Below, piece after piece: positions 1 through 64,000 of a stretch of DNA of 64,000 nucleotides. Under the pieces are notes generated by a model. It made no database searches. It was not told the origin of the DNA and worked only from the letters and a program-made list of their open reading frames with translations. The stretch comes from Rebecca billardiae RCC1528. Lineage: Eukaryota; Protista; Haptophyta. The stretch is from assembly GCA_965240325.2 (NCBI GenBank), contig OZ251245.1:496001-560000 (forward strand), given 5' to 3'. Numbering within the stretch: position 1 is the stretch's first letter; each line of letters begins with the position of its first letter. The position numbers were made by a program, and so were the translations under genes.

Positions 1-222
1 TTTTATCGGCCTTTGGCCGTCTTCTTGGGTAGGGATTCCCCTAGGTTGAGTAAATGCGCAATCTCTTTGTGGACGAAGCGCTGACGGGTACACTGCCGCC
101 GCCGCCCATGGATGACGGTTCGTTCGGCAAGTTGGTTGGTTCGGCTTCACAAGCGGCACGGAGCACCGCCGCGGAGTGCGGGAGCGCTTGTGGCACGGGG
201 CGTGTGCCGCCAACGGCGCGCC

Positions 223-1904
223 ATGTTCGCCTCGCACGACGTGATCACAACGCGCAACCTGTCCGCGCGACTCCTGGATGACATCATATGGGTTGCATTC
301 ATCGCCACAGCCGACATCCGCCGGTGTGCCTGGCCGCTCATCCGCGCGATGCTCTTCAGGCACGAGGCGGGTGATGACGGCGCTAATGACGACGAGCGCG
401 CTGAGGCGGAGGACGACGGGTTCTTCAGCCTGACGCACGACGAGGAGGGGATCACGCTCATCATGGACTCCGCATGCCGGGCCGCCTTCGACGAGTTCTG
501 CGACGGCAACACCATCACATACGCCCCGTGCACGTGGCGCGCGTTCCAGATTCACCTGGGCACGAGCGCGACGCCAGGGTGCGCAGCTCGCGCGCGGGAG
601 AGGGCGCGCGTGCGCCGGGCCGCGCCGATGTCGTGCCCGCGGCCCCGCGGGCACACCAAGCCCTGCGGCCACGCGCCGCGCGCCCGCGAACTGACCCCGA
701 CCCCGCCCGGTGCGCGTGCGCCCGTGTGCACTGTGTTGCCTCGCGTGCACCGCCACGCGCGCGCAGCGTGGTGTGCATGCTCTCGTCGCTACTCGCCGAC
801 GCGCACGTGTCGATCCTGAACGTGTCCACGTACGACTCGGACTTCATCCTCGTGCAGGAGGCCGACGTCACGCGCGCGGCGGACATGATCCGTGAGTCGC
901 TCGAGAGCGGGCTCGCTCGCATGGGCGCGCGCCCGCTGCTGTCGCCAACGGTGCCCACCGACGACAGCGCCCTGAGCGAGCGCGAGACGATCTCGCTGGA
1001 CGATGCGGACGGGGGTGAGACGAGCGGCACTCACGTGGGCTCGAGCGGTGCCGACAGCGTCGACACTCTGGGGGACTCGCGGCCGGCGTCGGCCGCGGAG
1101 CGCGCACCGCTCCGTCAGCGCGAGGGAGGGGCGGCATGGGCGGCGCACGGGGCTGCGCCGAGCAGCGCCGCAGGGGGTACGGCGGCCGAGGCTGGGGCTG
1201 AGGCCGCGTCGGGGGCGAAGCAGCCGAGCGTCGCCTTCGCGGGCTGCAAGCCCTCCGCCTTCGACGCCAAGCGGCGCGAGCTCTACCTGAAAGGTGCGCA
1301 CCCGCAGCGCCCGCATGCGCACCGCGGCCGCGCGGACGCGTCCCGCGGGGCGTGGCGCGTGCCCCGCTGCACGTCCACTCAGCCGCGTGCCCTACCGCCG
1401 CCCCCTCCTTGCCCCCGCCTCTCCGTGCGCGCAGTGCTCGAGCCCACGCTCACCGTCACGCGGCTCAGCGAGCGCGCGCTGCACGACGTGAGCTCGGCGC
1501 TGCTGCGGCTGCTGCTCGTGCGCACGTCCGAGCGCGACCACTTCTGGTCGTACGCGTGCGTGACGGACGGCCCGGGGGACGTGAGCCTGGTGATGGACGA
1601 GGGGGCGGCGGAGCTCTTCGCCGACGGCGCGATCACCGGCACCTGCGGCGCGTGGCGCGCCGTGCGCCTCTGCGGCCACCGCTTCGGCTTCGACGAGACG
1701 GGCGTCGTCTCGACGATGCTCTCGTCCGTGTACGCGCGCAACATCCCGACCATGTGCCTCTCGACGTTCGCCACGTCGATCACGATCGTGGAGGATGCGT
1801 CGCTGGAGGAGGCGCTGGATAGCTTCCGCGCGATCGTGCCGCGTGTCGTGTGGGCGGGCGCGGAGGACGCTGAGCGCGCCGCACAGGCGCTGAGCATACG
1901 CTGA
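223..1904 (+). CDS. CASTOR/GATSL-like tandem ACT-domain protein; exons ~223-578, 767-1293, 1435-1904
   Basis: Spliced translation gives two CASTOR-type halves: FFSLTHDEEGITLIMD..WRAFQI..TPG|VVCMLSSLLADAHVSILNVSTYDSDFILV and FWSYACV..VSLVMD..WRAVRL..FGFDETGVVS..IPTMCLSTFATSITIV. GT-AG introns at 579-766 and 1294-1434 preserve frame. Start ATG 223 is inferred. Confidence 0.8.
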
Positions 1905-2629
1905 GCGCGCGGCGTGCTGGCAGCGAGCTGGGACGCGGCGCCCGCCCCCAGCTAGCTTCACGTCGGCGGCGTGAGCGCCCGAGCCACTCCCAACTCGCCA
2001 CCATCGCCTCGCGGGCTCGCCACTCAGCCAGCCACGGCCTACAGCAGTGCCCGAGCCAAGCCAGAGCCGGCGGGCCTGGTGTTACGCGGACTCAGGACGG
2101 CGGAGTGCCGGCACGACGCAGCGCTCGAACACCGCCGGAACGGTGTCATCGTCGCTGACGCTGCTGCCAGTCGTGCCATTTATTCCCGACGATGGCAATG
2201 CAGAAAGCTGTTAAGTGCATGCGCCAATAATGGCGGCGCGCTGTTACCATCGATCATCGATCGCGTCACTTATTGATGGCGCGCGGCGGTCGCCGCCGCG
2301 CATCGTCAATATCTAGACGATAGTACCGAGTACGGTAGTACCGCGGAGTGCCGTACGGTAGCTAGTACCGGCTAGTGAGGGCTACCGCCGCGGCGGCCCC
2401 GCGGGGTGTCACGGCGCGGTCCGGATCAGCACGGATCAGTCGCGATCACTACGCTCGAGGGCGTCGAGGAGCCCTGGCGCAGTCCCTGCCGGGCACCCTG
2501 CGGGCGGGGCCGGGCCCGGGGGCTGCGCCCGCCCGCTCACTCCCACTTCACAGTCATTGATGTACACTCAGTACTCCGGCAGTACTCTGCTGCAGAGCCA
2601 GCTGGCCTCGGCGCTCCGAGCCGAGGCAG

Positions 2630-2942
2630 CGCTGTCGAGCAGCTGGCGGGGTCTGCGCCCCAGTACTCGCAGTACTGAGCCAGCTCCTCGGCGCTCAGCA
2701 GGCAGCTGTCGAGCAGCTGGCGGGGTCTGCGCCCCAGTACTCGCAGTACTGAGCCAGCTCCTCGGCGCTCAGCAGGCAGCTGTCGAGCAGCTGGCGGGGT
2801 CTGCGCCCCAGTACTCGCAGTACTGAGCCAGCTCCTCGGCGCTCAGCAGGCAGCTGTCGAGCAGCTGGCGGGGTCTGCGCCCCAGTACTCGCAGTACTGA
2901 GCCAGCTCCTCGGCGCTCAGCAGGCAGCTGTCGAGCAGCTGC
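2630..2942. repeat. 74-bp tandem repeat (~4 copies) of the CobW gene 3' end
   Basis: The unit tcagcaggcagctgtcgagcagctggcggggtctgcgccccagtactcgcagtactgagccagctcctcggcgc starts at 2695, 2769 and 2843, with partial copies on either side. Confidence 0.9.
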
Positions 2943-4420
2943 ACGAGCGCGCGCGGCAGCAGCTCGCGCGTGCCGATGAAGACGAGCTCCTGCCGGCGCA
3001 CGCCAATGCCCGCGCCCGCGAGTGGGGCGAGCGCGCCGCCGCCGAGCGCGGCCGCGTCCGCAAAGCCCTCCTCGCCGCCCGAGCTCGCCGCGTGCGCGAT
3101 CGGTGGCGGCTGCGGCGGCGGCTGCGGCTGCGCGCGTGGCTGCACGTCCGCGTCGTCCCACAGCCCGTGCGCGGTCAGGTGGAAGTGCCCGCCCGCGTGC
3201 TCCCACACGTACGGCTGCGCGTGCGAGCTGCCAAGCCACGCGCACCCCTTGGAGCGGAGCAGGCCGCGCACACTCGCAGCCGCCGAGGCCGCGCCGCCCT
3301 CGCCCTCCGCCGCTCCGCCCGGCGGCGCGCGGCGCAGCGCGTACGCGCTGCGCATGTGCGGCAGCACGCGTTCGCACAGCCGGCGCGCGTGGAACGGGCG
3401 GTGCCGCGTGTACACGAACGAGACAACGGCGGGGGCCAGCCCCGCGCCCGCAGCCCCCTCCCGCGCCGCCGCCGCCGGCGCGTCGGCCGCGTCGGCCGCG
3501 GGCGCGCATTCGTCACACCACAACACCGCGCTGCGCCCCGCGCCCGCGCGCGCGGCGCCGGCGGCGTCGGCGTCGGCGGTGGTGCGCGCCGCGCGCCGCG
3601 GCATCGGCTCGCTCTCCACGGGCGCCGCCGCGAGCACCCGCGCCGGCGGCACGCGCCCCCAGCTGGTCGCGAGCACGGCCGCCCTCGGGTTGAGCGCGCG
3701 CAGCAGCTCGACCGCCTCGGCGGCCGCGCGCGCCTCCGCCTCGCCGCCGCCCGAGCGCAGCCGGTCGAGCTTGTTGAGGACGAGGACGTGGGCGCACTCG
3801 ATCTGCGCGATCAGCAGCTGCGACACCCGCGCGCGCGCCGAGTCGGGCAGGTCGGCCGCGCCCGTCGTGAGCGCGAGCGTCGCGTCCTCCGCCGCGTCGC
3901 CCTCGAGCAGGTCAGGCCGCGCGCCCACCGCCTCGTTCGCCTCGAGCAGCGTGGGGAGCGCGCCGGCGTCGACGACGGTGACGAGCGTGTGCAGCTCCAC
4001 GAACTCGAACAGCGGGTGCCCGTCATCCCGCGCCTCGAGGAACCGCTCGTTCACCTCGGACGGGTCGGCGACGCCCGTGGCCTCGATCACGATGTGGTCG
4101 TGCGGCGCGCCCCGCGCCTGCGCGCGGCGGACGAGCTCGGCGACGGAGAGGAGCAGGTCGGCGGCGGCGGTGCAGCACATGCAGCCGTTCTGCAGCTCGA
4201 TCGTCTGCACCGTGTCGAGCTCGTCCTGCTCCGCGTCGGCGACCGCGCGGATCGCGCGCGCGTCGAGGTTGATCGACGCGACGTCGTTCACGACGACGCC
4301 CACGCGCAGGCCGTCGTCGTTCTCGAGGAGGTGGCGGAGCAGCGTGGTCTTGCCCGAGCCGAGGAACCCCGAGATCGTCGTGATCGGCGTCTTGGGCACG
4401 ATGTTCGCCTGCCGCGGCAT
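2843..4420 (-). CDS. COG0523/CobW-family (ZNG1-like) metallochaperone GTPase
   Basis: Motifs GFLGSGKTT (P-loop), ELQNGCMCC (GCxCC metal site), IEATG and NKLD, plus CobW_C motifs RPFH, RSKG, RQELVFIG and LDSCLL. ATG at 4420 (MPRQANIVPK). Confidence 0.9.
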   Translation of the reverse strand: MPRQANIVPKTPITTISGFLGSGKTTLLRHLLENDDGLRVGVVVNDVASINLDARAIRAVADAEQDELDTVQTIELQNGCMCCTAAADLLLSVAELVRRAQARGAPHDHIVIEATGVADPSEVNERFLEARDDGHPLFEFVELHTLVTVVDAGALPTLLEANEAVGARPDLLEGDAAEDATLALTTGAADLPDSARARVSQLLIAQIECAHVLVLNKLDRLRSGGGEAEARAAAEAVELLRALNPRAAVLATSWGRVPPARVLAAAPVESEPMPRRAARTTADADAAGAARAGAGRSAVLWCDECAPAADAADAPAAAAREGAAGAGLAPAVVSFVYTRHRPFHARRLCERVLPHMRSAYALRRAPPGGAAEGEGGAASAAASVRGLLRSKGCAWLGSSHAQPYVWEHAGGHFHLTAHGLWDDADVQPRAQPQPPPQPPPIAHAASSGGEEGFADAAALGGGALAPLAGAGIGVRRQELVFIGTRELLPRALVQLLDSCLLSAEELAQYCEYWGADPASCSTAAC

Positions 4421-5100
4421 GCCTCGCAGCGCGTCGGCCGTGCCGAGCAGCGAGGAAGTCGCGTCAGCAACTCGGCCGTCAAGAACTGTCTTACCACTTT
4501 GGCCGGCGGACGAAGGCCGGAAGCAGGCGGATATTGGCTTGTGATTTGGATTGGCAGTGGCTCGCGAATATTCGCATCCGATTGAGTCGTGGCGCGTCGA
4601 AGTCAATCCGACAATCGACGGCGGCGAACGGGACGCGGCTTGCTAAGGGGTCCAACTGACTTATAGCACTCGGTCCGCCGGGGTCCCCTTGCCTCGAATG
4701 GGCGAGTGCTCGACGCCAGCGCGAGGCCGCAAGCCCTCGTCCCGTCGTCGGTAGACGGATACAGGTCTCCCCTGGTGCCCGCGAAAGACTCGCCACGCGG
4801 TCCGCGGGCGCGAAGGCGGGCGTTGCGGCAAATGCAAGGCATGACGGCCAGGGCCAACAGCCCGCCGGGCGGAGGCACGTGCACATGCGTGTGAATCGCA
4901 AACACCGCGCCGATGCGCCTGAAGTCCATAGGCTTCACTCGGAGGCTTCAGCAGCGTTGCCAAGGCGGGCAACGGGCACGCCGTGCGCCAGGCTCGAGCT
5001 TGGGATTCGCAGGACGGTCCCTCCGTGCGGGCATGAGCTGCGTCGCGCTGGCAGCCTCCACCAGGGCGCTGCGGATGCGAACATGCGATACCCCCGCCTC

Positions 5101-5520
5101 TCACGCGCGAGCGTGCGCGTCCTCGACCCCGTCGGCGCGCTGCTTGAGCGCGTGCACGCGGCCGACCACGCCGGAGCTGAGCAGCACCTTGATGCCGTGC
5201 GGGTGGCTGCGGCTGTTGGTGAGGATGCGCTGCACCACGCCCTCGGTGAGCTCGCCCGTGCGCTGGTGCCGCTTCTGCACCACCAGCACGACGCTGACGC
5301 CGGGAATCAGGCTGTCGCGCACTGGCGCGCCTCCGCTGGGCGCTCTGCTCGCCACGCGCGCGTGGGAAAACGCGTGCCGGTGCTGCGCTGCGCGCGTGTT
5401 GGGGTCAGCTGGGCCTGCCGCGCCCAACACGGCCGGTCGCGCATCGGTAAGCGCGTGCGGTGTCCGCAGGTACGCCTGCTGGTGCACAGCCCGGCGGGCT
5501 GTGCACCACCAGCTGTACAT
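5101..5520 (-). CDS. YwbE/DUF2196 family protein with N-terminal extension
   Basis: VQKRHQRTGELTEGVVQRILTNSRSHPHGIKVLLSSGVVGRV matches the YwbE signature. Start at MYSWW (5520) is inferred. Confidence 0.75.
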   Translation of the reverse strand: MYSWWCTARRAVHQQAYLRTPHALTDARPAVLGAAGPADPNTRAAQHRHAFSHARVASRAPSGGAPVRDSLIPGVSVVLVVQKRHQRTGELTEGVVQRILTNSRSHPHGIKVLLSSGVVGRVHALKQRADGVEDAHARA

Positions 5521-5682
5521 GTGCGGCGCGCGCTCGACGACGACGCCATCGACGCGTCGATCGGGGCCGGTCCGGCTTCGCGGGAGCGCGGTCCGGCCAA
5601 GGTCCGGCGAAAGGTAGGCAGGCAGCTCGCGGCGCGGGCCAAAGCAGGCCCGGCGGGAACAGCGGTTTGAACGACCGCCGGC

Positions 5683-8600
5683 ATGCCCACCGGCGCGACG
5701 ACGACGGCGCCGCCGCCATCGTACGCCCAGCCGCGCGCCTACGGCGGGGCGACATCGACGCCGCAGCGCTCCTCGCGCCAGGCCGCTCGCGAGCAGACGG
5801 CTCAGCTCGTCTCGCGCGCCGCGGCGGCCACGCGCTCGGCGCGCCGCTCGTCGCGCGAGGCGGCGGTTCTCATGCGCCAGTCGCGCGGCGGCGCTGAGCC
5901 ATCGACGCCGGGTGGCGTGGGCGGCTCGAGCGGCCGCGTCAGCCCGGCGTCGAGCGCGCCGTACGCCCCGCAGCTGCGCGACCGGCGCACCTCGACCACG
6001 CCCGCGGCCGCGCCCGCCGCCGCCGACCCGCTCGAGGGGGCGCTGCGCGGCTGGGAGGGCGAGCCCCCGCCGCGCGAGCTGCTCGTGCTGCCGGTGCCGC
6101 CGCGCCCGTCGGCGCGCGCGATGACGCCGGCGGGCGGCTCGTTCCGTGCCGCCGCGCCCTCGCGCTCGCGCTCGCCCGCGCCACCCGCGCCGGCGTCCAC
6201 CGCGCCACCGGTGGCCGGCGCGCGCCGGCCAAGCCTCGGCTCGGCGCGTGATCGCTCCGCCTCGCCACCGTCCGAGCGCGGCGCTGTGGAGCCCGCGCGC
6301 GGCTCGGTGGACAGCCTCGGCGCGTCGGGCTCGCGGCGCAACTCGCTCGGCGGCGAGCGCGCCTCCCCGCCCTCGCCGTCCTCGCGGCTGGGCGCGGCCG
6401 AGCTCGACGGCGAGCACGGCGGCGACGCGGTGGCGCGAGCGCGCGCGCGCAGGCGCTCGGTGACGGACGCGCTCGACCAAGCGTCGCGCGAGAACGTGCT
6501 CGCGGCGTCGCGCGCGGTGGACGGCGGGCTGCCTTCGCCCACGCTGAGCCAGGCGGCGCGCTCGGTCTCCGTGCGCGTGCACCTCGACCACGCGCTCGAG
6601 GGGCGGCCGCGCGCGCCGTCGCCCGGCGCGGCGCCGCCGCACGATCGCGCGGCCGCGCCGCTCGGCGGCCGCGCGGCCTCGGCCGACGCCGACGCCGATC
6701 GGCTCTCGCCGCTCGGCGCGGCGGGCCAGCGCGCGGCGCTGCCCGCGCGCCCGTCGACCGCGCCCGCCGCGCCGCCGTCCGACGACGCCGCGCACGTCGC
6801 CGCCCTGCTCCAGCTCGCCGCCGGCGGCTCGTTCGGCGCCTCGCTCGGCGGGGCCCACCGCCCGGCCGCACCCGACGCCTACCTGCCGCGGGGCGGCGCG
6901 CTGCAGCAGCGGCCGCCGGCGCTCGCGGGGCGCGCCGAGGGCGAGGGCGGCGTGCGGGGCTCGGCGCGCGCGCGCGCGCTCGGCGCGGAGGGCGGCGCGC
7001 CGCCCGGCCCGCGCGCGCGCCGCGCCCTCAGCCTCTCCGTCGCCAACGGCCCGTGGGTGCCGCACGCCGTCGCGTCCACGTGGCCGCCGCCGCGCGCCGC
7101 GTTCTCGCTCGTGTCGAGCGCGGACGCGCTGCCGCGCGCGCGCGAGGTGTCGGCCACGTCGATCCAGGCGGCGGCGCGGGGCAAGGCGGAGCGCGCGGCG
7201 CTGGCGGACGCGCTGCGCTCGGAGATCGAGGACGAGCTCACCATCCGCGCGCTCTCCGCCTCCGGCTCGGGGCCCGACTCCGCCGCGGGCCAGATGGCGG
7301 CCACGCTGGGCGCGCTGCGCTCCGCGCACGCGGCCGAGGCGGCCGAGGCGGAGGCGGCCGCCGCCGAGGCGGCCGCCGCGGCGGAGCGCTCGCGCGTGGC
7401 GGAGGCGCGCGCGGCGAAGGAGCAGGCGGAGGCGGTGGAGGCCGCGCGTGTCGCCGCGCTGGCCGACGCCGACGCCGCCGCGCAGCGCGCCGCCGTCGAG
7501 CGCGAGGCGCGCGAGGCGGCGGCCGCGCGGCGCGCGGCCGACGCCGCCGCCGCCGCCGCCGCGGACGCGGACGCGGCCGCCGCGCGCGAGGCGGCGGAGG
7601 CGGCGGAGGCGGCGCGCGCGGCGGAGGCGGCGCGCGAGGCGGCGGTGCGCGCGATCGTGAACGAGCTCCTCGAGCGCACCGAGGCCACCATCGCCGCCGA
7701 CGAGGAGCGCCGCGCGCGCGCCGCGGCCGCGGCCGCGCGCGCGGCCGCGGCGCGCGAGGCGGCCGAGGCGGAGGCGGCGGCCGCCGCCGCCGCCGACGCG
7801 GCGCGCGCGCGCGAGGCGGCGGCGGCGGCGGAGCGCAAGGAGGCGGCGGAGGCGGCGGAGGCGGGCGCGCTGGCCGAGGCCGCCGAGGCCGCCGCGCGCG
7901 AGTCCGCCGCGCGCCTCGCCGACGCCGACGCCGCCGCCGCGGCCGGCGGCGCGCCCGCCGCAGCCGCCGCGTCCGCGCTGCGCGCGGCCGCGCGCGAGGA
8001 CGCTGCGGCGGCGCGGCGCGCGCGCGCGAGCGCCGAGCGCGAGGGTGCGGAGGCGCGCGCGGCGCGCGCGGCGCTCGAGGGCGCGCGCGCGGCGGAGGCG
8101 CGGGCGGACGCCGCGGCGGCGAAGGAGGCGGCCGAGGCCGACGCCGCGACGCGCGAGCACGCGGAGGCGAGCGCCGCGGCCGAGCGCGCGGCCGCGGCCG
8201 CGGCGCAGGAGGCGGCCGAGGCCGAGGCGGCGGCCGCCGCCGCCGCCGACGCGGAGGCGCGCGCGGTGCGGCTGGCGCAGGTGGAGGAGAAGGAGGCGAG
8301 GGAGGCGGCGGACGCCGCCGCCGAGCGCGCGCGCGCGCTGCTCGCCGCCTCCGCCGCGCGCGACAACGCCGAGCGCGAGGCCCGCGAGGAGGCGGACGCG
8401 CGCGCGGGCGCGCGCGCCGCGGACGCGCGCGCCGACGCCGCGCGCCGCGCGGCGGCTGTCGAGGCGGCCGAGGCGGCCGAGGCGGCGGAGGGCGCGCGGC
8501 GCGCGCGCGCGGAGGCGGAGGCGAGCGCGGCGCGCGCGCTCGTCGAGTCCGCCGAGGCCGAAGGCGCACGCCGCGCCCTCGCCGCCGCCGAGGTGCGCCG

Positions 8601-10746
8601 CGCCGCGCAGCGCCGCGCAGCGCCGCGCAGCGCCGCGCAGCGCCGCGCAGCGCCGCGCAGCGCCGCGCAGCGCCGCGCAGCGCCGCGCCGCCGACCACAA
8701 CCGCCGCCGCGCGCCGACCAGCGCCGCCCGCCCGACCGCGCGGCGCTCACACGCGCCATCCATCCGGCTGGGCGTTGCGCCCGCAGGCCATCCTCGCGGG
8801 CGCGCCCGCGGCCCTGCCCGGCACCGTCCCCGCGCCCGTCGTCGCCGCCGCCGCCGCCGCCGCCTCGCCGCGGGCGCCGCCGGCAGGGGGAGCGCACGCG
8901 CAGCCGGCCGGCCGCGCCGCGCCGCCTGCGCTCCTCGAGGCGGCACCGGCGCCCGCGCCCGCCGCGGTGGAGGCGGCGAACGCCGCGGCGGCGGCGGCGG
9001 TGGCGGCGGCGGCGGAGCGCGCGTGGGCGCTCCCGTCCGACGACCCGTTCAGCTCGCCCTTCGTCTCGTGGGCCGCGGTGCGCGAGGCCGTCCGCCAGAC
9101 CCACCAGATGGTGCGCACCACACCGCGCCACACACCACCACCGCGCCGCGCCGAACCGCACCGTGCTGCTGCACCGCGCTGCTGCACCGCGCTGCTGCAC
9201 CGCGCCGCTGCACCGCGCCGCTGCGCGCGTGCGGCGCCTGTCCGGCCGAGTGCGGAGGCGGTGTCGTCCGATTGCGCGCGCGACACACACGCGCCCACCC
9301 ACACCCACACACACCCACACACACACACGGCGCGCGCGAGGTGGGCGGCATGCGCGCGCCGCGCTCTGAATGCACGCGCGCGCGCGCGGCGCACGTGCGC
9401 AGGTGGGCGAGCTGGAGCAGCGCTCGAGTGCCCCCGCGCTGGCCGAGCGCTCGCCCCACTCGCCGCACGCAGCCGTGCACACCGCGCGCGCCCCCGACGC
9501 CGGCCCCGGCGCGCGCGTGCTCGGAGCAAGGGGCGCGCCGCACGCCGACGGCTCAGCCGAGGGCGCACTGCTCAGCCTGGGCGGCCTGAACGCCGGGCTG
9601 CAGCAGGCGGCGCGCGCGATCGCCGAGCTGGGGGACAGCTGCGCCGCCGCGCTCACGCTCGCCGGCACGCACTCGGTGGGCGCGGGCGGGGCGCGCGCGC
9701 CGGCCGGCGCGTCGGGCCGCGCGCCCGCGCCCGCGCAGCAGCAGCCCGCGCCGCGCGCGCCTTGGGCGGCAGAGGCGCATCCGCCGGGCACGCGCGCGGC
9801 CGCGCCGGCGGCGGCCTCGGCGAGCGCGCTCGGCGGCGGCTGCGCGCGCACGCCCGCGGCCGGGGCGCCGGTGCCGCCGCCCGCCGCGCGCGCGCTGCAG
9901 CGCGCCGCCACGCACGAGCCGGGCTTGCTCGGCGCGCCGCACCGCGCCTCGGCTGCCGAGGCGGAGGCGCGCGCGCAGCCGCCAGCCGAGCAAGCCGCGC
10001 GCACGCCGCCCGGCTCTCAGTGGGCGTGCGGAGGCGCGCCGTACGCACGCGCGGGCGCGCAGCCGCCGCCGAGCGCGCACGCCGCCGCCGGCAGCTCGTT
10101 CGCCACGCCTCCGCCGCAGCCGCAGCCGCAGCCGCAGCCTGCGGCGCAGCGCGCGCACGACGCCGGGCTGACGCCGAGCAAGCCCGCGCGCCGAGGCTCG
10201 CACCTTGCGCACGGCGGCGCGCACTGCGCCACGCCGCCGCCCAGCTGCCCTGCCGGCAGCGTCGGTGGCTCCGTGCCCTCCACGCCGCGGAGCGTCGGCC
10301 CGCGGCTCGAGCAGTGGCGGCAGGCGCGCTTCCGGCTCACGGCGGTGATGCAGGTGCACGCGCTGCAGCCGCAGCAGCTCGGCGGCGCGGCCACGCCGGG
10401 CGCGCCGGCCGGCACGTGCGCGTACGCGCACGCGCCGGGTGCGGGCGGCTATGCGCCGCTCGGCAGCGGCTCTTGCTTCGCCACCCCGCCCTCGGCCTCG
10501 CCCTCGGCGCACTACGCCGCTGCCTCGTCCCATCTGCAGCCGCCCGGCACCCTCTCGCTGCCCATGCTGCCGCAGCCGTCGATGCCACATCATCATCACT
10601 ACGCCCAGCAGCAGCAGCAGCAGCCGGCAGGGCTGCCCTACTACTCGTACCCGCAGCAGCAGGCAGCTCAGCAGCAGTACCTGCCGCACCACCAACTCCA
10701 TCAAGCACCCGCCGGCTACCCGCATCACGGCGGCTACGACTACTGA
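5683..10746 (+). CDS. Low-complexity Ala/Glu/Arg-rich coiled-coil protein with IQ-like motif and Gln/Tyr/His-rich C-terminus; introns 8593-8786, 9111-9402
   Basis: Long ORF with SIQAAARGKAER and EAAEAA heptads. Two GTGCGC..CAG introns join three frames to the stop at 10746. Confidence 0.6.
8601..8690 (+). repeat. 10-bp intronic tandem repeat (CGCCGCGCAG)n
   Basis: About 8 consecutive copies just after the donor at 8593. Confidence 0.9.
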
Positions 10747-11130
10747 CGATGACGCGACTAATCTGGCGCCGGCCCGTGCCTGAGTCTGTAGTAGACGTAC
10801 TACGTAGTGCGCCGACGCGGACGGTAGTCGCGTAATAATTTATAATAACATCAGCATCAGCATCAGGGCTGATCGGGCCCGGCCCACTCTCCCGGGGCCG
10901 GGCGGTAGCACTCCCAGCCTGGGCGACTCGCTCACTCGGGGCACCGCTATGCCTATAGCGGACCCAGTGCCCGAGTCTGCTATGGGCACATCAGTGACTG
11001 ACAGCTGAGTGGGATATATCCGTCTATACTGCTGCTGCTCAGCTAGCTCCGAGTACCGAGCGCCAGGCAATAGGCATTCGGCATAGTCATCGTCACTCGA
11101 CTCAGCAGACACTTCACATCGAAATTCGAA

Positions 11131-14100
11131 TCACACATTCGTATCGGCCGGAGTAGTCCGGGAGTGCTGCGTGGCAGCCGAGTCAGCGCGCTGCCCGTCA
11201 CCGGGTGGTCCGGGTGCGCCTGCGCCAGAATGGCTGCCGTGCTCCGTATCGGCTGCCGACACGGCCGACGAGTGGACGCGCGCGCGCGAGCTGCCAAACC
11301 ACGAGGCCCACGGCGCCGCGCGGCGCGTCGCGCCCGTCGAGCTCGAGCGCGGGGAGCCGCTCGGCGCCTCCGCGCGCGCCTGCTGCTCCGCGTCCTTCTT
11401 GATGCTGGCGGAGCTCATCGCGTGCTCCGTGAGCCGCGGCGTGAAGCGGCCGCTGAAGTCGCCGGACTTGGCCTTGGGCGCCGTCGCGGCGGCGGCGCCC
11501 GCGGCGGCCTCCGCCTCGCTCTCGAGCCGCGTGGCGTGCGCAATGATCCGCCGGTTGAGCTCCTCGAGCCCGACCGAGTCCTTGTCGATGCAGTCGTCGA
11601 GGCCGGCGGCCTCGAACTCCTTGCGCTCGTCGCAGCCGGCCGGGTCGCCCGTCACGCCGATGATCAGCCCGCGGTACCCCTGCGCGCGGAGCTCGCGCGC
11701 GGCGCGCGCGCCTCCGAGCACGGGCATCTGGTTGTCGAGCACGATGGCGTGGAAGGAGGAGACGCGCGCGCGCTCCACCGCCGCGCGCCCGTCCGACACC
11801 TGCTCGTACTCGACGCCGATCGTGTCGAAGGTGGCGAGCGGCAGCGTCATGCGCACGAACTCGTCGTCCTCGGCGTGCAGCACGCGGTAGCCCATGCGCT
11901 TAGGCGCGGCGGGGTCGACGGGCGCGGAGGCGAGCGAGGGCGTGCGCTCCACCCGCGCCGAGCCGCCGTCGCGCGACGACGACGCGTCCTCGTCCGCCAG
12001 CGTGCAGTTGACGCTCATCTCGAACTCGGTGCCCTGGCCGTGGCCGGCGGAGCGGATCTCGAGCGAGGAGTCGTCGTGCAGCCGCAGCAGCTGGCGCACG
12101 ATGCTCAGGCCGAGGCCGGTGCCGCCGTTGCCCTGCAGCTGCCCGCGCCCCACCTGCGTGAACATGACGTTCTGGTGCAGCGCAGACAGCTCGCTCAGGC
12201 TCAGGCCCACGCCCTCGTCGCGCACCGAGACGAGCAGGACGACGCGCTCGCCCGGGGCGCCCGCCGCCTCCGCGCTACGCTCGGGTGGCGAGCGGCGGTG
12301 GGTCGACGGCGTGCCGCCGTTCGACGCGCTCGCGCCGAAGGAGGACGCGGCGACGGTGGACACGGCGGCGGTGGACACGGCGGCGTCGGAGGCCGCGCCG
12401 GCGTCGGCGCGCGCGTCGGCCGCGTCGGCCGCGCGCTGCGCGAGCGTCAGGCGCACCCACACGTTGGTCCCGCGGTCGGAGAACTTGATGGCGTTGCTCA
12501 GCCCGTTGTTCAGGCACTGCTGCATCCGGCGCAGGTCGCCCACCAGCGTGGGCAGCGCGCGCGCCTCCGCGAGCTCCGCGACCAGGTGCACGCCGCGCGC
12601 CTCGGCGAGCGCGCCGAGCGTGGCGAGCGCGCCCTTCAGCAGCTCGACCGGGCGGAAGGGCGCCATCACGAGGGTGAGCCGGCCGGCCTCGATGCGCTCA
12701 AAGTCGAGCATGTCCGAGACGATGTGCTCCATCAGCGCCGCGCACGTCTGCAGCGCCTCCACCTCGGACGTGACCGCGCGCAGCGCCGTGCCCTCCGGCT
12801 TGCGCGCGAGCACGGTCGCGAGCGACTGCACCGAGAGCAGCGGGCTGCGCAGGTCGTGCATCACCTGCGGGCGCGGGCGCGGAGGGGGCGGAGGGGCGCG
12901 CGGCCGCTCAGCGGCGGCAGCGCGCGCGGTGCAGCGCGCGCCACGCGGTGCGCGCGCGGTGCGTGCGCGACACGGTGCCGCGCGCCCACCATCCGGATGA
13001 GGCGCGAGCGCGCGCTCGCGGCCGCCTCCCTGCGCGTCTGCTCGAGCGCCTCCTGCTCGCGCTGCTGCTTGGCCGCGCGGCGCTCGCGCGCGAGCTGCCA
13101 CGCGCGGCGCGCGGCGAGCATGCTGCACGCGCCGATCAGCACCGTGCTCACCACCACCACCGAGATGAACATGGCGCGCATGTCGAAGATGGCCGCGGGC
13201 TCGGCCGGCGCTGCCGCGCCAGCGCCATCGTCGTCGGCGTCGGCGCCGCCGTCGGCGTCCGCGTCCGCGCTGCCCGTGTCGGCGCCGGCGTCGGCGCCGT
13301 CGGCGCCGGGCAGCCCGTCGAGCGGCGGCTCGAGCGCGCCGCCCGCGTAGTAGAAGGGCGCGAGCGCGTCGAGGTCCCACACGTCGCCGTCAAACGTCGC
13401 GGTGCTCGTGACGCTGAGCGTGCCGCTGGCGGGGTCGTGCCGCACGTTCTGCAGCACAAACGGAGAGGTGGACACGTCGCGCGTGCCCTGCGCGTCGAAG
13501 GCGATGGTGCCGCTCGCGCCGTCGAAGGACTGGCGCACGAGCGCGGGGAAGAGCGCGGAGCCCGTCGTCTCGCCGCCCGTCTCGCACAGCGCGAGCGCGA
13601 GCGCCGCCATCGCGTCGTACCCGAAGGCGGCGTAGATGCCGAGGGGCGAGTCGAAGCCCCACTCCACGTTCTCTGCAATCGAGCCGTTCGGGATCGTGAC
13701 GCGCGGCGCAAAGTCGGCCCAGCTGTGCGTGGGCCACTCGGCCTGGAGCGCGTCCCACCGCGTGTTGTTGTCGCGGCTGCCCGCCGCGTAGATCGCGACC
13801 GAGCCGTCGTAGTGCTCGCCGTGCGCCATGCTCTGGCCGTCGCGGAACTGCGAGCCGTCGGTGAAGATCCACTGCCGGCCCGCGCCGAGGAGGCCGCGCG
13901 CGGACGCGTGCTCGGCGATGGCGGGCAGCTCGACCGAGTTGGTCAGGGCGACGACGATGCGCGGCGGCGTGCCCCCGCCCCCGCTCGCGAGCGTGTCGAG
14001 CGCCGGGAACAGCGACGCGGGATCGCCGCCGAACGCGTACGGCACGGCGAGCGCCTGCACGTGCTGCGCCGCCAGCAGCCCCTCGAGCTTGGACGCAAAG

Positions 14101-14512
14101 TCGCGCCCGTAGTCGCCGTCCGAGTGGAGGATGGCGATGCGCCGCCAGCCGTGCTGCACGATGTACCGGCCGATCGCGTACATCAGCCCATCGTCCGACG
14201 GCACCGTCCGCGCGAACAGCGGGTACTTCTTCGTGTCGTCGAGCGAGGGCGACGTGCTCGACGCCGCGACCTGCACCGTGTCGAAGATGCCGCCGAGCAC
14301 GGCGAGGTCGCGCGAGCACGAGGAGTACGTCTCGCCGATGATCGCGCGCCAGCCGTCGTTCGCGACGCCCGCGGCGTAGCGCTGGATCGCGTCCGCGCAG
14401 TACCTGCGGCGCGCGGCGCGGCGGCGGGCGGAGCGCGCAGGGCGCGGCGCGAGCACGACGACAGCCGCGGTCAGGGGCCGGCGGGGCGCGCGACGCCGCG
14501 TCCGCGCGCGGC

Positions 14513-14544
<32 letters not shown>

Positions 14545-14809
14545 AGCGCGCGCACAGATCGGTGTCGACGAACTCCGCCTCGATCTGCACGTCGCACGCG
14601 CCGAGCGCGGCGAACGCCGGGCACACCAGTCCGTTCCGCTCGTTGAAGTGGCGCGCGGCGAGCAGCGCCATCATCGGGATCTGCCCGATCACGGGCGACT
14701 CGGGCGCGCGGATCGTGCCGAGCACGCCGACGGGCACCGTGCGCGCCGCCACGCGCCCGCCGAGCGCCACGAGCGCCGTCGTGAGGACCAGCGCATGCGT
14801 GGGACGCAT
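11131..14809 (-). CDS. Membrane hybrid histidine kinase: signal peptide + periplasmic-binding type 1/ANF-receptor (Venus flytrap) + TM + HisKA + HATPase + receiver; introns 14404-14555, 12865-12989
   Basis: VFT motifs AIIGETYSSCS, STSPSLDDTKKYPLFARTVPSD, GWRRIAILHSDGDYG, AAFGYDA, FDGASGTIAFD. TM MFISVVVVSTVLIGACSMLA. H-box MHDLRSPL, N-box NGLSNAIKFS, DEGVG, GTGLGLSI. Receiver AEDD..LDNQMP..GVTG..K. Confidence 0.88.
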
Positions 14810-16107
14810 GTGGATAGCGCTGCACTACGCGGTGAGCAGAGCGCCTCGGTGGCGAAGTGGGCCTTCCGGCAGTGTGACGAGCGACGAAGGCGCGACCAAG
14901 GAGGCGGGCGCCCGCCCGCGCGGGCTCCCTGAGTATTAATATGAGTGATAGCAATGCGGGTACCTGTCCTTGGCGCGATGCTACTGCAGCCGGTTTGGCG
15001 GGGAATCTCCGAATGATCTGTAGTCGGCAATTTTCGTTTATGACGCTTTCCACGAAAGAGTCTTGGGGCTAAAAACGACGTCTCGTAAGGCTTGATGAGG
15101 TTTGTGGGTGGCTTGCTTGAGCGACATTCGCCGCGTATATGGGGGTACTTGAAATATTCGTATACGGAGATTGCGCCGATATATTCAGCGAGATACAATC
15201 TGTCGACATTTCACTTTTCGGCTTCTCACTCGGCGGCGGTTGGTATATTATGCATGATCATCATATGGGGGTACTTAGCTAGCTCAGGAGAATTTGATGA
15301 GAATGAGAATCTCCACCGCCAGGTGAACGAACCCACCAGCCTCTCCGCAGCGGCAGGCGCACGTGCGCACAGCCGCCCCCGCCTGTGGGCCACTGTGCCT
15401 GTGACGCGCGCGCCGCGCGGCACGACCGCGTGTCAATATTCATCAACTGTTATTCACCGCCAGCTGCAGCAGTTGACCGTGGTCGCTGGTGCGGAGGGCA
15501 CGGCGTGCACGCCCTCATGGCTCCGGCCGGCGCGCTCGGGCCCGAGACCCGGACCGCGGGGCGTGGTGCTGCAGGCGGGCCACGGTTACGGCTGGTAGTG
15601 CAGCGCTCCGACTCCGGGCCTGTCGGCGCCGGCACGCGGCTAAGTCTTCACTTCAGAGCCCGCTGCACTGTTCAGATGTGCTCGCGAGTTGTAAGGGTCG
15701 CCCTCCCGGCCGCGGCGCCCAGCAGTTCAGTCAGATTCCCGCAAGCGCCAAGCCCGCGAATATTCACGGACTCAGGTCCAGGATGACTGGCGCTGCGCGC
15801 GGCCGCCGCGCCAGCTCACCCATTGCGCGATTACTGTGACTCAGTGTGACACCTGATTTCGTTCCCGCTTTGGATGGGAGGTCCTCCTGCCACCGGACGC
15901 AGCGGCGGATCCCGAGTGGTCCGGTCCGGGCCGGGCCTCCGATCAGGCCTCAGGCTCCCCGTGAATGCTGAAGGCGTGCCGATGCGGTGCCGACTGGTGG
16001 CAAACATGCCGAGCAGTGATCTTCGGAGTAGTCACTATATTCATCGAATTCATCGATCGTGCGCGGTCGCGGCGCGGCGACCCGTCACTGCCATCAGCCA
16101 TCAGGCA

Positions 16108-17481
16108 TCACGGATTGGCCGCGCTCGCAGCAGCGCAGCAGGCCCGTTCGCCCGTACGAGACGTCGCGAGGGAGGGACCGCCGCCCGCTGGTGCCCAGAC
16201 GACCGCTCCCGTGTCCACTTGGCCCGCATACGCACCTGCAGTGCACCGTGTGGGCACTTGGATGCGCAGTGGGCAGTGCCAGTGGCAGCGCAGCATGGCC
16301 ATGCACCACACCCGCCCGGTGCGGCAGCCGCGAGGCACGCGCCACCGGCCGTGGACGACTTGCCATCCAGCATCGCGCACCGGCACCGGCTTGCCGATGG
16401 CTCCCATTAGCGGCAGGCCGTTCGAAGCCCGGCGAGCAGCTCCGCTGGCGAGCACGCGCGCGAAGACGTCGCTGTCGACATTCCCGCCGCACAGTACGAA
16501 GCCCGCCACCGCCGCGCCGCGTGCGCTCGCCGCCTCCGCCTTGAGCGCGGCGTACCCGGCCGCGCCCGCGCCCTCGGCGACGTTGTGCGTCGCGCGGAAG
16601 ATCGCGCGCATCGCGTCCTCGACCGCGTCGTCGTCGACGGTGACCACGCGCAGCGCGCGCGCTGCGAGCAGCTCGAGCGCGCCCGCGTCCGGCTGGCGGC
16701 ACGCCATCCCGTCCGCGATGCGCGTCGTGGCGGCGTGCGCGATGCACGCGCCGCGCGCGAGGCTGAGCGCGTACGCGGGCGCGGCCGTGGACACCACGCC
16801 CACCACCTCGCACGCGTGGCCGAGTGCGTCCTTCGCCGCGAGCGCGCCGCACACGCCCGAGCCCAGCCCGATCGGCACGTACAGCCGCTGCAGCCGCGGC
16901 GCCGCCTGCAGCAGCTCGAGCGCCCACGTGCCCACGCCCGCCACGAGCAACGGGTGGAAGGAGGGCACGAGGTGGAGCGCGGCGCTGCCGCGCGCGAGCG
17001 CGTGCGCGTGCTCAAGTGCGTCCTGGAAGTCCTCGCCGTGCTCGACCAGCTGCGCACCGAGCGACGCCATCGCCGCGTTCTTCTCCGCCGAGTTGGCGCG
17101 CGGCACGACGATCGTGCACGAGAGGCCGCCGAGCCGCGCCGCGAGCGCGAGCGACTGGCCGTGGTTGCCGCGCGTCGCGGCGACGAGGCCGCGCACTTCC
17201 GGGTGTGCGCGCCTGAGCCAGTCGACGTACACCAGGCCGCCGCGCACCTTGAACGCGCCGACGCGCGTGTGGTTCTCGTGCTTGACCCACACCTCCGCGC
17301 AGCCCGCGTCCTGCGCGAGGAGCGGCCACGCGTACTGCGGCGTGGGCGGCACGGTCGTGCGGATGAGTCGAGCCGCGTCGCGCAGCTCCGCGAGCCGCGG
17401 CAGGGCCAGCGAGTGCTTCGCGCGCCGCCGCGCCGCGGGCAGCGCCCCCGCGTGCGCGGCGCGGCGCAGCATGGCCGCCAT
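16108..17481 (-). CDS. PLP-dependent threonine/serine dehydratase, bacterial-like, intronless
   Basis: KHENHTRVGAFKVRGG (PLP lysine), ATRGNHGQS, VPIGLGSG, IADGMA, EGAGAA, CGGNVD. The domain ends near 16450 and the C-terminal tail to 16108 is uncertain. Confidence 0.85.
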   Translation of the reverse strand: MAAMLRRAAHAGALPAARRRAKHSLALPRLAELRDAARLIRTTVPPTPQYAWPLLAQDAGCAEVWVKHENHTRVGAFKVRGGLVYVDWLRRAHPEVRGLVAATRGNHGQSLALAARLGGLSCTIVVPRANSAEKNAAMASLGAQLVEHGEDFQDALEHAHALARGSAALHLVPSFHPLLVAGVGTWALELLQAAPRLQRLYVPIGLGSGVCGALAAKDALGHACEVVGVVSTAAPAYALSLARGACIAHAATTRIADGMACRQPDAGALELLAARALRVVTVDDDAVEDAMRAIFRATHNVAEGAGAAGYAALKAEAASARGAAVAGFVLCGGNVDSDVFARVLASGAARRASNGLPLMGAIGKPVPVRDAGWQVVHGRWRVPRGCRTGRVWCMAMLRCHWHCPLRIQVPTRCTAGAYAGQVDTGAVVWAPAGGGPSLATSRTGERACCAAASAANP

Positions 17482-17738
17482 GGACGGACGTCGTAACCAA
17501 TTTCTGTACGTAATAAGTATTGTACCCGTATACAAGTTTCCTGGGTAGCAGTACTCGATGACGACGATCATATATATATATATATATATCATCATCATCA
17601 TCTCAATATCTCATACGCATACCACATCATCTTGATGATGATCTGGTGTTACTGAGACTACCACTGTACTAGTACGCTACGTCGACCGTAAACATTTGTC
17701 AATTGTCGCGTCATCAGCGGCGCACGTCCCACGTGTCG

Positions 17739-18905
17739 TCATCGCCGCCAAAGCTCGAGCATCACGACGGGCAGCATCGCTCGCCGATCTGCGTCGAGCC
17801 AGGCGCGCCACGCCTCCCTCACCGGCGGAGGGGGCGTGCGTCGCGCGCTCGCCAGCGCGTGCTCGCGCGCACTCGTTCCGTTGTCACCGATGGGCTCCGG
17901 GCTGCCGCTGCAGGCGAGCAGCATGCCGCCGGGCGCAGCTTCGTCGTCGAGATCGAGCGCGAGGAGGCTGAGATCGGTGGACACGCCTCCGGCTGCGATG
18001 GCACACACGCCGTGCGCGGCGCCATCCAGCGGCGAGAACACGAGCGGCACGAGCTCAGCGGACTGCGCGTGCACGTGACGCGGCGCCACGAGGCGGGTCA
18101 CGAGGCCGGCTGCGCGTGCGCTGCGCACAAAGGTGCGCAGCAGGCCGCCCGGCTCGAGTGTGCTCTGCTCGCGCACGACGTGCACGAGCAGCGCGCGGCT
18201 GCCCGCCTCGGGCGAGAGCCGCGCGCCCAGCAGCGCCGGGACAGCGAGCGCGTGGTAGCTCTCGTACATGATCTCAGCGCCGATCACGAGGTCAAAGCGC
18301 TCGTCGCCCAGCGGCTGCACCGCGTCGGCCTCCCGTGCGCGCCCGGCAGCGGCGTGCAGCAGCGCGTCCTCGTACGCGCGCTCGGTGGTGCCGGGCGCGC
18401 GAAAGTCGAGCAGCCTGGCTCGGACGTCCACGCCGGGGGCGCTGGGATTCAGGCGAGCATTGTGCTCGAGGTTGGCCACGAGCTCAGGCAGCACGTCGGT
18501 GAGGCAGACACTGGACACGCCCGGGAGCTGCGCAGCCACCAGCCCGCCCACGCCAAGCCCGGCGCCGAGCTCGAGCACGGCGCGGCCGCGCACGACGTGC
18601 GCGTGCGTCGCGAGCCACTGCGCCTGCACGAGCGCTCCGACGGAGACACGCCAGCCGACGCCGCCTTGCGCCACGTGGAGCTCGCGCACGCGCACGCGCA
18701 CGCCTTTGCCCAACGCGTAGGCGCACACGGCGGGCGCGCGCGCAGACGTGTCTGCGACGCGACAGTAGGCGCGCTCGCCACGCACGCAGGCGGCGAGCAC
18801 GTCACTCACGTACGTCCGTCCGTACACCAGCTCGTCCGTAGCACCGTTGAGGGACTGCCGCTCGGAGATGAGGACCCCGGTGGGTCGTGCGCAGGCGGTC
18901 GCCAT
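17739..18905 (-). CDS. Family-16 (METTL21/EEF2KMT-like) SAM-dependent protein methyltransferase
   Basis: GWRVSVGALVQAQWL, VLELGAGLG (motif I), CLTD (post-I), FDLVIGAEIMY (motif II). Confidence 0.8.
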   Translation of the reverse strand: MATACARPTGVLISERQSLNGATDELVYGRTYVSDVLAACVRGERAYCRVADTSARAPAVCAYALGKGVRVRVRELHVAQGGVGWRVSVGALVQAQWLATHAHVVRGRAVLELGAGLGVGGLVAAQLPGVSSVCLTDVLPELVANLEHNARLNPSAPGVDVRARLLDFRAPGTTERAYEDALLHAAAGRAREADAVQPLGDERFDLVIGAEIMYESYHALAVPALLGARLSPEAGSRALLVHVVREQSTLEPGGLLRTFVRSARAAGLVTRLVAPRHVHAQSAELVPLVFSPLDGAAHGVCAIAAGGVSTDLSLLALDLDDEAAPGGMLLACSGSPEPIGDNGTSAREHALASARRTPPPPVREAWRAWLDADRRAMLPVVMLELWRR

Positions 18906-19518
18906 CGTGATGCAATATGTGGCGCGGCATTGTGGCGGGCGTAAAGTTTTATTTTGTAATGTCAATAAAAAAGAGATGGCCGGCGCAGCGGACTACGTAT
19001 TAAGCCTCCGCCGTAGTTGTTATAATACGGTAGCAGTAATAGTGTTAGACTGAAGAAGAAGCGTGGGTGCTCCCTACCGCGCGTGTGGGCGATAGGTCCA
19101 CCGGAAGCGACCAGGCGGGCTAAGGACCGGCCCCGAAGGGGCAGGCGGACGGGGTCACATCGTCGGATGATGGATCAGCCCCGGAGGCTGGAGTACCCGG
19201 CTCGGGGCTTGGGGCTGCCGAGATAGTAGTGAGATCGTGCCTCCGCCGGTGGCGTGCGGGTAGATGCGGAAACTTACCCGCGACTCCTGTGGAACGGTGT
19301 CTTCGAGGACTGGTGCCCAGTCTGACAAATAGTTCCGACATCCTCCATTAACTCCATTCAGTACTTCGACAGACGAATCAGGAGAGCTGCGCCCTCGTGC
19401 CTGTGTCTTTAAATCAGCATAGAATTATATATAACAGTACATCAGTACCGTTGTAGTCGTCTCACGGTCGCGTCTTATTGTTGATGACTACGATATGATG
19501 CACAGATGTCGTGCAACG

Positions 19519-20152
19519 TATGGAGCGCTCGTTGGAACTTGAGCGGGGGTGGAACGGGGACGGGGTGGAACTTGAGGCACCGCGCACTTTCCCAGCGAAG
19601 TGCCCCATCTCGGCGGCGGGGCTGGCACGGTCGGCACACGCTCCTGAGCGCTCGCTTCGCGGTGCGGCAGGCCTTGGGCAGCCCAGACAGACTATGCCGC
19701 GACCGAATTACCGGGCCATGCGCGCACCACACCCGCGCTACATGGCCTGCGCGCTGGACGACTGAGAGGCAACGCCGAACCACTGCATTCCACTGCCCCG
19801 CATGCACCCCGAGTCACCTTCAGAGGGCGTCGACGAGCGCAGAGCGGGTGCGTGGGAGTTCGACCAACTCGTGTACCTTCTTGCAAGCACCAGCGGCGAG
19901 GTCGCAAGCCGAACCTTGACCAGCCGTGGAACTTGAGCTGGTCGGCAGCAAAACCACCGTTTAACCCGGATCAAGTTAGCAGCGTGCGAGGAGGAGGCGC
20001 GGTGCGCGTCCGCGGCTGGCGAGAGGCGTCCGGACCGTGCCGTTCTCGGCCGCGCCCGCGCGCTTCCCGCCGCCGCAGGCCCCGTGTACGCCCGTCGTCG
20101 CCCTCGCCGCGCGGGCGCCAAACCGGCGTCAAGTTCCAACGAGCGCTCCATA
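19519..20152. mobile_element. MITE / non-autonomous TIR element with TA-type target-site duplication
   Basis: Perfect 24-bp inverted repeats tatggagcgctcgttggaacttga (19519-19542) and tcaagttccaacgagcgctccata (20129-20152). Internal gtggaacttgag repeats; no transposase. Confidence 0.75.
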
Positions 20153-20233
20153 GTACGACGACGTTTGGTCGTCGTTTTCGAGTGAGTACGTAGCAGCAGT
20201 TTATGCTGAGCTCGTCATCGTCATCACTCGTCA

Positions 20234-21317
20234 TCAGAGCTCCTCCTTGCTGCTGACGCCTGCGCTGCTCGTGGGACTGCCGGGCGCCGCTGGCGCCGGC
20301 GGACTGCTGCTCCTGCTGCTGCTGCTGCTGCGCTTGCCAGCGCTCCGCTTCTTGCCGCTGCCGCGCGGCTTGCCAGCGCCTGCCTCGGGAGACGAGGGAG
20401 ACGCGCTGGGGCTCGCCGGCTTGGCCGTCTCGTTGCCGTTGGCGGCCGCCTTGGCCGCCTCGTCCTGCTTGCGCTGCTCGGCGTCGATCAGCTGTTGCCG
20501 TGAGAGCCACGTGTGCATGTTCTTGGGCTTGGTCCGGCCAGCGAGCAGCCGGCTCCACATGCCGGGCTCCTTCTTGGCGAGCGTGAAGGAGATGCGCCCG
20601 ACCGAGCTGAAGCTCCACTCGCACGACGACGGTTCGATCTCCTTGAGCAGCTCGAGCTCGAGCTTGAAGCGCTTGGGCTTCTGCCGCCCGCGCGCGTCAA
20701 ACGTGAGTGCGCGCGGCTCAAAGCTGACGCGCTCCTCGTCCACGTTGAGCACGGTGACCGGCCCGTCGATGCGCGAGCTGAACTTTGCGTTGATGTACAC
20801 GGCCTCGCGCGACTGCGCCCACTCGAACGCGCAGCTGACCGTGGTCTGCTCAGCCGCTGTGCTGGCGCGGAGCTGCGTGAGCGCCTTGGTCGACTGCCGG
20901 GGGGGCGGACAGAAGGGAAGTCGGGTGAGACGCGCAGGCGCCGCCGTGTGGGCGCGTCGCGCACGCGCGCACCTCCTCGCGCTCACGCGTGAGCTGGCGC
21001 CGGAGCCGGTCAAACTGCGCCACCGGCACGCCTACCGCCCGAGCGATGTCCAAAAGCGCGTGCGCGGGCTCCCAGAAGCTGCGCGACACGAGGTCGACGG
21101 CGACCGTCTCGATGTCGGCGGGTGGCAGCGACTGCACGGCACCACCGCTGGCGTCCAGTGCCGCACTGGCGCAAGCCTCGGTCTCGCACGCACCCAGCTC
21201 TGAGACGAGGGCTGAACCCGTCACCGCTGGTTGGATGTCATCGCTCCGACCGCTGGAGAGGGCGCACGCGAGGACCAGCAGGGTTGGTCCACGCGCGTGG
21301 ACACGCCCTGCCGCCAT
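20234..21317 (-). CDS. ER-luminal CS/p23 (HSP20-like) domain protein with C-terminal KEEL; intron 20894-20972
   Basis: Hydrophobic leader TLLVLACALS; CS fold FEWAQSREAVYINAKF..LELELLKEIEP..VGRISFTLAKK..WSRLL; ends in KEEL-stop. Confidence 0.78.
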
Positions 21318-21495
21318 CGTGCCGGCGATGACGACGCCTGACGCGGAAAACCGGACATTGGACATCGGATATTCGGTTTCGTCGAACTCGACGTCTTTCG
21401 TGCGCGCGACCGACGCCGAGCGAGCGACGTGCGCTGAGACCGGACCAGCGGAGGCACCGCTCGTCGTGCGCTAGAGGCTTGTGGTGGACGTGAGC

Positions 21496-22611
21496 ATGCG
21501 CGCGCGCACCGCTCCGTCCCGGCGCACCGCCGCTCCTGCGCGTCGTGTGCTGCTTCTCGGCGTGCTGACGGCCTCGTCTCGCCTTGTGGGCGGCAGCGCC
21601 GTGGCGGCGCGGCGCACGCCGGAGACGCAGCTCGACTTGAGCGAGCGGCTCCGGCACTCGGCGTTGCTCGTCATCTCGGGCGGGGTGGCGGCCGGCCTCG
21701 CGAAGACGGCAGTCGCGCCGCTGGAACGGCTCAAACTCCTCTCCCAGCTCGGCGCCACGCGCGGCATCTCGATGGGCGGCGCGCTCGCGCAGGTCGTGCG
21801 CAACGAGGGCGTCGCCGGCCTGTGGCGCGGCAACATGGCCAACTGCTTCCGCGCGTTCCCGCAGAAAGGCGTCCTGCTGATGAGCTCGGAGATCTTCCGC
21901 GAGCTCGCCGCGCCCATCTGCGCGCGGCTGCACTTCCTCCCGTCCGCGGCGACCGTGGGCGGCGCGCTCGCGGGCGTGAGCTCCGCGCTGCTCTCGTACC
22001 CGCTGGACGTGATCTTCACCACGCAGGCGGGCACGCTGGTGATTGGCAAAGCGTCGCAGACGTCTGTGCTCGCCACGGCGCGCGCGATCATTGCCCGCGG
22101 CGGCATCACCGCGCTGTACGCGGGCGCCGGCTTCACGATGCTCTCCTCGCTGCCGTACGAGGGGCTCAAGTTTGGATCGTACGCCGCAATCTCGAGCCGG
22201 CTGATGAGCAACGGCGAGGGCAGCAACGGCGCGCTGCTGCAGCTGTGCGCGGGCGCGGGCGCCGGGGCGATCGCGCACTCGGCGACGTACCCGCTCGACA
22301 CCGTGCGCCGCCGCCTGCAGGCGGGCAGTGGCCCGGCGGGCTCGAATGCGATCCTGTCTGCGTGGCTGTGCGCACGCGCCCTCGCGCGCGAAGGCGGTGC
22401 TGGCGCTTTCTACCGTGGGCTCCCCGTCACCGTGATCCGCACGCTGCCAAACACGGGCCTCCAGTTCTTCTTCTACGAGCGGATCAAGCGCAGCATGGGG
22501 CTCAGCAGCGCGGCCTCGGACGAGCAGCGGCGCGCACGAGAGGCGCGCCGAAGCCGGGCACGCTCGTTGGCACAGGGTGACCCGTCGTCGAAGCTTGCAG
22601 CTGCCGCCTAG
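21496..22611 (+). CDS. Mitochondrial carrier family (SLC25) protein
   Basis: Three carrier repeats APLERLK, YPLDVIF and YPLDTVRRRLQ, with EGVAGLWRG, GGITALYAG and EGGAGAFYRG. Confidence 0.88.
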   Translation: MRARTAPSRRTAAPARRVLLLGVLTASSRLVGGSAVAARRTPETQLDLSERLRHSALLVISGGVAAGLAKTAVAPLERLKLLSQLGATRGISMGGALAQVVRNEGVAGLWRGNMANCFRAFPQKGVLLMSSEIFRELAAPICARLHFLPSAATVGGALAGVSSALLSYPLDVIFTTQAGTLVIGKASQTSVLATARAIIARGGITALYAGAGFTMLSSLPYEGLKFGSYAAISSRLMSNGEGSNGALLQLCAGAGAGAIAHSATYPLDTVRRRLQAGSGPAGSNAILSAWLCARALAREGGAGAFYRGLPVTVIRTLPNTGLQFFFYERIKRSMGLSSAASDEQRRAREARRSRARSLAQGDPSSKLAAAA

Positions 22612-23255
22612 CATGGCCGGCCCGCTTGTGCTGCTCGCCGTGGGCCGATCGAATCTAGCACGTGCGCGAGACAACTCGCGTGGCAGCGGCGTCGAGACTG
22701 CGGGCTCGTGCCCCATCATGCGCGCGCTTCAGCAGGCATGCCGGCGAACATATGCGATGGCGGCGCCGTTGTCGGAAGGGAGCGCGGGCTGCTGCGGCAT
22801 CAGAAGACGCTCACACCGGCAAGCCGTCGGCCGCCGCGCAGACACGTCACGTGCACACCACATTCTGCGCCCAGCGCGCAGCGCGCAGCGCGCATCGGCT
22901 GATGGAGACGGCATGCTCGCTTGAGAGAGGGCCGGCCAGCTTCCGAAGCGCATGAGTGGAGACGCCGCGCTGACAGCTGTATATCTATCAGCGCAACGGA
23001 TGGTGCATACGCGCGGCGTCGTGGCAAAGCAACGCACGTGCGACACCCCCTTGGTGCGACACCGCTTTTTAACCGACTCGCACTCCCGAATCTGGCCATC
23101 ACTTCACTACTAGTAGCGGATGATACGCATATATCGTGGGAACACGTTGTAGCTCTGAATCTGCGTGCAGGCGCAAGTGTGCGCCCGACCGACGAATGGC
23201 GGCAACGGTGAGGCCGTGCGGCTCCAAGCGCGCAGCGTCGGCGCCAGGTGCGAGG

Positions 23256-26200
23256 TCAGCCGTAGCGCCGCCCTGGCTTGCACACGATGAAGCCCTCGAG
23301 ATCGGCATATGTATCGCCCGCAGGCTCCTTGCGTAGAGCGGAGTCGATGTAGGGGTTGGACGACCGCGGTCGCTTGCGCTGTGCGGACCTCGGCTGCACC
23401 TCGTCTGGAGCTGACAGCTTCTCGAGCGTGGCCACACTCGCCGAGCCGCAGCGCGCGCCCCACGCGCGGTTGTTGCCCACCAGCTGGTCGAGGGCCCGCT
23501 GCAGGGAATGCATCAGGGCGCGCTCATCTGCGGAACTCGCTGTTCCCTTCCTCGCACGAAGGACGTTCGCTAGGCCCTGCTGTAGCCGCTCCGCCAGGTA
23601 TGCGTGCGCCAGGCCACGGGACGCGCCCTTGCGCGATGCCCCCGAATCATCGGGCGCAGGGTTGAACGCGGTGGCCATCATTCGCCAGACTTGGTCGTCT
23701 GCGAGTGTGCCGATGAGCTCGACGAAGGCACGCAGGGCGCCCGCTTGCGTGCGGGCGCTCTGCGCCTGGCGCGCAAAGACAGCGCACGCACGCTGGGCCT
23801 CACGCATGCACGTGCGCACTAGCCGCACCGTTGCCGCTGCAATCGCCGGAGGTACGGGCGGCGTCTCATCGGCGTTCTCGTTCTCCGGGAATGCAGATGC
23901 CATGGACCTCAGGGCACTGCAATGCGGGGTCCACGTGGCAGCGCTGCTGCTGTCACGCGACGTGCTCGAGGCCAAAACGCTCAAGGCGACTTGTAGGACG
24001 GAGAGCAGCGCCGCGCCACGGAGATGCACGAAAGGCGGTGTCGTGGCTGGGCTCGACAGTCCAGCTGCCACGTTTGCCGATCTGCGCGCGCGCGCGCGAC
24101 CTGTGGCAGCCGGTGGAGGGACACGGCCAGCACCTAGCAAGCTGGACACAAGCTCAGCGGCAACCGACGCGCGAGCCTGCGGTGCCAGGAAGCCGAGAAC
24201 CCGCCTGATGAGAGTCGACCTCGCCTTGCTCTGCGTTGGCGTACCATGCGGCATCGCTGCTGCCCTCGCCCGTGGCGGGCTGGGCTGCGCTACCGCGTCG
24301 AGGATAGCGCGTACGAGAAGCTCCAAAAGCGCCCGGTGCTCTTGCTCCGACGCCAGCGCGAGCCAAGCTTCGAGCGCGGACCCAACGCTCTGAACAAGCT
24401 CCTGGAAGGCTGCCCCAGGCAGCCTCGCAGCTGGCGAGTCCCGGCGAAATGTGCTCGCGCACATGTCCACCAGTGCACGGCTGTGCACTCGACAGCCGCA
24501 CGACGCAGCATTAGCATCACCCGTGCGCTCCGTTAGCAGCATGTGCAGGCTGCGCGCGCCGGGCATCGATGACCACACGCAGCCTTGCGCAAGCTGTGCG
24601 AGGAGACCGCCCCTGGCCGCCGCGGTGCCGAAGGCCGCGATCGTTTGCAGCGCCGCGGTAACAACGCCAAGGCTGCCATCTGCATGGTCGCTGTCGTCCG
24701 TGTCGGCACTCGCATCTGGCTCCGCCCTGCCGCGGAGCACGCACAGCCATGCGCATGAGGATGCCAACCGCAGGACGGCTGCGTCCTCCAGAGCCAGCTC
24801 ATGATTTGAGGCGCCCGCAGCGGCTCCGGCAACGAGCGAAAGCGAGCTGCTGAGAGCATGGTCCGCTAGTTCGTTGGACTCGCAACCGAGCAACTCACCG
24901 CTGCCGCCTCCGCTGTGGTTGTTCGTGGTGTCCGGAGGAGTGTGCATTGCACCGTCCATGAGCGCTTCCACCACGCCGCCATGCGCCCGTGCGTGCCGCG
25001 CGTGCAGAGCGACACTGCTGAAGAGCTGGCACGCCCGAACAACCCCCAGCACGTTGCCCGCATGTGGCTCCTCGGGGGATGCGAACGCCGTGCTGCCGCC
25101 AGTGTCCAGGCTCGCATCGGCTGCTGAGATCGATGGGGCGATGCGCAGCACATTTGTGCGCGCCGCCAACACAGCACGGGCGCGTGATGCGTCACCAGCG
25201 GCTGACTTGCCCGCTGCACTGATCGCAATCATGCTCGCCCACATCGCGGCGTGGGCCCGCGTCTCCGCGGACGTTAGCTCCGGCCGCTCGTCGCCTCGCA
25301 CGCCGACGAGGACGCGCAGTGCACTTCGCACGTCTTCATCCGACGGTGCCAGAAGGGATGCCACGCTCGCATGGAGCGCATCGAGCCAGCGGCGGCACGA
25401 GAGCTGCCCGCCTGCCTGCTCCAAGCCCCTCGCGGCCGAGAGCTTGCGGCCACCGTCAGGTGCAGGGCCCGCGGCGCCGCTGGAGCCTGCGAGCTCGCAG
25501 CCTTCCGATTCGATGACCAGCATGAGCAGCGACGGCAGGGGCTCGGCCACGCACGCCCTGTCCAAGTCGTCCGCAGCATCGCCGATGTTCTCGACGCAGC
25601 CAGCAGTCGAGAAGAAGGGGCCGCCAGGCACGTACAGGAGCTGCGAGTCGAGCTTGTCGTGCAAAGCCCCGCGCAACGATCGAAGCACGTCGCCGATCTC
25701 GCCTGGCATGCCGCGGAGCTCTTCCGCGCGGTGCGCGCGGGTGAGGAGTGGCCGCAGAAGTGTATAGACTGCACACCGATTCGCTCCGGAGCTACAGTGG
25801 AGCACCCTCAGGATCGTGGCGACCGCCGCGTGTGCCGCCTCTGGGGCGTGTGGCGGAAGCCCACCAGGCCTCCCCAGAGGCGGCTGCGATGATGACGATG
25901 GGCCGGCGTCGCCAACGATGGGTCGCAGAAGCTCGGTTGGCCCCGGAGCGCCATGCAATGGCCCGAAAGCCGTGAGCTCGAGGAGGCACACGAGCCCATG
26001 CACGGCTACGAGGCAGCCTGGCGTCGCTGCGAGAGCAGACGCCGGCAGACAGCTGCCCGCGCCACCTGGGAGATCGAGCAAGGCACCCTCACTGGCCGCT
26101 GGCGCCGCGGCGGCCGTCGCCACTGGGTTGCGCCCGGTCGCCAGCTTGTGCATCGCGGTGGTGAACTCGCGACACAGCGAGCCGTCGGGGGGAGCCAGGG

Positions 26201-27695
26201 CGACGCGCGCCAGCGCGGCAGCGATATGCGCGGCAAGTGACGGCGGCTGGATGAGGGCGAGCCGGGCGATCGTATCAGAGGCGACTTCGCGTGCGTGCGA
26301 GAAGACAGCGTCCGGCTGATTCGTGAGGATCGTGCACAGGACAGCCCCGTGTGCCTGCCGTGCGCCGTGCGCCGTGGGGGCGTCGAGGACGCCCGCCAGC
26401 AGGGCGCGGAACAGCGCGGTGCGGACTGCCGGCAGCGCGCCGACAACGGCCTCCGCCAGCAAGCACGCGTCTCCCACGGAAGGGTGATGATCGCCCGGCG
26501 CCTTGCACCCGACTGCTGCGGCGCTCACGGCATGGAGCGCGAGCTCGCACAGCGCGCCCGCGAGCAGCTCGGCGGCAGGGTGCCGCACGAGGTGCGCCCA
26601 GACGTTGTGCGGCGGGCTGCCACCGCCATGGCCAGCGTCGCTCGGCGCGCGGCTCGCTCGCACGAGCGCGCGAAGCACAGCCGACGGCGCGTCAGCAGGC
26701 GACGCACGATCCATGTTGCTGTGCCCATCCGCGTGCGCGAGCGCGAGGAAGAATAGCGCGTCGGATAAGAGCGCCTGGAGTGCAATCTCCTCGTCGGCTG
26801 CACCCCCGGGTCCCGCCGCCCACGCGGCCAGCTGCGCATCGAGCGTGCTCTGCAGCGCAGCATTGTGCGAGACAGCCAGGGCGACGACAGCGAAGAGGTC
26901 GGCCGAGGCGTCCGGGGGCGCGTCACGCGCGACCAGCCGCAGCAGGTGCGCCCATTCCTCCCCGGCTTGCCCGGGCTGCTCGGCCAATACGACGAGCTGC
27001 GCGGCGCACGAGACGAGCTCCGCACCGGTGCGGGCGGAGCGCCAAGCGCCACGCGCGCGCAGGCGCATCTCTCGCGCCTGCGCCTCGCTCAGCGGCAGAT
27101 CGGGCAGCGCCGCGAAGATGGCAGGCAGGGCGGGCGGCGGCCACGGCCGCTGCAGCAGCGCGCTGACCACGGCCTCTGCAGCTGTGCGGGCGCGTTCCAC
27201 ATCGCCAACGGCGTGGCCGACGGCGTACGCGGCGTGAGCGGCACCGACGAGCACATCGAGCGCATCGGATGCCTGGGACGCGCACTGCTCGTCGGTCAGC
27301 GCGAGCGTGCCGAGCACACCGTCAGCTGCGTCGCACGCCACGTTGATGAGCGCTGCCGCGCGCGCATCGTCTTCGCCCGGATCGCCGCCGTGCGTCAGCT
27401 CGGCTGCGAGCGAGGCGAGCACGACTTGGCACTCGTGCGTCGCGGCGGCGAGGGCCGCGCCGCGCAGCAGGCCCTCGCCGAGAAGCGTGCAGACGCAGCG
27501 CAGCGCGCCGATGCGCACGCACTCGGTCGACAGGAGCACTCGCACTATCTCGGCGCCCTCGGCTGCCGAGCCCGCGCGCACCGCCTCGCGCGCCGCGGGC
27601 CAGAGGGCGTCCAACCGACCGTCCGCCTCCCGGCCCGCGCGCGGAGCCGCATGCACAAACGCGCGGAGCTGGCCGTCGCGCAGTGCGGCGAGCAT
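23256..27695 (-). CDS. Large alpha-solenoid protein, FANCI-like (divergent)
   Basis: ~1,480-aa intronless ORF. LLQRPWPPPALPAIFAALPDLPLS..ELVSCAAQLVVL and CVAEPLPSLL recall FANCI solenoid segments (from memory, not searched). Basic/acidic C-terminus RKRPRSSNPYID..DTYADLEGFIVCK. Confidence 0.5.
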   Translation of the reverse strand: MLAALRDGQLRAFVHAAPRAGREADGRLDALWPAAREAVRAGSAAEGAEIVRVLLSTECVRIGALRCVCTLLGEGLLRGAALAAATHECQVVLASLAAELTHGGDPGEDDARAAALINVACDAADGVLGTLALTDEQCASQASDALDVLVGAAHAAYAVGHAVGDVERARTAAEAVVSALLQRPWPPPALPAIFAALPDLPLSEAQAREMRLRARGAWRSARTGAELVSCAAQLVVLAEQPGQAGEEWAHLLRLVARDAPPDASADLFAVVALAVSHNAALQSTLDAQLAAWAAGPGGAADEEIALQALLSDALFFLALAHADGHSNMDRASPADAPSAVLRALVRASRAPSDAGHGGGSPPHNVWAHLVRHPAAELLAGALCELALHAVSAAAVGCKAPGDHHPSVGDACLLAEAVVGALPAVRTALFRALLAGVLDAPTAHGARQAHGAVLCTILTNQPDAVFSHAREVASDTIARLALIQPPSLAAHIAAALARVALAPPDGSLCREFTTAMHKLATGRNPVATAAAAPAASEGALLDLPGGAGSCLPASALAATPGCLVAVHGLVCLLELTAFGPLHGAPGPTELLRPIVGDAGPSSSSQPPLGRPGGLPPHAPEAAHAAVATILRVLHCSSGANRCAVYTLLRPLLTRAHRAEELRGMPGEIGDVLRSLRGALHDKLDSQLLYVPGGPFFSTAGCVENIGDAADDLDRACVAEPLPSLLMLVIESEGCELAGSSGAAGPAPDGGRKLSAARGLEQAGGQLSCRRWLDALHASVASLLAPSDEDVRSALRVLVGVRGDERPELTSAETRAHAAMWASMIAISAAGKSAAGDASRARAVLAARTNVLRIAPSISAADASLDTGGSTAFASPEEPHAGNVLGVVRACQLFSSVALHARHARAHGGVVEALMDGAMHTPPDTTNNHSGGGSGELLGCESNELADHALSSSLSLVAGAAAGASNHELALEDAAVLRLASSCAWLCVLRGRAEPDASADTDDSDHADGSLGVVTAALQTIAAFGTAAARGGLLAQLAQGCVWSSMPGARSLHMLLTERTGDANAASCGCRVHSRALVDMCASTFRRDSPAARLPGAAFQELVQSVGSALEAWLALASEQEHRALLELLVRAILDAVAQPSPPRARAAAMPHGTPTQSKARSTLIRRVLGFLAPQARASVAAELVSSLLGAGRVPPPAATGRARARRSANVAAGLSSPATTPPFVHLRGAALLSVLQVALSVLASSTSRDSSSAATWTPHCSALRSMASAFPENENADETPPVPPAIAAATVRLVRTCMREAQRACAVFARQAQSARTQAGALRAFVELIGTLADDQVWRMMATAFNPAPDDSGASRKGASRGLAHAYLAERLQQGLANVLRARKGTASSADERALMHSLQRALDQLVGNNRAWGARCGSASVATLEKLSAPDEVQPRSAQRKRPRSSNPYIDSALRKEPAGDTYADLEGFIVCKPGRRYG

Positions 27696-27870
27696 CTGAT
27701 TCTGCTCGTCAGTGTTCGCGCCGGAGCTGCTGCCGCCGCCGGCCCGATCGCGGTCGCTCCTGATCGCTGCGTTGCTCGCGCGGTCTCGCGCAGTGCACAC
27801 ACGCCGCTGCAGCCTGCACAGGCAGGTGCGGCTCCGGCTCGGCGCTCGCCGGACTCCATTCATCGGCAGC

Positions 27871-28287
27871 ATGTCGTCGACGTGGTGGCAGAGCCTCAAG
27901 TTTGTCTTCTGGCCACCCTACCGGCGGCGGTATCAAGAGGCGATGCTGTCAGCGCTCCGGCGGCGGCAGGCGAAGGTGCAGGCGCAGATCGCGGCGAAGT
28001 ACGGGAAGGAGTCAAAGATTGCCGAGCAGGCCAGGCAAATGGTGAGGAGTTCGCTCGCACATGCTTCTCGTGCCATCGACACGGTGCGCTCCGTCAGCGA
28101 AGCGGAGCGCGCGCGCCAGCAGGCGGAAACCCTGCAGCGCATCAGCGCCCGGCTTGAGGAGATGCGCCCTCTCCTCGTCCGCGAGCGACGTCTGGACATG
28201 CTCGCCGAGGCCGAGCGCGTGATCAAGGCGCGGCAGGAACGCGAGGCTGCAAGACGTGATGGCCCGCGCACGCCGCCCTCGACGTGA
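27871..28287 (+). CDS. Small helical hypothetical protein, head-to-head with the FANCI-like gene
   Basis: 138-aa ORF MSSTWWQSLKFVFWPP.. with coding-like GC3 and non-shadow composition. Confidence 0.55.
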   Translation: MSSTWWQSLKFVFWPPYRRRYQEAMLSALRRRQAKVQAQIAAKYGKESKIAEQARQMVRSSLAHASRAIDTVRSVSEAERARQQAETLQRISARLEEMRPLLVRERRLDMLAEAERVIKARQEREAARRDGPRTPPST

Positions 28288-28833
28288 TGCGAGCTGCATC
28301 TCGGTGGCCGTACTGAATCATGACCGCAGCGTGACGTGTTGCGCGTGCTCGGGCCTAGATGCATCGCATCGGGCCGCCCTGCAACTCAGCTCGAGGAGTT
28401 CTCACAGCCGCGGCCCGTCGGCCGGCCGCGCCGCGCGCACTCCCAGCCGCAGCGACGCCGAGGTCGCCAAGGCTCCGAATGATATCCGACAATTCAGTCA
28501 CTTCTGCAGCCGTAGCATCAGCATGCCTACGTGGCGTATCACTGTAGTGCTGCTGATCGAACAGCTTATATCATGGATACTCAGCTAGGTGCTGCTCGTC
28601 TACTGACTGCTGCTGTAACTAAGTCTAACTGCGGAGTGCGCGGCGGTCTTCCGCAGATCGAAAATAAAATCGCCGCGCGCGCGGAAAAGGCGAAAAGCGC
28701 GTGCTGGGAGAAAAAAGGGCCCGTGATATCGAGAAATAAATCAGGGAAAAGCCAAAGCGCACGTCTCCCGGCGATGGCTACCGCGTGTCGCGCGTCGTGC
28801 TGAGCCCTCTCGGAAAGTCGAACGAAGCGCTCC

Positions 28834-30163
28834 ATGGCGGGCGAGAAACGGTCCACACCGGGCGTGGAGCAGTCGTCCGAGCTCGTGGTGAAGAAGCCGC
28901 GCTGCGATGGCGCGCTCATCGCCGCGCCGGGGGGCGGCGGCAAGCTCAGCGTGCCGGGCGGGAGTGTGCCGCGCACGTCCGACCTGGCGGCGCCGATCAT
29001 GAAGCTGAGTGGCCACCAGGGCGAGGTGCTGGCCACGCGCTTCAGCCCGTGCGGCAACTACCTCGCAAGCGCGGGCTTCGATAGGGACGTGCTCCTCTGG
29101 CAGGTGTTCGGCGAGTGTCGCAACTACTGCGTGCTGCGCTCGCACCACAAGGCGGTGCTGCAGCTCTCGTGGGCCGCCGACTCGACGCAGCTTTACAGCT
29201 GCTCGGCGGACAAGTCGCTGTGCTCGTGGGATGCGGAGTACGGCGAGCGGATACAGCGGCTGGTAGGGCACTCGTCCCACGTGAACAGTGTCAGCGCAGC
29301 TCTCGAGAGCAGGGGGGTGCTCGCGAGCGGGTGCGCGCAGGCCGCGCGCGCGCGCGGCGCGCCGCACACGCGCAGATGTGCGGTCGACTCACGGGCGTGG
29401 CCCCGCGCTGACGCCACGCCGCGTCCGCCGCGCAGGTCGGATGACAGCACCTGTCGCATCTGGGACGCGCGCAGTCGATACGCCGTGCGCACCCTCCCGC
29501 AGCCGTATGCGTGCACGGCGGTGGAGCTCAGCGCGGACGGCACGCGGCTGAGCGCGGGCGGCATTGACAACGTGGTGCGCATCTACGACCTGCGCAAGGG
29601 GGACGACGAGGACGCGGTGACCATCAGGCTTGAAGGGCATCAGGATACCATCACTGGTCAGCGCGCGCACGCGCCGCGCCTCGCCTCTCGCGCGCGAGCG
29701 CGCTGCGCTGCCCCGCGCCCAAGCGGCCGCCCGCCCACGCGGTGCGCGCCCCCGGCCCCGGCCCCGCCCGGCCGTCCGGTGCGCAGGCCTGCGACTGAGC
29801 CCCGATGGCTCGTACCTGCTCTCGCACGCGATGGACAACACCGTCCGCTCGTGGGACGTCCGCCCGTTCGTGGCCACGGAGAGCCGCGCCGTCAGCCTCT
29901 TCCTGGGCGCGCAGCAGAACTACGAGAAGAACCTGCTGCGGTGCGCGTGGGACCCGCAGGGCACGCGCGTCGCGGCCGGCTCGTCTGACTGGTTTGTGCA
30001 CATCTGGGACGTGCAGACGAGCAAGATCGCGTATAAGCTCCCAGGCCACCGCGGCTGCGTGAATGAGGTGGACTTCCACCCCACGCAACCCATCGTCGCG
30101 TCGTGCAGCTCCGACAAGACCATCTACCTGGGCGAAGTCGAGGCTGCTGCTGGGGCGTCCTGA
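28834..30163 (+). CDS. SNRNP40: U5 snRNP 40-kDa WD40 protein; introns 29331-29435, 29657-29786
   Basis: PRTSDLAAPIMKLSGHQGEV, LASAGFDR, G|SDDSTCRIWD, GHQDTITGL, MDNTVRSWDVRPF, EKNLLRC, YKLPGHRGCVNEVDFHP, SSDKTIYLGE. Confidence 0.92.
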
Positions 30164-30780
30164 CGGCCACTGGCACGGACCGCAAGCCGCAAGGCAGCAG
30201 GGGCAGCCGGCTGCACGCGTTCCGATGGCGGGGTCGGGAGGGCACCACCAGGCCGTTGATCTGCCCGGTCGTTGCGGCAGCTTCGGGCGCCGATGCTGCC
30301 TTCCTGGGTGGCTGCCAGTTGGCATTTGCCGGGACGTCGTCGACGCTGCAATGTCCCGGCTTCCGCCTAGCGACGACTCAAGAGTCGCTCAGGTGACGAC
30401 GCGGCGGAGCATATCATGGCCGCCATCTGCGCCGCCAGGCGCGCCGCGCGCGCAACCTTTCAGTGCTGTAATCTGTACATATATCACTCCGCGCGAGGCC
30501 GAGGGTCCGAGCGTTATTGAGCGATGTCCGATGATGTACCAGTTAGTCTATGACGCTCCGCTCCGTGCGACTCGCAAGTCTGTCTGTCAATGTAAGCACC
30601 TCGTCCGACGCTCGCGTCGTCATCTCGACATCTTCAATCTCGTGAGGCGAGATGAGGGGCCGACGACGGCGGCGGCGACGAGCTCATGATCACGCGAAAA
30701 CCGAGCTTGCTTTTTCCGACGACTTGAGTCCAGACGAGGAGCGTCATCGCTCATCGGCGACGAGGCGTTCGGCGTTCGGA

Positions 30781-31434
30781 ATGGACGTCACCAGGATGAC
30801 GGCCACGTGGGCGTGCGCGCTCATCGCTCTGGCGCTCGCGCCCCAGGCAGCCCTTGGCATGAGCTCTCCGTCGAAGCTTATGGTTGGCACACACGGGCAG
30901 GGAAGCCGCTTCATCCCCCTGCAGGTGCTGCGCAAGGACGACAGCCTTCCCCGCCTGCTGCCGGTGGCCGGCATGCTCCCGCACTGCACGGAGGAGGACA
31001 TCATGCGACCCGTCAGTCCGTCGGAGCCCGCGCCGGGGCGCTGGAAGTACTACAAGCTGACGGGTGCGGAGGCCCCGTTTGGCTTTGTGTGCATGAGCGT
31101 CCCCGAGACGTTCCTCACGGCGGAGAGCCCGGTTGTGCTCGTGGCGATGGCGTCAGACCTTGGCATCCCGCTCACCGATGGCAAGAACGACGAGGTCTTG
31201 GTCCTGGTCGACCGGAAGGATCCGGCGTGCAGCGATCCCGAGGCGTTCAACAACAGGAAATTCTACGTCTTCGGCGAGCCGGACGGCCGGGTCGGCATCC
31301 GGTGGCAGGAGGAGCCCTGCCTGGCAGGCGAGCGCATCCTCGGCAAGGTGCTCTACGTGAACGTGCCCTACATCGAGCCGAAGAACAAGCCAAACACGGG
31401 GTTCGCCGAGACGAGCGATGAGTTTGAGTTCTGA
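30781..31434 (+). CDS. Hypothetical protein with signal peptide (secreted or plastid-targeted)
   Basis: WACALIALALAPQAALG leader followed by a globular region with strong coding codon bias. Confidence 0.7.
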   Translation: MDVTRMTATWACALIALALAPQAALGMSSPSKLMVGTHGQGSRFIPLQVLRKDDSLPRLLPVAGMLPHCTEEDIMRPVSPSEPAPGRWKYYKLTGAEAPFGFVCMSVPETFLTAESPVVLVAMASDLGIPLTDGKNDEVLVLVDRKDPACSDPEAFNNRKFYVFGEPDGRVGIRWQEEPCLAGERILGKVLYVNVPYIEPKNKPNTGFAETSDEFEF

Positions 31435-31754
31435 TCCAACCGCTGGGCCGCATCTTGGCGTCGCCGACCGCGTTGCAGACGTCGACGTCGATCAAGCAGC
31501 GCCACATAGCTGCTTGCGCGACAGCAGCAGCCAGTCTCTGTCACGCTGCATGGCGTTCAGAGCTATCGGAGTCTAAGCGCCAGCGCTCAGGCTGCAGGGG
31601 TTGGCACGCGACGCGGCTTCCCGCGAGACGCCTTCGTGCTCAGGCAGTGGACACCGAAGGCCGGCGGTCGTCCCGCGTCGGTTCAATTCGGTACGGTGCC
31701 GTGCTGGCGTCGTCACTCTGACTGCGCGCTGAATAATTACGTACGGACTACCGT

Positions 31755-31877
<123 letters not shown>

Positions 31878-33061
31878 TCGTAGCCGTGCTGCGCGCGGCT
31901 CTGAGCCGTGCCAGACGCGTAGTAGCGCCCGCCGGTCATGCTGCCGCGGGCTGCGACTCGTAGTCACAGCTCCGGCTCGGCCTCAGCGGCGAGTCCGAGT
32001 AGTAACCGGTGATGAAACGTAGTAGTGATGATGATGATGATGGTCGTCGATATATGCTGCGATTATGATGATGATATGATGCTAATATATATAATAATAA
32101 TTCGCATCCTCGCAGCGTCGTCAGGATCCGACCGGCTGCCAGCAGACTGAATCAGTGATCCCGGTCGTCACCGACCCGGCGCAGGGGGCTCCGAGGCGGC
32201 CGCCGGCCCGGCGCGGTACGGCGTGCGGGCGGACGCGCCGGCCGAGCAGGCTCATTGCAGCCTGACCGCACGGCGGTCCCAGTAATGTCGTAGTAGTCGT
32301 ATATGATGACTGCGTAGTCGTGTCAGTATTACTCACTCATTGCAGTGCTGACTGTCACTCAGCTAGTATATGCCAGTAGTCACGGTCGTCCGACGACCGC
32401 CACTGCTAACTAAGTACTGCTTCGTCGTGGACCGGTGGTGATCAGGCTCAGTGGTGGCGGGACACCTGCCCTAGCTGCTGGGTAATATTTGTCGTCGTGA
32501 TGACGAATAATCGTTCGTTCTCATCAGGCATCAGCGACTACCGGTCAGTCGGGTCGATTGGCGGATTGACAGTGCGGATTGGTCATTGGTGCATTGCGAA
32601 TCGGCTGAGTCGCAATGCACCATCATTGCGCTCGGATCGGCGCGGACGAGTCAGCCATGCGGCAGCGCGAGCGACGACAAAACCGCGAGATTTCATACTC
32701 GCGCTTATATTGTCGTCGTTATTTTTCATAGTACGCTCATCACGGTTACTCACACCCGTGCAGACTGCCCTGTGGCCAAACTCCGGGTACAGTCGCCCGG
32801 GTCAACAACAAAGACACAAAAAGAGCCTCACAAAGCCAGACGAGCAGCAGCAAGAAGGGCTCATCACCGCCCACAAAAGACGGAGTCTCTACGAAGCCAG
32901 AGAGCAGACAAGCACGCAGGGTGGAACACCTGGGAGAGACCAGGCGGGGAGAGCAGAAAGAACCTCGACAACAAATCCGTCAGAACACTACTGGACAGGA
33001 CTACACGGCCCCTCGCGGGGTGTCCAACAGGAGACTTACGCGGCTATGTCGGAGTAGGACT

Positions 33062-33167
33062 AGGAGTTGAATATTCGGAATAAGAGCCCGAAACGACTGA
33101 CGAGCTAAATCGGTTCACGCGAACCGATTTCTAATAAAGCTCAGTCGTTTCGGGCTCTTCAACTCCT
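33062..33167. other. Long imperfect foldback/hairpin at the end of an A-rich, TE-like segment (~32700-33170)
   Basis: aagagcccgaaacgactga (33082-33100) pairs with 33141-33159; aaatcggttc with gaaccgattt (33107-33130); aggagttgaa with ttcaactcct. Confidence 0.75.
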
Positions 33168-33348
33168 CGGACACTTATTATATATTATATAATAATAATA
33201 AGTGATGACGACGCCGATGACTCGACGATGCTGATATTATTATGAATCACCGCGGACTGCACTTGACCCGCGCACGTCTAAGATGCGGCCATGGCCCCCG
33301 CTCCGATCTGCACAGGCGTGCGCGGGCGGCCCAGTAGGTCAGCGTGAG

Positions 33349-34032
33349 TCAGGTGGTGGCTCCGGCGTGATACAGCTGCACGCAGCAGATGGTGTGGCAC
33401 CCTTCGAGCCGCCGGTTGTACACGAGCTTCAAATGCGCCAAGCACGTCGGCGGTGCATCCGCGCCCGCCGAGGCCAGCGTGAGCTCTGCAAAGTAATCCA
33501 GCGCATCCGGGTGCTTCCGCCCGCGCTGGCCCTCCGTGGCGGGTCCGTCCTCTCCCCAGTCGGCCGGCCTGCCAATGAGCGTGAAGTTTCGCGCCGCCAG
33601 CAGTGGGGCGTAATGGGTGCGCACCTCGTCTGCCCACGCGTCGAAATCGAGCACCTCGCCGCTGCAGTGGCCGTTGATCTCGGTGCTGCAGCGCCAGCTG
33701 CACCGGCGCGATGCGTCGGTGGCGGAAGCATGCAGGGAGGTCGCCCAGGCCGGGACTGTGCTGAAGCGGAAGGCGCTCCTGAGATCGCCAGACATGCAGG
33801 CCAGGAGCGCAAACTGCACGATCGCCTTGGGCGCAAACACGGCCCCGCCCTCTGCGCCGGCCGCGTGCATGCGGTCGTAGGCGCTCGTGCCCAGCACGGT
33901 GCGCTTGCGCGCTTCAGCCGCAAACCGCGCTTCAGGGGGAAGCTCATCCGCCGTCGAAGCCCGAGCCACCGCCCGAGCGGCGTGCCGGCTGCGAGCAAGC
34001 AGGCGGCCGGCGGTCTGGCGCGTGACGGCCAT
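33349..34032 (-). CDS. Hypothetical protein with Arg/Ala-rich transit-peptide-like N-terminus
   Basis: ORF MAVTRQTAGRLL.. with globular-looking C-terminal part; divergent from the PUS gene. Confidence 0.5.
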   Translation of the reverse strand: MAVTRQTAGRLLARSRHAARAVARASTADELPPEARFAAEARKRTVLGTSAYDRMHAAGAEGGAVFAPKAIVQFALLACMSGDLRSAFRFSTVPAWATSLHASATDASRRCSWRCSTEINGHCSGEVLDFDAWADEVRTHYAPLLAARNFTLIGRPADWGEDGPATEGQRGRKHPDALDYFAELTLASAGADAPPTCLAHLKLVYNRRLEGCHTICCVQLYHAGATT

Positions 34033-34155
34033 GCTGGACGGGCACCGCTGGGGCTTCCACCGCGGTCCGGACGGCGTCACGGCGACGTTCAGCACTGATG
34101 GTTCCGGGCTTGTCGACGCCGCCGCCGCTCGCCAGCAAGGGCCGCGTGTACGTGG

Positions 34156-36235
34156 ATGGCCGCGACGCGCCGCCCGGCGCTCCGCGGCTTGGCGGCGATG
34201 GCGCTCGCGATGGCGCTGGTCAGGGCTGACGCCGTGTCGTCAGTGCGCCTGCTCCGCCCGCATACTAGCCGCCCTGGCCCCCCGGCCGCGCGGGCGATGC
34301 ACCGCTTGCGCGGCCGGCTCGGCGCCGGCGGGGCGCGCATGCGCGCCGGCCCGGCCGAGGGCACGCGCCCAGCCAGCTGGCTCAGGGCCAGGTCCGCGGA
34401 CGAGGTGGAGGAGGGGCGGGTGGACGAGTCCGCGAGCAAATCGCCAAACACGACCCGCGAGTACCGCGGGGTGACCGACCGCTCCAAGCCCAAGCGCAAG
34501 GTGCGCGGCGCGCGGACGCGCGGACGCGCCGCGCGCTGCCCGCGGGCCCGCGGGCTCTCGCCGAGCGCGGGCTGACGTGCGCGCCGCGCCGATCGCCCGC
34601 GTCGCGGCGTGGCGCGCCCCGCAGGTGCTCGTGTACGTGGGCTTCACCGGCACCAACTACAAGGGCTTTGTGCACCAGGGCGACGGTCCGGAGGTGCCGA
34701 CCGTCGAGCGCGCGCTCTTCGAGGGGCTGCACGCGTGGGGCGCGGTGCTCGACGAGAACTACGCGGGCGGGCTGAGCAAGCTGGGCTGGAGCCGCGCGAG
34801 CCGCACGGACAAGGGCGTGCACGCCGTCGGCGCGGCGTTCTCGTGCAAGCTCCTCCTGCCCGACGAGTACCTCGAGCTCGCGCCCACGGTGCCGTGGGGG
34901 CCGTGGACCAACCCGCTCTCGGCCGGCCGGCCGCGCACCGCCACGCTGGCGGGCGGCAGCGCGAGCGCGCCGGTGAGCGCGGTGCGCGCGGAGGAGCTGG
35001 AGCGGCTGAACGCGCTGCTCCCGCCGGACATCCGCGTGATGTCCATCCAGCGCGTGCGCGGCTCGTTCAAGAGCTACCGCGCGTGCTCTGGGCGGCGGTA
35101 CCAGTACCTGCTGCCTGCGTACGCGCTCGGGCCCGGGGGCGTGGCCGAGCTCAACGACGTGCTCAGGTGCGGCACGCGGCACGCGCCGCGCGCGCGCGCG
35201 AGCGCGGTGGCGTGAGACGCGGCGGCTCACGCACGCCGCCGCGCCGCGCCGCGCCGCGCCGCCCGCGCCAGCGCGTACTGCGGCACGCACACGTTCCACA
35301 ACTTTGCGTCCGGGCTGCGCGCCAAGCCGGACAAGGCGGCGGCGCACCACGCGGAGGCGGCGGCGCGCGGCGTGGAGCTCGAGTGGCCGCTGGCGCTGCA
35401 CCCGAACAAGCCGCCGGAGCAGACGTTCCGCACGATCCTGCGCTGCGAGCTCGACCCCACGCCCGTGCTGCTGCCCGACGGCTGCGCGTACCACGCGGTG
35501 CTCGTGCACGGCGTCTCGTTTGTGTACCACCAGATCCGCTTCATGCTCGGGGGCGCGCTCGCGGTCGTGCACGGGCAGCTGCCGCGCGACGTCTTCGACA
35601 TCGCGCTGAGCTCGCCGTTCCGCGTGGCGTGCGCGCCGCTCGCGCCGGGCGAGGGCCTCGCGCTCGCGCTGTGCGAGTTCTACAACGCCAAGCGCAAGAC
35701 CGAGGAGGCGCCGCTGACCGCGGCCGCGCTCGAGCGCATGGAGGCGTGGTCGCGCGGCCCGCTCGTGCAGCACGTGCACGCCCTCTTCCACGCGAGCGCA
35801 GCGGGGGAGCAGCCGGCCTTCAAGAGCTGGTTCGAGGAGGTGCTGCTGGGCGGTGGCTTCCACGAGCCGGGGCACACGCCCGAACGCTGGGACGCGCTGC
35901 GCGCCGACTTTGCGCGCTGGAGCGCGATGATGGACGCGCGCAAGGCGGAGCGGCCGGCGGGCCGCCGGCCCAACTCGCCGCTGGGCAGCGGCGTGCGGCT
36001 GCTGCCCAACGGGGTGTACACGCAGGTCGGCGTCGAGTTCAAGCTGCTGCCCGGACCGGAGCTCGAGCGGCTGATGGCGCGGCTGATCCGCGGCGTCGAG
36101 TCGGGCGAGCTCCCGCCGAACCGCTCGGTCGAGTACTACCTCGCGCTGCTGCGCCGCGAGGAGGCGGGCGGCGCGGCCACGGGCCTGCCGCGCGCCGCGC
36201 CGGCGACGAACGCGGCCGACGCCTACGAGCAGTGA
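34156..36235 (+). CDS. tRNA pseudouridine synthase, TruA/PUS1 family; introns 34501-34624, 35167-35271
   Basis: KRK|VLVYVGFTGTNYKG, SRTDKGVHA (catalytic Asp), RRYQYLLP, YCGTHTFHNF, GVSFVYHQIRFMLG, APGEGLAL. Confidence 0.9.
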
Positions 36236-36707
36236 GCGTCGGAGCACCCGAGGCCACGCTGGCATCGCCCGGACGCGAGAAGGGCGCGCGCCGCCGGCGT
36301 GCCGCCGCATCGCGCGCGGCCACCCGTGGGCGATGCCGATGGAGTGAGAGGAGATGACTACTGGCAGTCGTAACCCGTAACCGTTTGTCACTTCCAGTCG
36401 GTAGTCTGTGGTCGCGAGCCCCGCTCGCATTGGTTGTTCTGTAAGAACAAGCATGCGAGCGGAGCGAGTTTTCCGGTAGGACACGCGAAGTCCGGTGATT
36501 CTTACAAAGTTGATGGCCTTCCAATAGGTATCCCGAGGAATACAGTTTAGTCAGATCCCAATTGGGGCCAACGGTTTTTTCGTGCAATCTGTCAGCAGTC
36601 GACTCGAGCCCCCAGCTACGTCCGCGGTAACAGCAAGAGATGTGATGATGATGCGGTGATTCAAGGGATGGAGTAGCTACTGTACGGTCAGGGGCTGCCT
36701 TGGTGCG

Positions 36708-36924
36708 GTACCGCTTACATGTGTACTGGGCGCAAACTGATCAAGTTCTGAACCGATGATGAACCAAAAGGACCATCTTTGGATGAACAGCTTGCTGATG
36801 ACACACGGAAGCCGATGATGAATCATGGCAGTACCGCTTACATGTACTGGGCACCAACTGATCAAGTTCTGAACCGATGATGAACAGCTGCTGATGATGA
36901 ACACACGGAAGCCGATGAATCATG
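36708..36924. repeat. Two-copy ~95-123-bp tandem repeat
   Basis: gtaccgcttacat..actgatcaagttctgaaccgatgatgaac..acacacggaagccgatga at 36708 and 36831. Confidence 0.85.
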
Positions 36925-36929
36925 AAAGG

Positions 36930-38874
36930 CGAAAGCGACTAATAAGCGAGCCTCCCCGTATGCTTCCAACCGGTTCCTCCCGGTTTAGCTTGGAAACCGG
37001 TCAACATGAAGCTGGAGAGAGCAAGGACCAGTGAAGGTGCTTCACACTGCTTTCAGCTTCCTCTCGGTTGCTTCCGGTTCCTCCCGGTTCGGCACATGAA
37101 GCTGGAGAGAGCAAGGACCAGTGAAGGTGCTTTACACTGCTTTCAGCTTCCTCTCGGTTGCTTCCGGCGGTTCCTCACGGTTCGGCAAGAGAGCAAGGAC
37201 CGCCTTGCTCCGGCCACGAAGGTGCTTCAGCCTCCTCCGGTTGCTCGCTCCCTTCATGAGATCGGTGCGCAGTGATGATGAGCTGGAGTGATGAATGAGC
37301 TGAGGAAGCCGGACAACACCAAACAAGCAGTGCCGGACCGCCCCGGGCCGGGATGCGGGATCGCGGGCGCCCTCGCCAAAGGCGCGCGCTCCTTGCGGCC
37401 GCGGATCTCCCAGTGGATGCGGCGCGTGGTCGGTGCCAAGGCGCATGCGGCAGGTCGGTGCCAAGGCGCATGCGGCATACGTGAACCGCACCCCGGCTGC
37501 TCGCCGAACCCGGCGCCGTGACCGCTCGGCGCACCGCGTGCGCGTGCGGCTCGCAGGATGCAGCAGCTTCGGGAGGTGTCGCATCGCAGTGCCTGCTGCT
37601 TCCAGCTGCTGCTTCTTCACAGGCTTGAGGCTGCTCGCACGACCATCTCGCCGCGACTGCTCCGCAAACCGCTGGAGGCACCGTCGCACAGCTTGGCCCT
37701 GCCCGCGCGGAGTCCGAGTGACCGTGAGTCCGCGCCGCGGGAGTCTGCCGAGGACTGCTCCGGCCCGCGGGCTTGGCGACTGAGACTGGCTTAGCTGCTT
37801 CCTCCTATCGAAGACAGCAGCTCTGCTACTTATAGCTAACAGTCAGCACTAGTATCGACTACATATATAGTTCACATATTTCAGCGCATCCAAACGTCCA
37901 ACCAACATCAGGCCCTATCAGCCGCGGCGCCGTTGCCGCCGAGCTCGGCGCCGCGTTCATCGAAAGCGACTAATAAGCGAGCCTCCCCGTATGCTTCCGG
38001 TTCCTCCCGGTTGCTTGGAAACCGGTCAACATGAAGCTGGAGAGAGCAAGGACCAGTGAAGGTGCTTTATAATATCATACACTGCTTTCAGCTTCCTCTC
38101 GGTTGCTTCCGGTTCCTCACGGTTCGGCACATGAAGCTGGAGAGAGCAAGGACCAGTGAAGGTGCTTCACACTGCTTTCAGCTTCCTCTCGGTTGCTTCC
38201 GGTTCCTCACGGTTCGGCACATGAAGCTGGAGAGAGCAAGGACCAGTGAAGGTGCTTTACACTGCTTTCAGCTTCCTCTCGGTTGCTTCCGGTTCCTCAC
38301 GGTTCGGCACATGAAGCTGGAGAGAGCAAGGACCAGTGAAGGTGCTTTACACTGCTTTCAGCTTCCTCTCGGTTGCTTCCGGTTCCTCACGGTTCGGCAA
38401 GAGAGAGAGCAAGGACCCGTGACTAGGTGCTTCAGCTTCGTCCTCCGTTGCTCGCTCCCTTCAAGAGATCGGGGTGAAGGAGTGAGGACTGTGATGATGT
38501 CATGATGCTGAGGAAGCCGGACAAACACCAAGCAAGCAGTGCCGGACCGCCCCGGCCGGCGGTGCGGAAGCACTGCGCAGGCGGGTCTACGATGCTTCGC
38601 CCTCGCCAAGGCGCGCACTTCTTGCGGCCGCAGATCTCCCAGTGGATGCGGCGCGTGGTCGGTGCCAAGGCGTGCGGAATAGTGTGTGCCCCTCGTACCT
38701 GAACCTCACCCCGGCTGCTCGCCGGACCCAGCGCCATGACCGCTGCGCGCACCGCGTGCGCGTGCGGCTCGCAGTCGCGGACGCTTCGTCCGCAAACCGC
38801 GGGCGGTCAGAAGGATGCAGCAGCTTCGGGAGGTGCCGCATCGGAGTGCCTGCTGCTTCGAGCTGCTGCTTCTT
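36930..38874. repeat. Duplicated ~0.7-0.9-kb unit (36930-37617 and 37961-38874) carrying a 90-bp minisatellite (2 and 4 copies)
   Basis: Both copies start cgaaagcgactaataagcgagcctcccc and end gctgctgcttctt. The 90-mer atgaagctggagagagcaaggacc.. occurs at 37006, 37096, 38031, 38131, 38221 and 38311. Confidence 0.88.
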
Positions 38875-38877
38875 GCT

Positions 38878-39172
38878 TCTCCCACCACCTGCGAGCACTC
38901 CCACCACCTGCGCGCTTGCTTCTGCTTGCTTCTCCCCGACCACCTGCGCGCTTGTTTCTTGCGTGCAGCAGCCACCATACCGCATGCACGCAGCAGTACC
39001 ACACCATGCGCACAACAGTGCCATACCATGCGCGCAGCAGTACCGCCAGTACCATACCATCATGCGTGCAGCAGTACCATACCATGCACGCGGCAGTACC
39101 ATACCACTTGCGCGCAGCACGGTACCGCCAGTACTCTGTCACTACTGTCGTACCATCATGCGTGCAGCAGTA
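38878..39172. repeat. Degenerate short tandem repeats (ccacctgcgcgctt; gcagtaccataccatgcgc)
   Basis: Repeated motifs are directly visible. Confidence 0.75.
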
Positions 39173-39867
39173 TTGATGAAGTCGTGGTGGCCTGTGTGGC
39201 GCGCGGCGCTGACGGTCACAGAGCGGCCAGCGGGGCGAGCCCTGCATTCCGGTAGGACCGGGGTGAATGCAGCATTGCCGGGTGCAACCCGGCAATGCCC
39301 GCCTGAATGGTAGTCAAGTAGTAGCGACCGGTAATCGTGTCGTCATAATAATTTCATCAAGCAGCCGAGATTTTATAGTATCTTCTTAGACGATCGGGCA
39401 CTGCCGCCGACGAATTATCATAGGAGATCTGCGTCGTCCTGGTTGTGTCGTTTGAACAATAATGACGATGGTTAAAGAGCATGACTATTTATAGCTCGTC
39501 GGCGGAGGTGTGGCCGATATCTCACTAATCTCAGGATGGGTATCAGATAACGGCAATCCAATCATAGATGAATATGATTACGCCCATTCCCGGCCACCCG
39601 TCCCGGTCGGGCTGATAGCCACGGCACTGCTCACCACCACCCTCTACTACTGAATCTGGTTACCGGGCCGTTTCGGCGAATCGGCATACGTACCCATACC
39701 CCCATACTGTTCATGGGCGGTGACAGTTGGCGGGCGTCAATCGCGCCTGCCTTGAGCTGTGTGCGTCTCTTATTCTTAGTAAACTGTCTGTACGTGGTAA
39801 TGTACCAGTAGCTGGCTGGCAGACTCATCCTGTTGCGTGACGCGGCGGGCACCAGCTCTCAACACAC

Positions 39868-42800
39868 ATGGTGGGGGCCGCGCTAGGTCTGCTCGCGCTC
39901 GCGGTGCCACACCCGGGCGTGCTCGTGCGAGTGGCCGGGGCAGGTGCACTCGTGCAGCTTGGCTGCGGCTACGAGCACACCTGCGTGATCTTCTCCGGTG
40001 GCGAGATCAAATGGTGAGCCGCGCGACGCCGGGCGCCCGATGATCACTGCTCCCCGCCTCTCGGCGGACGCGCACCCTGGCACGCTGACCCCGGCGCTGC
40101 GCGCGCTCGCGCCGCCCGTGGTACCCAGCTTTGGCGCTGGAAGCTCAGGTCGCCTCGGCTATGACGACACCGCCAACCGCGGCGATGCGCCCAACGAGCT
40201 TGGCCTCAATCTGCCGGCCATCTCGCTGCCCACGGCGACCACAGCCAGCTCCGTCAGTGGCGGCTACCTGCACACGTGCGCGGTTCTGTCGGACTCGACC
40301 GTGCGATGGTGTGTGCACCGAGCCGCCGCCACGTTCTGCCTCGCGCGCCTCTCACGCGGGCCCCGCGCCTGCGCGTGCACCGTGACGCCGCGCGTCCCGC
40401 CCCGTCCCCCTCCGCTTCTCGCCTGCGTGCTGAGCAGCTGGGGCGACAACACGTACGGCCAGCTCGGGACCGGCGACAACACCGACGCTGGCGATGGCGT
40501 CGGCCGAGCGATGGGCAACACGCTCGTCGCCGCCAACCTCGGCGGCTCAGCCACTCCGCACGAGGTGAAGTGCGGGTACGAGCACACGTGCGTGCGCACG
40601 ACCATCAGCTCAGTCGTGGGCATCCAGTGCTTCGGCCGTGGCGGCAGCGGCCAGCTGGGCAGCGAGTCGACGGCCAATGCGAACGCTGCGGGCTCGCACC
40701 TCGACTTCGGCGCGGGGCTGACCCTCGGCACCACCTGGGACGTGCACTTGGGCGACCACGGCTGCGTGCTCTTCACCGACAGCACGCTCAAATGGTGCGC
40801 ACCCGCCCGCACGGCCGTCGCTCGGGAGGGAGGAGGAGCGTTGCGCCCCGTGGCCCCGTGGCCGATGCAGCGCTGAGTGACGGCTGGCGGCCAACACAGG
40901 CGGGCATGCCCGCGGGCGTGCCGCGGCGACGAGCCGCGGGGGTCGGCCCTGCGCGCCGCGTGCGCGTCTGAGGAGAAGCCCTGCCCCGCACCCGCACGCA
41001 CGCGCCGACCCACCCTGCTGCCGCCGCGCGCAGCTGGGGCCTCAACGGCAATGGGCAGCTGGGCGTGGGCAACACGAACAACTACGGCGCAGGCGCAAGC
41101 ACGATGGGCGACAGCCTGCCCGCCGTGACCACGGGCGGCACGCCGGCCGAGGTGTCCGTGGGCAAGGAGCACTCGTGCGCGCGGCACACAGACGACACGC
41201 TCGTGTGCTGGGGTCAGGATGACCGCGGACGGCTCGGCACGGGCACCAACAGCGACGTGAATGACCCGTCGTCCACCTCGCTGTTCGGCATGGGGACGGG
41301 GCTGAGCGCGGCGTCGCTCCGTCTGGGGGACCAGCACTCGTGCGCCGTGCTGGCGAATAGCGTGCTTAAGTGGTGCGCGCGCAGCGCCTGGCCCGCGCGC
41401 ACGCCCGTCCACGCTGCGCCGAGCCCGCTCATCGCGGGCGCACCGTGTCCGCTCGCCGCGTGTCGCGCTCGCAGTTGGGGCAGGGGCTCAGATGGCCAGA
41501 ACGGCGCTGGCGACGGCAACAACCGCGGCGGCAGCCTGAGCGACATGGGCGACGCGCTGCTGCCTGTGCAGCTGGGCAGCGGGCGCACGGTGAGCGCGCT
41601 GGGCACGGGCGGCGATTTCACCTGCGCGATTCTCGACAACAACGACTTCAAATGGTGTGAGCGTTGATTCAGCGTGGCGCTGCGCGCGCGCGCGCGCACT
41701 GCAGCCAGCCGGGCACGGGCGGGCGAGCGATGAGGCTCACGGCACGCGCCCACCCGCACGCACCGCGCACCGCGCCGCGTGCGCCACGCGCGCGCGCCCG
41801 CAGCTACGGCCTCGGCACCTCGGCGAACGGCCAGCTGGGGTATGGCGACGCTGTGACCCGGGGAACGACGGCGGCCAACATGGGCGACGGCCTGCCTGCC
41901 ATCTCGCTCGAGGCACCGTCGCCGCCGTCGCCGCCGCCTTCTCCGCCGCCTTCTCCGCCGCCGCCTTCGCCGCCGCCGAGCCCGCCACCGAGCCCGCCGC
42001 CGCCCTCTCCGCCGCCGAGCCCGCCGCCGAGCCCGCCGCCGTCGCCGCCACCGAGCCCGCCACCAAGCCCGCCCCCGTTGCCACCACCAAGCCCGCCGCC
42101 GAGCCCGCCGCCACCAAGCCCGCCGCCGTCGCCGCCGCCCTCCCCGCCGCCCTCCCCGCCGCCAAGCCCACCCCCGAGCCCGCCGCCCTCCCCACCGCCA
42201 AGCCCTCCTCCAAGCCCGCCACCCTCGCCGCCGCCCAGCCCGCCGCCGTCGCCACCGCCGTCTCCCCCGCCTCCGAGGCCTCCGCCATCGCCGCCACCAA
42301 TCCCGAGCCCGCCGCCGTCACCGCCACCATCGCCGCCGCCATCGCCGCCGCCATCGCCACCGCCCTCCCCGCCACCAAGCCCGCCGCCGAGCCCGCCGCC
42401 GAGCCCGCCGCCGAGCCCGCCGCCGTCGCCACCGCCGAGCCCGCCGCCGCCCTCGCCGCCGCCATCGCCACCGCCGAGCCCGCCGCCGTCGCCGCCGCCG
42501 AGCCCGCCGCCACGCCCGCCGCCATCTCCGCCGCCAAGCCCGCCGCCGCCATCCCCACCTCCAAGCCCTCCGCCGTCCCCGCCACCATCGCCACCGCCGA
42601 GCCCACCACCGTCGCCGCCACCGAGCCCGCCGCCACCATCCCCCCCACCGAGCCCACCTCCACGCCCCCCGCCGTCGCCGCCGCCGAGCCCGCCTCCAAG
42701 CCCGCCGCCGTCGCCACCCCCGAGCCCGCCGCCGCCGAGCCCGCCGCCCTCGCCACCGCCAAGCCCACCGCCCTCGCCACCACCGAGCCCGCCACCACCT

Positions 42801-45800
42801 TCGCCACCTCCGAGCCCGCCACCCTCGCCGCCGCCCTCGCCGCCGCCGAGCCCGCCGCCCTCGCCACCGCCCTCGCCACCGCCGAGCCCGCCGCCGCCGA
42901 GCCCGCCGCCGTCGCCACCGCCGTCACCACCGCCGTCGCCGCCGCCCTCGCCACCGCCGTCGCCACCGCCCTCACCGCCGCCGAGCCCACCGCCGAGCCC
43001 GCCGCCACCATCGCCGCCGCCAAGCCCTCCGCCCTCACCACCGCCGTCACCACCGCCGAGCCCGCCACCATCGCCACCACCGAGGCCGCCGCCGAGCCCG
43101 CCGCCGAGCCCGCCGCCAAGCCCGCCGCCTTCGCCTCCGCCGAGCCCGCCGCCGAGCCCGCCGCCGCCCTCGCCGCCACCAAGCCCCCCGCCCTCACCAC
43201 CACCGTCACCACCACCGAGCCCGCCACCGTCGCCACCACCAAGCCCGCCGCCGAGCCCGCCGCCAAGCCCACCACCAAGCCCGCCGCCCTCACCGCCGCC
43301 GAGCCCACCACCGAGCCCACCGCCACCATCGCCGCCGCCAAGCCCTCCGCCCTCACCACCGCCGTCACCACCGCCGAGCCCGCCACCGTCGCCACCACCG
43401 AGCCCGCCGCCAAGCCCGCCGCCCTCACCGCCGCCAAGCCCGCCGCCCTCACCGCCGCCAAGCCCACCACCGAGCCCACCCCCGCCAAGCCCACCTCCAA
43501 GCCCGCCGCCATCGCCTCCGCCGTCACCACCACCCTCGCCGCCTCCATCGCCACCGCCGAGCCCGCCACCGTCGCCACCGCCAAGCCCGCCGCCGAGCCC
43601 GCCCCCGTCACCACCGCCGAGCCCGCCGCCGAGCCCACCGCCGCCATTGCCGCCACCAAGCCCTCCGCCGTCACCACCGCCGTCACCACCGCCAAGCCCA
43701 CCACCGTCGCCACCACCGCGCCCGCCGCCGAGCCCGCCGCCCTCACCGCCGCCAAGCCCGCCGCCCTCACCGCCGCCAAGCCCACCACCGAGCCCACCCC
43801 CGCCAAGCCCACCTCCAAGCCCGCCGCCATCGCCTCCGCCGTCGCCACCACCCTCGCCGCCTCCATCGCCACCACCGAGCCCTCCACCGTCGCCACCGCC
43901 AAGCCCGCCACCGAGCCCGCCCCCCTCACCACCGCCGAGCCCGCCGCCGAGCCCGCCGCCGCCATTGCCGCCACCAAGCCCTCCGCCGTCACCACCGCCG
44001 TCACCACCGCCGAGCCCGCCACCGTCGCCACCACCGAGCCCGCCGCCGAGCCCGCCGCCAAGCCCGCCACCAAGCCCGCCGCCGTCGCCTCCGCCTTCAC
44101 CACCGCCGTCACCGCCACCCAGGCCACCTCCGAGCCCGCCGCCCTCGCCGCCGCCCTCGCCGCCGCCCAGCCCGCCGCCCTCGCCACCGCCATCGCCACC
44201 GCCGAGCCCGCCGCCACCGAGCCCGCCGCCGTTGCCGCCGCCGTTGCCGCCGCCCTCGCCGCCGCCCTCGCCGCCACCGTCGCCACCGCCCTCACCGCCG
44301 CCGAGCCCACCGCCGAGCCCGCCGCCGCCCGCGCCACCACCTTCGCCCCCGCCGAGGCCGCCGCCCAGCCCGCCGCCAAGCCCGCCACCGTCGCCGCCGC
44401 CGAGCCCACCGCCGAGCCCGCCGCCGAGCCCACCGCCACCATCGCCGCCACCAAGTCCTCCGCCCTCACCACCGCCCTCGCCACCGCCGAGCCCGCCACC
44501 ATCGCCACCACCGAGCCCGCCACCGAGCCCGCCGCCCTCACCGCCGCCAAGCCCACCGCCCTCGCCGCCGCCGAGCCCGCCGCCGAGCCCGCCCCCGCCG
44601 AGCCCGCCACCAAGCCCGCCGCCATCGCCTCCGCCGTCCCCGCCGCCCTCGCCGCCACCATCGCCACCGCCGAGCCCGCCACCGTCCCCGCCGCCAAGCC
44701 CGCCGCCACCTAGCCCGCCGCCATCACCACCGCCACGCCCGCCACCGAGCCCGCCACCAAGCCCACCCCCTAGCCCGCCCCCAAGCCCACCGCCCTCGCC
44801 TCCGCCGAGCCCGCCGCCCTCGCCGCCACCAAGTCCACCACCGAGCCCACCACCGAGCCCGCCGCCTCCGAGCCCGCCGCCAAGCCCGCCACCGTCGCCA
44901 CCGCCGAGTCCGCCGCCGTCACCACCACCGTCACCACCGCCCTCGCCGCCGCCCTCGCCACCGCCGAGCCCGCCGCCGCCGAGCCCGCCACCGTCACCAC
45001 CGCCTTCGCCGCCGCCTTCGCCACCGCCAAGCCCGCCCCCCTCACCGCCGCCATCGCCGCCGCCATCGCCACCGCCAAGTCCGCCGCCCTCGCCGCCGCC
45101 GAGCCCGCCGCCCTCGCCGCCACCGTCTCCGCCGCCGCCGAGCCCGCCCCCGAGCCCGCCGCCGAGCCCACCGCCGAGCCCGCCGCCGAGCCCGCCGCCG
45201 TCGCCACCGCCGAGCCCGCCGCCGTCGCCACCGCCGAGCCCGCCACCGCCCTCTCCGCCGCCCAGCCCACCGCCCAGCCCGCCTCCGTCGCCGCCGCCGA
45301 GCCCGCCGCCAAGCCCGCCACCGTCGCCACCGCCCAGCCCGCCGCCATCACCGCCACCCTCGCCGCCGCCCTCGCCGCCGCCCTCGCCACCGCCGAGCCC
45401 GCCGCCGCCGAGCCCGCCGCCGAGCCCGCCGCCGAGCCCGCCGCCTTCGCCACCGCCAAGCCCGCCGCCCTCGCCGCCGCCCTCGCCGCCACCCTCGCCC
45501 CCGCCGAGCCCGCCGCCCTCGCCGCCGCCCTCACCGCCACCCTCGCCGCCACCGTCGCCGCCGCCGCCGAGCCCGCCCCCGAGCCCGCCGCCGAGCCCAC
45601 CGCCGAGCCCGCCGCCGAGCCCGCCGCCGTCGCCACCGCCGAGCCCGCCGCCGTCGCCACCGCCGAGCCCGCCACCACCCTCTCCGCCGCCCAGCCCACC
45701 GCCCAGCCCGCCTCCGTCGCCGCCGCCGAGCCCGCCGCCAAGCCCCCCACCGTCGCCACCGCCCAGCCCGCCGCCATCACCGCCACCCTCGCCGCCGCCC

Positions 45801-48800
45801 TCGCCGCCGCCCTCGCCACCGCCGAGCCCGCCGCCGCCGAGCCCGCCGCCGAGCCCGCCGCCGAGCCCGCCGCCTTCGCCACCGCCAAGCCCGCCGCCCT
45901 CGCCGCCGCCCTCGCCGCCACCCTCGCCCCCGCCGAGCCCGCCGCCCTCGCCGCCGCCCTCACCGCCACCGTCGCCGCCACCGTCGCCGCCGCCGCCGAG
46001 CCCACCCCCGAGCCCGCCGCCGAGCCCGCCGCCGAGCCCGCCACCGAGCCCGCCGCCGTCGCCGCCGCCGAGCCCGCCGCCGTCGCCACCGCCGAGCCCG
46101 CCGCCGCCCTCTCCGCCGCCCAGCCCGCCTCCGAGTCCGCCGCCAAGCCCACCGCCGAGCCCGCCGCCAAGCCCGCCGCCATTGCCTCCGCCGAGCCCGC
46201 CGCCGAGCCCGCCGCCACCAAGCCCGCCACCGTCGCCGCCGCCGAGCCCGCCGCCCTCGCCGCCGCCGAGCCCGCCGCCGAGCCCACCGCCCTCGCCACC
46301 ACCGAGCCCGCCGCCCTCGCCACCGCCGTCGCCACCGCCAAGCCCTCCGCCAAGCCCGCCGCCCAGTCCGCCACCTCCGTCGCCACCGCCCTCCCCGCCT
46401 CCGTCGCCGCCGCCGAGCCCTCCGCCTAGTCCGCCGCCGAGCCCGCCGCCGAGCCCACCGCCATCACCGCCACCAAGCCCCCCGCCGAGCCCCCCACCCT
46501 CGGCCCCGCCGAGCCCACCGCCATCGCCGCCGCCACCAAGCCCGCCGCCAAGCCCTCCGCCCAGCCCTCCACCCAGCCCACCGCCCAGCCCGCCTCCATC
46601 CCCGCCCCCGAGCCCACCACCATCGCCGCCACCGAGCCCGCCACCGCCCTCGCCACCCCCGAGCCCACCGCCGTCACCGCCGCCGTCGCCGCCACCGAGC
46701 CCACCACCGTCGCCGCCGCCGTCCCCGCCGCCATCCCCGCCGCCAAGCCCGCCTCCACCGAGCCCGCCGCCGTCGCCTCCGCCCAGCCCACCACCAAGCC
46801 CTCCGCCATCGCCGCCGCCGAGCCCGCCGCCTTCGCCGCCGCCATCACCGCCCCCGAGCCCACCACCATCGCCGCCACCGTCGCCGCCGCCATCACCACC
46901 GCCGAGCCCACCTCCGCCCAGCCCACCGCCCTCCCCTCCGCCCTCTCCGCCGCCAAGTCCGCCGCCATCGCCACCTCCACCATCGCCGCCACCTTCGCCG
47001 CCTCCGTCGCCGCCCCCGAGCCCACCGCCGAGCCCACCACCATCGCCGCCGCCGAGCCCGCCTCCATCACCGCCACCCAGTCCGCCACCGAGCCCACCGC
47101 CAAGTCCGCCGCCGTCACCGCCACCCTCGCCCCCGCCCACGCCCCCACCATCGCCCCCACCATCGCCGCCGCCGAGCCCACCGCCCTCGCCGCCTCCAAG
47201 CCCGCCGCCGAGCCCGCCGCCGAGCCCGCCCCCGAGCCCGCCGCCTTCGCCACCACCGAATCCACCACCATCACCACCGCCGAGTCCACCGCCGTCACCG
47301 CCACCAAGCCCTCCGCCATCGCGGCCACCGAGTCCGCCGCCTTCGCCACCGCCCTCGCCGCCGCCAAGCCCACCGCCAAGCCCACCGCCCTCGCCACCGC
47401 CCTCGCCACCGCCAAGCCCACCGCCAAGCCCACCGCCGTCGCCACCGCCATCGCCACCTCCAAGCCCTCCGCCGTCGCCGCCGCCAAGCCCACCACCATC
47501 GCCGCCACCGTCGTCACCGCCGAGCCCGCCACCGAGCCCGCCGCCGAGCCCACCACCGAGCCCACCGCCGAGCCCACCGCCGAGCCCACCGCCGAGCCCA
47601 CCGCCGTCCCCGCCGCCAAGCCCGCCACCGTCCCCACCACCAAGCCCTCCCCCGAGCCCGCCACCGTCGCCGCCGCCGTCGCCGCCGCCAAGCCCGCCGC
47701 CGTCCCCACCACCAAGCCCGCCGCCCTCGCCACCACCATCGCCTCCGCCGAGCCCTCCTCCGTCGCCGCCACCAAGCCCCCCACCATCGCCACCACCGTC
47801 GCCACCGCCAAGTCCACCGCCATCGCCTCCGCCAAGCCCGCCACCAAGTCCGCCCCCGAGCCCGCCACCGAGCCCGCCACCGAGCCCACCGCCGTCCCCG
47901 CCGCCATCCCCGCCGCCATCGCCGCCGCCTAGCCCTCCGCCCTCGCCGCCGCCGAGCCCGCCGCCCTCGCCGCCGCCGAGCCCGCCGCCGAGCCCGCCGC
48001 CAAGCCCGCCGCCCTCGCCGCCGCCGAGCCCACCACCGTCGCCGCCGCCGTCGCCCCCGCCGAGCCCACCGCCATCGCCCCCGCCGAGCCCGCCGCCGTC
48101 ACCACCGCCGAGCCCACCGCCGTCTCCACCACCGAGCCCGCCACCGAGCCCGCCTCCGAGCCCACCGCCGTCCCCGCCGCCGTCGCCACCGCCCAGCCCA
48201 CCGCCGTCGCCACCGCCGAGCCCGCCACCATCGCCGCCGCCGAGCCCACCGCCGTCGCCACCGCCGAGCCCGCCACCATCGCCGCCGCCGAGCCCACCGC
48301 CGTCGCCCCCGCCGAGCCCGCCGCCCTCGCCGCCGCCGAGCCCGCCCCCGTCCCCGCCACCGAGCCCACCGCCGAGCCCGCCGCCGAGCCCACCGCCGTC
48401 CCCACCGCCGTCGCCGCCGCCAAGCCCGCCGCCCTCGCCGCCGCCGAGCCCGCCGCCGAGCCCACCGCCCTTGCCGCCGCCGAGCCCACCACCGTCACCG
48501 CCACCGTCGCCACCGCCGAGCCCACCGCCGTCGCCCCCTCCGAGCCCGCCACCCTCGCCGCCGCCGAGCCCGCCCCCGTCCCCACCGCCGAGCCCACCGC
48601 CGAGCCCGCCACCGAGCCCACCGCCGTCCCCACCACCGTCGCCGCCGCCAAGCCCGCCGCCGTCGCCGCCCCCGAGCCCGCCGCCGTCGCCACCGCCCAG
48701 CCCACCGCCGTCGCCCCCGCCGAGCCCGCCACCATCACCGCCGCCGAGCCCACCGCCGTCGCCCCCTCCGAGCCCGCCACCCTCGCCGCCGCCGAGCCCG

Positions 48801-51252
48801 CCCCCGTCCCCACCGCCGAGCCCACCGCCGAGCCCGCCACCGAGCCCACCGCCGTCCCCACCACCGTCGCCGCCGCCAAGCCCGCCGCCCTCGCCGCCCC
48901 CGAGCCCGCCGCCGAGCCCACCGCCCTCGCCGCCGCCGAGCCCACCGCCGTCGCCGCCACCGTCGCCACCGCCGAGCCCACCGCCGTCGCCCCCTCCGAG
49001 CCCGCCGCCCTCGCCGCCGCCGAGCCCGCCGCCGAGCCCGCCGCCGTCGCCGCCGCCGAGCCCGCCACCGTCGCCGCCGCCCTCGCCACCGCCGAGCCCT
49101 CCGCCTTCGCCGCCGCCGAGTCCGCCGCCGAGCCCGCCACCGTCGCCACCGCCGAGCCCGCCGCCGAGCCCGCCACCACGCCCACCACCCAGCCCGCCGC
49201 CCTCACCGCCGCCGAGTCCACCGCCCTCGCCGCCTCCAAGCCCACCGCCCTCGCCGCCGCCTTCGCCACCGCCGAGCCCGCCGCCGTCCCCTCCGCCGAG
49301 CCCGCCGCCGAGCCCACCGCCCTCGCCGCCACCGTCTCCGCCGCCAAGCCCACCGCCCTCGCCACCGCCGAGCCCGCCTCCGAGCCCGCCGCCGAGTCCG
49401 CCACCGTCGCCGCCGCCAAGCCCACCACCATCGCCTCCTCCCAGCCCGCCACCCTCGCCGCCGCCGAGCCCGCCGCCCTCGCCGCCGCCGTCACCGCCAC
49501 CCTCGCCGCCACCGTCTCCGCCGCCAAGCCCACCACCGTCGCCGCCACCGAGCCCACCGCCGAGCCCGCCGCCGAGCCCGCCGCCCTCGCCGCCGCCGAG
49601 CCCGCCGCCGAGCCCACCGCCATCGCCGCCGCCGTCGCCGCCACCGAGTCCGCCGCCGAGCCCACCCCCAAGCCCGCCGCCTAGCCCGCCTCCGAGCCCC
49701 CCGCCCTCGCCGCCGCCCTCGCCGCCTCCGTTGCCACCGCCGAGCCTGCCGCCCTCGCCTCCCCCCGCGCCGCCACCAAGCCCGCCGCCCTCGCCTCCGC
49801 CGCACCCGCCGCCCAGTCCGCCGCCGTCCCCACCGCCGGCGTCTCCGCCGAGCCCGCCGCCAAGCCCTCCGCCGTCTCCACCGCCTGCGCTCGTGCCCGC
49901 GCCGCCGCCGGGCCCCGCGCCGTTGCCGCCGCCGGCTCCACCCCCGAGCCCGCCCCCGAGCCCGCCTCGCCAGCCGCCGTCGCGCCCGCCGCCGCGCCCG
50001 CCGCCGCTGCCACCGCCCCCGCCGCGCACCGAGCCGTTCCCTCCGCCACGGCCACCATCCCCGCCGCCATCGCCGCCTCCGAGCCCGCCGCCGAGCCCGC
50101 CGCGGTCGCCGCCGCCGCGTGCTCCGCCGTCGCCGCCTCCCAGCCCGCCGCCGTCGCGGCCACCGCCGCGGCCGCCGCAGCCGCCACCGAGCGCGCCGCC
50201 GCGGCCGCCGCCGCCGCCGCGCACCGAGCCCTTCCCGCCGCCCGCGCCGCCGAGCCCACCGCCATCGCCGCCGCCGCGACCTCCGCCGTCGCCGCCGCCG
50301 CGCACGCCGCCCGCGCCGCCGCCGAGCCCACCGCCGAGCCCGCCGCCCTCGCCGCCGCCGAGCCCTCCGCCCTCGCCGCCGCCGCGCGCGCCGCCCCGCC
50401 CGCCGCCGCGCCCTCCGCCGCCGCCGCGCGCCGAGCCCTTCCCGCCGCCGTCTCCGCCGAGCCTGCCGCCGTCCGCGCCGCCGTCCGCGCCGCCGCCGCC
50501 GCCGCCACCGCTGCTGCGCGCCCTCGTCCTCGGCCTCTCGCCCAGCACCGTCCCGCTCGGCCCGCGCGCGGACGGCGAGGGCGGCGCGGCGCGGCGGCGG
50601 CTGGCGTGCGCGGACGGGTCGGCCACGCCCACCACCACCACGCTCACCGTGGCCGGCCGCGGCTTTGTCGCGGACGCGGGCGCGTCCGAGCGGGTGGCGT
50701 GCACGCTGCACGCGGCGGCGGGGCCGCGGGGCGAGCCGACGACGGCCGCGCAGATACAGAGCGGCGCCTCGGCGCCACTGCTCACGCTCAACGGCACGCT
50801 GCTGCACGAGGAGGCGGCGGCGTGCGCGCTGCCGCGCGAGTGGGCGTGCGGCGCGGCCGCGGCCGGCGCTGCGCTCGGCGCGGGCGAGTACGTGCTCTCG
50901 CTGTGGCTGGGCGCGCCCGCTGCGGGCGGGGCAGTGGTGCCGGCGCTGTTCGGCCCGCCCTCGCTGCGCCTCTTCGACTTCGCCGCCGACGTCTCGCTGG
51001 CCGCCATCGAGCCCGACTCCGGCCCTCTGTCCGGGGGCACTGTCGTCACGCTGAGCGGCGCCGGATTCGAGCTCGCCGCCGCGGCCGGCTCGGCGCTGTG
51101 CTGCGTGCTGCCCGAGCACGGCGGCGAGGCGTGCGCCGCGCGCGCCGAGCTGCTGCGCGCGCTGAACGGCACGAGCCGCGCGCGCTGCGTGCTGCCGCCG
51201 GGTAGCGCGGCCGGCCCGCTTGCGCTCGAGCTCGGCGTGCGGGCGGAGGAGA

Positions 51253-51303
<51 letters not shown>

Positions 51304-54300
51304 GCGGAGGCGGCGCGGCGGGCGTCGTCGTCGGCCGCACGGCGTCGGCGGCCGTCTCGTTCCGCTACTACGACGACGCGGCGTTGCGCGTGCTGTCGGT
51401 CACGCCCGCGCGCGGCATGGCGCGCACCAACACGCTCATCCAGCTGGCGGGCGCGGGCTCGCTCCTCGGCGGCGCGGCCGTGCGCGTCGCGTTTGGGCGC
51501 GCGCGCGCCGAGCGGCCGCTCTCGGCCTCGGCCGCGCACGGCGTGCTGCTGCAGCGGGCGTCGCACTTCGCGCCGGGGGCGAACGGCAGCGCGGACAGCG
51601 CCGCCGGCTCGCGCGCCGTGCAGCTCTTCGTGTCGCTCAACGGGCAGCAGTGGTCGCCGCGCACGCCGGGCGGGCCGGGCGCGGTGCGCTTCTCCTTTGA
51701 ACCCTCCCCGCACGCGCCCGCGCTCGAGGGTGCGCACTTTGACGCGGCGAGCGGCGCGGCGCTGCTGCTGCGCTTCGACGCTCAGCCGACCGACCGCGCG
51801 GGGATGGGCGGCGGCCTCGGGCCGTGCGCGCCGCTGCTCGACGACGAGACGCTCGCGCTGCTGCGCGGCGACGCGCTCGCAGACGGCGCGGACGGCGCGG
51901 GCGCGGTCGCGCCCCCTGCAGAGGACGCGGACACCGAGGCGGCGGCGGCGGCGTGGGCGCGCTGCTACTGGAGCGACGACTCGACGCTCGTCGTGCGGCT
52001 GAGCGCGGACACGCGCGCCGCGCCCGGCATGCGCGTCGGCGTGCGCGCGGGCGCGGTGCGGCCCGCGGCGTGCGCGTGGGCCGCGTGCGCCGCCGCTGCG
52101 CGGGCGGGCAACGAGGCCGCATCCGTCACCGTCGACCCCGACGCGCCGTGCGGCGACGCGCCGTGCCCGACGCCCGTGGCGGTGCTGCGCGCGCCCGCGG
52201 CGATCTCGCCGTGCGCCAACGAGTCGCTGTCCCTCGACGGCACCGCGTCGAGTGCCGGCGGCGTCGTGCCGCCCGCGTACAGCTGGGGGCTGGACGGCAG
52301 CGCGGCGGGCGCGGGCGCTGCGCTCGTCGAGGCTGCGCTGCGCGCGCTGCCGCCGTCCGCGTCGAGCGTGCGCGTGGGCGAGCTGCCCGCCGCCACGTCC
52401 GCGCGAGGGTACGTGATCGCCCTGCGCGTCACCTCCTTCCTCGGCGTGCCCTCCGAGCTCGCGTGGGCCGAGGTGCGGCGCGCGCGCACGCCGGCGCCCA
52501 GCGTGGCGCTGCTCGGCGCGCCCGCCGGCGCCGTGCGCGCCGACCGGCCGCTCGAGCTCTCGGCGCGCGTGCAGCAGCTGCCGCCGTGCTGGCCCGCGGC
52601 GCGCGGTGAGCGCGTGGCGCTGAGCTGGCGCGTGCTCGGCGCGACGCCGCTCGACGCGCCCGCCGCCGCGGCCGCGCCCGCGCCGCTGCCCGACCTGAGC
52701 GCGCACGCGCTCGCGCGCGGCGCACGGCTGTCTCTGCCGGCGCACGCGCTGCGCGCCGGGTTCGCCTACGAGCTCGAGGCGCTGGTCAGCATGGCGGACG
52801 AGCCGGGCGTGCGCTCGAGCGCGCGCGCGACGATCGCGGTGCGCCGCGTGCCGCCCGTCGCCGTGCTCGCCGCCGACGCGCGCACGTTCGGCGCCGACGA
52901 TCCCGTCGTCGCCGACGCGTCCGCAAGCCACGACCCGTCGGGCCGTGAGGGCGGCGCGGCCGAGCGCGCGCAGGCGGCGCTGCTGGCGTTTGAGTGGCTG
53001 CTGCTGCGGCGGGACGAGGGCGCTGGTGGCGGCGGCGGGCTCGGCGCGGGCTCGGCGCTGCCGCTCCCGCCCAACGCCACGGCCTCCCCCGCGGGCGTGC
53101 TCACCATCCCCGCGCGCGCGCTGCCGCCCGGCGCATACACGGTGCGCGTGCGCGTCGCGCGGCCGGGCAGCGCGTCGGCGGCGGCGGAGGCGGCGGAGTC
53201 GAGCGCGACGATGGCGGTGGAGGTGGCGGCGGGCTCGCCGCCCGCCGTGGCGCTGCTGCCGCTGCCGCGCACCGTGTACAACCCCAGCTGGCGCCTCCCC
53301 ACCGAGCGGCTGGCGATCGAGGCGCGCGAGCCGACGGCGGCGGCGGCGGCGGGCGGCGGCGGCGGCGCGTATGCTTTCGAGTGGCGCGCGTGGCTCGTGG
53401 GCGCGGGCGGCGCGCTCGCGCCCGCGCCGCTCAACCTGAGCGATACGGCGTCGGTCACGACGACGGGCGGCGCCTCGCGCGCCCTCGCGTTCCGAAGCGG
53501 CGCGCTCGCGCCCGGCGCCGCGTACGTCTTCGAGCTGCGCGTGGCGGACGTCTCGCGGCCCGAGGCGGGGGCGGGCGGCGCGGCCGTGCGCGTGAGCGTC
53601 AACCGCCCGCCGTTTGGCGGCGCGCTCGACGTGCGCGCGGCAGCGGGCGGCGGCGCGCTCGCGGGCGGCGCGCGCGTGGAGCTCGGCGCCGAGCTGACGC
53701 TGAGCGCGCGCGGCTGGGCCGACGACGACGCGGACGACTTGCCGCTGCGGTACGCGTTTGAGTTCGAGGACGAGGACGCGGACGCGCTCGGCGGCGGCGG
53801 CGGCGGCGGCGGTGCGCGCGCGGCCGTGCCGCTTCTGAGCGGACCGCGCGCGGACAGCCCGTCGCTCACGGGCGTGGTGCTGCCGCCCGGCCGGCTTCGC
53901 GTGCGCGTGCGCGTCTCGGACGCGCGCGGCGCCGAGGCTCGTGCGAGCACAGCGCTCGAGGTCGCGCCTCGCGCGAGCGACGCCGACGACGGCGGCGCGC
54001 TGGCCGCGGCGCTGCTGGTGCGGGCGCGCGCGGCGGTCGAGCGCGCGGACGCGCCGGGCGCGCTGCGGCTGGTCTCGACGGTGGCGGGGCTCGACGCGTC
54101 GGCGGCGCCGCCCGCCGCCGCACTGCTCGCGCTCACGCGCGAGGCCGGCGCGCTCGCCGGCCCCGGCGCGGCGGCGCGCGCGCAGCACGCGGCCGCGCTC
54201 GAGGCGGTCGGCGCGGCGGCGCGCGGCTCGCTGTTGTCGGAGGACGGCGGCGCGCAGGCGTCGGTGCTGGAGCAGGCGGCGGCGCTGGCGCGCGGCGCGC

Positions 54301-54617
54301 ACGAGGGCGGCGAGGGCATCGACGGCCCCAGCGCCGCATCGCTCATCCGGCTCGCCGACCGCGCGCTGCTCGCCAACGCCACCAGCGCCGTCGCCCCCGC
54401 CGACTCGGTCCAGATCGGGCTGGCGGCGCTGCAGCTGGCGGGCTGGCTGGCGCGGGCACTGCTCAGCGGCGCGCTGCCGGGGGAGGCGCCCGTGCGGCTG
54501 GCGGGGGCGGCCGTGGGGCTCGCGGCGGCGCGCGTGCGTGCGGACACGCTGCCGCCGGACGCTGCGCCGCCCGGTGCCGGCGGCGCGCCCGCCGCCGGCA
54601 CGGCGTGGATTGAGCTC

Positions 54618-54649
<32 letters not shown>

Positions 54650-57289
54650 CGCGGGCGTGCGCGTGCCCGCGGGCGCGCTCACGTCGCAGCCGCCGGCTGC
54701 GCTCGGCGACGCGGGCTCGGCGGATGTGGTGGTCACCGCCGTCTCCGTGCGCACGCTCGAGCAGGCGTGGGCGCTGCGCGCCGAAGGCAACGCCACCGCC
54801 GCCGCCGCCGCCGCCGCGGAGATGCTCGCCGAGGCGCAGGGCGCTCCCTTCCTCACCGCCATCATGTCGGTCAACCTGTTCAGCGGCGGCGGCACGGGCG
54901 GCGGCCTGTTGGATGTGCGCGCGCTGAGCGCGCCTGTGCTGCTCGCGCTGCCGCCGCTGCTCGAGCCGCCGCACAGCGCCGAGCCCTCGCTCGCGCGCGC
55001 GTGCCGCTACTGGGACGCCGACGCGCGCGCGTGGTCCGGCCGCGGCTGCACGGCCGTGCCCGCGCCCGCCGGCCGCGACCCCTCGCTGCTGCACTGCGCG
55101 TGCGACCACCTCACCACGTTTGCAGGGCTCGGGCTCCCCGCCAGTGAGGCGGAGGCGCGCGCGGACGCGGGCGCGGTGCGCGTGAACACCTTCAGCGCCG
55201 CCGACGCCATCGAGATCCTCGCCGACCCCGCGGAGGGGCACCGCGAGAACCAGACCATCTACCGGCTGGTCTACTTGCTCGCGGGCGCGAACGGCCTCGC
55301 GCTCGCGTGCGCGCTCGGCGCGGACGCGCGCGCGGCGCGCGCGTACGCGCGGTGGCATGCGGCTGAGCTGAAGACGAGCGGGATGGCGGGCGCGCGGCCG
55401 CACCGGCTGACCGACTCGAGCGTCGGCAGCAGCGCCGCGCCGAGCAGCACCGCCACCGCCTCGCCCACCTCCGTCGCCGCAGAGATCCGAGACGGCCGCT
55501 CGACCGTGCAGCGGCTGCGGATGCGGCGGCGCGCGCGAGAGGAGGAGGAGGGCGCGGCGAGCGCGGCGGCGGAGGGCTCGGCGGTGCTGGCGGCGGACGG
55601 GTCGTCGCCGCTCGCGACGCCGCCCTCGCCGCCGCGCACGCGCTCGGCCCACGACCCGCCCCGCCGCGCCGACGCCGCGCCGCCCGCCGCGCGCCCAGAC
55701 TCGGTGTGGGCCTCGGCGCGCGCGCTCAAGCGCACGGCGCGCGCCGGCTCGACGCGCGGCCGCGCGCTGCTGCTCGCGCATCGGCTGCTCGACGAGCACA
55801 CGCTGCTCGTGCTGCTCTTCGCGCCGGCGGCGCGCGGCGTGCGCAAGGCCGAGCTGGTGCAGACGCTCTTCAACCTCGCCGCCGTGCAGCTGCTCCTCGA
55901 GTGCGCGCTCTTCGACGCGAGCGCACAGCCGGGCGGCGCGGCGCGCGCGCTCACTGTCGCGCTGTACGCGGCCGCGGCCGCGGCGGTGGCGCTGCCCGCG
56001 CTCGCGCTCTGCCGCGGCGTGTGGGCGCTCGCGCACGCCGGCGAGCGCGACTCGCCGCCCGCGCGCCTCTACCGCGCGCTGCGCGCCACGCTCGACGGCA
56101 CGCGCCCCGCCTCGGCCGGCGCGCGCGTGGCGCATGTCTCCGCCCTCGTGCAGTCGTCCGCGCAGCTCTCCTCCATCGTGGGGGCGCGGCAGGTGGTGCT
56201 GGCGGAGGAGGAGGAGGAGGACGGGGGCGAGGAGGAGGAGGGGCAGCGCAGCCTCAGCCCGCAGCGCGCGCTCGGCGTGCCGAGCCGCGCGCGGGACGCG
56301 CCGCCGTCGCCCTTGGCGCTCGACGCCGTCCGCGCGCCGCCGTGCGCGCCGCCGCCGCCGTCCGCCGCCGCCCTCGGCGCCAGCCGCACCCGAGTCACGC
56401 CGGTGCGCTCGCAGCAGCGGCCCGGCGCGCAGAGGCCCGCGTCCGCGCCGCGCTCGGGCACGCGCAGGCCCGGCTCGGCGGGGGTGACGCTCAGCGGCGG
56501 CGGCATCGTCGCGCCGCTGCAGTCGCCCACGGGCGCGCTCGTCCGCCGGCTGGCTGAGGCCGCCGCCGCACGCGCGGGCGGCGACGCGGACGGCGACGCG
56601 GCCGCGGACGCGGAGCGCGCCTCTGACGGCGGCGGCAGTGAGCCGCTCACACGGCCGCGCAGCGCCGGCCGCGCGCGCCGGCCACACAGCGCCAACGTGC
56701 TGCCGCGCTCGGCGCGCGCCACGTTCGCGCCTCGGCGTCGGCCCGAGCTCGGCGGCAGCTGCAGCTCCACGCCGGAGGGCTCGCCGCGGCCGCAGCCACC
56801 GCGCGCGCCGCCCAGCCTTGCGCGCGGCCCCGGCAGCAGCTCCGGCACGAGCCCAGAGCCGGCTCAGCCGCCCTCGCCCAGCGGCTGGCCTCCCGCGTCG
56901 CCGCCGCCCTCGCCGCCGCCGCCACGCAAGCCCAACTCGAGCCGCGTGCGCCTGCCGGGCAGCCCGGCCGAGCCAGCTCCGCGGCGGCACTCGAGCCGGA
57001 TGCCCCCGCCGCCGCCGCCGCCGCCGGCGACGACGCCGACGCCGACCACCACCAACACCACCACCGCGATGTCGACGACAGGAGCCGGGCCGAGCGCGTC
57101 GGCCCAGCCCGAGCCGGCTGCGTGCAGGCCACTGCCACCGCGCTCCCCCCTCCCAGCGAGTGCCGTGCCCGCTCTGACGAGCGTCCCCCTGCAGGCTCGG
57201 CGCCAAAGCTTGCCGCTCGACGCGGGCGCCGAGGCGCGCACCGCTTGGAGCAGCAGCGGCGCAACCGCCACGCCGGCCGCCGCCCCTCA

Positions 57290-57321
<32 letters not shown>

Positions 57322-59246
57322 TCTCCCCCGAGTCCACGGCGGCGGAGGCAGAGGAGGCGGCGGAGGCGGAGGCCGTGAGTGTGGTGGCGGCCGGCGCGAG
57401 CGGGCCGCGCCGGCCGGCCACGGCCCCGGGGCCCACCGCTCCGGAGCGTGCGCGCGCAGAGCGCGCAGAGCGCGCAGACGCGGCCGTGGCGGTCCAGCCG
57501 GTCGCTGCTGCAGCGGCGTGCGAAGCCGAGAGCGAGGCGGCGAGTGCCTGCCGTGCGATGCGCGCGCCGATGGCGGGCGCGGCGGGCGCGGCGGTGGAGG
57601 CGACGGCGGTGGTGCGCACGTCAGCCAGCGCCCATCCGCCGACTCGTGCCGCTCACGCGTCGACCGAGCGCGCCTACGATGCCGTCGAGGTCGATGATGC
57701 CATCGAGGCGCACGAGGCCCGCGCGAGAGCGGCTGGCGTCGGGCTTGCCGGCGCGGGGCCGCTCCTCGAGCCGAGCGCGGCGCCCAGGGCGCCGACGGCG
57801 GCGCACGCGGCCTCCGCGCCGCCGGCCGCTGCAGAGGCACCGGCCGCGCGATCGTGTCCCTCTCTTGCCCTGAGCCTGCCTGCGGAGCCGAGTGACAGCT
57901 TCCGGCGCAGCCCGCGCGAGCCGGGGTACACGCCGCTGAGCGCACGGGACCTGGCCAAGCTGGCGGCGTGCGCGCAGCGCGCCGAGGCTCTGAGCGCGCC
58001 CGCGCCCGCCGCGGCGGCGGCGTCGGCCGAGCCCACGCCTCGCCGCACGCCGCCGCGCGCCATCGCGGCGCCGATCCTCACGAGCGCGCGCATGACGGCC
58101 GACGAGTGGAGGCTCGACATCCCGACGCGCTCGGCGGCCGCGTCGGCGGCGACGACACCAAGCCGGTCGCCGCGCCGCGCCGCCGCCGCCGCCGCCGCGC
58201 CTCCGGCTGCTGCTGCTGCGCCGCCGCCGCCGCCGCCGCTTGCCGCCGAAGCGCCGGCCGCGCACGCAGCCGCGGGCGCTGGGCAGGCCACGCGCCTGCG
58301 CCCGCACGCCGCGGCGCCCGCCGCCGCGCCCGCGGCCGAGGTGTCGGCGCGTGCGCGCCTGGGCTGCAGCGCGCCCACGCCAGCCGTGCCACCGGCGCCA
58401 TCGGCCGCGACCGCGCCGCCACCTCCGCCACCGCCAGCCGGGCCCGGCGCGGCGGCACGGCCGGGCCTGCGCCTCGTCCTGCCGAGCGCGCCGCGCACCG
58501 TGCGCGCCATGGCCAGCCCCGGCTCCTCCGCCGAAGACGGGCCCATCCGCTCGCCGGCCTACGCACTGCCCGCCCCATCCGCCGAGCGACCCGCCGCCCG
58601 GCGCGCGCGCGGCGCGGAGCTCACGGACGCAGAGGCGCAGGCCCTGCAGGCGCTCGTCCGCCTCTTCGACTCGACGAAGCGCCGCCGGCTCGGCGTGAGC
58701 GCGCTGCACATGCTCGCGGCCGAGCTGGGCGACCCGATGACCGCGCCCGAGCTGCGCGCGCTGCTGCGCACGCTCGCCGCGAGCGGCCGCGGCCGCGCCG
58801 GCGCTTCCCTCGACGTGGGCAGCGACGAGCTGTGCGCGTGGTACGCGCGCGCCAAGGCGGCCGAGGCGCGCCGGGCGAGCTCCGGCGGCAGCTGCGCGCA
58901 CGGCCCGTCCGCGCAGCGCGGCCGAGTGCTCCTGGCGTGGGCGGCCATGCTGGGCACGTTCGTCGGGCTCTGTGCGCTGTGCATCGTGTTCGGGAGGGTG
59001 CTCGGCGAGGCGCAGACGGTGGCGATGCTCGAGTCGTGGGGCGTGGCGCTTGTGAGCTCACTCGTCGTGCAGGAGGGGCTGATGGGCACGCTCGCGCAGC
59101 TGCTGCCCGCGCTCAGCCGGCGTGGGGCGAGCAGCGGTCACACTTTCGCCGCATCGCTGAGCATCCGCCTGGCGGCGGCGCCGCGCGCGCTGGCTACCGG
59201 GATCCGCCCCGCGGTGGAGGCGGTGCGCTTCCTCTTCCGCGGCTAG
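39868..59246 (+). CDS. Giant (~6,214 aa) polycystin-1/REJ-like surface protein: SP - 7x RCC1 - (SPPP)n stalk - IPT/TIG x3 - REJ - GPS - 5 TM with EF-hand-like loop; exons 39868-40013, 40129-40308, 40438-40794, 41034-41372, 41475-41654, 41804-59246
   Basis: Leader MVGAALGLLALAV. Seven G..H(T/S)C..C(W/F/Y)G blades after removing five phase-2 introns. IEPDSGPLSGGTVVTLSG (IPT); VNRPPFGG..GWAD..LPLRYAF (REJ); CRYWD..WSGRGC..CACDHL|TTF (GPS); hydrophobic TM segments. Exon lengths sum to 18,645 nt, which is in frame. Confidence 0.85.
41916..50510 (+). repeat. Coding extensin-like Ser-Pro3/Ser-Pro4 repeat, 8.6 kb (~2,865 codons)
   Basis: Uninterrupted frame with synonymous codon variation (ccg/cca/cct/ccc; tcg/agc/tca/tcc). 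Confidence 0.95.
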
Positions 59247-59779
59247 CACGCGTTGTCGAGCCTGCCTTCGTCGTCGACTACGCGCGGACTCACGGCTGGC
59301 TGCACGCGGCTGCGCCGGCTTCGCCCGCGGCGCGTCCTGGCGCCGCTCGCCGCTCATCGGCCTTCAGCTCGGGCTTTCACAGAGTCGACGGTGATTGTAG
59401 GCGAGGCAACGGAATCGAACCTCGCAATCAACAAGTCGAGACTGGTCCAGTGGTCCTTTCGGGCGCACTCTGATTCTGCCGACGTTCTGCCTGCCACGCC
59501 TTTTGACTTGCACAGCGTGCGCGATCTCGACGCGTCAGCGCGTGCTCAGTGAATAAGATCACGCTCGTCGCCGACAGTGTTGCCGAACGCAGAGCCCGGG
59601 AACGAGCTCGGGCGAGTTAGCGGCAAGTTCCACGAACTCGTGGTGCCGCCGTCCTGCCCAAGGCCGCTCGGCAGCGTCTCGCACGAAGGGTGGCGCTCGG
59701 AGTGCAGCCTCGAGTGCACTGCCGTCTTGCAGCACGCGCGCGCGCGCGCACGAGGACAACCCGTATCGACGTTCGCACG

Positions 59780-61528
59780 ATGCCGCCCGCGAAGATCGCG
59801 TGCAAGGGCTGCCGGCTGAGCAAGATCAAGTGCGACCTCGAGCACCGCACGGACGGCGTGTGCTCGCGCTGCGTGCGGCTCGGGCTGCTGTGCCTGCCCA
59901 CCGGCCCGTCGCAGCGCGGCCGCCCCAACGCGCGGCGTGACGTGTCTCGGCTCGGCCCCAAGGTCAAGCAGCTGCTGCTCCAGCAGCCGGACGCGCCCGC
60001 GGCCGAGCCGGAGGCGCCCGCCAAGCGGCCACGGCACGACGACGACGATGCCGACGCCGCCCCCTGCCCCGTGCGGCTGTGCAGCTCGCCCAACACCTCG
60101 TCCGACGCGCTCACGGCGTTCCACGCCCCGCCGAAGGCGTGCACCCACCTCGTCGCCCAGCTCACCACGCAGCCCGCCCGGCTGGCGTGGGTGCGGCACG
60201 GGCTCTACATGGCGCAGGCGGCCAAGCACCTCGGTGCGCGCACGCACGCACGCACGCGCGCGCGCGCGGCGGCTGGGCGGGCGGGCGGCCCCGCGAGCAT
60301 GCGCGCCGGCTGCGACGCCGCGCAGCCCCTGCTCAGCCCCTCCGCGCCCCGCGCGTGCGCCCGCCGCTCCGCCCTCTCCCCAGGCATGCTGCAGTGCTTC
60401 CTCGGGCTCGCGCACAAGTTTGGTCTGCCGTACGAGGACACGCACCCCGCGCTCTGCGCCGTCGACCCGGCGCGCGAGCCCGAGCCGCAGGCGCTGCCCG
60501 GCTTCATCCGCGCGTGCTACGACGGCGCGGGCGCGGTCGCGCTCACGCGGCTGCAGGCCGCCGGCCGCGTGAGCTACCTGCCCTCGCCCGCGCTTGCCGA
60601 GCTGTTTGGGCTGCAGCCGGGCGCGGAGCTCACGCACGGGCTGGCGACGCTGCTCGAGGCGGAGGCGGACCGCGCGGCGATCTACGAGCTGACGGGGCGG
60701 CTGTGGGCGCAGATCGTCGACGCGGACGCGGAGCAGCACGTCTGCGTCGACGACAGCCGCGCGCTGCGCTTCACGTACAACGGCGCCACCTACGGCCCCT
60801 TCCGGCTGCGCGGCCGTCTGGTGCTGCGCGAGCGCAGCCTGCGCACGTGGACGTGCATCTCGCTGCTGCGCGCGGAGGAGGTGCCGCGCGCGCTCACGGC
60901 GCAGCCCGCGCTGCACGTCGCGAGCGGCGCGGTGCTGCCGCCGCCATCCGCGCTCGGGCCGCACGCGCCGCGCGTCGCGATCGCGCTGCCGGCCGCGCGC
61001 CACGTGAGCACGATGCTCAGCGTCGGCACGCCGCTCGCGCCCCTCGCGCCCCTCGAGCCGGCAGCGCGCTCGAGCTGGGGCTCGGGCCTGCTGGGCGGCC
61101 GGAGCGGCAGCGGCGGCTCCACCACGTCGCCTGACTCGTCCTCGACCTTCCTGGAGGAGCAGAGCGGCTCGCCGCGCTCCGGGCACGCGTCGCCGCCGCT
61201 GCCGCCGCCGCCGCCCTCGGCCGCGCCCGCGCCCGCGCGCGCGCGCGCAGAGCTGGAGGAGCTGACGCGGCTGCTCGGCCTGGCGCAGCCCAAGGAGGGG
61301 GCGCAGCCCGCGCACAGCGCCGAGGGCGGCTCGCTCGAGCTCGGGCACGAGCTGGGGCTGCCGCTGGACGAGCTGCTCGAGCTGTGCGCGCCCGAGCTGT
61401 ACAGCGCGCACCCTGGCGCAGCCGAGCCGCAGCCGGACAGCGCCAGGGCGGGCGACGGCCGGCTGCCGGCGCCGCTCGCGCCCGCGCCTCTGCCCGTGGC
61501 CGTGCCCGTGGCCGTGATGCACTCGTGA
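59780..61528 (+). CDS. Zn(II)2Cys6 binuclear-cluster transcription factor with possible PAS-like middle domain; in-frame intron 60234-60383
   Basis: CKGCRLSKIKCDLEHRTDGVCSRCVRLGLLC fits CxxCx6Cx9CxxCx6C; followed by RGRP and an NLS-like PAKRPR. Confidence 0.82.
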   Translation: MPPAKIACKGCRLSKIKCDLEHRTDGVCSRCVRLGLLCLPTGPSQRGRPNARRDVSRLGPKVKQLLLQQPDAPAAEPEAPAKRPRHDDDDADAAPCPVRLCSSPNTSSDALTAFHAPPKACTHLVAQLTTQPARLAWVRHGLYMAQAAKHLGARTHARTRARAAAGRAGGPASMRAGCDAAQPLLSPSAPRACARRSALSPGMLQCFLGLAHKFGLPYEDTHPALCAVDPAREPEPQALPGFIRACYDGAGAVALTRLQAAGRVSYLPSPALAELFGLQPGAELTHGLATLLEAEADRAAIYELTGRLWAQIVDADAEQHVCVDDSRALRFTYNGATYGPFRLRGRLVLRERSLRTWTCISLLRAEEVPRALTAQPALHVASGAVLPPPSALGPHAPRVAIALPAARHVSTMLSVGTPLAPLAPLEPAARSSWGSGLLGGRSGSGGSTTSPDSSSTFLEEQSGSPRSGHASPPLPPPPPSAAPAPARARAELEELTRLLGLAQPKEGAQPAHSAEGGSLELGHELGLPLDELLELCAPELYSAHPGAAEPQPDSARAGDGRLPAPLAPAPLPVAVPVAVMHS

Positions 61529-61983
61529 GCGTGGTGATGGGGGCGTGTGAAGACTGCAGTGTGCTCATCGAGCGATTCGTTATGCTATGCGCGCGCACGC
61601 GCGCCCGAAGAGTAGCGGTGGCGTGGCTTTCTGACTTCCTGAACACCAGCTGGCGCCTCGATTGCGGCCGCGCGCCAGGCCAGCTGGGAGCCGGAGTACG
61701 ACGACGTACGTATATATATATACTGGCACAGCGCAGCACCGCGTGGCCGTAGTGCGGCCCGGATCATATCGTCGCGATATATATATATATATACGCGCTA
61801 GCTCAGCATCATCGATACTACGCGGGCGAGCAGCTTGATGATGGCGAGCGGACCGATGACTCCGATGAGTTAAGTCAATGAGTAGTGACGACACGCTACA
61901 CTCAGCTACACTCAAGGCTACAGTACTATAGTGACGATCAGATCCCGATATACACTACAGCAGCAGATGATTGCTGAGACTTG

Positions 61984-64000
61984 TTACTGCTGCATCATCG
62001 TCAGCGCCGCCGCCGCCGCATTCGCGGCATTATTCGTGCCAGGCGCCGCCGGCTCTGACCTCGGCCTGCCTGGGTGCGCGGGGCCCAGCGCGGGGGACTG
62101 CCTGCGCACAAACGGGTTGGCCGTGCGCAGCCGCCCCTGCTCGCGCCGCGCGGTCGCGCTGGCGGCGGCGCTCGCCCGCTCCGAGACGGCGTTCGCCCTC
62201 GGCCCGCGCGGCAGCGCAGCGCTGGCCGCGTGCGAGCACGCTGCGGCGCTCGCGCCAGCCGCTCGCGGCACGCCGAGCGGGGCGGCGATCGGCGCGCGCT
62301 CGCGTGCCCGCTCGGCCGCGCGCTCCGCGTGGGCTGACGCGGGCACGCCGCCGGCCACCGCCGCGTCCGGTGCGCCTGGCTCGGCGGCGGGCTGGGCCAG
62401 GCCACCCTGGGCGTGCGCCGCGCTGTCCCGCCTGCCCTGCGCACCACCGTCGTCGTCTGCAACGGCGCTCGCGCCCGCGGCCGCGGCCTCGTCCGCGCGC
62501 CGCGCGTGCTGCGGCCGCTGCGCGCCGTCGCGCGCGTCGAGAGGCGCGTCGCGCGGCGCGGCGTGTAGCCGCGGCTGCGCGTGCTGCCGGCCGTGCGCAG
62601 CAAAGCCCGCGGCGAGCAGCGCGGCCTGCGCCGCGTCCAGCTCGGAGGCGGTGAGCAGCACCACGGCCTCCGCGCCCGCCGCCCCGCGCGCGCCGCCCGC
62701 GCCCGGCTCCGACTCGACGCGCGCGCGCTTGGCGGGCGGCAGCGGCGCGGGCGCGTGGTGCGCGGTCGAGCCGAGCGCCGGCCGGCACGCGCCGCTCGCG
62801 CCGCCCGCCTCGGCGCCGCCGCCGGCCGCCGCCGCCGCGGCGGCGCGCACCGCGGCCGCGTGCTCGTGCGCGCAGTAGGGCGGCCGCACGGCCATGTTGA
62901 CGCGCGCGCGCCAGCCGCTGCTCGCGCCCGCCGCGGCGGTCGGCGGGCGCGCGGGCGGTGGTGCGCGGAAGAGCGGAGCAGGGGCCGCGGGCGCGGTGCG
63001 CGCGCGCTCGGCGCACGCAGCGGCGGGCTCGAGGCCCGGGTCCCGGCCGTGCTGCTGCTGCGGCGGCTGCGGGCGCAGAGCCGGTTGAAGCGGCGGTGGC
63101 GGCGGCGGCGGCGAGAGCGCAGGCTGCTGCTGCGGCTGCTGCGCGCCAGAGCCCGCGGCCGCGGCGGCCGCTTCTCCCGGAGCGCTGCGCGCCACGGCCG
63201 CCGCGCCCTCCCCGCCCGGCCGCGGGCAGGCTGCCCCGCCGCCCACGCCGTGCGGCGGCCGCGCGGCGTGGCCCCCGCCGCGCGCCGCCGCCGCCGCGTG
63301 CGGCGCGTGGCGGTGCTGCCCCGCGCCCCCCGCGCCGAGCGGCTGCAGCTGCTGCAGCTGCTGCAGCTGCTGCAGCCGCTCGGCCAGCGCGTCCGCCAGC
63401 TCGGTCGCCAGCACGCACACGCACGCGCGCACCGTGGGAAGCTCGGCGCGCGTCGCCGGGATGCTCGGCTCGCGCGCCGCGCGCGCCGCCGCGCGCGGCT
63501 CTCGCGCGCGCGCCCACTCCAGCACCGCGCCCTCGAGCGGGCTGAAGCCGCGCAGGCTCTCGTCCGCGGGCGTGCTCAGCCGCACGCACGCCGCCACCGC
63601 CGCCGCCACCGCCGCCGCCGCCGCCGCCGCCGAGCGGCCCTCGGCCGCGGCGGCGGGCTCGGCGGGCGCGGCGGTGAGCTCGACCAGCTGGCGCGCGCGC
63701 GCGCAGAGCATCCGCGCCGCGCCGACCGGCAGCCACGCCAGCCGCGGCCGCGGCGGGTGCGCCGCCGCCAGCTCGGCGGCGCTGGCGGGCTCGCACAGCC
63801 AAGCCAGGAGCACGCGCGCAAGGCCGAGCGCGCGCAGCTGCGGGCACGCGGCCGCGTCGGAGGCGGCGGCGGCGGCGGGCGGCGCGCTGAGCAGCGCGGG
63901 GAGCAGCGCGCACGCCGCGCGCGCGGCCCACTCGTGTGAGAGCTTCGTCGCGGCCTCCACCTCCTCGCCCCCCGCGCCGCCCGCGCTGTTGAGCCGGTCG
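61984..64000 (-). CDS. 3' part of an EST1/SMG7-like protein (5' end lies outside the window)
   Basis: VLLAWLCEP and ADESLRGFSPL resemble the Est1/SMG7 helical-domain motif (E.xLRGFxPL). Low-complexity tail ending TANPFV. Confidence 0.5.
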   Translation of the reverse strand, partial: DRLNSAGGAGGEEVEAATKLSHEWAARAACALLPALLSAPPAAAAASDAAACPQLRALGLARVLLAWLCEPASAAELAAAHPPRPRLAWLPVGAARMLCARARQLVELTAAPAEPAAAAEGRSAAAAAAAVAAAVAACVRLSTPADESLRGFSPLEGAVLEWARAREPRAAARAAREPSIPATRAELPTVRACVCVLATELADALAERLQQLQQLQQLQPLGAGGAGQHRHAPHAAAAARGGGHAARPPHGVGGGAACPRPGGEGAAAVARSAPGEAAAAAAGSGAQQPQQQPALSPPPPPPPLQPALRPQPPQQQHGRDPGLEPAAACAERARTAPAAPAPLFRAPPPARPPTAAAGASSGWRARVNMAVRPPYCAHEHAAAVRAAAAAAAGGGAEAGGASGACRPALGSTAHHAPAPLPPAKRARVESEPGAGGARGAAGAEAVVLLTASELDAAQAALLAAGFAAHGRQHAQPRLHAAPRDAPLDARDGAQRPQHARRADEAAAAGASAVADDDGGAQGRRDSAAHAQGGLAQPAAEPGAPDAAVAGGVPASAHAERAAERARERAPIAAPLGVPRAAGASAAACSHAASAALPRGPRANAVSERASAAASATARREQGRLRTANPFVRRQSPALGPAHPGRPRSEPAAPGTNNAANAAAAALTMMQQ

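Follow-up and report, generated by a model that had tools for sequence, protein, structure and literature searches.

The coupling of an extracellular flytrap to an intracellular kinase is known by analogy from bacteria and animals, and its eukaryotic two-component version is new to the literature searched. Among bacterial proteins, BvgS and EvgS have extracytoplasmic flytraps, a transmembrane (TM) helix and a hybrid histidine kinase with receiver, and in BvgS the flytrap conformation is transmitted through long helices to the kinase as a mechanical signal (PMC4352136). The flytraps of BvgS are tandem and of type 2 (SBP_bac_3), and are followed by PAS and a terminal Hpt. The Bacteroides fructose sensor BT1754 has a periplasmic ligand domain, HisKA, HATPase and receiver in one chain, and binds its small molecule directly (PMC3404733). 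Its ligand domain is of the sugar type (Peripla_BP_1/4) and its output is an AraC DNA-binding domain. Bacteroidota clusters with Peripla_BP_4/1 and HisKA also have the type-1 binding-protein fold, according to their Pfam labels.

Among animals, the Venus kinase receptors (VKR) of invertebrates have a class-C-type flytrap without cysteine-rich domain, one TM helix and an intracellular protein kinase, are dimeric, and keep the alpha-amino-acid motif in part (PMC2680970, PMC4026697). Recombinant VKR is activated by L-arginine (PMC2680970). CHASE kinases, including plant cytokinin receptors and proteins of Ectocarpus and diatoms, are eukaryotic transmembrane hybrid kinases with an extracellular small-ligand sensor, which has a different fold and is flanked by two TM helices (PMC6324907). 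No binding-protein-type sensor is listed in the main survey of sensor kinases in eukaryotes (PMC6324907).

A gene joining a class-C-type flytrap to a His-Asp phosphorelay module was found in the window, i.e., the whole 64,000-nucleotide stretch of DNA analysed here from Rebecca billardiae RCC1528. The host alga is of haptophyte type and has a very GC-rich genome. The preferred reading, to which a probability of about 0.7 is assigned, is that the gene encodes a functional type-I single-pass cell-surface receptor with a ligand-gated phosphorelay, which would have originated by a domain swap. A chimeric flytrap-to-phosphorelay receptor was proposed in the first-pass annotation, and, judged by sequence, the chimera is real at the genome level. 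No description of a eukaryotic flytrap-to-phosphorelay design was found in the literature searched, in agreement with the proposal of an undescribed algal receptor; the word "class" used for it is generous for two genes. The annotation named class C GPCRs, iGluR/GLR and receptor guanylyl cyclases as the usual partners of this ectodomain; this list omits the VKRs, and flytraps in this algal lineage join many outputs.

The minus strand from 14809 to 11131 reads as an intact gene of three exons and 1133 codons, with an ATG start at 14809 and a TGA stop at 11133-11131; all features below are on this strand. Exon 1 (14556..14809; GC3 0.95) opens with the start codon and a predicted signal peptide (residues 1-22, 14744-14809) and continues into the flytrap as far as FVDTDL, covering its first strand-helix-strand. 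The N-terminus, MRPTHALVLTTALVALGGRVAA/RTV, resembles a signal peptide as judged by eye, and the earlier call looks right. Intron 1 (14404..14555; 152 nt, GT..AG, GTGCGCGC...CCGCAG) is in phase 2 inside the flytrap, and is needed because exon 1 without splicing runs into a stop codon; splicing gives DTDL/YCADAI. Exon 2 (12990..14403) encodes the flytrap remainder with the ANF_receptor match (to about 13323), an acidic Gly/Ala/Asp stalk (13179-13322), the TM helix (13110-13178) and a helical linker (12990-13109), with the HisKA helix beginning at its end (ARSRLIRM). Intron 2 (12865..12989; 125 nt, GT..AG, GTGGGCGC...CCCGCAG) is in phase 0 and splits the H-box (SRLIRM/VMHDLRSPL). This intron had been predicted correctly in the first-pass annotation and intron 1 was missed. 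Exon 3 (11131..12864) encodes DHp/HisKA (12682-12864), HATPase_c (11995-12552), the receiver (11554-11883), a low-complexity C-terminal tail of 135 residues (11134-11538) and the stop codon (11131-11133).

The three exons have GC3 of 0.95-0.975 versus GC2 of about 0.5, a coding signal far beyond chance expectation. The codon-position periodicity of GC is lost in both introns, and GC content falls to 54-58% in the gene flanks. Both introns share the donor GTG(C/G)GCGC. These features bear on the possibility that flytrap and kinase are not expressed as a single protein, the locus being a recently decayed or silent gene, or an artefact of assembly or annotation that joins a flytrap gene to a kinase gene. 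In favour of this explanation, the protein databases searched do not contain the gene and its family is extremely small, but it is held to be very unlikely. Three exon frames are open with GC3 of at least 0.95, intron 2 divides the HisKA helix, so that neither half would be complete alone, and the catalytic and pocket residues are conserved between the window gene and a metagenome gene, L001. This gene, located on an independent contig, has the same full architecture, an uninterrupted junction, and other introns placed differently.

L001 is colinear with the window gene over exon 1 (61% identity), exon 2 (51%) and three pieces of exon 3, i.e., the HisKA piece (66%), the ATPase piece (39%) and the stretch from G2 box to receiver (59%; receiver alone 71%). 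Window intron 1 has a counterpart in L001 at the same codon, with the same GTGCGCG donor, and the intron positions of L001 elsewhere differ. No intron is present at its flytrap/kinase junction, and HATPase_c and receiver follow downstream; in its protein, P0001, and in another relative, P0151, the H-box SRLIRTVMHDLRSPL is uninterrupted at the point of intron 2. The flytrap-kinase fusion is thus genomic and conserved, since L001 reads through this point with the same architecture. L001 need not represent an independent lineage; it may be a paralogue from a close relative.

The architecture is rare: searches over 1.84 billion representatives and 5.8 billion clusters gave P0001 as the sole relative, which argues against the architecture being common and already characterised, an outcome that the first-pass annotation had named as fatal to its proposal. 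Database searches used exons or unbroken ORFs. Word-index protein searches, which score only the 8000 candidates sharing most words, returned P0001 alone with the flytrap; the rarity also rests on a full HMMER search, of whose 1875 flytrap matches the best 150 were inspected. A metagenome scan with the flytrap gave no match, not even L001 itself, and the scan with the kinase gave seven loci, none of the seven with a flytrap. The ESM Atlas contained no cluster with ANF_receptor and HisKA together. A second metagenome gene, L002 (protein P0155), resembles the window gene in stalk, TM helix and linker, and its receiver groups in one clade with those of the window gene and L001. It was not counted as a third member because its sequence is truncated at the beginning of the contig and because the clade also contains a CHASE-like kinase. 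No synteny of L001 or L002 with the window was seen.

The kinase half is, as judged by its sequence, a HisKA-type hybrid histidine kinase with a predicted phosphorelay function. In exon-by-exon Pfam searches, HisKA (PF00512, 4.2e-08), HATPase_c (PF02518, 2e-15) and Response_reg (PF00072, 2.3e-10) were above the Pfam cut-offs, and the conserved His, Asp, Thr and Lys anticipated earlier are in place. H559 (codon 12856-12858), in HDLRSPL, falls in the H-box when related kinases are aligned. The N-box NNGLSNAIKF, G1 DEGVGL, F-box MFTQV and G2 GNGGTGLGL all lie in invariant columns of an alignment of pavlovophyte-type kinases, and a low-complexity insert of 63 residues (12253-12441) separates the N and G1 boxes within HATPase_c. 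The receiver has the acidic EDD888-890 (D889/D890), the phospho-Asp D933 (codon 11734-11736), T961 and K984. No Hpt domain was matched by Pfam anywhere in the protein, the C-terminal tail included.

A Kyte-Doolittle scan of the protein gave exactly one TM helix (residues ~494-516), in line with the earlier claim, and a helical linker of ~40 residues joins it straight to the DHp helix with His559. CHASE kinases, in contrast, have two TM helices flanking their sensor, where the window gene has a signal peptide and one. Pfam matched no HAMP, PAS, protein-kinase or tyrosine-kinase domain in the protein, and no SBP_bac_3 (PF00497). After the flytrap there is a single hydrophobic helix and no 7tm_3 match (PF00003), and after the TM helix there is no Pfam match to kinase-homology or guanylate cyclase domains. 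The window gene therefore differs from class C GPCRs, as it has neither 7tm_3 nor the cysteine-rich domain. It differs from VKR in output, the insulin-receptor-like tyrosine kinase having a fold unrelated to the His-Asp phosphorelay, and from BvgS in its single type-1 ANF_receptor flytrap, in lacking PAS and Hpt, and in being eukaryotic and spliced; the sensors of the two have no sequence relationship, and bacterial SBP_bac_3 kinases were only distant matches to the window kinase. BT1754-type proteins, with their AraC output, are bacterial and were not recovered as homologues in HMMER searches. BvgS, BT1754 and animal VKR are analogues, not relatives.

Domain phylogenies were suggested in the first-pass annotation. 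In a tree of receivers, those of the window gene and L001 pair (100/99) inside a four-row clade (97/96) that includes a CHASE-like transmembrane kinase, and this clade lies within a eukaryotic clade, apart from bacteria (100/100). Kinase and receiver group with Pavlovales and Pavlova proteins, and other members of this pavlovophyte-type kinase family have CHASE-like or H-NOX sensors. The nearest receiver relative is P0151; its ectodomain shares 44% identity with that of P0171, for which the CHASE model gives 24.9 bits (cut-off 25). The nearest flytrap relatives carry other outputs, such as 7TM and PARP, and P0001 was the only kinase carrier among the best 150 of 1875 flytrap-matching representatives (E up to 0.001). 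Because the kinase family has other sensors and the flytrap relatives have other outputs, the sequences point to an origin by lineage-specific domain swap. A flytrap from the alga's large repertoire of flytrap receptors would have replaced the ectodomain of a transmembrane hybrid kinase, an ectodomain that is CHASE-like in the nearest kinase relative.

The same data bear on a bacterial source, either contamination or recent horizontal transfer of a periplasmic-binding-protein sensor kinase. It is suggested by the automatic JGI name of P0001 (ABC-type branched-chain amino-acid-binding protein) and by the look-alikes proposed by the language model in the ESM Atlas, Bacteroidota Peripla_BP_4/HisKA proteins with scores of 0.88 or less, i.e., at lead level only. 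Two spliceosomal-type introns, eukaryotic neighbouring genes in the window, the receiver phylogeny and the output types of the flytrap relatives, as well as the best matches of the flytrap to class-C GPCR flytraps by both sequence and fold, leave this source with hardly any probability.

The ectodomain claim of the first-pass annotation, an ANF-receptor/type-1 binding domain, was borne out by a Pfam match to PF01094 in exon 2 (2.1e-27, 96.5 bits, cut-off 25.4). In sequence, profile and predicted fold, the flytrap is closest to those of class C GPCRs (mGluR, GABA-B, CaSR, T1R). The best solved relatives in sequence and profile searches were mGluR, GABA-B and T1R flytraps, with a profile match to mGluR6 in the PDB at 5.6e-39. 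The fold was predicted by AlphaFold2 for the ectodomain of P0001, in which intron 1 is left in and translated in frame (pLDDT 87, pTM 0.86). Low confidence was limited to the intron-coded stretch, and the region matching exon 1 was part of the flytrap fold (pLDDT >90). Foldseek placed GABA-B1, mGluR1/2/3/5/8 and CaSR flytraps at the top of its matches to this model (E about 1e-22).

Residues S112, T135, D155 and Y183 align residue for residue with mGluR1 S165, T188, D208 and Y236, and D267 aligns via the profile with D318. These mGluR1 residues form the alpha-amino-acid motif (PMC2680970). Since all five residues that contact the alpha-amino-acid moiety in mGluR1 are kept, an L-alpha-amino acid or close derivative is the most likely ligand, and the earlier guess of an amino-acid or GABA-like ligand fits the conserved S/T/D/Y/D motif. 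The same five backbone-binding residues occur in many class-C flytraps, including ion-responsive or allosterically regulated ones. Thus the receptor may be real and its flytrap may bind another ligand (an ion, a sugar, a peptide, a quorum-type or other metabolite) or act as a constitutive conformational clamp. CaSR, which shares the backbone-binding residues, ranks with the best matches in both structure and profile, and the flytraps of BvgS can signal to their kinase without a classical agonist, with VFT2 closed (PMC4352136). This alternative is considered rather unlikely, as all five residues are invariant between the window flytrap and that of P0001 even though the two flytraps are only ~59% identical, which fits selection on the pocket.

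The receptor of the preferred reading is probably a homodimer, by analogy with histidine kinases and class-C flytraps, which are homodimers. Its flytrap would stand outside the cell on the acidic flexible stalk and be closed by a small ligand, and closure would turn the two ectodomains relative to each other. Through the TM-linker helices, this turn would switch the DHp from the kinase to the phosphatase state or back. His559 would be phosphorylated in trans, and the phosphate would pass to Asp933, to a putative separate Hpt protein and then to a response regulator.

To our knowledge, a chemical ligand has been identified for few histidine kinases of eukaryotes, the main cases being ethylene, cytokinin and some signals of Dictyostelium. 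The pocket is open to comparison with the mGluR/GABA-B site, which is well understood, so that identification of the ligand is directly testable, and the receptor offers a possible route to haptophyte perception of amino acids or related organic nitrogen. A more tentative reading, put at somewhat below even odds, makes it the first receptor of any eukaryote to control a His-Asp phosphorelay by a class-C-type flytrap, with which a marine alga would directly sense amino acids or dissolved organic nitrogen in its surroundings. On this reading, the flytrap of the animal-neurotransmitter type would be a plug-in module able to drive a dimeric histidine kinase via a bare TM-linker helix. Its importance is limited by its rarity, with two genes known. 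One kinase module is found with CHASE-like, H-NOX and flytrap sensors, a clear example from nature of sensors being swapped, which can help to understand, and to engineer, signalling across the membrane through one helix. The ectodomain has the sequons NNT and NGS.

The window is eukaryotic sequence of very high GC content, and the flytrap kinase is encoded on its minus strand. The flytrap, transmembrane and hybrid kinase features that the first-pass annotation had placed at 11131-14809 are spread over three ORFs: two long ones, 12861-15053 and 11131-13380, which differ in frame, and a short one at 14471-14809. These features are borne out by the ORFs, exon-by-exon Pfam scans and motif positions. 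DNA reading gives exon 1 at 14809..14556, intron 1 at 14555..14404 (152 nt), exon 2 at 14403..12990, intron 2 at 12989..12865 (125 nt) and exon 3 at 12864..11131, ending in TGA; intron 2 is the one already proposed in that annotation. Both introns start with GTG(C/G)GCGC and end with CGCAG. Exon GC3 is 0.95-0.975 vs. GC2 of ~0.5, the periodicity is lost in the introns, and GC falls to 54-58% in the gene flanks. The predicted product has 1133 residues. Homology searches used either each exon separately or unbroken ORFs.

Exon 2 matches ANF_receptor (2.1e-27), and exon 3 matches HisKA (4.2e-08), HATPase_c (2e-15) and Response_reg (2.3e-10), all above the curated Pfam cut-offs; no further Pfam families were found in the exons, and an Hpt domain is absent by the same scan. 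The ectodomain carries two N-glycosylation sequons and is followed by an acidic Gly/Ala/Asp stalk, a single hydrophobic helix (residues ~494-516) and a charged 40-residue linker whose last residues, ...ARSRLIRM, stand at the end of exon 2. The next exon opens with VMHDLRSPL; intron 2 thus splits the H-box, leaving neither half complete as a gene. His559 and the N, G1, F, and G2 boxes are all present in the kinase, as are D889/D890, D933, T961, and K984 in the receiver. The C-terminal 135 residues are low-complexity, apart from a weakly conserved patch, W.SW...SS..V..S...GSH (11134-11300, minus strand), where the protein aligns with the transmembrane kinase P0151 and partly with the N-terminally cut kinase P0155. 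This patch may be a docking motif.

Only one close relative, P0001, was found among 5.8 billion protein clusters and 1.84 billion representatives. It derives from a JGI metagenome contig of 68% GC (L001), is named in the database as an ABC transporter binding protein, and shares 51-53% identity with the window protein across exon 2 and 59% within the flytrap. P0001 is uninterrupted across the flytrap/kinase junction (...ARSRLIRTVMHDLRSPL...), and L001 is colinear with all three window exons, including the ATPase and receiver, which supports in silico the earlier proposal of one chimeric receptor. Intron 1 is common to both loci in codon, phase and donor; L001 is without intron 2 and has two other introns within its kinase. 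On this comparative evidence, an independent locus retains the entire architecture and every catalytic residue, which excludes an assembly artefact and points to selection. On the eukaryotic metagenome contigs of L001, L002 (the contig of P0155) and P0153, genes were called in bacterial style and introns were translated in frame, for example in the stretch following SDML in the HisKA domain, resulting in database proteins with spurious inserts and truncated ends.

The closest solved relatives of the flytrap by sequence are mGluR1/2/3, GABA-B2, and T1R3. A 26-sequence flytrap profile matches mGluR6/4/8/5 at 1e-36 to 1e-39, as well as CaSR and GABA-B1. An AlphaFold2 model of the P0001 ectodomain (pLDDT 87, pTM 0.86), poorly defined only in an intron-coded loop, matches GABA-B1, mGluR, and CaSR flytraps (E ~1e-22). 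Ser112, Thr135, Asp155, and Tyr183 correspond to mGluR1 S165, T188, D208, and Y236 in the HMMER alignment, and Asp267 (WIFTDGS) falls on the D318 position in the profile alignment; all five are invariant in P0001. Since these mGluR1-type residues bind the carboxylate and primary amine of amino-acid ligands (PMC2680970), the best guess for the ligand, at roughly even odds, is an L-amino acid or a near derivative.

The kinase is most similar (35-45% identity) to sequences from Pavlovales sp. CCMP2436, Pavlova transcriptomes and metagenomes. A flytrap occurs in none of the 120 matches listed; their N-termini carry H-NOX (P0182), a borderline CHASE (P0171; 24.9 bits vs. a cut-off of 25), or no Pfam match. 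Among the best 150 of 1875 representative flytrap relatives (E up to 0.001), none besides P0001 has a kinase, and those scanned carry 7tm_3, PARP, Ephrin_rec_like/TNFR-like or TRP-like regions; fish CaSR arrays are the top multi-domain matches. As the two sets of relatives lack each other's part, P0001 excepted, the flytrap kinase appears to have arisen by a lineage-specific swap that put a flytrap onto a transmembrane hybrid-kinase chassis. Domain phylogenies had been proposed as a check, and in a receiver-domain tree the window and L001 pair (support 100/99) within a 97/96 clade with P0151 and P0155, inside a eukaryotic group that lies well apart from bacteria. P0151 (on contig L003) and P0171 are haptophyte-type transmembrane hybrid kinases sharing the ARSRLIRTVMHDLRSPL H-box with the flytrap kinase. 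Their ectodomains (~300 residues) are 44% identical to each other, no Pfam match was found for that of P0151, and the two may form an unrecognised CHASE-like receptor group. One of the nearest relatives of the flytrap, P0006 (934 aa, from a Logan assembly), shows a further unusual output, with a PARP catalytic domain (3.1e-11) attached to ANF_receptor.

Topology and intact motifs are demonstrated from sequence; the mechanism proposed beyond them follows what is established for class-C flytraps and HisKA kinases. The ectodomains, as dimers, would close upon ligand, and the change in their relative orientation would travel via the transmembrane helix and a continuous linker/DHp helix, without a HAMP or PAS relay, altering trans-autophosphorylation of His559. 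Phosphate would then move from His559 to Asp933 and onward to a separate Hpt protein and response regulator. The ligand could turn the kinase either on or off; the BvgS kinase is on by default (PMC4352136). As an expressed, ligand-sensing and active receptor the protein is putative.

Coupling of flytraps to histidine kinases is established in bacteria in the BvgS family (PMC4352136), the flytraps of which are unrelated to the one described here. In Bacteroides BT1754, a periplasmic sensor that binds its ligand directly is fused to a hybrid kinase (PMC3404733); ESM Atlas look-alikes of the flytrap kinase are of this kind, at the level of leads only. Animal VKR similarly has a flytrap, one transmembrane helix and a kinase, but the latter is a tyrosine kinase (PMC2680970). 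By Pfam, membership in class C GPCRs, the BvgS family, VKR or receptor guanylyl cyclases fails in each case on a defining domain, and the protein has the domains of a hybrid histidine kinase with an ANF_receptor flytrap. In a survey of eukaryotic sensor kinases, the sensors named are CHASE, ethylene, NarX-like, phytochrome, PAS, GAF, and MASE1, and none is of the binding-protein or flytrap type (PMC6324907). No published description of the design turned up in full-text searches that paired histidine kinase with ANF_receptor, Venus flytrap or alga, in line with the suggestion that it is undescribed, and with one close relative it is very rare rather than common. Judged by these comparisons, the design is a new combination among eukaryotes that follows a known principle. 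Other ANF_receptor or Peripla_BP_6 kinase fusions possibly occur elsewhere, beyond the best 150 of 1875 flytrap matches viewed.

Elsewhere in the window, 5683-10835 is 85% GC and has overlapping ORFs of >1000 codons on each strand; these are Ala/Arg/Gly/Ser-rich and low-complexity, have no Pfam matches, and may be coding on one strand or on neither. An ORF at 474-1901 (plus strand) carries ACT_7 domains (2.9e-18), a regulatory fold binding small molecules and amino acids. The next upstream gene on the same strand as the flytrap kinase (16111-17601, minus) encodes a PLP-dependent enzyme (PALP, 1.5e-56), nearest in PDB to threonine dehydratases (3.9e-33). An amino-acid-catabolism gene adjoins a putative amino-acid sensor, perhaps by coincidence.

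What the first reader, a model, noticed from the sequence alone, without database searches (positions are those of the whole stretch)
39868..59246. Giant polycystin-1-like receptor with an RCC1 propeller on a ~0.9-micron polyproline stalk
Seen: signal peptide, 7 RCC1-type blades, ~2,865 aa of (SPPP)n, three IPT/TIG-like modules, REJ motifs, a GPS with HL|T and five hydrophobic segments, all in one spliced ORF of ~6,214 aa. Known: REJ-GPS-TM defines the PKD1 family, and SP3/SP4 repeats are Hyp-O-glycosylated polyproline-II rods (~0.31 nm/residue, so ~0.9 micron here). Chlamydomonas mastigonemes are built on a polycystin-like protein with a long Hyp-rich helix. Inference: this could be a membrane-anchored filament (flagellar hair or surface fibre) with a binding propeller at its tip, acting as an adhesion or mechanosensory antenna. 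The RCC1-extensin-REJ-GPS architecture is not one I recognise as described.
Basis: partly seen in the sequence, partly recalled or inferred. Interest (0 to 1): 0.92.

Follow-up and report, generated by a model that had tools for sequence, protein, structure and literature searches.

The report
Giant stalked polycystin-1-like surface receptor
A very GC-rich alga (probably a pavlovophyte haptophyte) has an 18.6-kb gene predicted to put a seven-bladed RCC1 propeller on a ~0.9-micrometre Ser-Pro-Pro-Pro rod, anchored by the sensory half of a polycystin-1 without its channel half; no transcript or protein data were available to confirm it.

Summary
Six exons (39868-59246, + strand) splice into a 6,214-aa ORF:
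- a short signal-like N-terminus
- 7 RCC1 blades
- 2,866 aa of (SPPP)n
- a TIG region
- REJ (Pfam E 6.6e-22)
- a GAIN domain with a canonical GPS (HL|T)
- five membrane helices

The rod is under protein-level selection. It has 641 units, 107 different 12-mers, Ser encoded by both AGC and TCN, and only in-frame length changes.

New here:
- The five-helix base, modelled on a compact relative, matches TM1-TM5 of human polycystin-1 (Z 17.8). PLAT and the channel half are absent.
- Where PLAT would sit, the family has an IQ-like motif.
- An EF-hand pair lies in the next cytoplasmic loop. Both the IQ-like motif and the EF-hands are degenerate in this copy.
- Relatives are pavlovophyte proteins. In Diacronema lutheri a 5,880-aa ORF carries a 1,880-aa SPPP rod that the public annotation leaves out.

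The scan has noted this family before on other DNA of the same genome, with RCC1 and FG-GAP heads and one follow-up.

No sequencing run was listed, so splicing, expression and rod length are untested. An adhesion or mechanosensory function is inference. This is a new variant of a known kind.

The parts
39868..39918 (+). Start codon and short hydrophobic N-terminus (about 17 aa), read as a signal peptide
   Evidence: First ATG after a lower-GC stretch. Hydropathy peak at aa 2-20. Cleavage not tested.
39919..41912 (+). Seven-bladed RCC1-type propeller (aa ~18-437) across exons 1-6. Its five introns lie at 40014-40128, 40309-40437, 40795-41033, 41373-41474 and 41655-41803.
   Evidence: Pfam RCC1/RCC1_2 on the exons. 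Spliced model and GT-AG phase-2 introns. Seven C[WFY]G...H[TS]C units. Weak match to UVR8. Atlas score 0.98.
41913..50510 (+). (SPPP)n rod: 2,866 aa, 641 units, no Tyr, Cys or Lys. If it forms a polyproline-II helix it would be ~0.89 micrometre long.
   Evidence: TRF finds period 12 with only 68% DNA match. There are 107 distinct 12-mers. Ser codons are AGY 345 and TCN 312. 95% of 101-mers are unique.
50019..50450 (+). Three copies of the motif PPR(T/A)EPFPPP at the membrane-proximal end of the rod (50019-50048, 50214-50243, 50421-50450)
   Evidence: The same motif ends the rod in the relative L002, and a similar one does so in D. lutheri.
50511..51710 (+). TIG/IPT region. One Pfam-supported TIG at 51003-51239, flanked by two TIG-like stretches that Pfam does not recognise.
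   Evidence: Relatives have 2-4 TIGs here.
51714..53987 (+). REJ module (Pfam REJ at 52710-53987; family homology starts at about 51714)
   Evidence: Pfam E 6.6e-22. Alignments to Diacronema and Logan relatives. 334 representative hits.
53991..55124 (+). GAIN domain: helical subdomain, beta subdomain and GPS motif (54999-55124). The predicted cleavage is HL|T, before the Thr codon at 55113.
   Evidence: GPS E 3.6e-6. Invariant GPS residues. The family profile hits adhesion-GPCR GAIN/GPS (ADGRF1 2.5e-8; the ADGRD1 match covers 243 profile positions). For the AF2 model, the top 8 Foldseek hits are all GAIN domains, and VIA gives BAI3 GAIN Z 12.4 over 231 residues.
55257..55322 (+). TM1
   Evidence: Conserved in relatives.
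55506..55538 (+). Degenerate IQ-like motif (VQRLRMRRRAR) in cytoplasmic loop 1, where polycystin-1 has PLAT
   Evidence: Family consensus AAxxIQRHxRGRxARK in alignment A3. Coordinates. Calmodulin or EF-hand binding is inferred.
55854..56033 (+). TM2-TM3 hairpin (55854-55913 and 55950-56033)
56049..58661 (+). Low-complexity Ala/Pro/Arg/Ser-rich cytoplasmic linker of about 870 aa
   Evidence: The frame stays open here (P of no stop by chance about 0.007 over 56600-58700), but GC3 drops from 0.95 to 0.83-0.90. Relatives have linkers of 150-540 aa, including an MMETSP transcript. An unrecognised intron is not excluded.
58662..58832 (+). EF-hand-pair homologue with degenerate Ca2+ loops
   Evidence: Pfam EF-hand_7 only at E 0.096 in this copy. 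Relatives have canonical loops, and the family profile matches calmodulin at E 1e-27.
58926..59105 (+). TM4-TM5 hairpin (58926-58994 and 59034-59105)
59106..59246 (+). Short cytoplasmic tail and stop codon. No further membrane helices and no channel domain.

Best explanation
One gene encodes a giant multi-pass surface glycoprotein.

Outside the cell, from tip to membrane:
- a seven-bladed RCC1 propeller, the presumed ligand-binding tip
- a 2,866-aa (SPPP)n tract, predicted to form a stiff polyproline-II rod of about 0.9 micrometre, probably hydroxylated and O-glycosylated
- a TIG region, a REJ module and a GAIN domain with an intact HL|T self-cleavage site

In the membrane is the five-helix N-terminal transmembrane domain of the polycystin-1 family, without PLAT and without the six-helix channel half. 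The two cytoplasmic loops carry an IQ-like motif and an EF-hand pair. Both are degenerate in this copy.

Proposed mechanism (inferred): binding or drag on the tip pulls on the rod. The load reaches the GAIN domain and shifts or removes the N-terminal fragment. This exposes the tethered stalk peptide that begins at the Thr, as in polycystin-1 and adhesion GPCRs. That peptide acts on the five-helix base, which signals through its cytoplasmic loops or through a separately encoded polycystin-2-like partner.

Shown: the architecture, the reading frame, selection on the rod, GAIN/GPS conservation, and the resemblance of the base to PKD1 TM1-TM5.

Inferred: secretion, hydroxylation and glycosylation, cleavage, cellular location, and signalling.
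For: - Spliced model with one stop and five same-position GT-AG introns.
- The last RCC1 blade, the rod and the TIG-REJ-GPS-TM part lie in one exon and one frame. That frame has 0 stops in 5,813 codons, against about the expected numbers in the other two frames. GC3 is 0.93-0.99 up to window position 56600.
- Rod selection: Pro codon positions 1-2 are about 99% conserved while position 3 is only 62% G. Ser is encoded by two unlinked codon families.
- Pfam REJ, GPS, TIG and RCC1.
- GAIN supported by profile and by fold.
- Base: best match is 8z6b_A polycystin-1 residues 3063-3610, Z 17.8, rmsd 2.6 A, 185 residues. Every other row in the list is an EF-hand-type match to the loop-2 part, at Z 12.5 or lower. 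PKD1L2 and PKD1L3 are the top non-EF matches in AFDB Swiss-Prot.
- Relatives have the same order of blocks, including an mRNA-derived MMETSP protein.
- Giant SPPP rods fused in frame to the same base occur in Diacronema lutheri (5,880-aa ORF) and in a Logan contig.
- Tethered-agonist signalling of polycystin-1: PMC9171645, PMC11458180.
- Long glycosylated PPII helices spanning hundreds of nm, joined to a polycystin-like anchor: PMC11015965.
Against: - No transcript, read or protein evidence; no run was listed.
- The base model is of a relative only 27% identical to the window protein over the whole post-GPS region (P0012), not of the window protein. Its mean pLDDT is 68.
- The GAIN model is of middling confidence (pLDDT 65; Foldseek E only 3e-3).
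- In this copy the EF-hand loops and the IQ-like motif are degenerate, which weakens a Ca2+-signalling role.
- GC3 falls in 56600-58700, so part of the cytoplasmic linker could be an unrecognised intron.
- Whether haptophytes hydroxylate and glycosylate SPPP was not tested.
- The D. lutheri relative has a rod with no head. The rod itself may therefore be the functional element rather than a lever for a tip.
Confidence: 0.7

Rival explanations
1. Mainly structural. The protein is a membrane-anchored surface fibre (a flagellar hair, or a unit of the cell coat) whose glycosylated rod is the functional part. The REJ-GAIN-5TM base is only the anchor, and GPS cleavage is a shedding point rather than a sensor.
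For: The Diacronema lutheri relative starts with a signal-like peptide followed directly by a 1,880-aa SPPP rod, with no head. The EF-hand and IQ motifs are degenerate in the window copy. Chlamydomonas mastigonemes are anchored through a polycystin-like protein with long PPII helices (PMC11015965). Free glycofibrils built on (S/T)Pxx tetrapeptide repeats exist in pond water (PMC11725842). From my own knowledge, untested here: pavlovophytes bear fine non-tubular hairs on the long flagellum.
Against: The head is a complete, conserved seven-bladed propeller, and by the scan's untested notes the family carries different heads (RCC1, FG-GAP). That fits ligand recognition. Relatives keep canonical EF-hands and IQ motifs, which suggests the ancestral base signals.
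Confidence: 0.2
2. Gene-model or assembly artefact. The RCC1 head plus rod and the REJ-GPS-TM part are separate genes, or the rod is intronic, or its length is an assembly error. On this view the long ORF only reflects the scarcity of stop codons in 82% GC DNA.
For: High GC does produce spurious long ORFs here: antisense ORFs of 3,178 and 2,571 aa overlap the gene. No read or transcript data could be obtained. Public annotators treated such rods as non-coding in D. lutheri.
Against: The sense frame has 0 stops where 10-13 are expected per segment, and the other two sense frames do carry stops. The antisense ORFs are explained by the rarity of TTA, CTA and TCA codons at GC3 of about 0.95. Codon-level selection in the rod would not occur in an intron. 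There is no Met or signal peptide at the rod-TIG junction. 95% of 101-mers in the rod are unique, so collapse or expansion is unlikely. The same in-frame fusion of rod and base is found in two other organisms.
Confidence: 0.06
3. Cell-cell recognition molecule of the sexual-agglutinin type. On this view the head-on-shaft glycoproteins mediate gamete or self/non-self adhesion, and the multigene family with varied heads gives specificity.
For: Chlamydomonas agglutinins are cane-shaped hydroxyproline-rich glycoproteins with a head and a long shaft on the flagellar membrane (PMC2113723). By the scan's untested notes, many paralogues with different heads exist in this genome.
Against: No sequence relationship to the agglutinins was tested or seen. 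The agglutinins were described as extrinsic fibrils, not as GAIN/5-TM proteins. Sexual cycles of pavlovophytes are poorly known (my own knowledge).
Confidence: 0.1

Closest known systems
Polycystin-1 family (PKD1, PKD1L1-3, PKDREJ; sea-urchin REJ proteins)
   Same: REJ module, GAIN domain with an HL|T GPS, then a five-helix N-terminal transmembrane domain that superposes on PKD1 TM1-TM5. The extracellular N-terminus is large and modular.
   Different: No PLAT in loop 1; an IQ-like motif sits there instead. No TM6-TM11 channel-like half. An EF-hand pair lies in loop 2. There is an RCC1 head and a 2,866-aa SPPP rod in place of LRR, C-type lectin and PKD repeats.
Chlamydomonas MST3 (mastigoneme axial protein) and the related proline-rich partial-PKD2 proteins (PMC11015965)
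   Same: An extracellular filament built on long Ser/Hyp-rich PPII helices, tethered to the membrane by a polycystin-type domain. That paper also raises the idea of a split polycystin fold.
   Different: MST3 has a PKD2-like channel-type domain completed by SIP. Here the anchor is the PKD1-type REJ-GAIN-5TM half, with no channel domain. No MST1-like sheath partner is known. The rod here is a single chain of about 0.9 micrometre.
Adhesion GPCRs
   Same: A GAIN/GPS autoproteolysis module next to the membrane. The sequence after the cleavage site resembles a tethered agonist.
   Different: No secretin-type 7TM. The membrane domain matches PKD1 TM1-TM5.
Extensins and algal hydroxyproline-rich glycoproteins, including Chlamydomonas sexual agglutinins (PMC2113723)
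   Same: Ser-Pro3-4 repeats, and a head-on-shaft design on the cell or flagellar surface.
   Different: No Tyr cross-linking motifs: there are 0 Tyr in the rod. The protein is an integral membrane protein with a GAIN site. The shaft is about four times longer than my recollection (not read here) of ~225 nm for the agglutinin; the paper PMC2113723 surfaced.
TLP-4 glycofibril (PMC11725842)
   Same: A single linear chain of (S/T)Pxx tetrapeptide repeats with a 12.4 A rise per unit. That paper lists 600-6,000-aa repeat proteins in protists as candidates.
   Different: The TLP-4 sequence and its source organism are unknown. Its glycans sit on one dihydroxyproline and one Ser/Thr per unit. SPPP has three prolines, and nothing links this gene to that fibril.

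Membership tests
Polycystin-1 (PKD1) family | REJ module | tested here: met
   Pfam PF02010 E 6.6e-22, 78 bits against a cut-off of 25
Polycystin-1 (PKD1) family | GAIN domain with GPS (HL|T) just before TM1 | tested here: met
   GPS E 3.6e-6. Invariant C, W, C, HLT and F across 20 relatives. GAIN fold hits. Cleavage itself was not tested.
Polycystin-1 (PKD1) family | N-terminal five-helix transmembrane domain (TM1-TM5) | tested here: met
   The model of relative P0012 matches 8z6b_A residues 3063-3610 at Z 17.8. PKD1L2 and PKD1L3 are the top non-EF hits. The window protein aligns block by block to that relative. The window protein itself was not modelled.
Polycystin-1 (PKD1) family | PLAT/LH2 domain in the first cytoplasmic loop | tested here: not met
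   No PLAT hit at E up to 10 on 54999-56132 or in the whole protein. The loop is low-complexity with an IQ-like motif.
Polycystin-1 (PKD1) family | C-terminal six-helix polycystin channel-like domain (11 TM in total) | tested here: not met
   No PKD_channel hit. The protein ends 46 aa after the TM5 segment as I delimited it. Distant relatives lack the domain too.
Adhesion GPCR | Secretin-like 7TM after the GAIN domain | tested here: not met
   Five helices only. There is no 7TM hit by Pfam, nor among the listed fold-search rows.
RCC1-like seven-bladed propeller | Seven RCC1 repeats closing a propeller | tested here: met
   Pfam RCC1/RCC1_2 on the exons. Seven units, with the N-terminal strand completing the last blade. 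Atlas score 0.98. No 3D model was made, because the spliced sequence has no reference.
Extensin-type hydroxyproline-rich glycoprotein | Ser-Pro3-5 repeats | tested here: met
   641 SPPP(P) units
Extensin-type hydroxyproline-rich glycoprotein | Tyr-containing cross-linking motifs | tested here: not met
   0 Tyr in 2,866 aa
Extensin-type hydroxyproline-rich glycoprotein | Prolyl hydroxylation and Hyp-arabinosylation / Ser-galactosylation | not testable with these tools
   Needs biochemistry, or at least a genome-wide search for P4H, HPAT and SGT homologues.
Mastigoneme MST3-like anchor | PKD2-like transmembrane domain | tested here: not met
   No PKD_channel hit. The base matches the PKD1 TM1-TM5 region instead.
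EF-hand Ca2+ sensor | Canonical DxDxDG-type loops | tested here: not met
   Both loops of the window copy lack the ligand residues, and Pfam gives only E 0.096. Relatives do meet this feature.

The most novel reading that the evidence does not exclude
Pavlovophyte algae carry a hidden multigene class of micrometre-long, GAIN-cleavable 'antenna' receptors. Interchangeable heads (RCC1 here; FG-GAP or none elsewhere) sit on single-chain Ser-Pro3 glycorods. The rods are anchored by a free-standing REJ-GAIN-5TM module, that is, the sensory half of polycystin-1 as a separate protein with its own IQ/EF-hand switch. This would mean polycystin-1 arose by fusion of such a module with a polycystin-2-like channel. 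These proteins would form the fine surface or flagellar hairs of these cells and act as mechanical or contact sensors.
Probability: 0.3. Interest if true: 0.85.

Novelty: new variant of a known kind. Interest (0 to 1): 0.7.

Why it matters
If expressed as predicted, this would be one of the longest single-chain stalks known on a membrane receptor.

It would also be a natural case in which the REJ-GAIN-5TM sensory half of polycystin-1 exists without the channel half. That bears on how polycystin-1 evolved, and on whether its N-terminal membrane domain can signal on its own.

There is a practical lesson too. Gene predictors drop such rods. The Diacronema lutheri protein KFE25_012990 is annotated at 3,751 aa, but the ORF is 5,880 aa. 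Public proteomes therefore hide this architecture.

Finally, it gives candidate genes for the glycofibrils now being seen by cryo-EM in environmental water.

Tried and rejected
- Read evidence. Two searches for sequencing runs (4 kb of REJ/GAIN, 2 kb of the head) listed none. Read laying could therefore not be used, and splicing and rod length stay untested.
- Giant relatives. A search restricted to 3.2-10 kaa proteins with the REJ-GPS part found nothing. This is now explained by the truncated public annotations.
- RCC1 heads in relatives. None of the 150 best representative hits has RCC1-like motifs. Their annotated Pro-rich linkers are 174 aa or shorter.
- Foldseek against the PDB with the base model returned only EF-hand lobes. 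The polycystin-1 match appeared only with the Foldseek-independent aligner and in AFDB Swiss-Prot.
- PLAT, PKD_channel and 7TM were looked for by Pfam at permissive thresholds and not found.
- The two extra TIG modules are not recognised by Pfam.
- The PDB sequence search of the TIG-REJ part gave only noise.
- Literature searches for this layout, for REJ/RCC1 in haptophytes and for pavlovophyte flagellar hairs found nothing usable.
- The antisense ORFs of 3,178 and 2,571 aa were considered as genes and rejected. They mirror the sense codon frame of a gene with GC3 of about 0.95.
- The spliced RCC1 head was not folded or searched whole, because it has no reference and long sequences may not be typed.

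Full report
**Setting.** The window is 60-86% GC. Long ORFs in such DNA need care: 46 ORFs of 150 aa or more overlap the region, including antisense ORFs of 3,178 and 2,571 aa. The finding rests on a + strand ORF of 5,860 codons (41664-59246) plus upstream exons.

**Gene model.**
- Reading 39600-42000 shows five short introns (102-239 nt).
- All five are GT-AG, and each splits a Cys codon (TG|C or TG|T) at the same K/R-C-[WFY]-G position of an RCC1 blade.
- Joining 39868-40013, 40129-40308, 40438-40794, 41034-41372, 41475-41654 and 41804-59246 gives 18,645 nt, 6,214 aa and a single terminal stop.
- The last RCC1 blade, the whole rod and the TIG-REJ-GPS-TM part lie in one exon and one frame.
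- That frame has no stop in 5,813 codons. The other two + frames carry about the expected numbers, for example 14 and 10 where 13 are expected in 50511-55400.
- GC3 is 0.93-0.99 from 50300 to 56600.
- The antisense ORFs mirror the sense codon frame and are by-products of the very high GC3.
- Introns (80% GC) are richer in GC than the head exons (67-70%).

**Head.**
- Pfam finds RCC1/RCC1_2 in the exons (E 1e-9 to 1.5e-12).
- The spliced head divides into seven units of 55-64 aa. Each carries C[WFY]G...G(Q/R)LG...H(T/S)C, and the N-terminal strands complete the last blade.
- One exon weakly matches UVR8 among solved structures.
- The Atlas places it among RCC1_2 proteins, many of them bacterial surface proteins joined to Ig-like or fn3 domains (score 0.98).
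- The N-terminus is a short hydrophobic stretch. I read it as a signal peptide, untested.

**Rod.**
- 41913-50510 encodes 2,866 aa: 602 SPPP and 39 SPPPP units, 97.4% Ser or Pro, with no Tyr, Cys or Lys.
- At the DNA level it is not a simple microsatellite. TRF finds period 12 with only 68% matches, and 107 different 12-mers encode SPPP.
- Ser uses AGC/AGT 345 times and TCN 312 times.
- Pro codons keep CC in about 99% of cases, while the third base is G in only 62%.
- All length differences are in frame.
- 95% of 101-mers are unique, and the longest exact internal repeat lies between 200 and 300 nt.
- This pattern shows long-standing selection on the peptide. It argues against both an intron and a collapsed or inflated assembly.
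- As a polyproline-II helix (0.31 nm per residue, established knowledge; 12.4 A per tetrapeptide in PMC11725842) it would measure about 0.89 micrometre.
- Three copies of PPR(T/A)EPFPPP mark its proximal end.

**Ectodomain base.**
- After the rod come one Pfam-supported TIG (E 2.5e-4) and two TIG-like stretches that Pfam does not see.
- Then REJ (E 6.6e-22) and GPS (E 3.6e-6).
- In an alignment of 20 family members, the GPS residues C, W, W, G-C, C, H-L-T and F are invariant or nearly so.
- The family profile hits the GPS/GAIN of solved adhesion GPCRs: ADGRF1 at 2.5e-8, and an ADGRD1 match covering 243 profile positions.
- An AF2 model (pLDDT 65) has a confident six-helix subdomain followed by a less confident beta part.
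- The eight best Foldseek PDB hits are all GAIN domains (E 3e-3).
- In the second-look aligner, BAI3, GPR110 and latrophilin GAIN domains (Z 10.0-12.4, 223-231 residues) are, together with one low-quality designed-protein row, the only listed matches that span both subdomains.
- I accept a GAIN domain. Cleavage is untested.

**Membrane base.**
- Hydropathy and conservation give five helices: TM1, a TM2-TM3 hairpin and a TM4-TM5 hairpin.
The window's base exceeds the size limit because of its 870-aa linker, so I modelled the compact relative P0012:980-1609 with a family alignment (pLDDT 68, with TM helices up to 95).
- Foldseek against the PDB saw only the EF-hand lobe.
- The Foldseek-independent search put polycystin-1 of the PC1/PC2 complex first: 8z6b_A residues 3063-3610, Z 17.8, rmsd 2.6 A, 185 residues. 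Every other row in the list is an EF-hand-type match to the loop-2 part, at Z 12.5 or lower.
- Foldseek against AFDB Swiss-Prot independently ranked human PKD1L2 first and mouse PKD1L3 third, the two best non-EF-hand hits.
- By my recollection of the human protein, residues 3063-3610 enclose TM1-TM5.
- So the base is the N-terminal membrane domain of the polycystin-1 family.
- PLAT and PKD_channel are absent in this protein and in distant relatives. The protein ends 46 aa after the TM5 segment as I delimited it.

**Cytoplasmic loops.**
- In loop 1, where PKD1 has PLAT, the family has a conserved IQ-like motif, AAxxIQRHxRGRxARK.
- In loop 2, after a variable linker, it has an EF-hand pair that matches calmodulin at E 1e-27 and folds like a calmodulin lobe.
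- An intramolecular EF-hand/IQ switch is my inference.
- In the window copy both are degenerate.
- The 870-aa linker stays open (chance about 0.007) but has lower GC3. A hidden intron there is not excluded.
- An mRNA-derived MMETSP relative has a 450-aa linker in the same place.

**Relatives.**
- The exhaustive search found 334 proteins.
- The closest (30-38% identity) are from Diacronema lutheri and Pavlovales sp. CCMP2436, plus unnamed assemblies. Distant ones include Phytophthora capsici.
- They share TIG(n)-REJ-GPS-TM-EF-hand.
- None has an RCC1 head, and their annotated Pro-rich linkers are short. That turned out to be an annotation artefact.
- Upstream of D. lutheri KFE25_012990 (3,751 aa) the same frame stays open for a total of 5,880 aa from a Met with a signal-like start. 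It includes about 1,880 aa of SPPP units (387) and a second Pro-rich linker that the annotation removed as an intron. That assembly is from PacBio reads (PMC8379373).
- The ORF upstream of the Logan protein P0003 is likewise Pro-rich up to the end of the contig, and ends with PPPPPRTEPFPPP.
- So the fusion of rod and base is conserved in at least three organisms. The D. lutheri rod has no head.
- Another D. lutheri member (KFE25_002410) has neither rod nor head.
- Scan notes report eight further loci in this genome with RCC1 or FG-GAP heads on similar rods. One was followed up. I could not read those sequences.

**Interpretation.** The architecture fits a surface receptor whose tip is held nearly a micrometre from the membrane, and whose GAIN domain can convert pull into exposure of a tethered peptide. 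This is documented for polycystin-1 and adhesion GPCRs (PMC9171645, PMC11458180). The nearest functional analogues are Chlamydomonas MST3 (PMC11015965) and the head-and-shaft sexual agglutinins (PMC2113723). A purely structural fibre is the main rival, favoured by the headless D. lutheri relative and the degenerate Ca2+ motifs here. Location, glycosylation, cleavage and signalling are all untested.

**Verdict.** This is a new variant of a known kind: a polycystin-1/REJ-family base with an HRGP rod. It belongs to a family the scan has already met in this genome. Two points are added here: the polycystin-1 TM1-TM5 identity of the base, and the hidden rods in the public Diacronema genome.

Noticed in passing
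L003:4174-21814 (Diacronema lutheri JAGTXO010000041.1): A single 5,880-aa ORF: signal-like start, about 1,880 aa of SPPP units, a small domain, a second Pro-rich linker, then TIG-REJ-GPS-EF-hand. The public protein KFE25_012990 (3,751 aa) starts only at ORF residue ~1986 and splices out the second linker, so the giant rod is missing from the public proteome.
   Followed up: yes
L002:1-1729 (Logan SRR30664515 contig): The frame of protein P0003 stays open upstream to the contig start, as 575 aa or more of SPPPP-type repeats ending in PPPPPRTEPFPPP. The called protein is therefore N-terminally truncated.
   Followed up: partly
window 55506-55538; alignment A3: A conserved IQ-like motif (AAxxIQRHxRGRxARK) lies in the first cytoplasmic loop of the family, at the place of PLAT in polycystin-1. 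Together with the EF-hand pair in the next loop it suggests a built-in calmodulin-like switch. The window copy is degenerate.
   Followed up: partly
window 41804-51340 (-) and 49491-57206 (-): Antisense ORFs of 3,178 and 2,571 aa overlap the gene. They lie in the mirror frame of the sense codons and are explained by GC3 of about 0.95, so they are not genes.
   Followed up: yes
window 40014-41803: The introns of the head are more GC-rich (78-81%) than the exons they separate (67-70%). This is the reverse of the usual pattern.
   Followed up: no
window 5683-9369 (+): A 1,228-aa ORF very rich in Ala, Arg and Glu (AEAAR-type repeats), probably a coiled-coil protein, in an 85% GC stretch with strong AT skew.
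   Followed up: no
window 59690-61528 (+): The ORF directly downstream begins with a CKGCRLSKIKCD...C..C pattern that looks like a Zn2Cys6 DNA-binding domain. Not tested with profiles.
   Followed up: no
window 51200-51290: A run of about 20 Gly (with two Asp) interrupts the TIG region between the Pfam-supported TIG and the next TIG-like stretch. Similar Gly runs recur in the REJ and GAIN parts.
   Followed up: no
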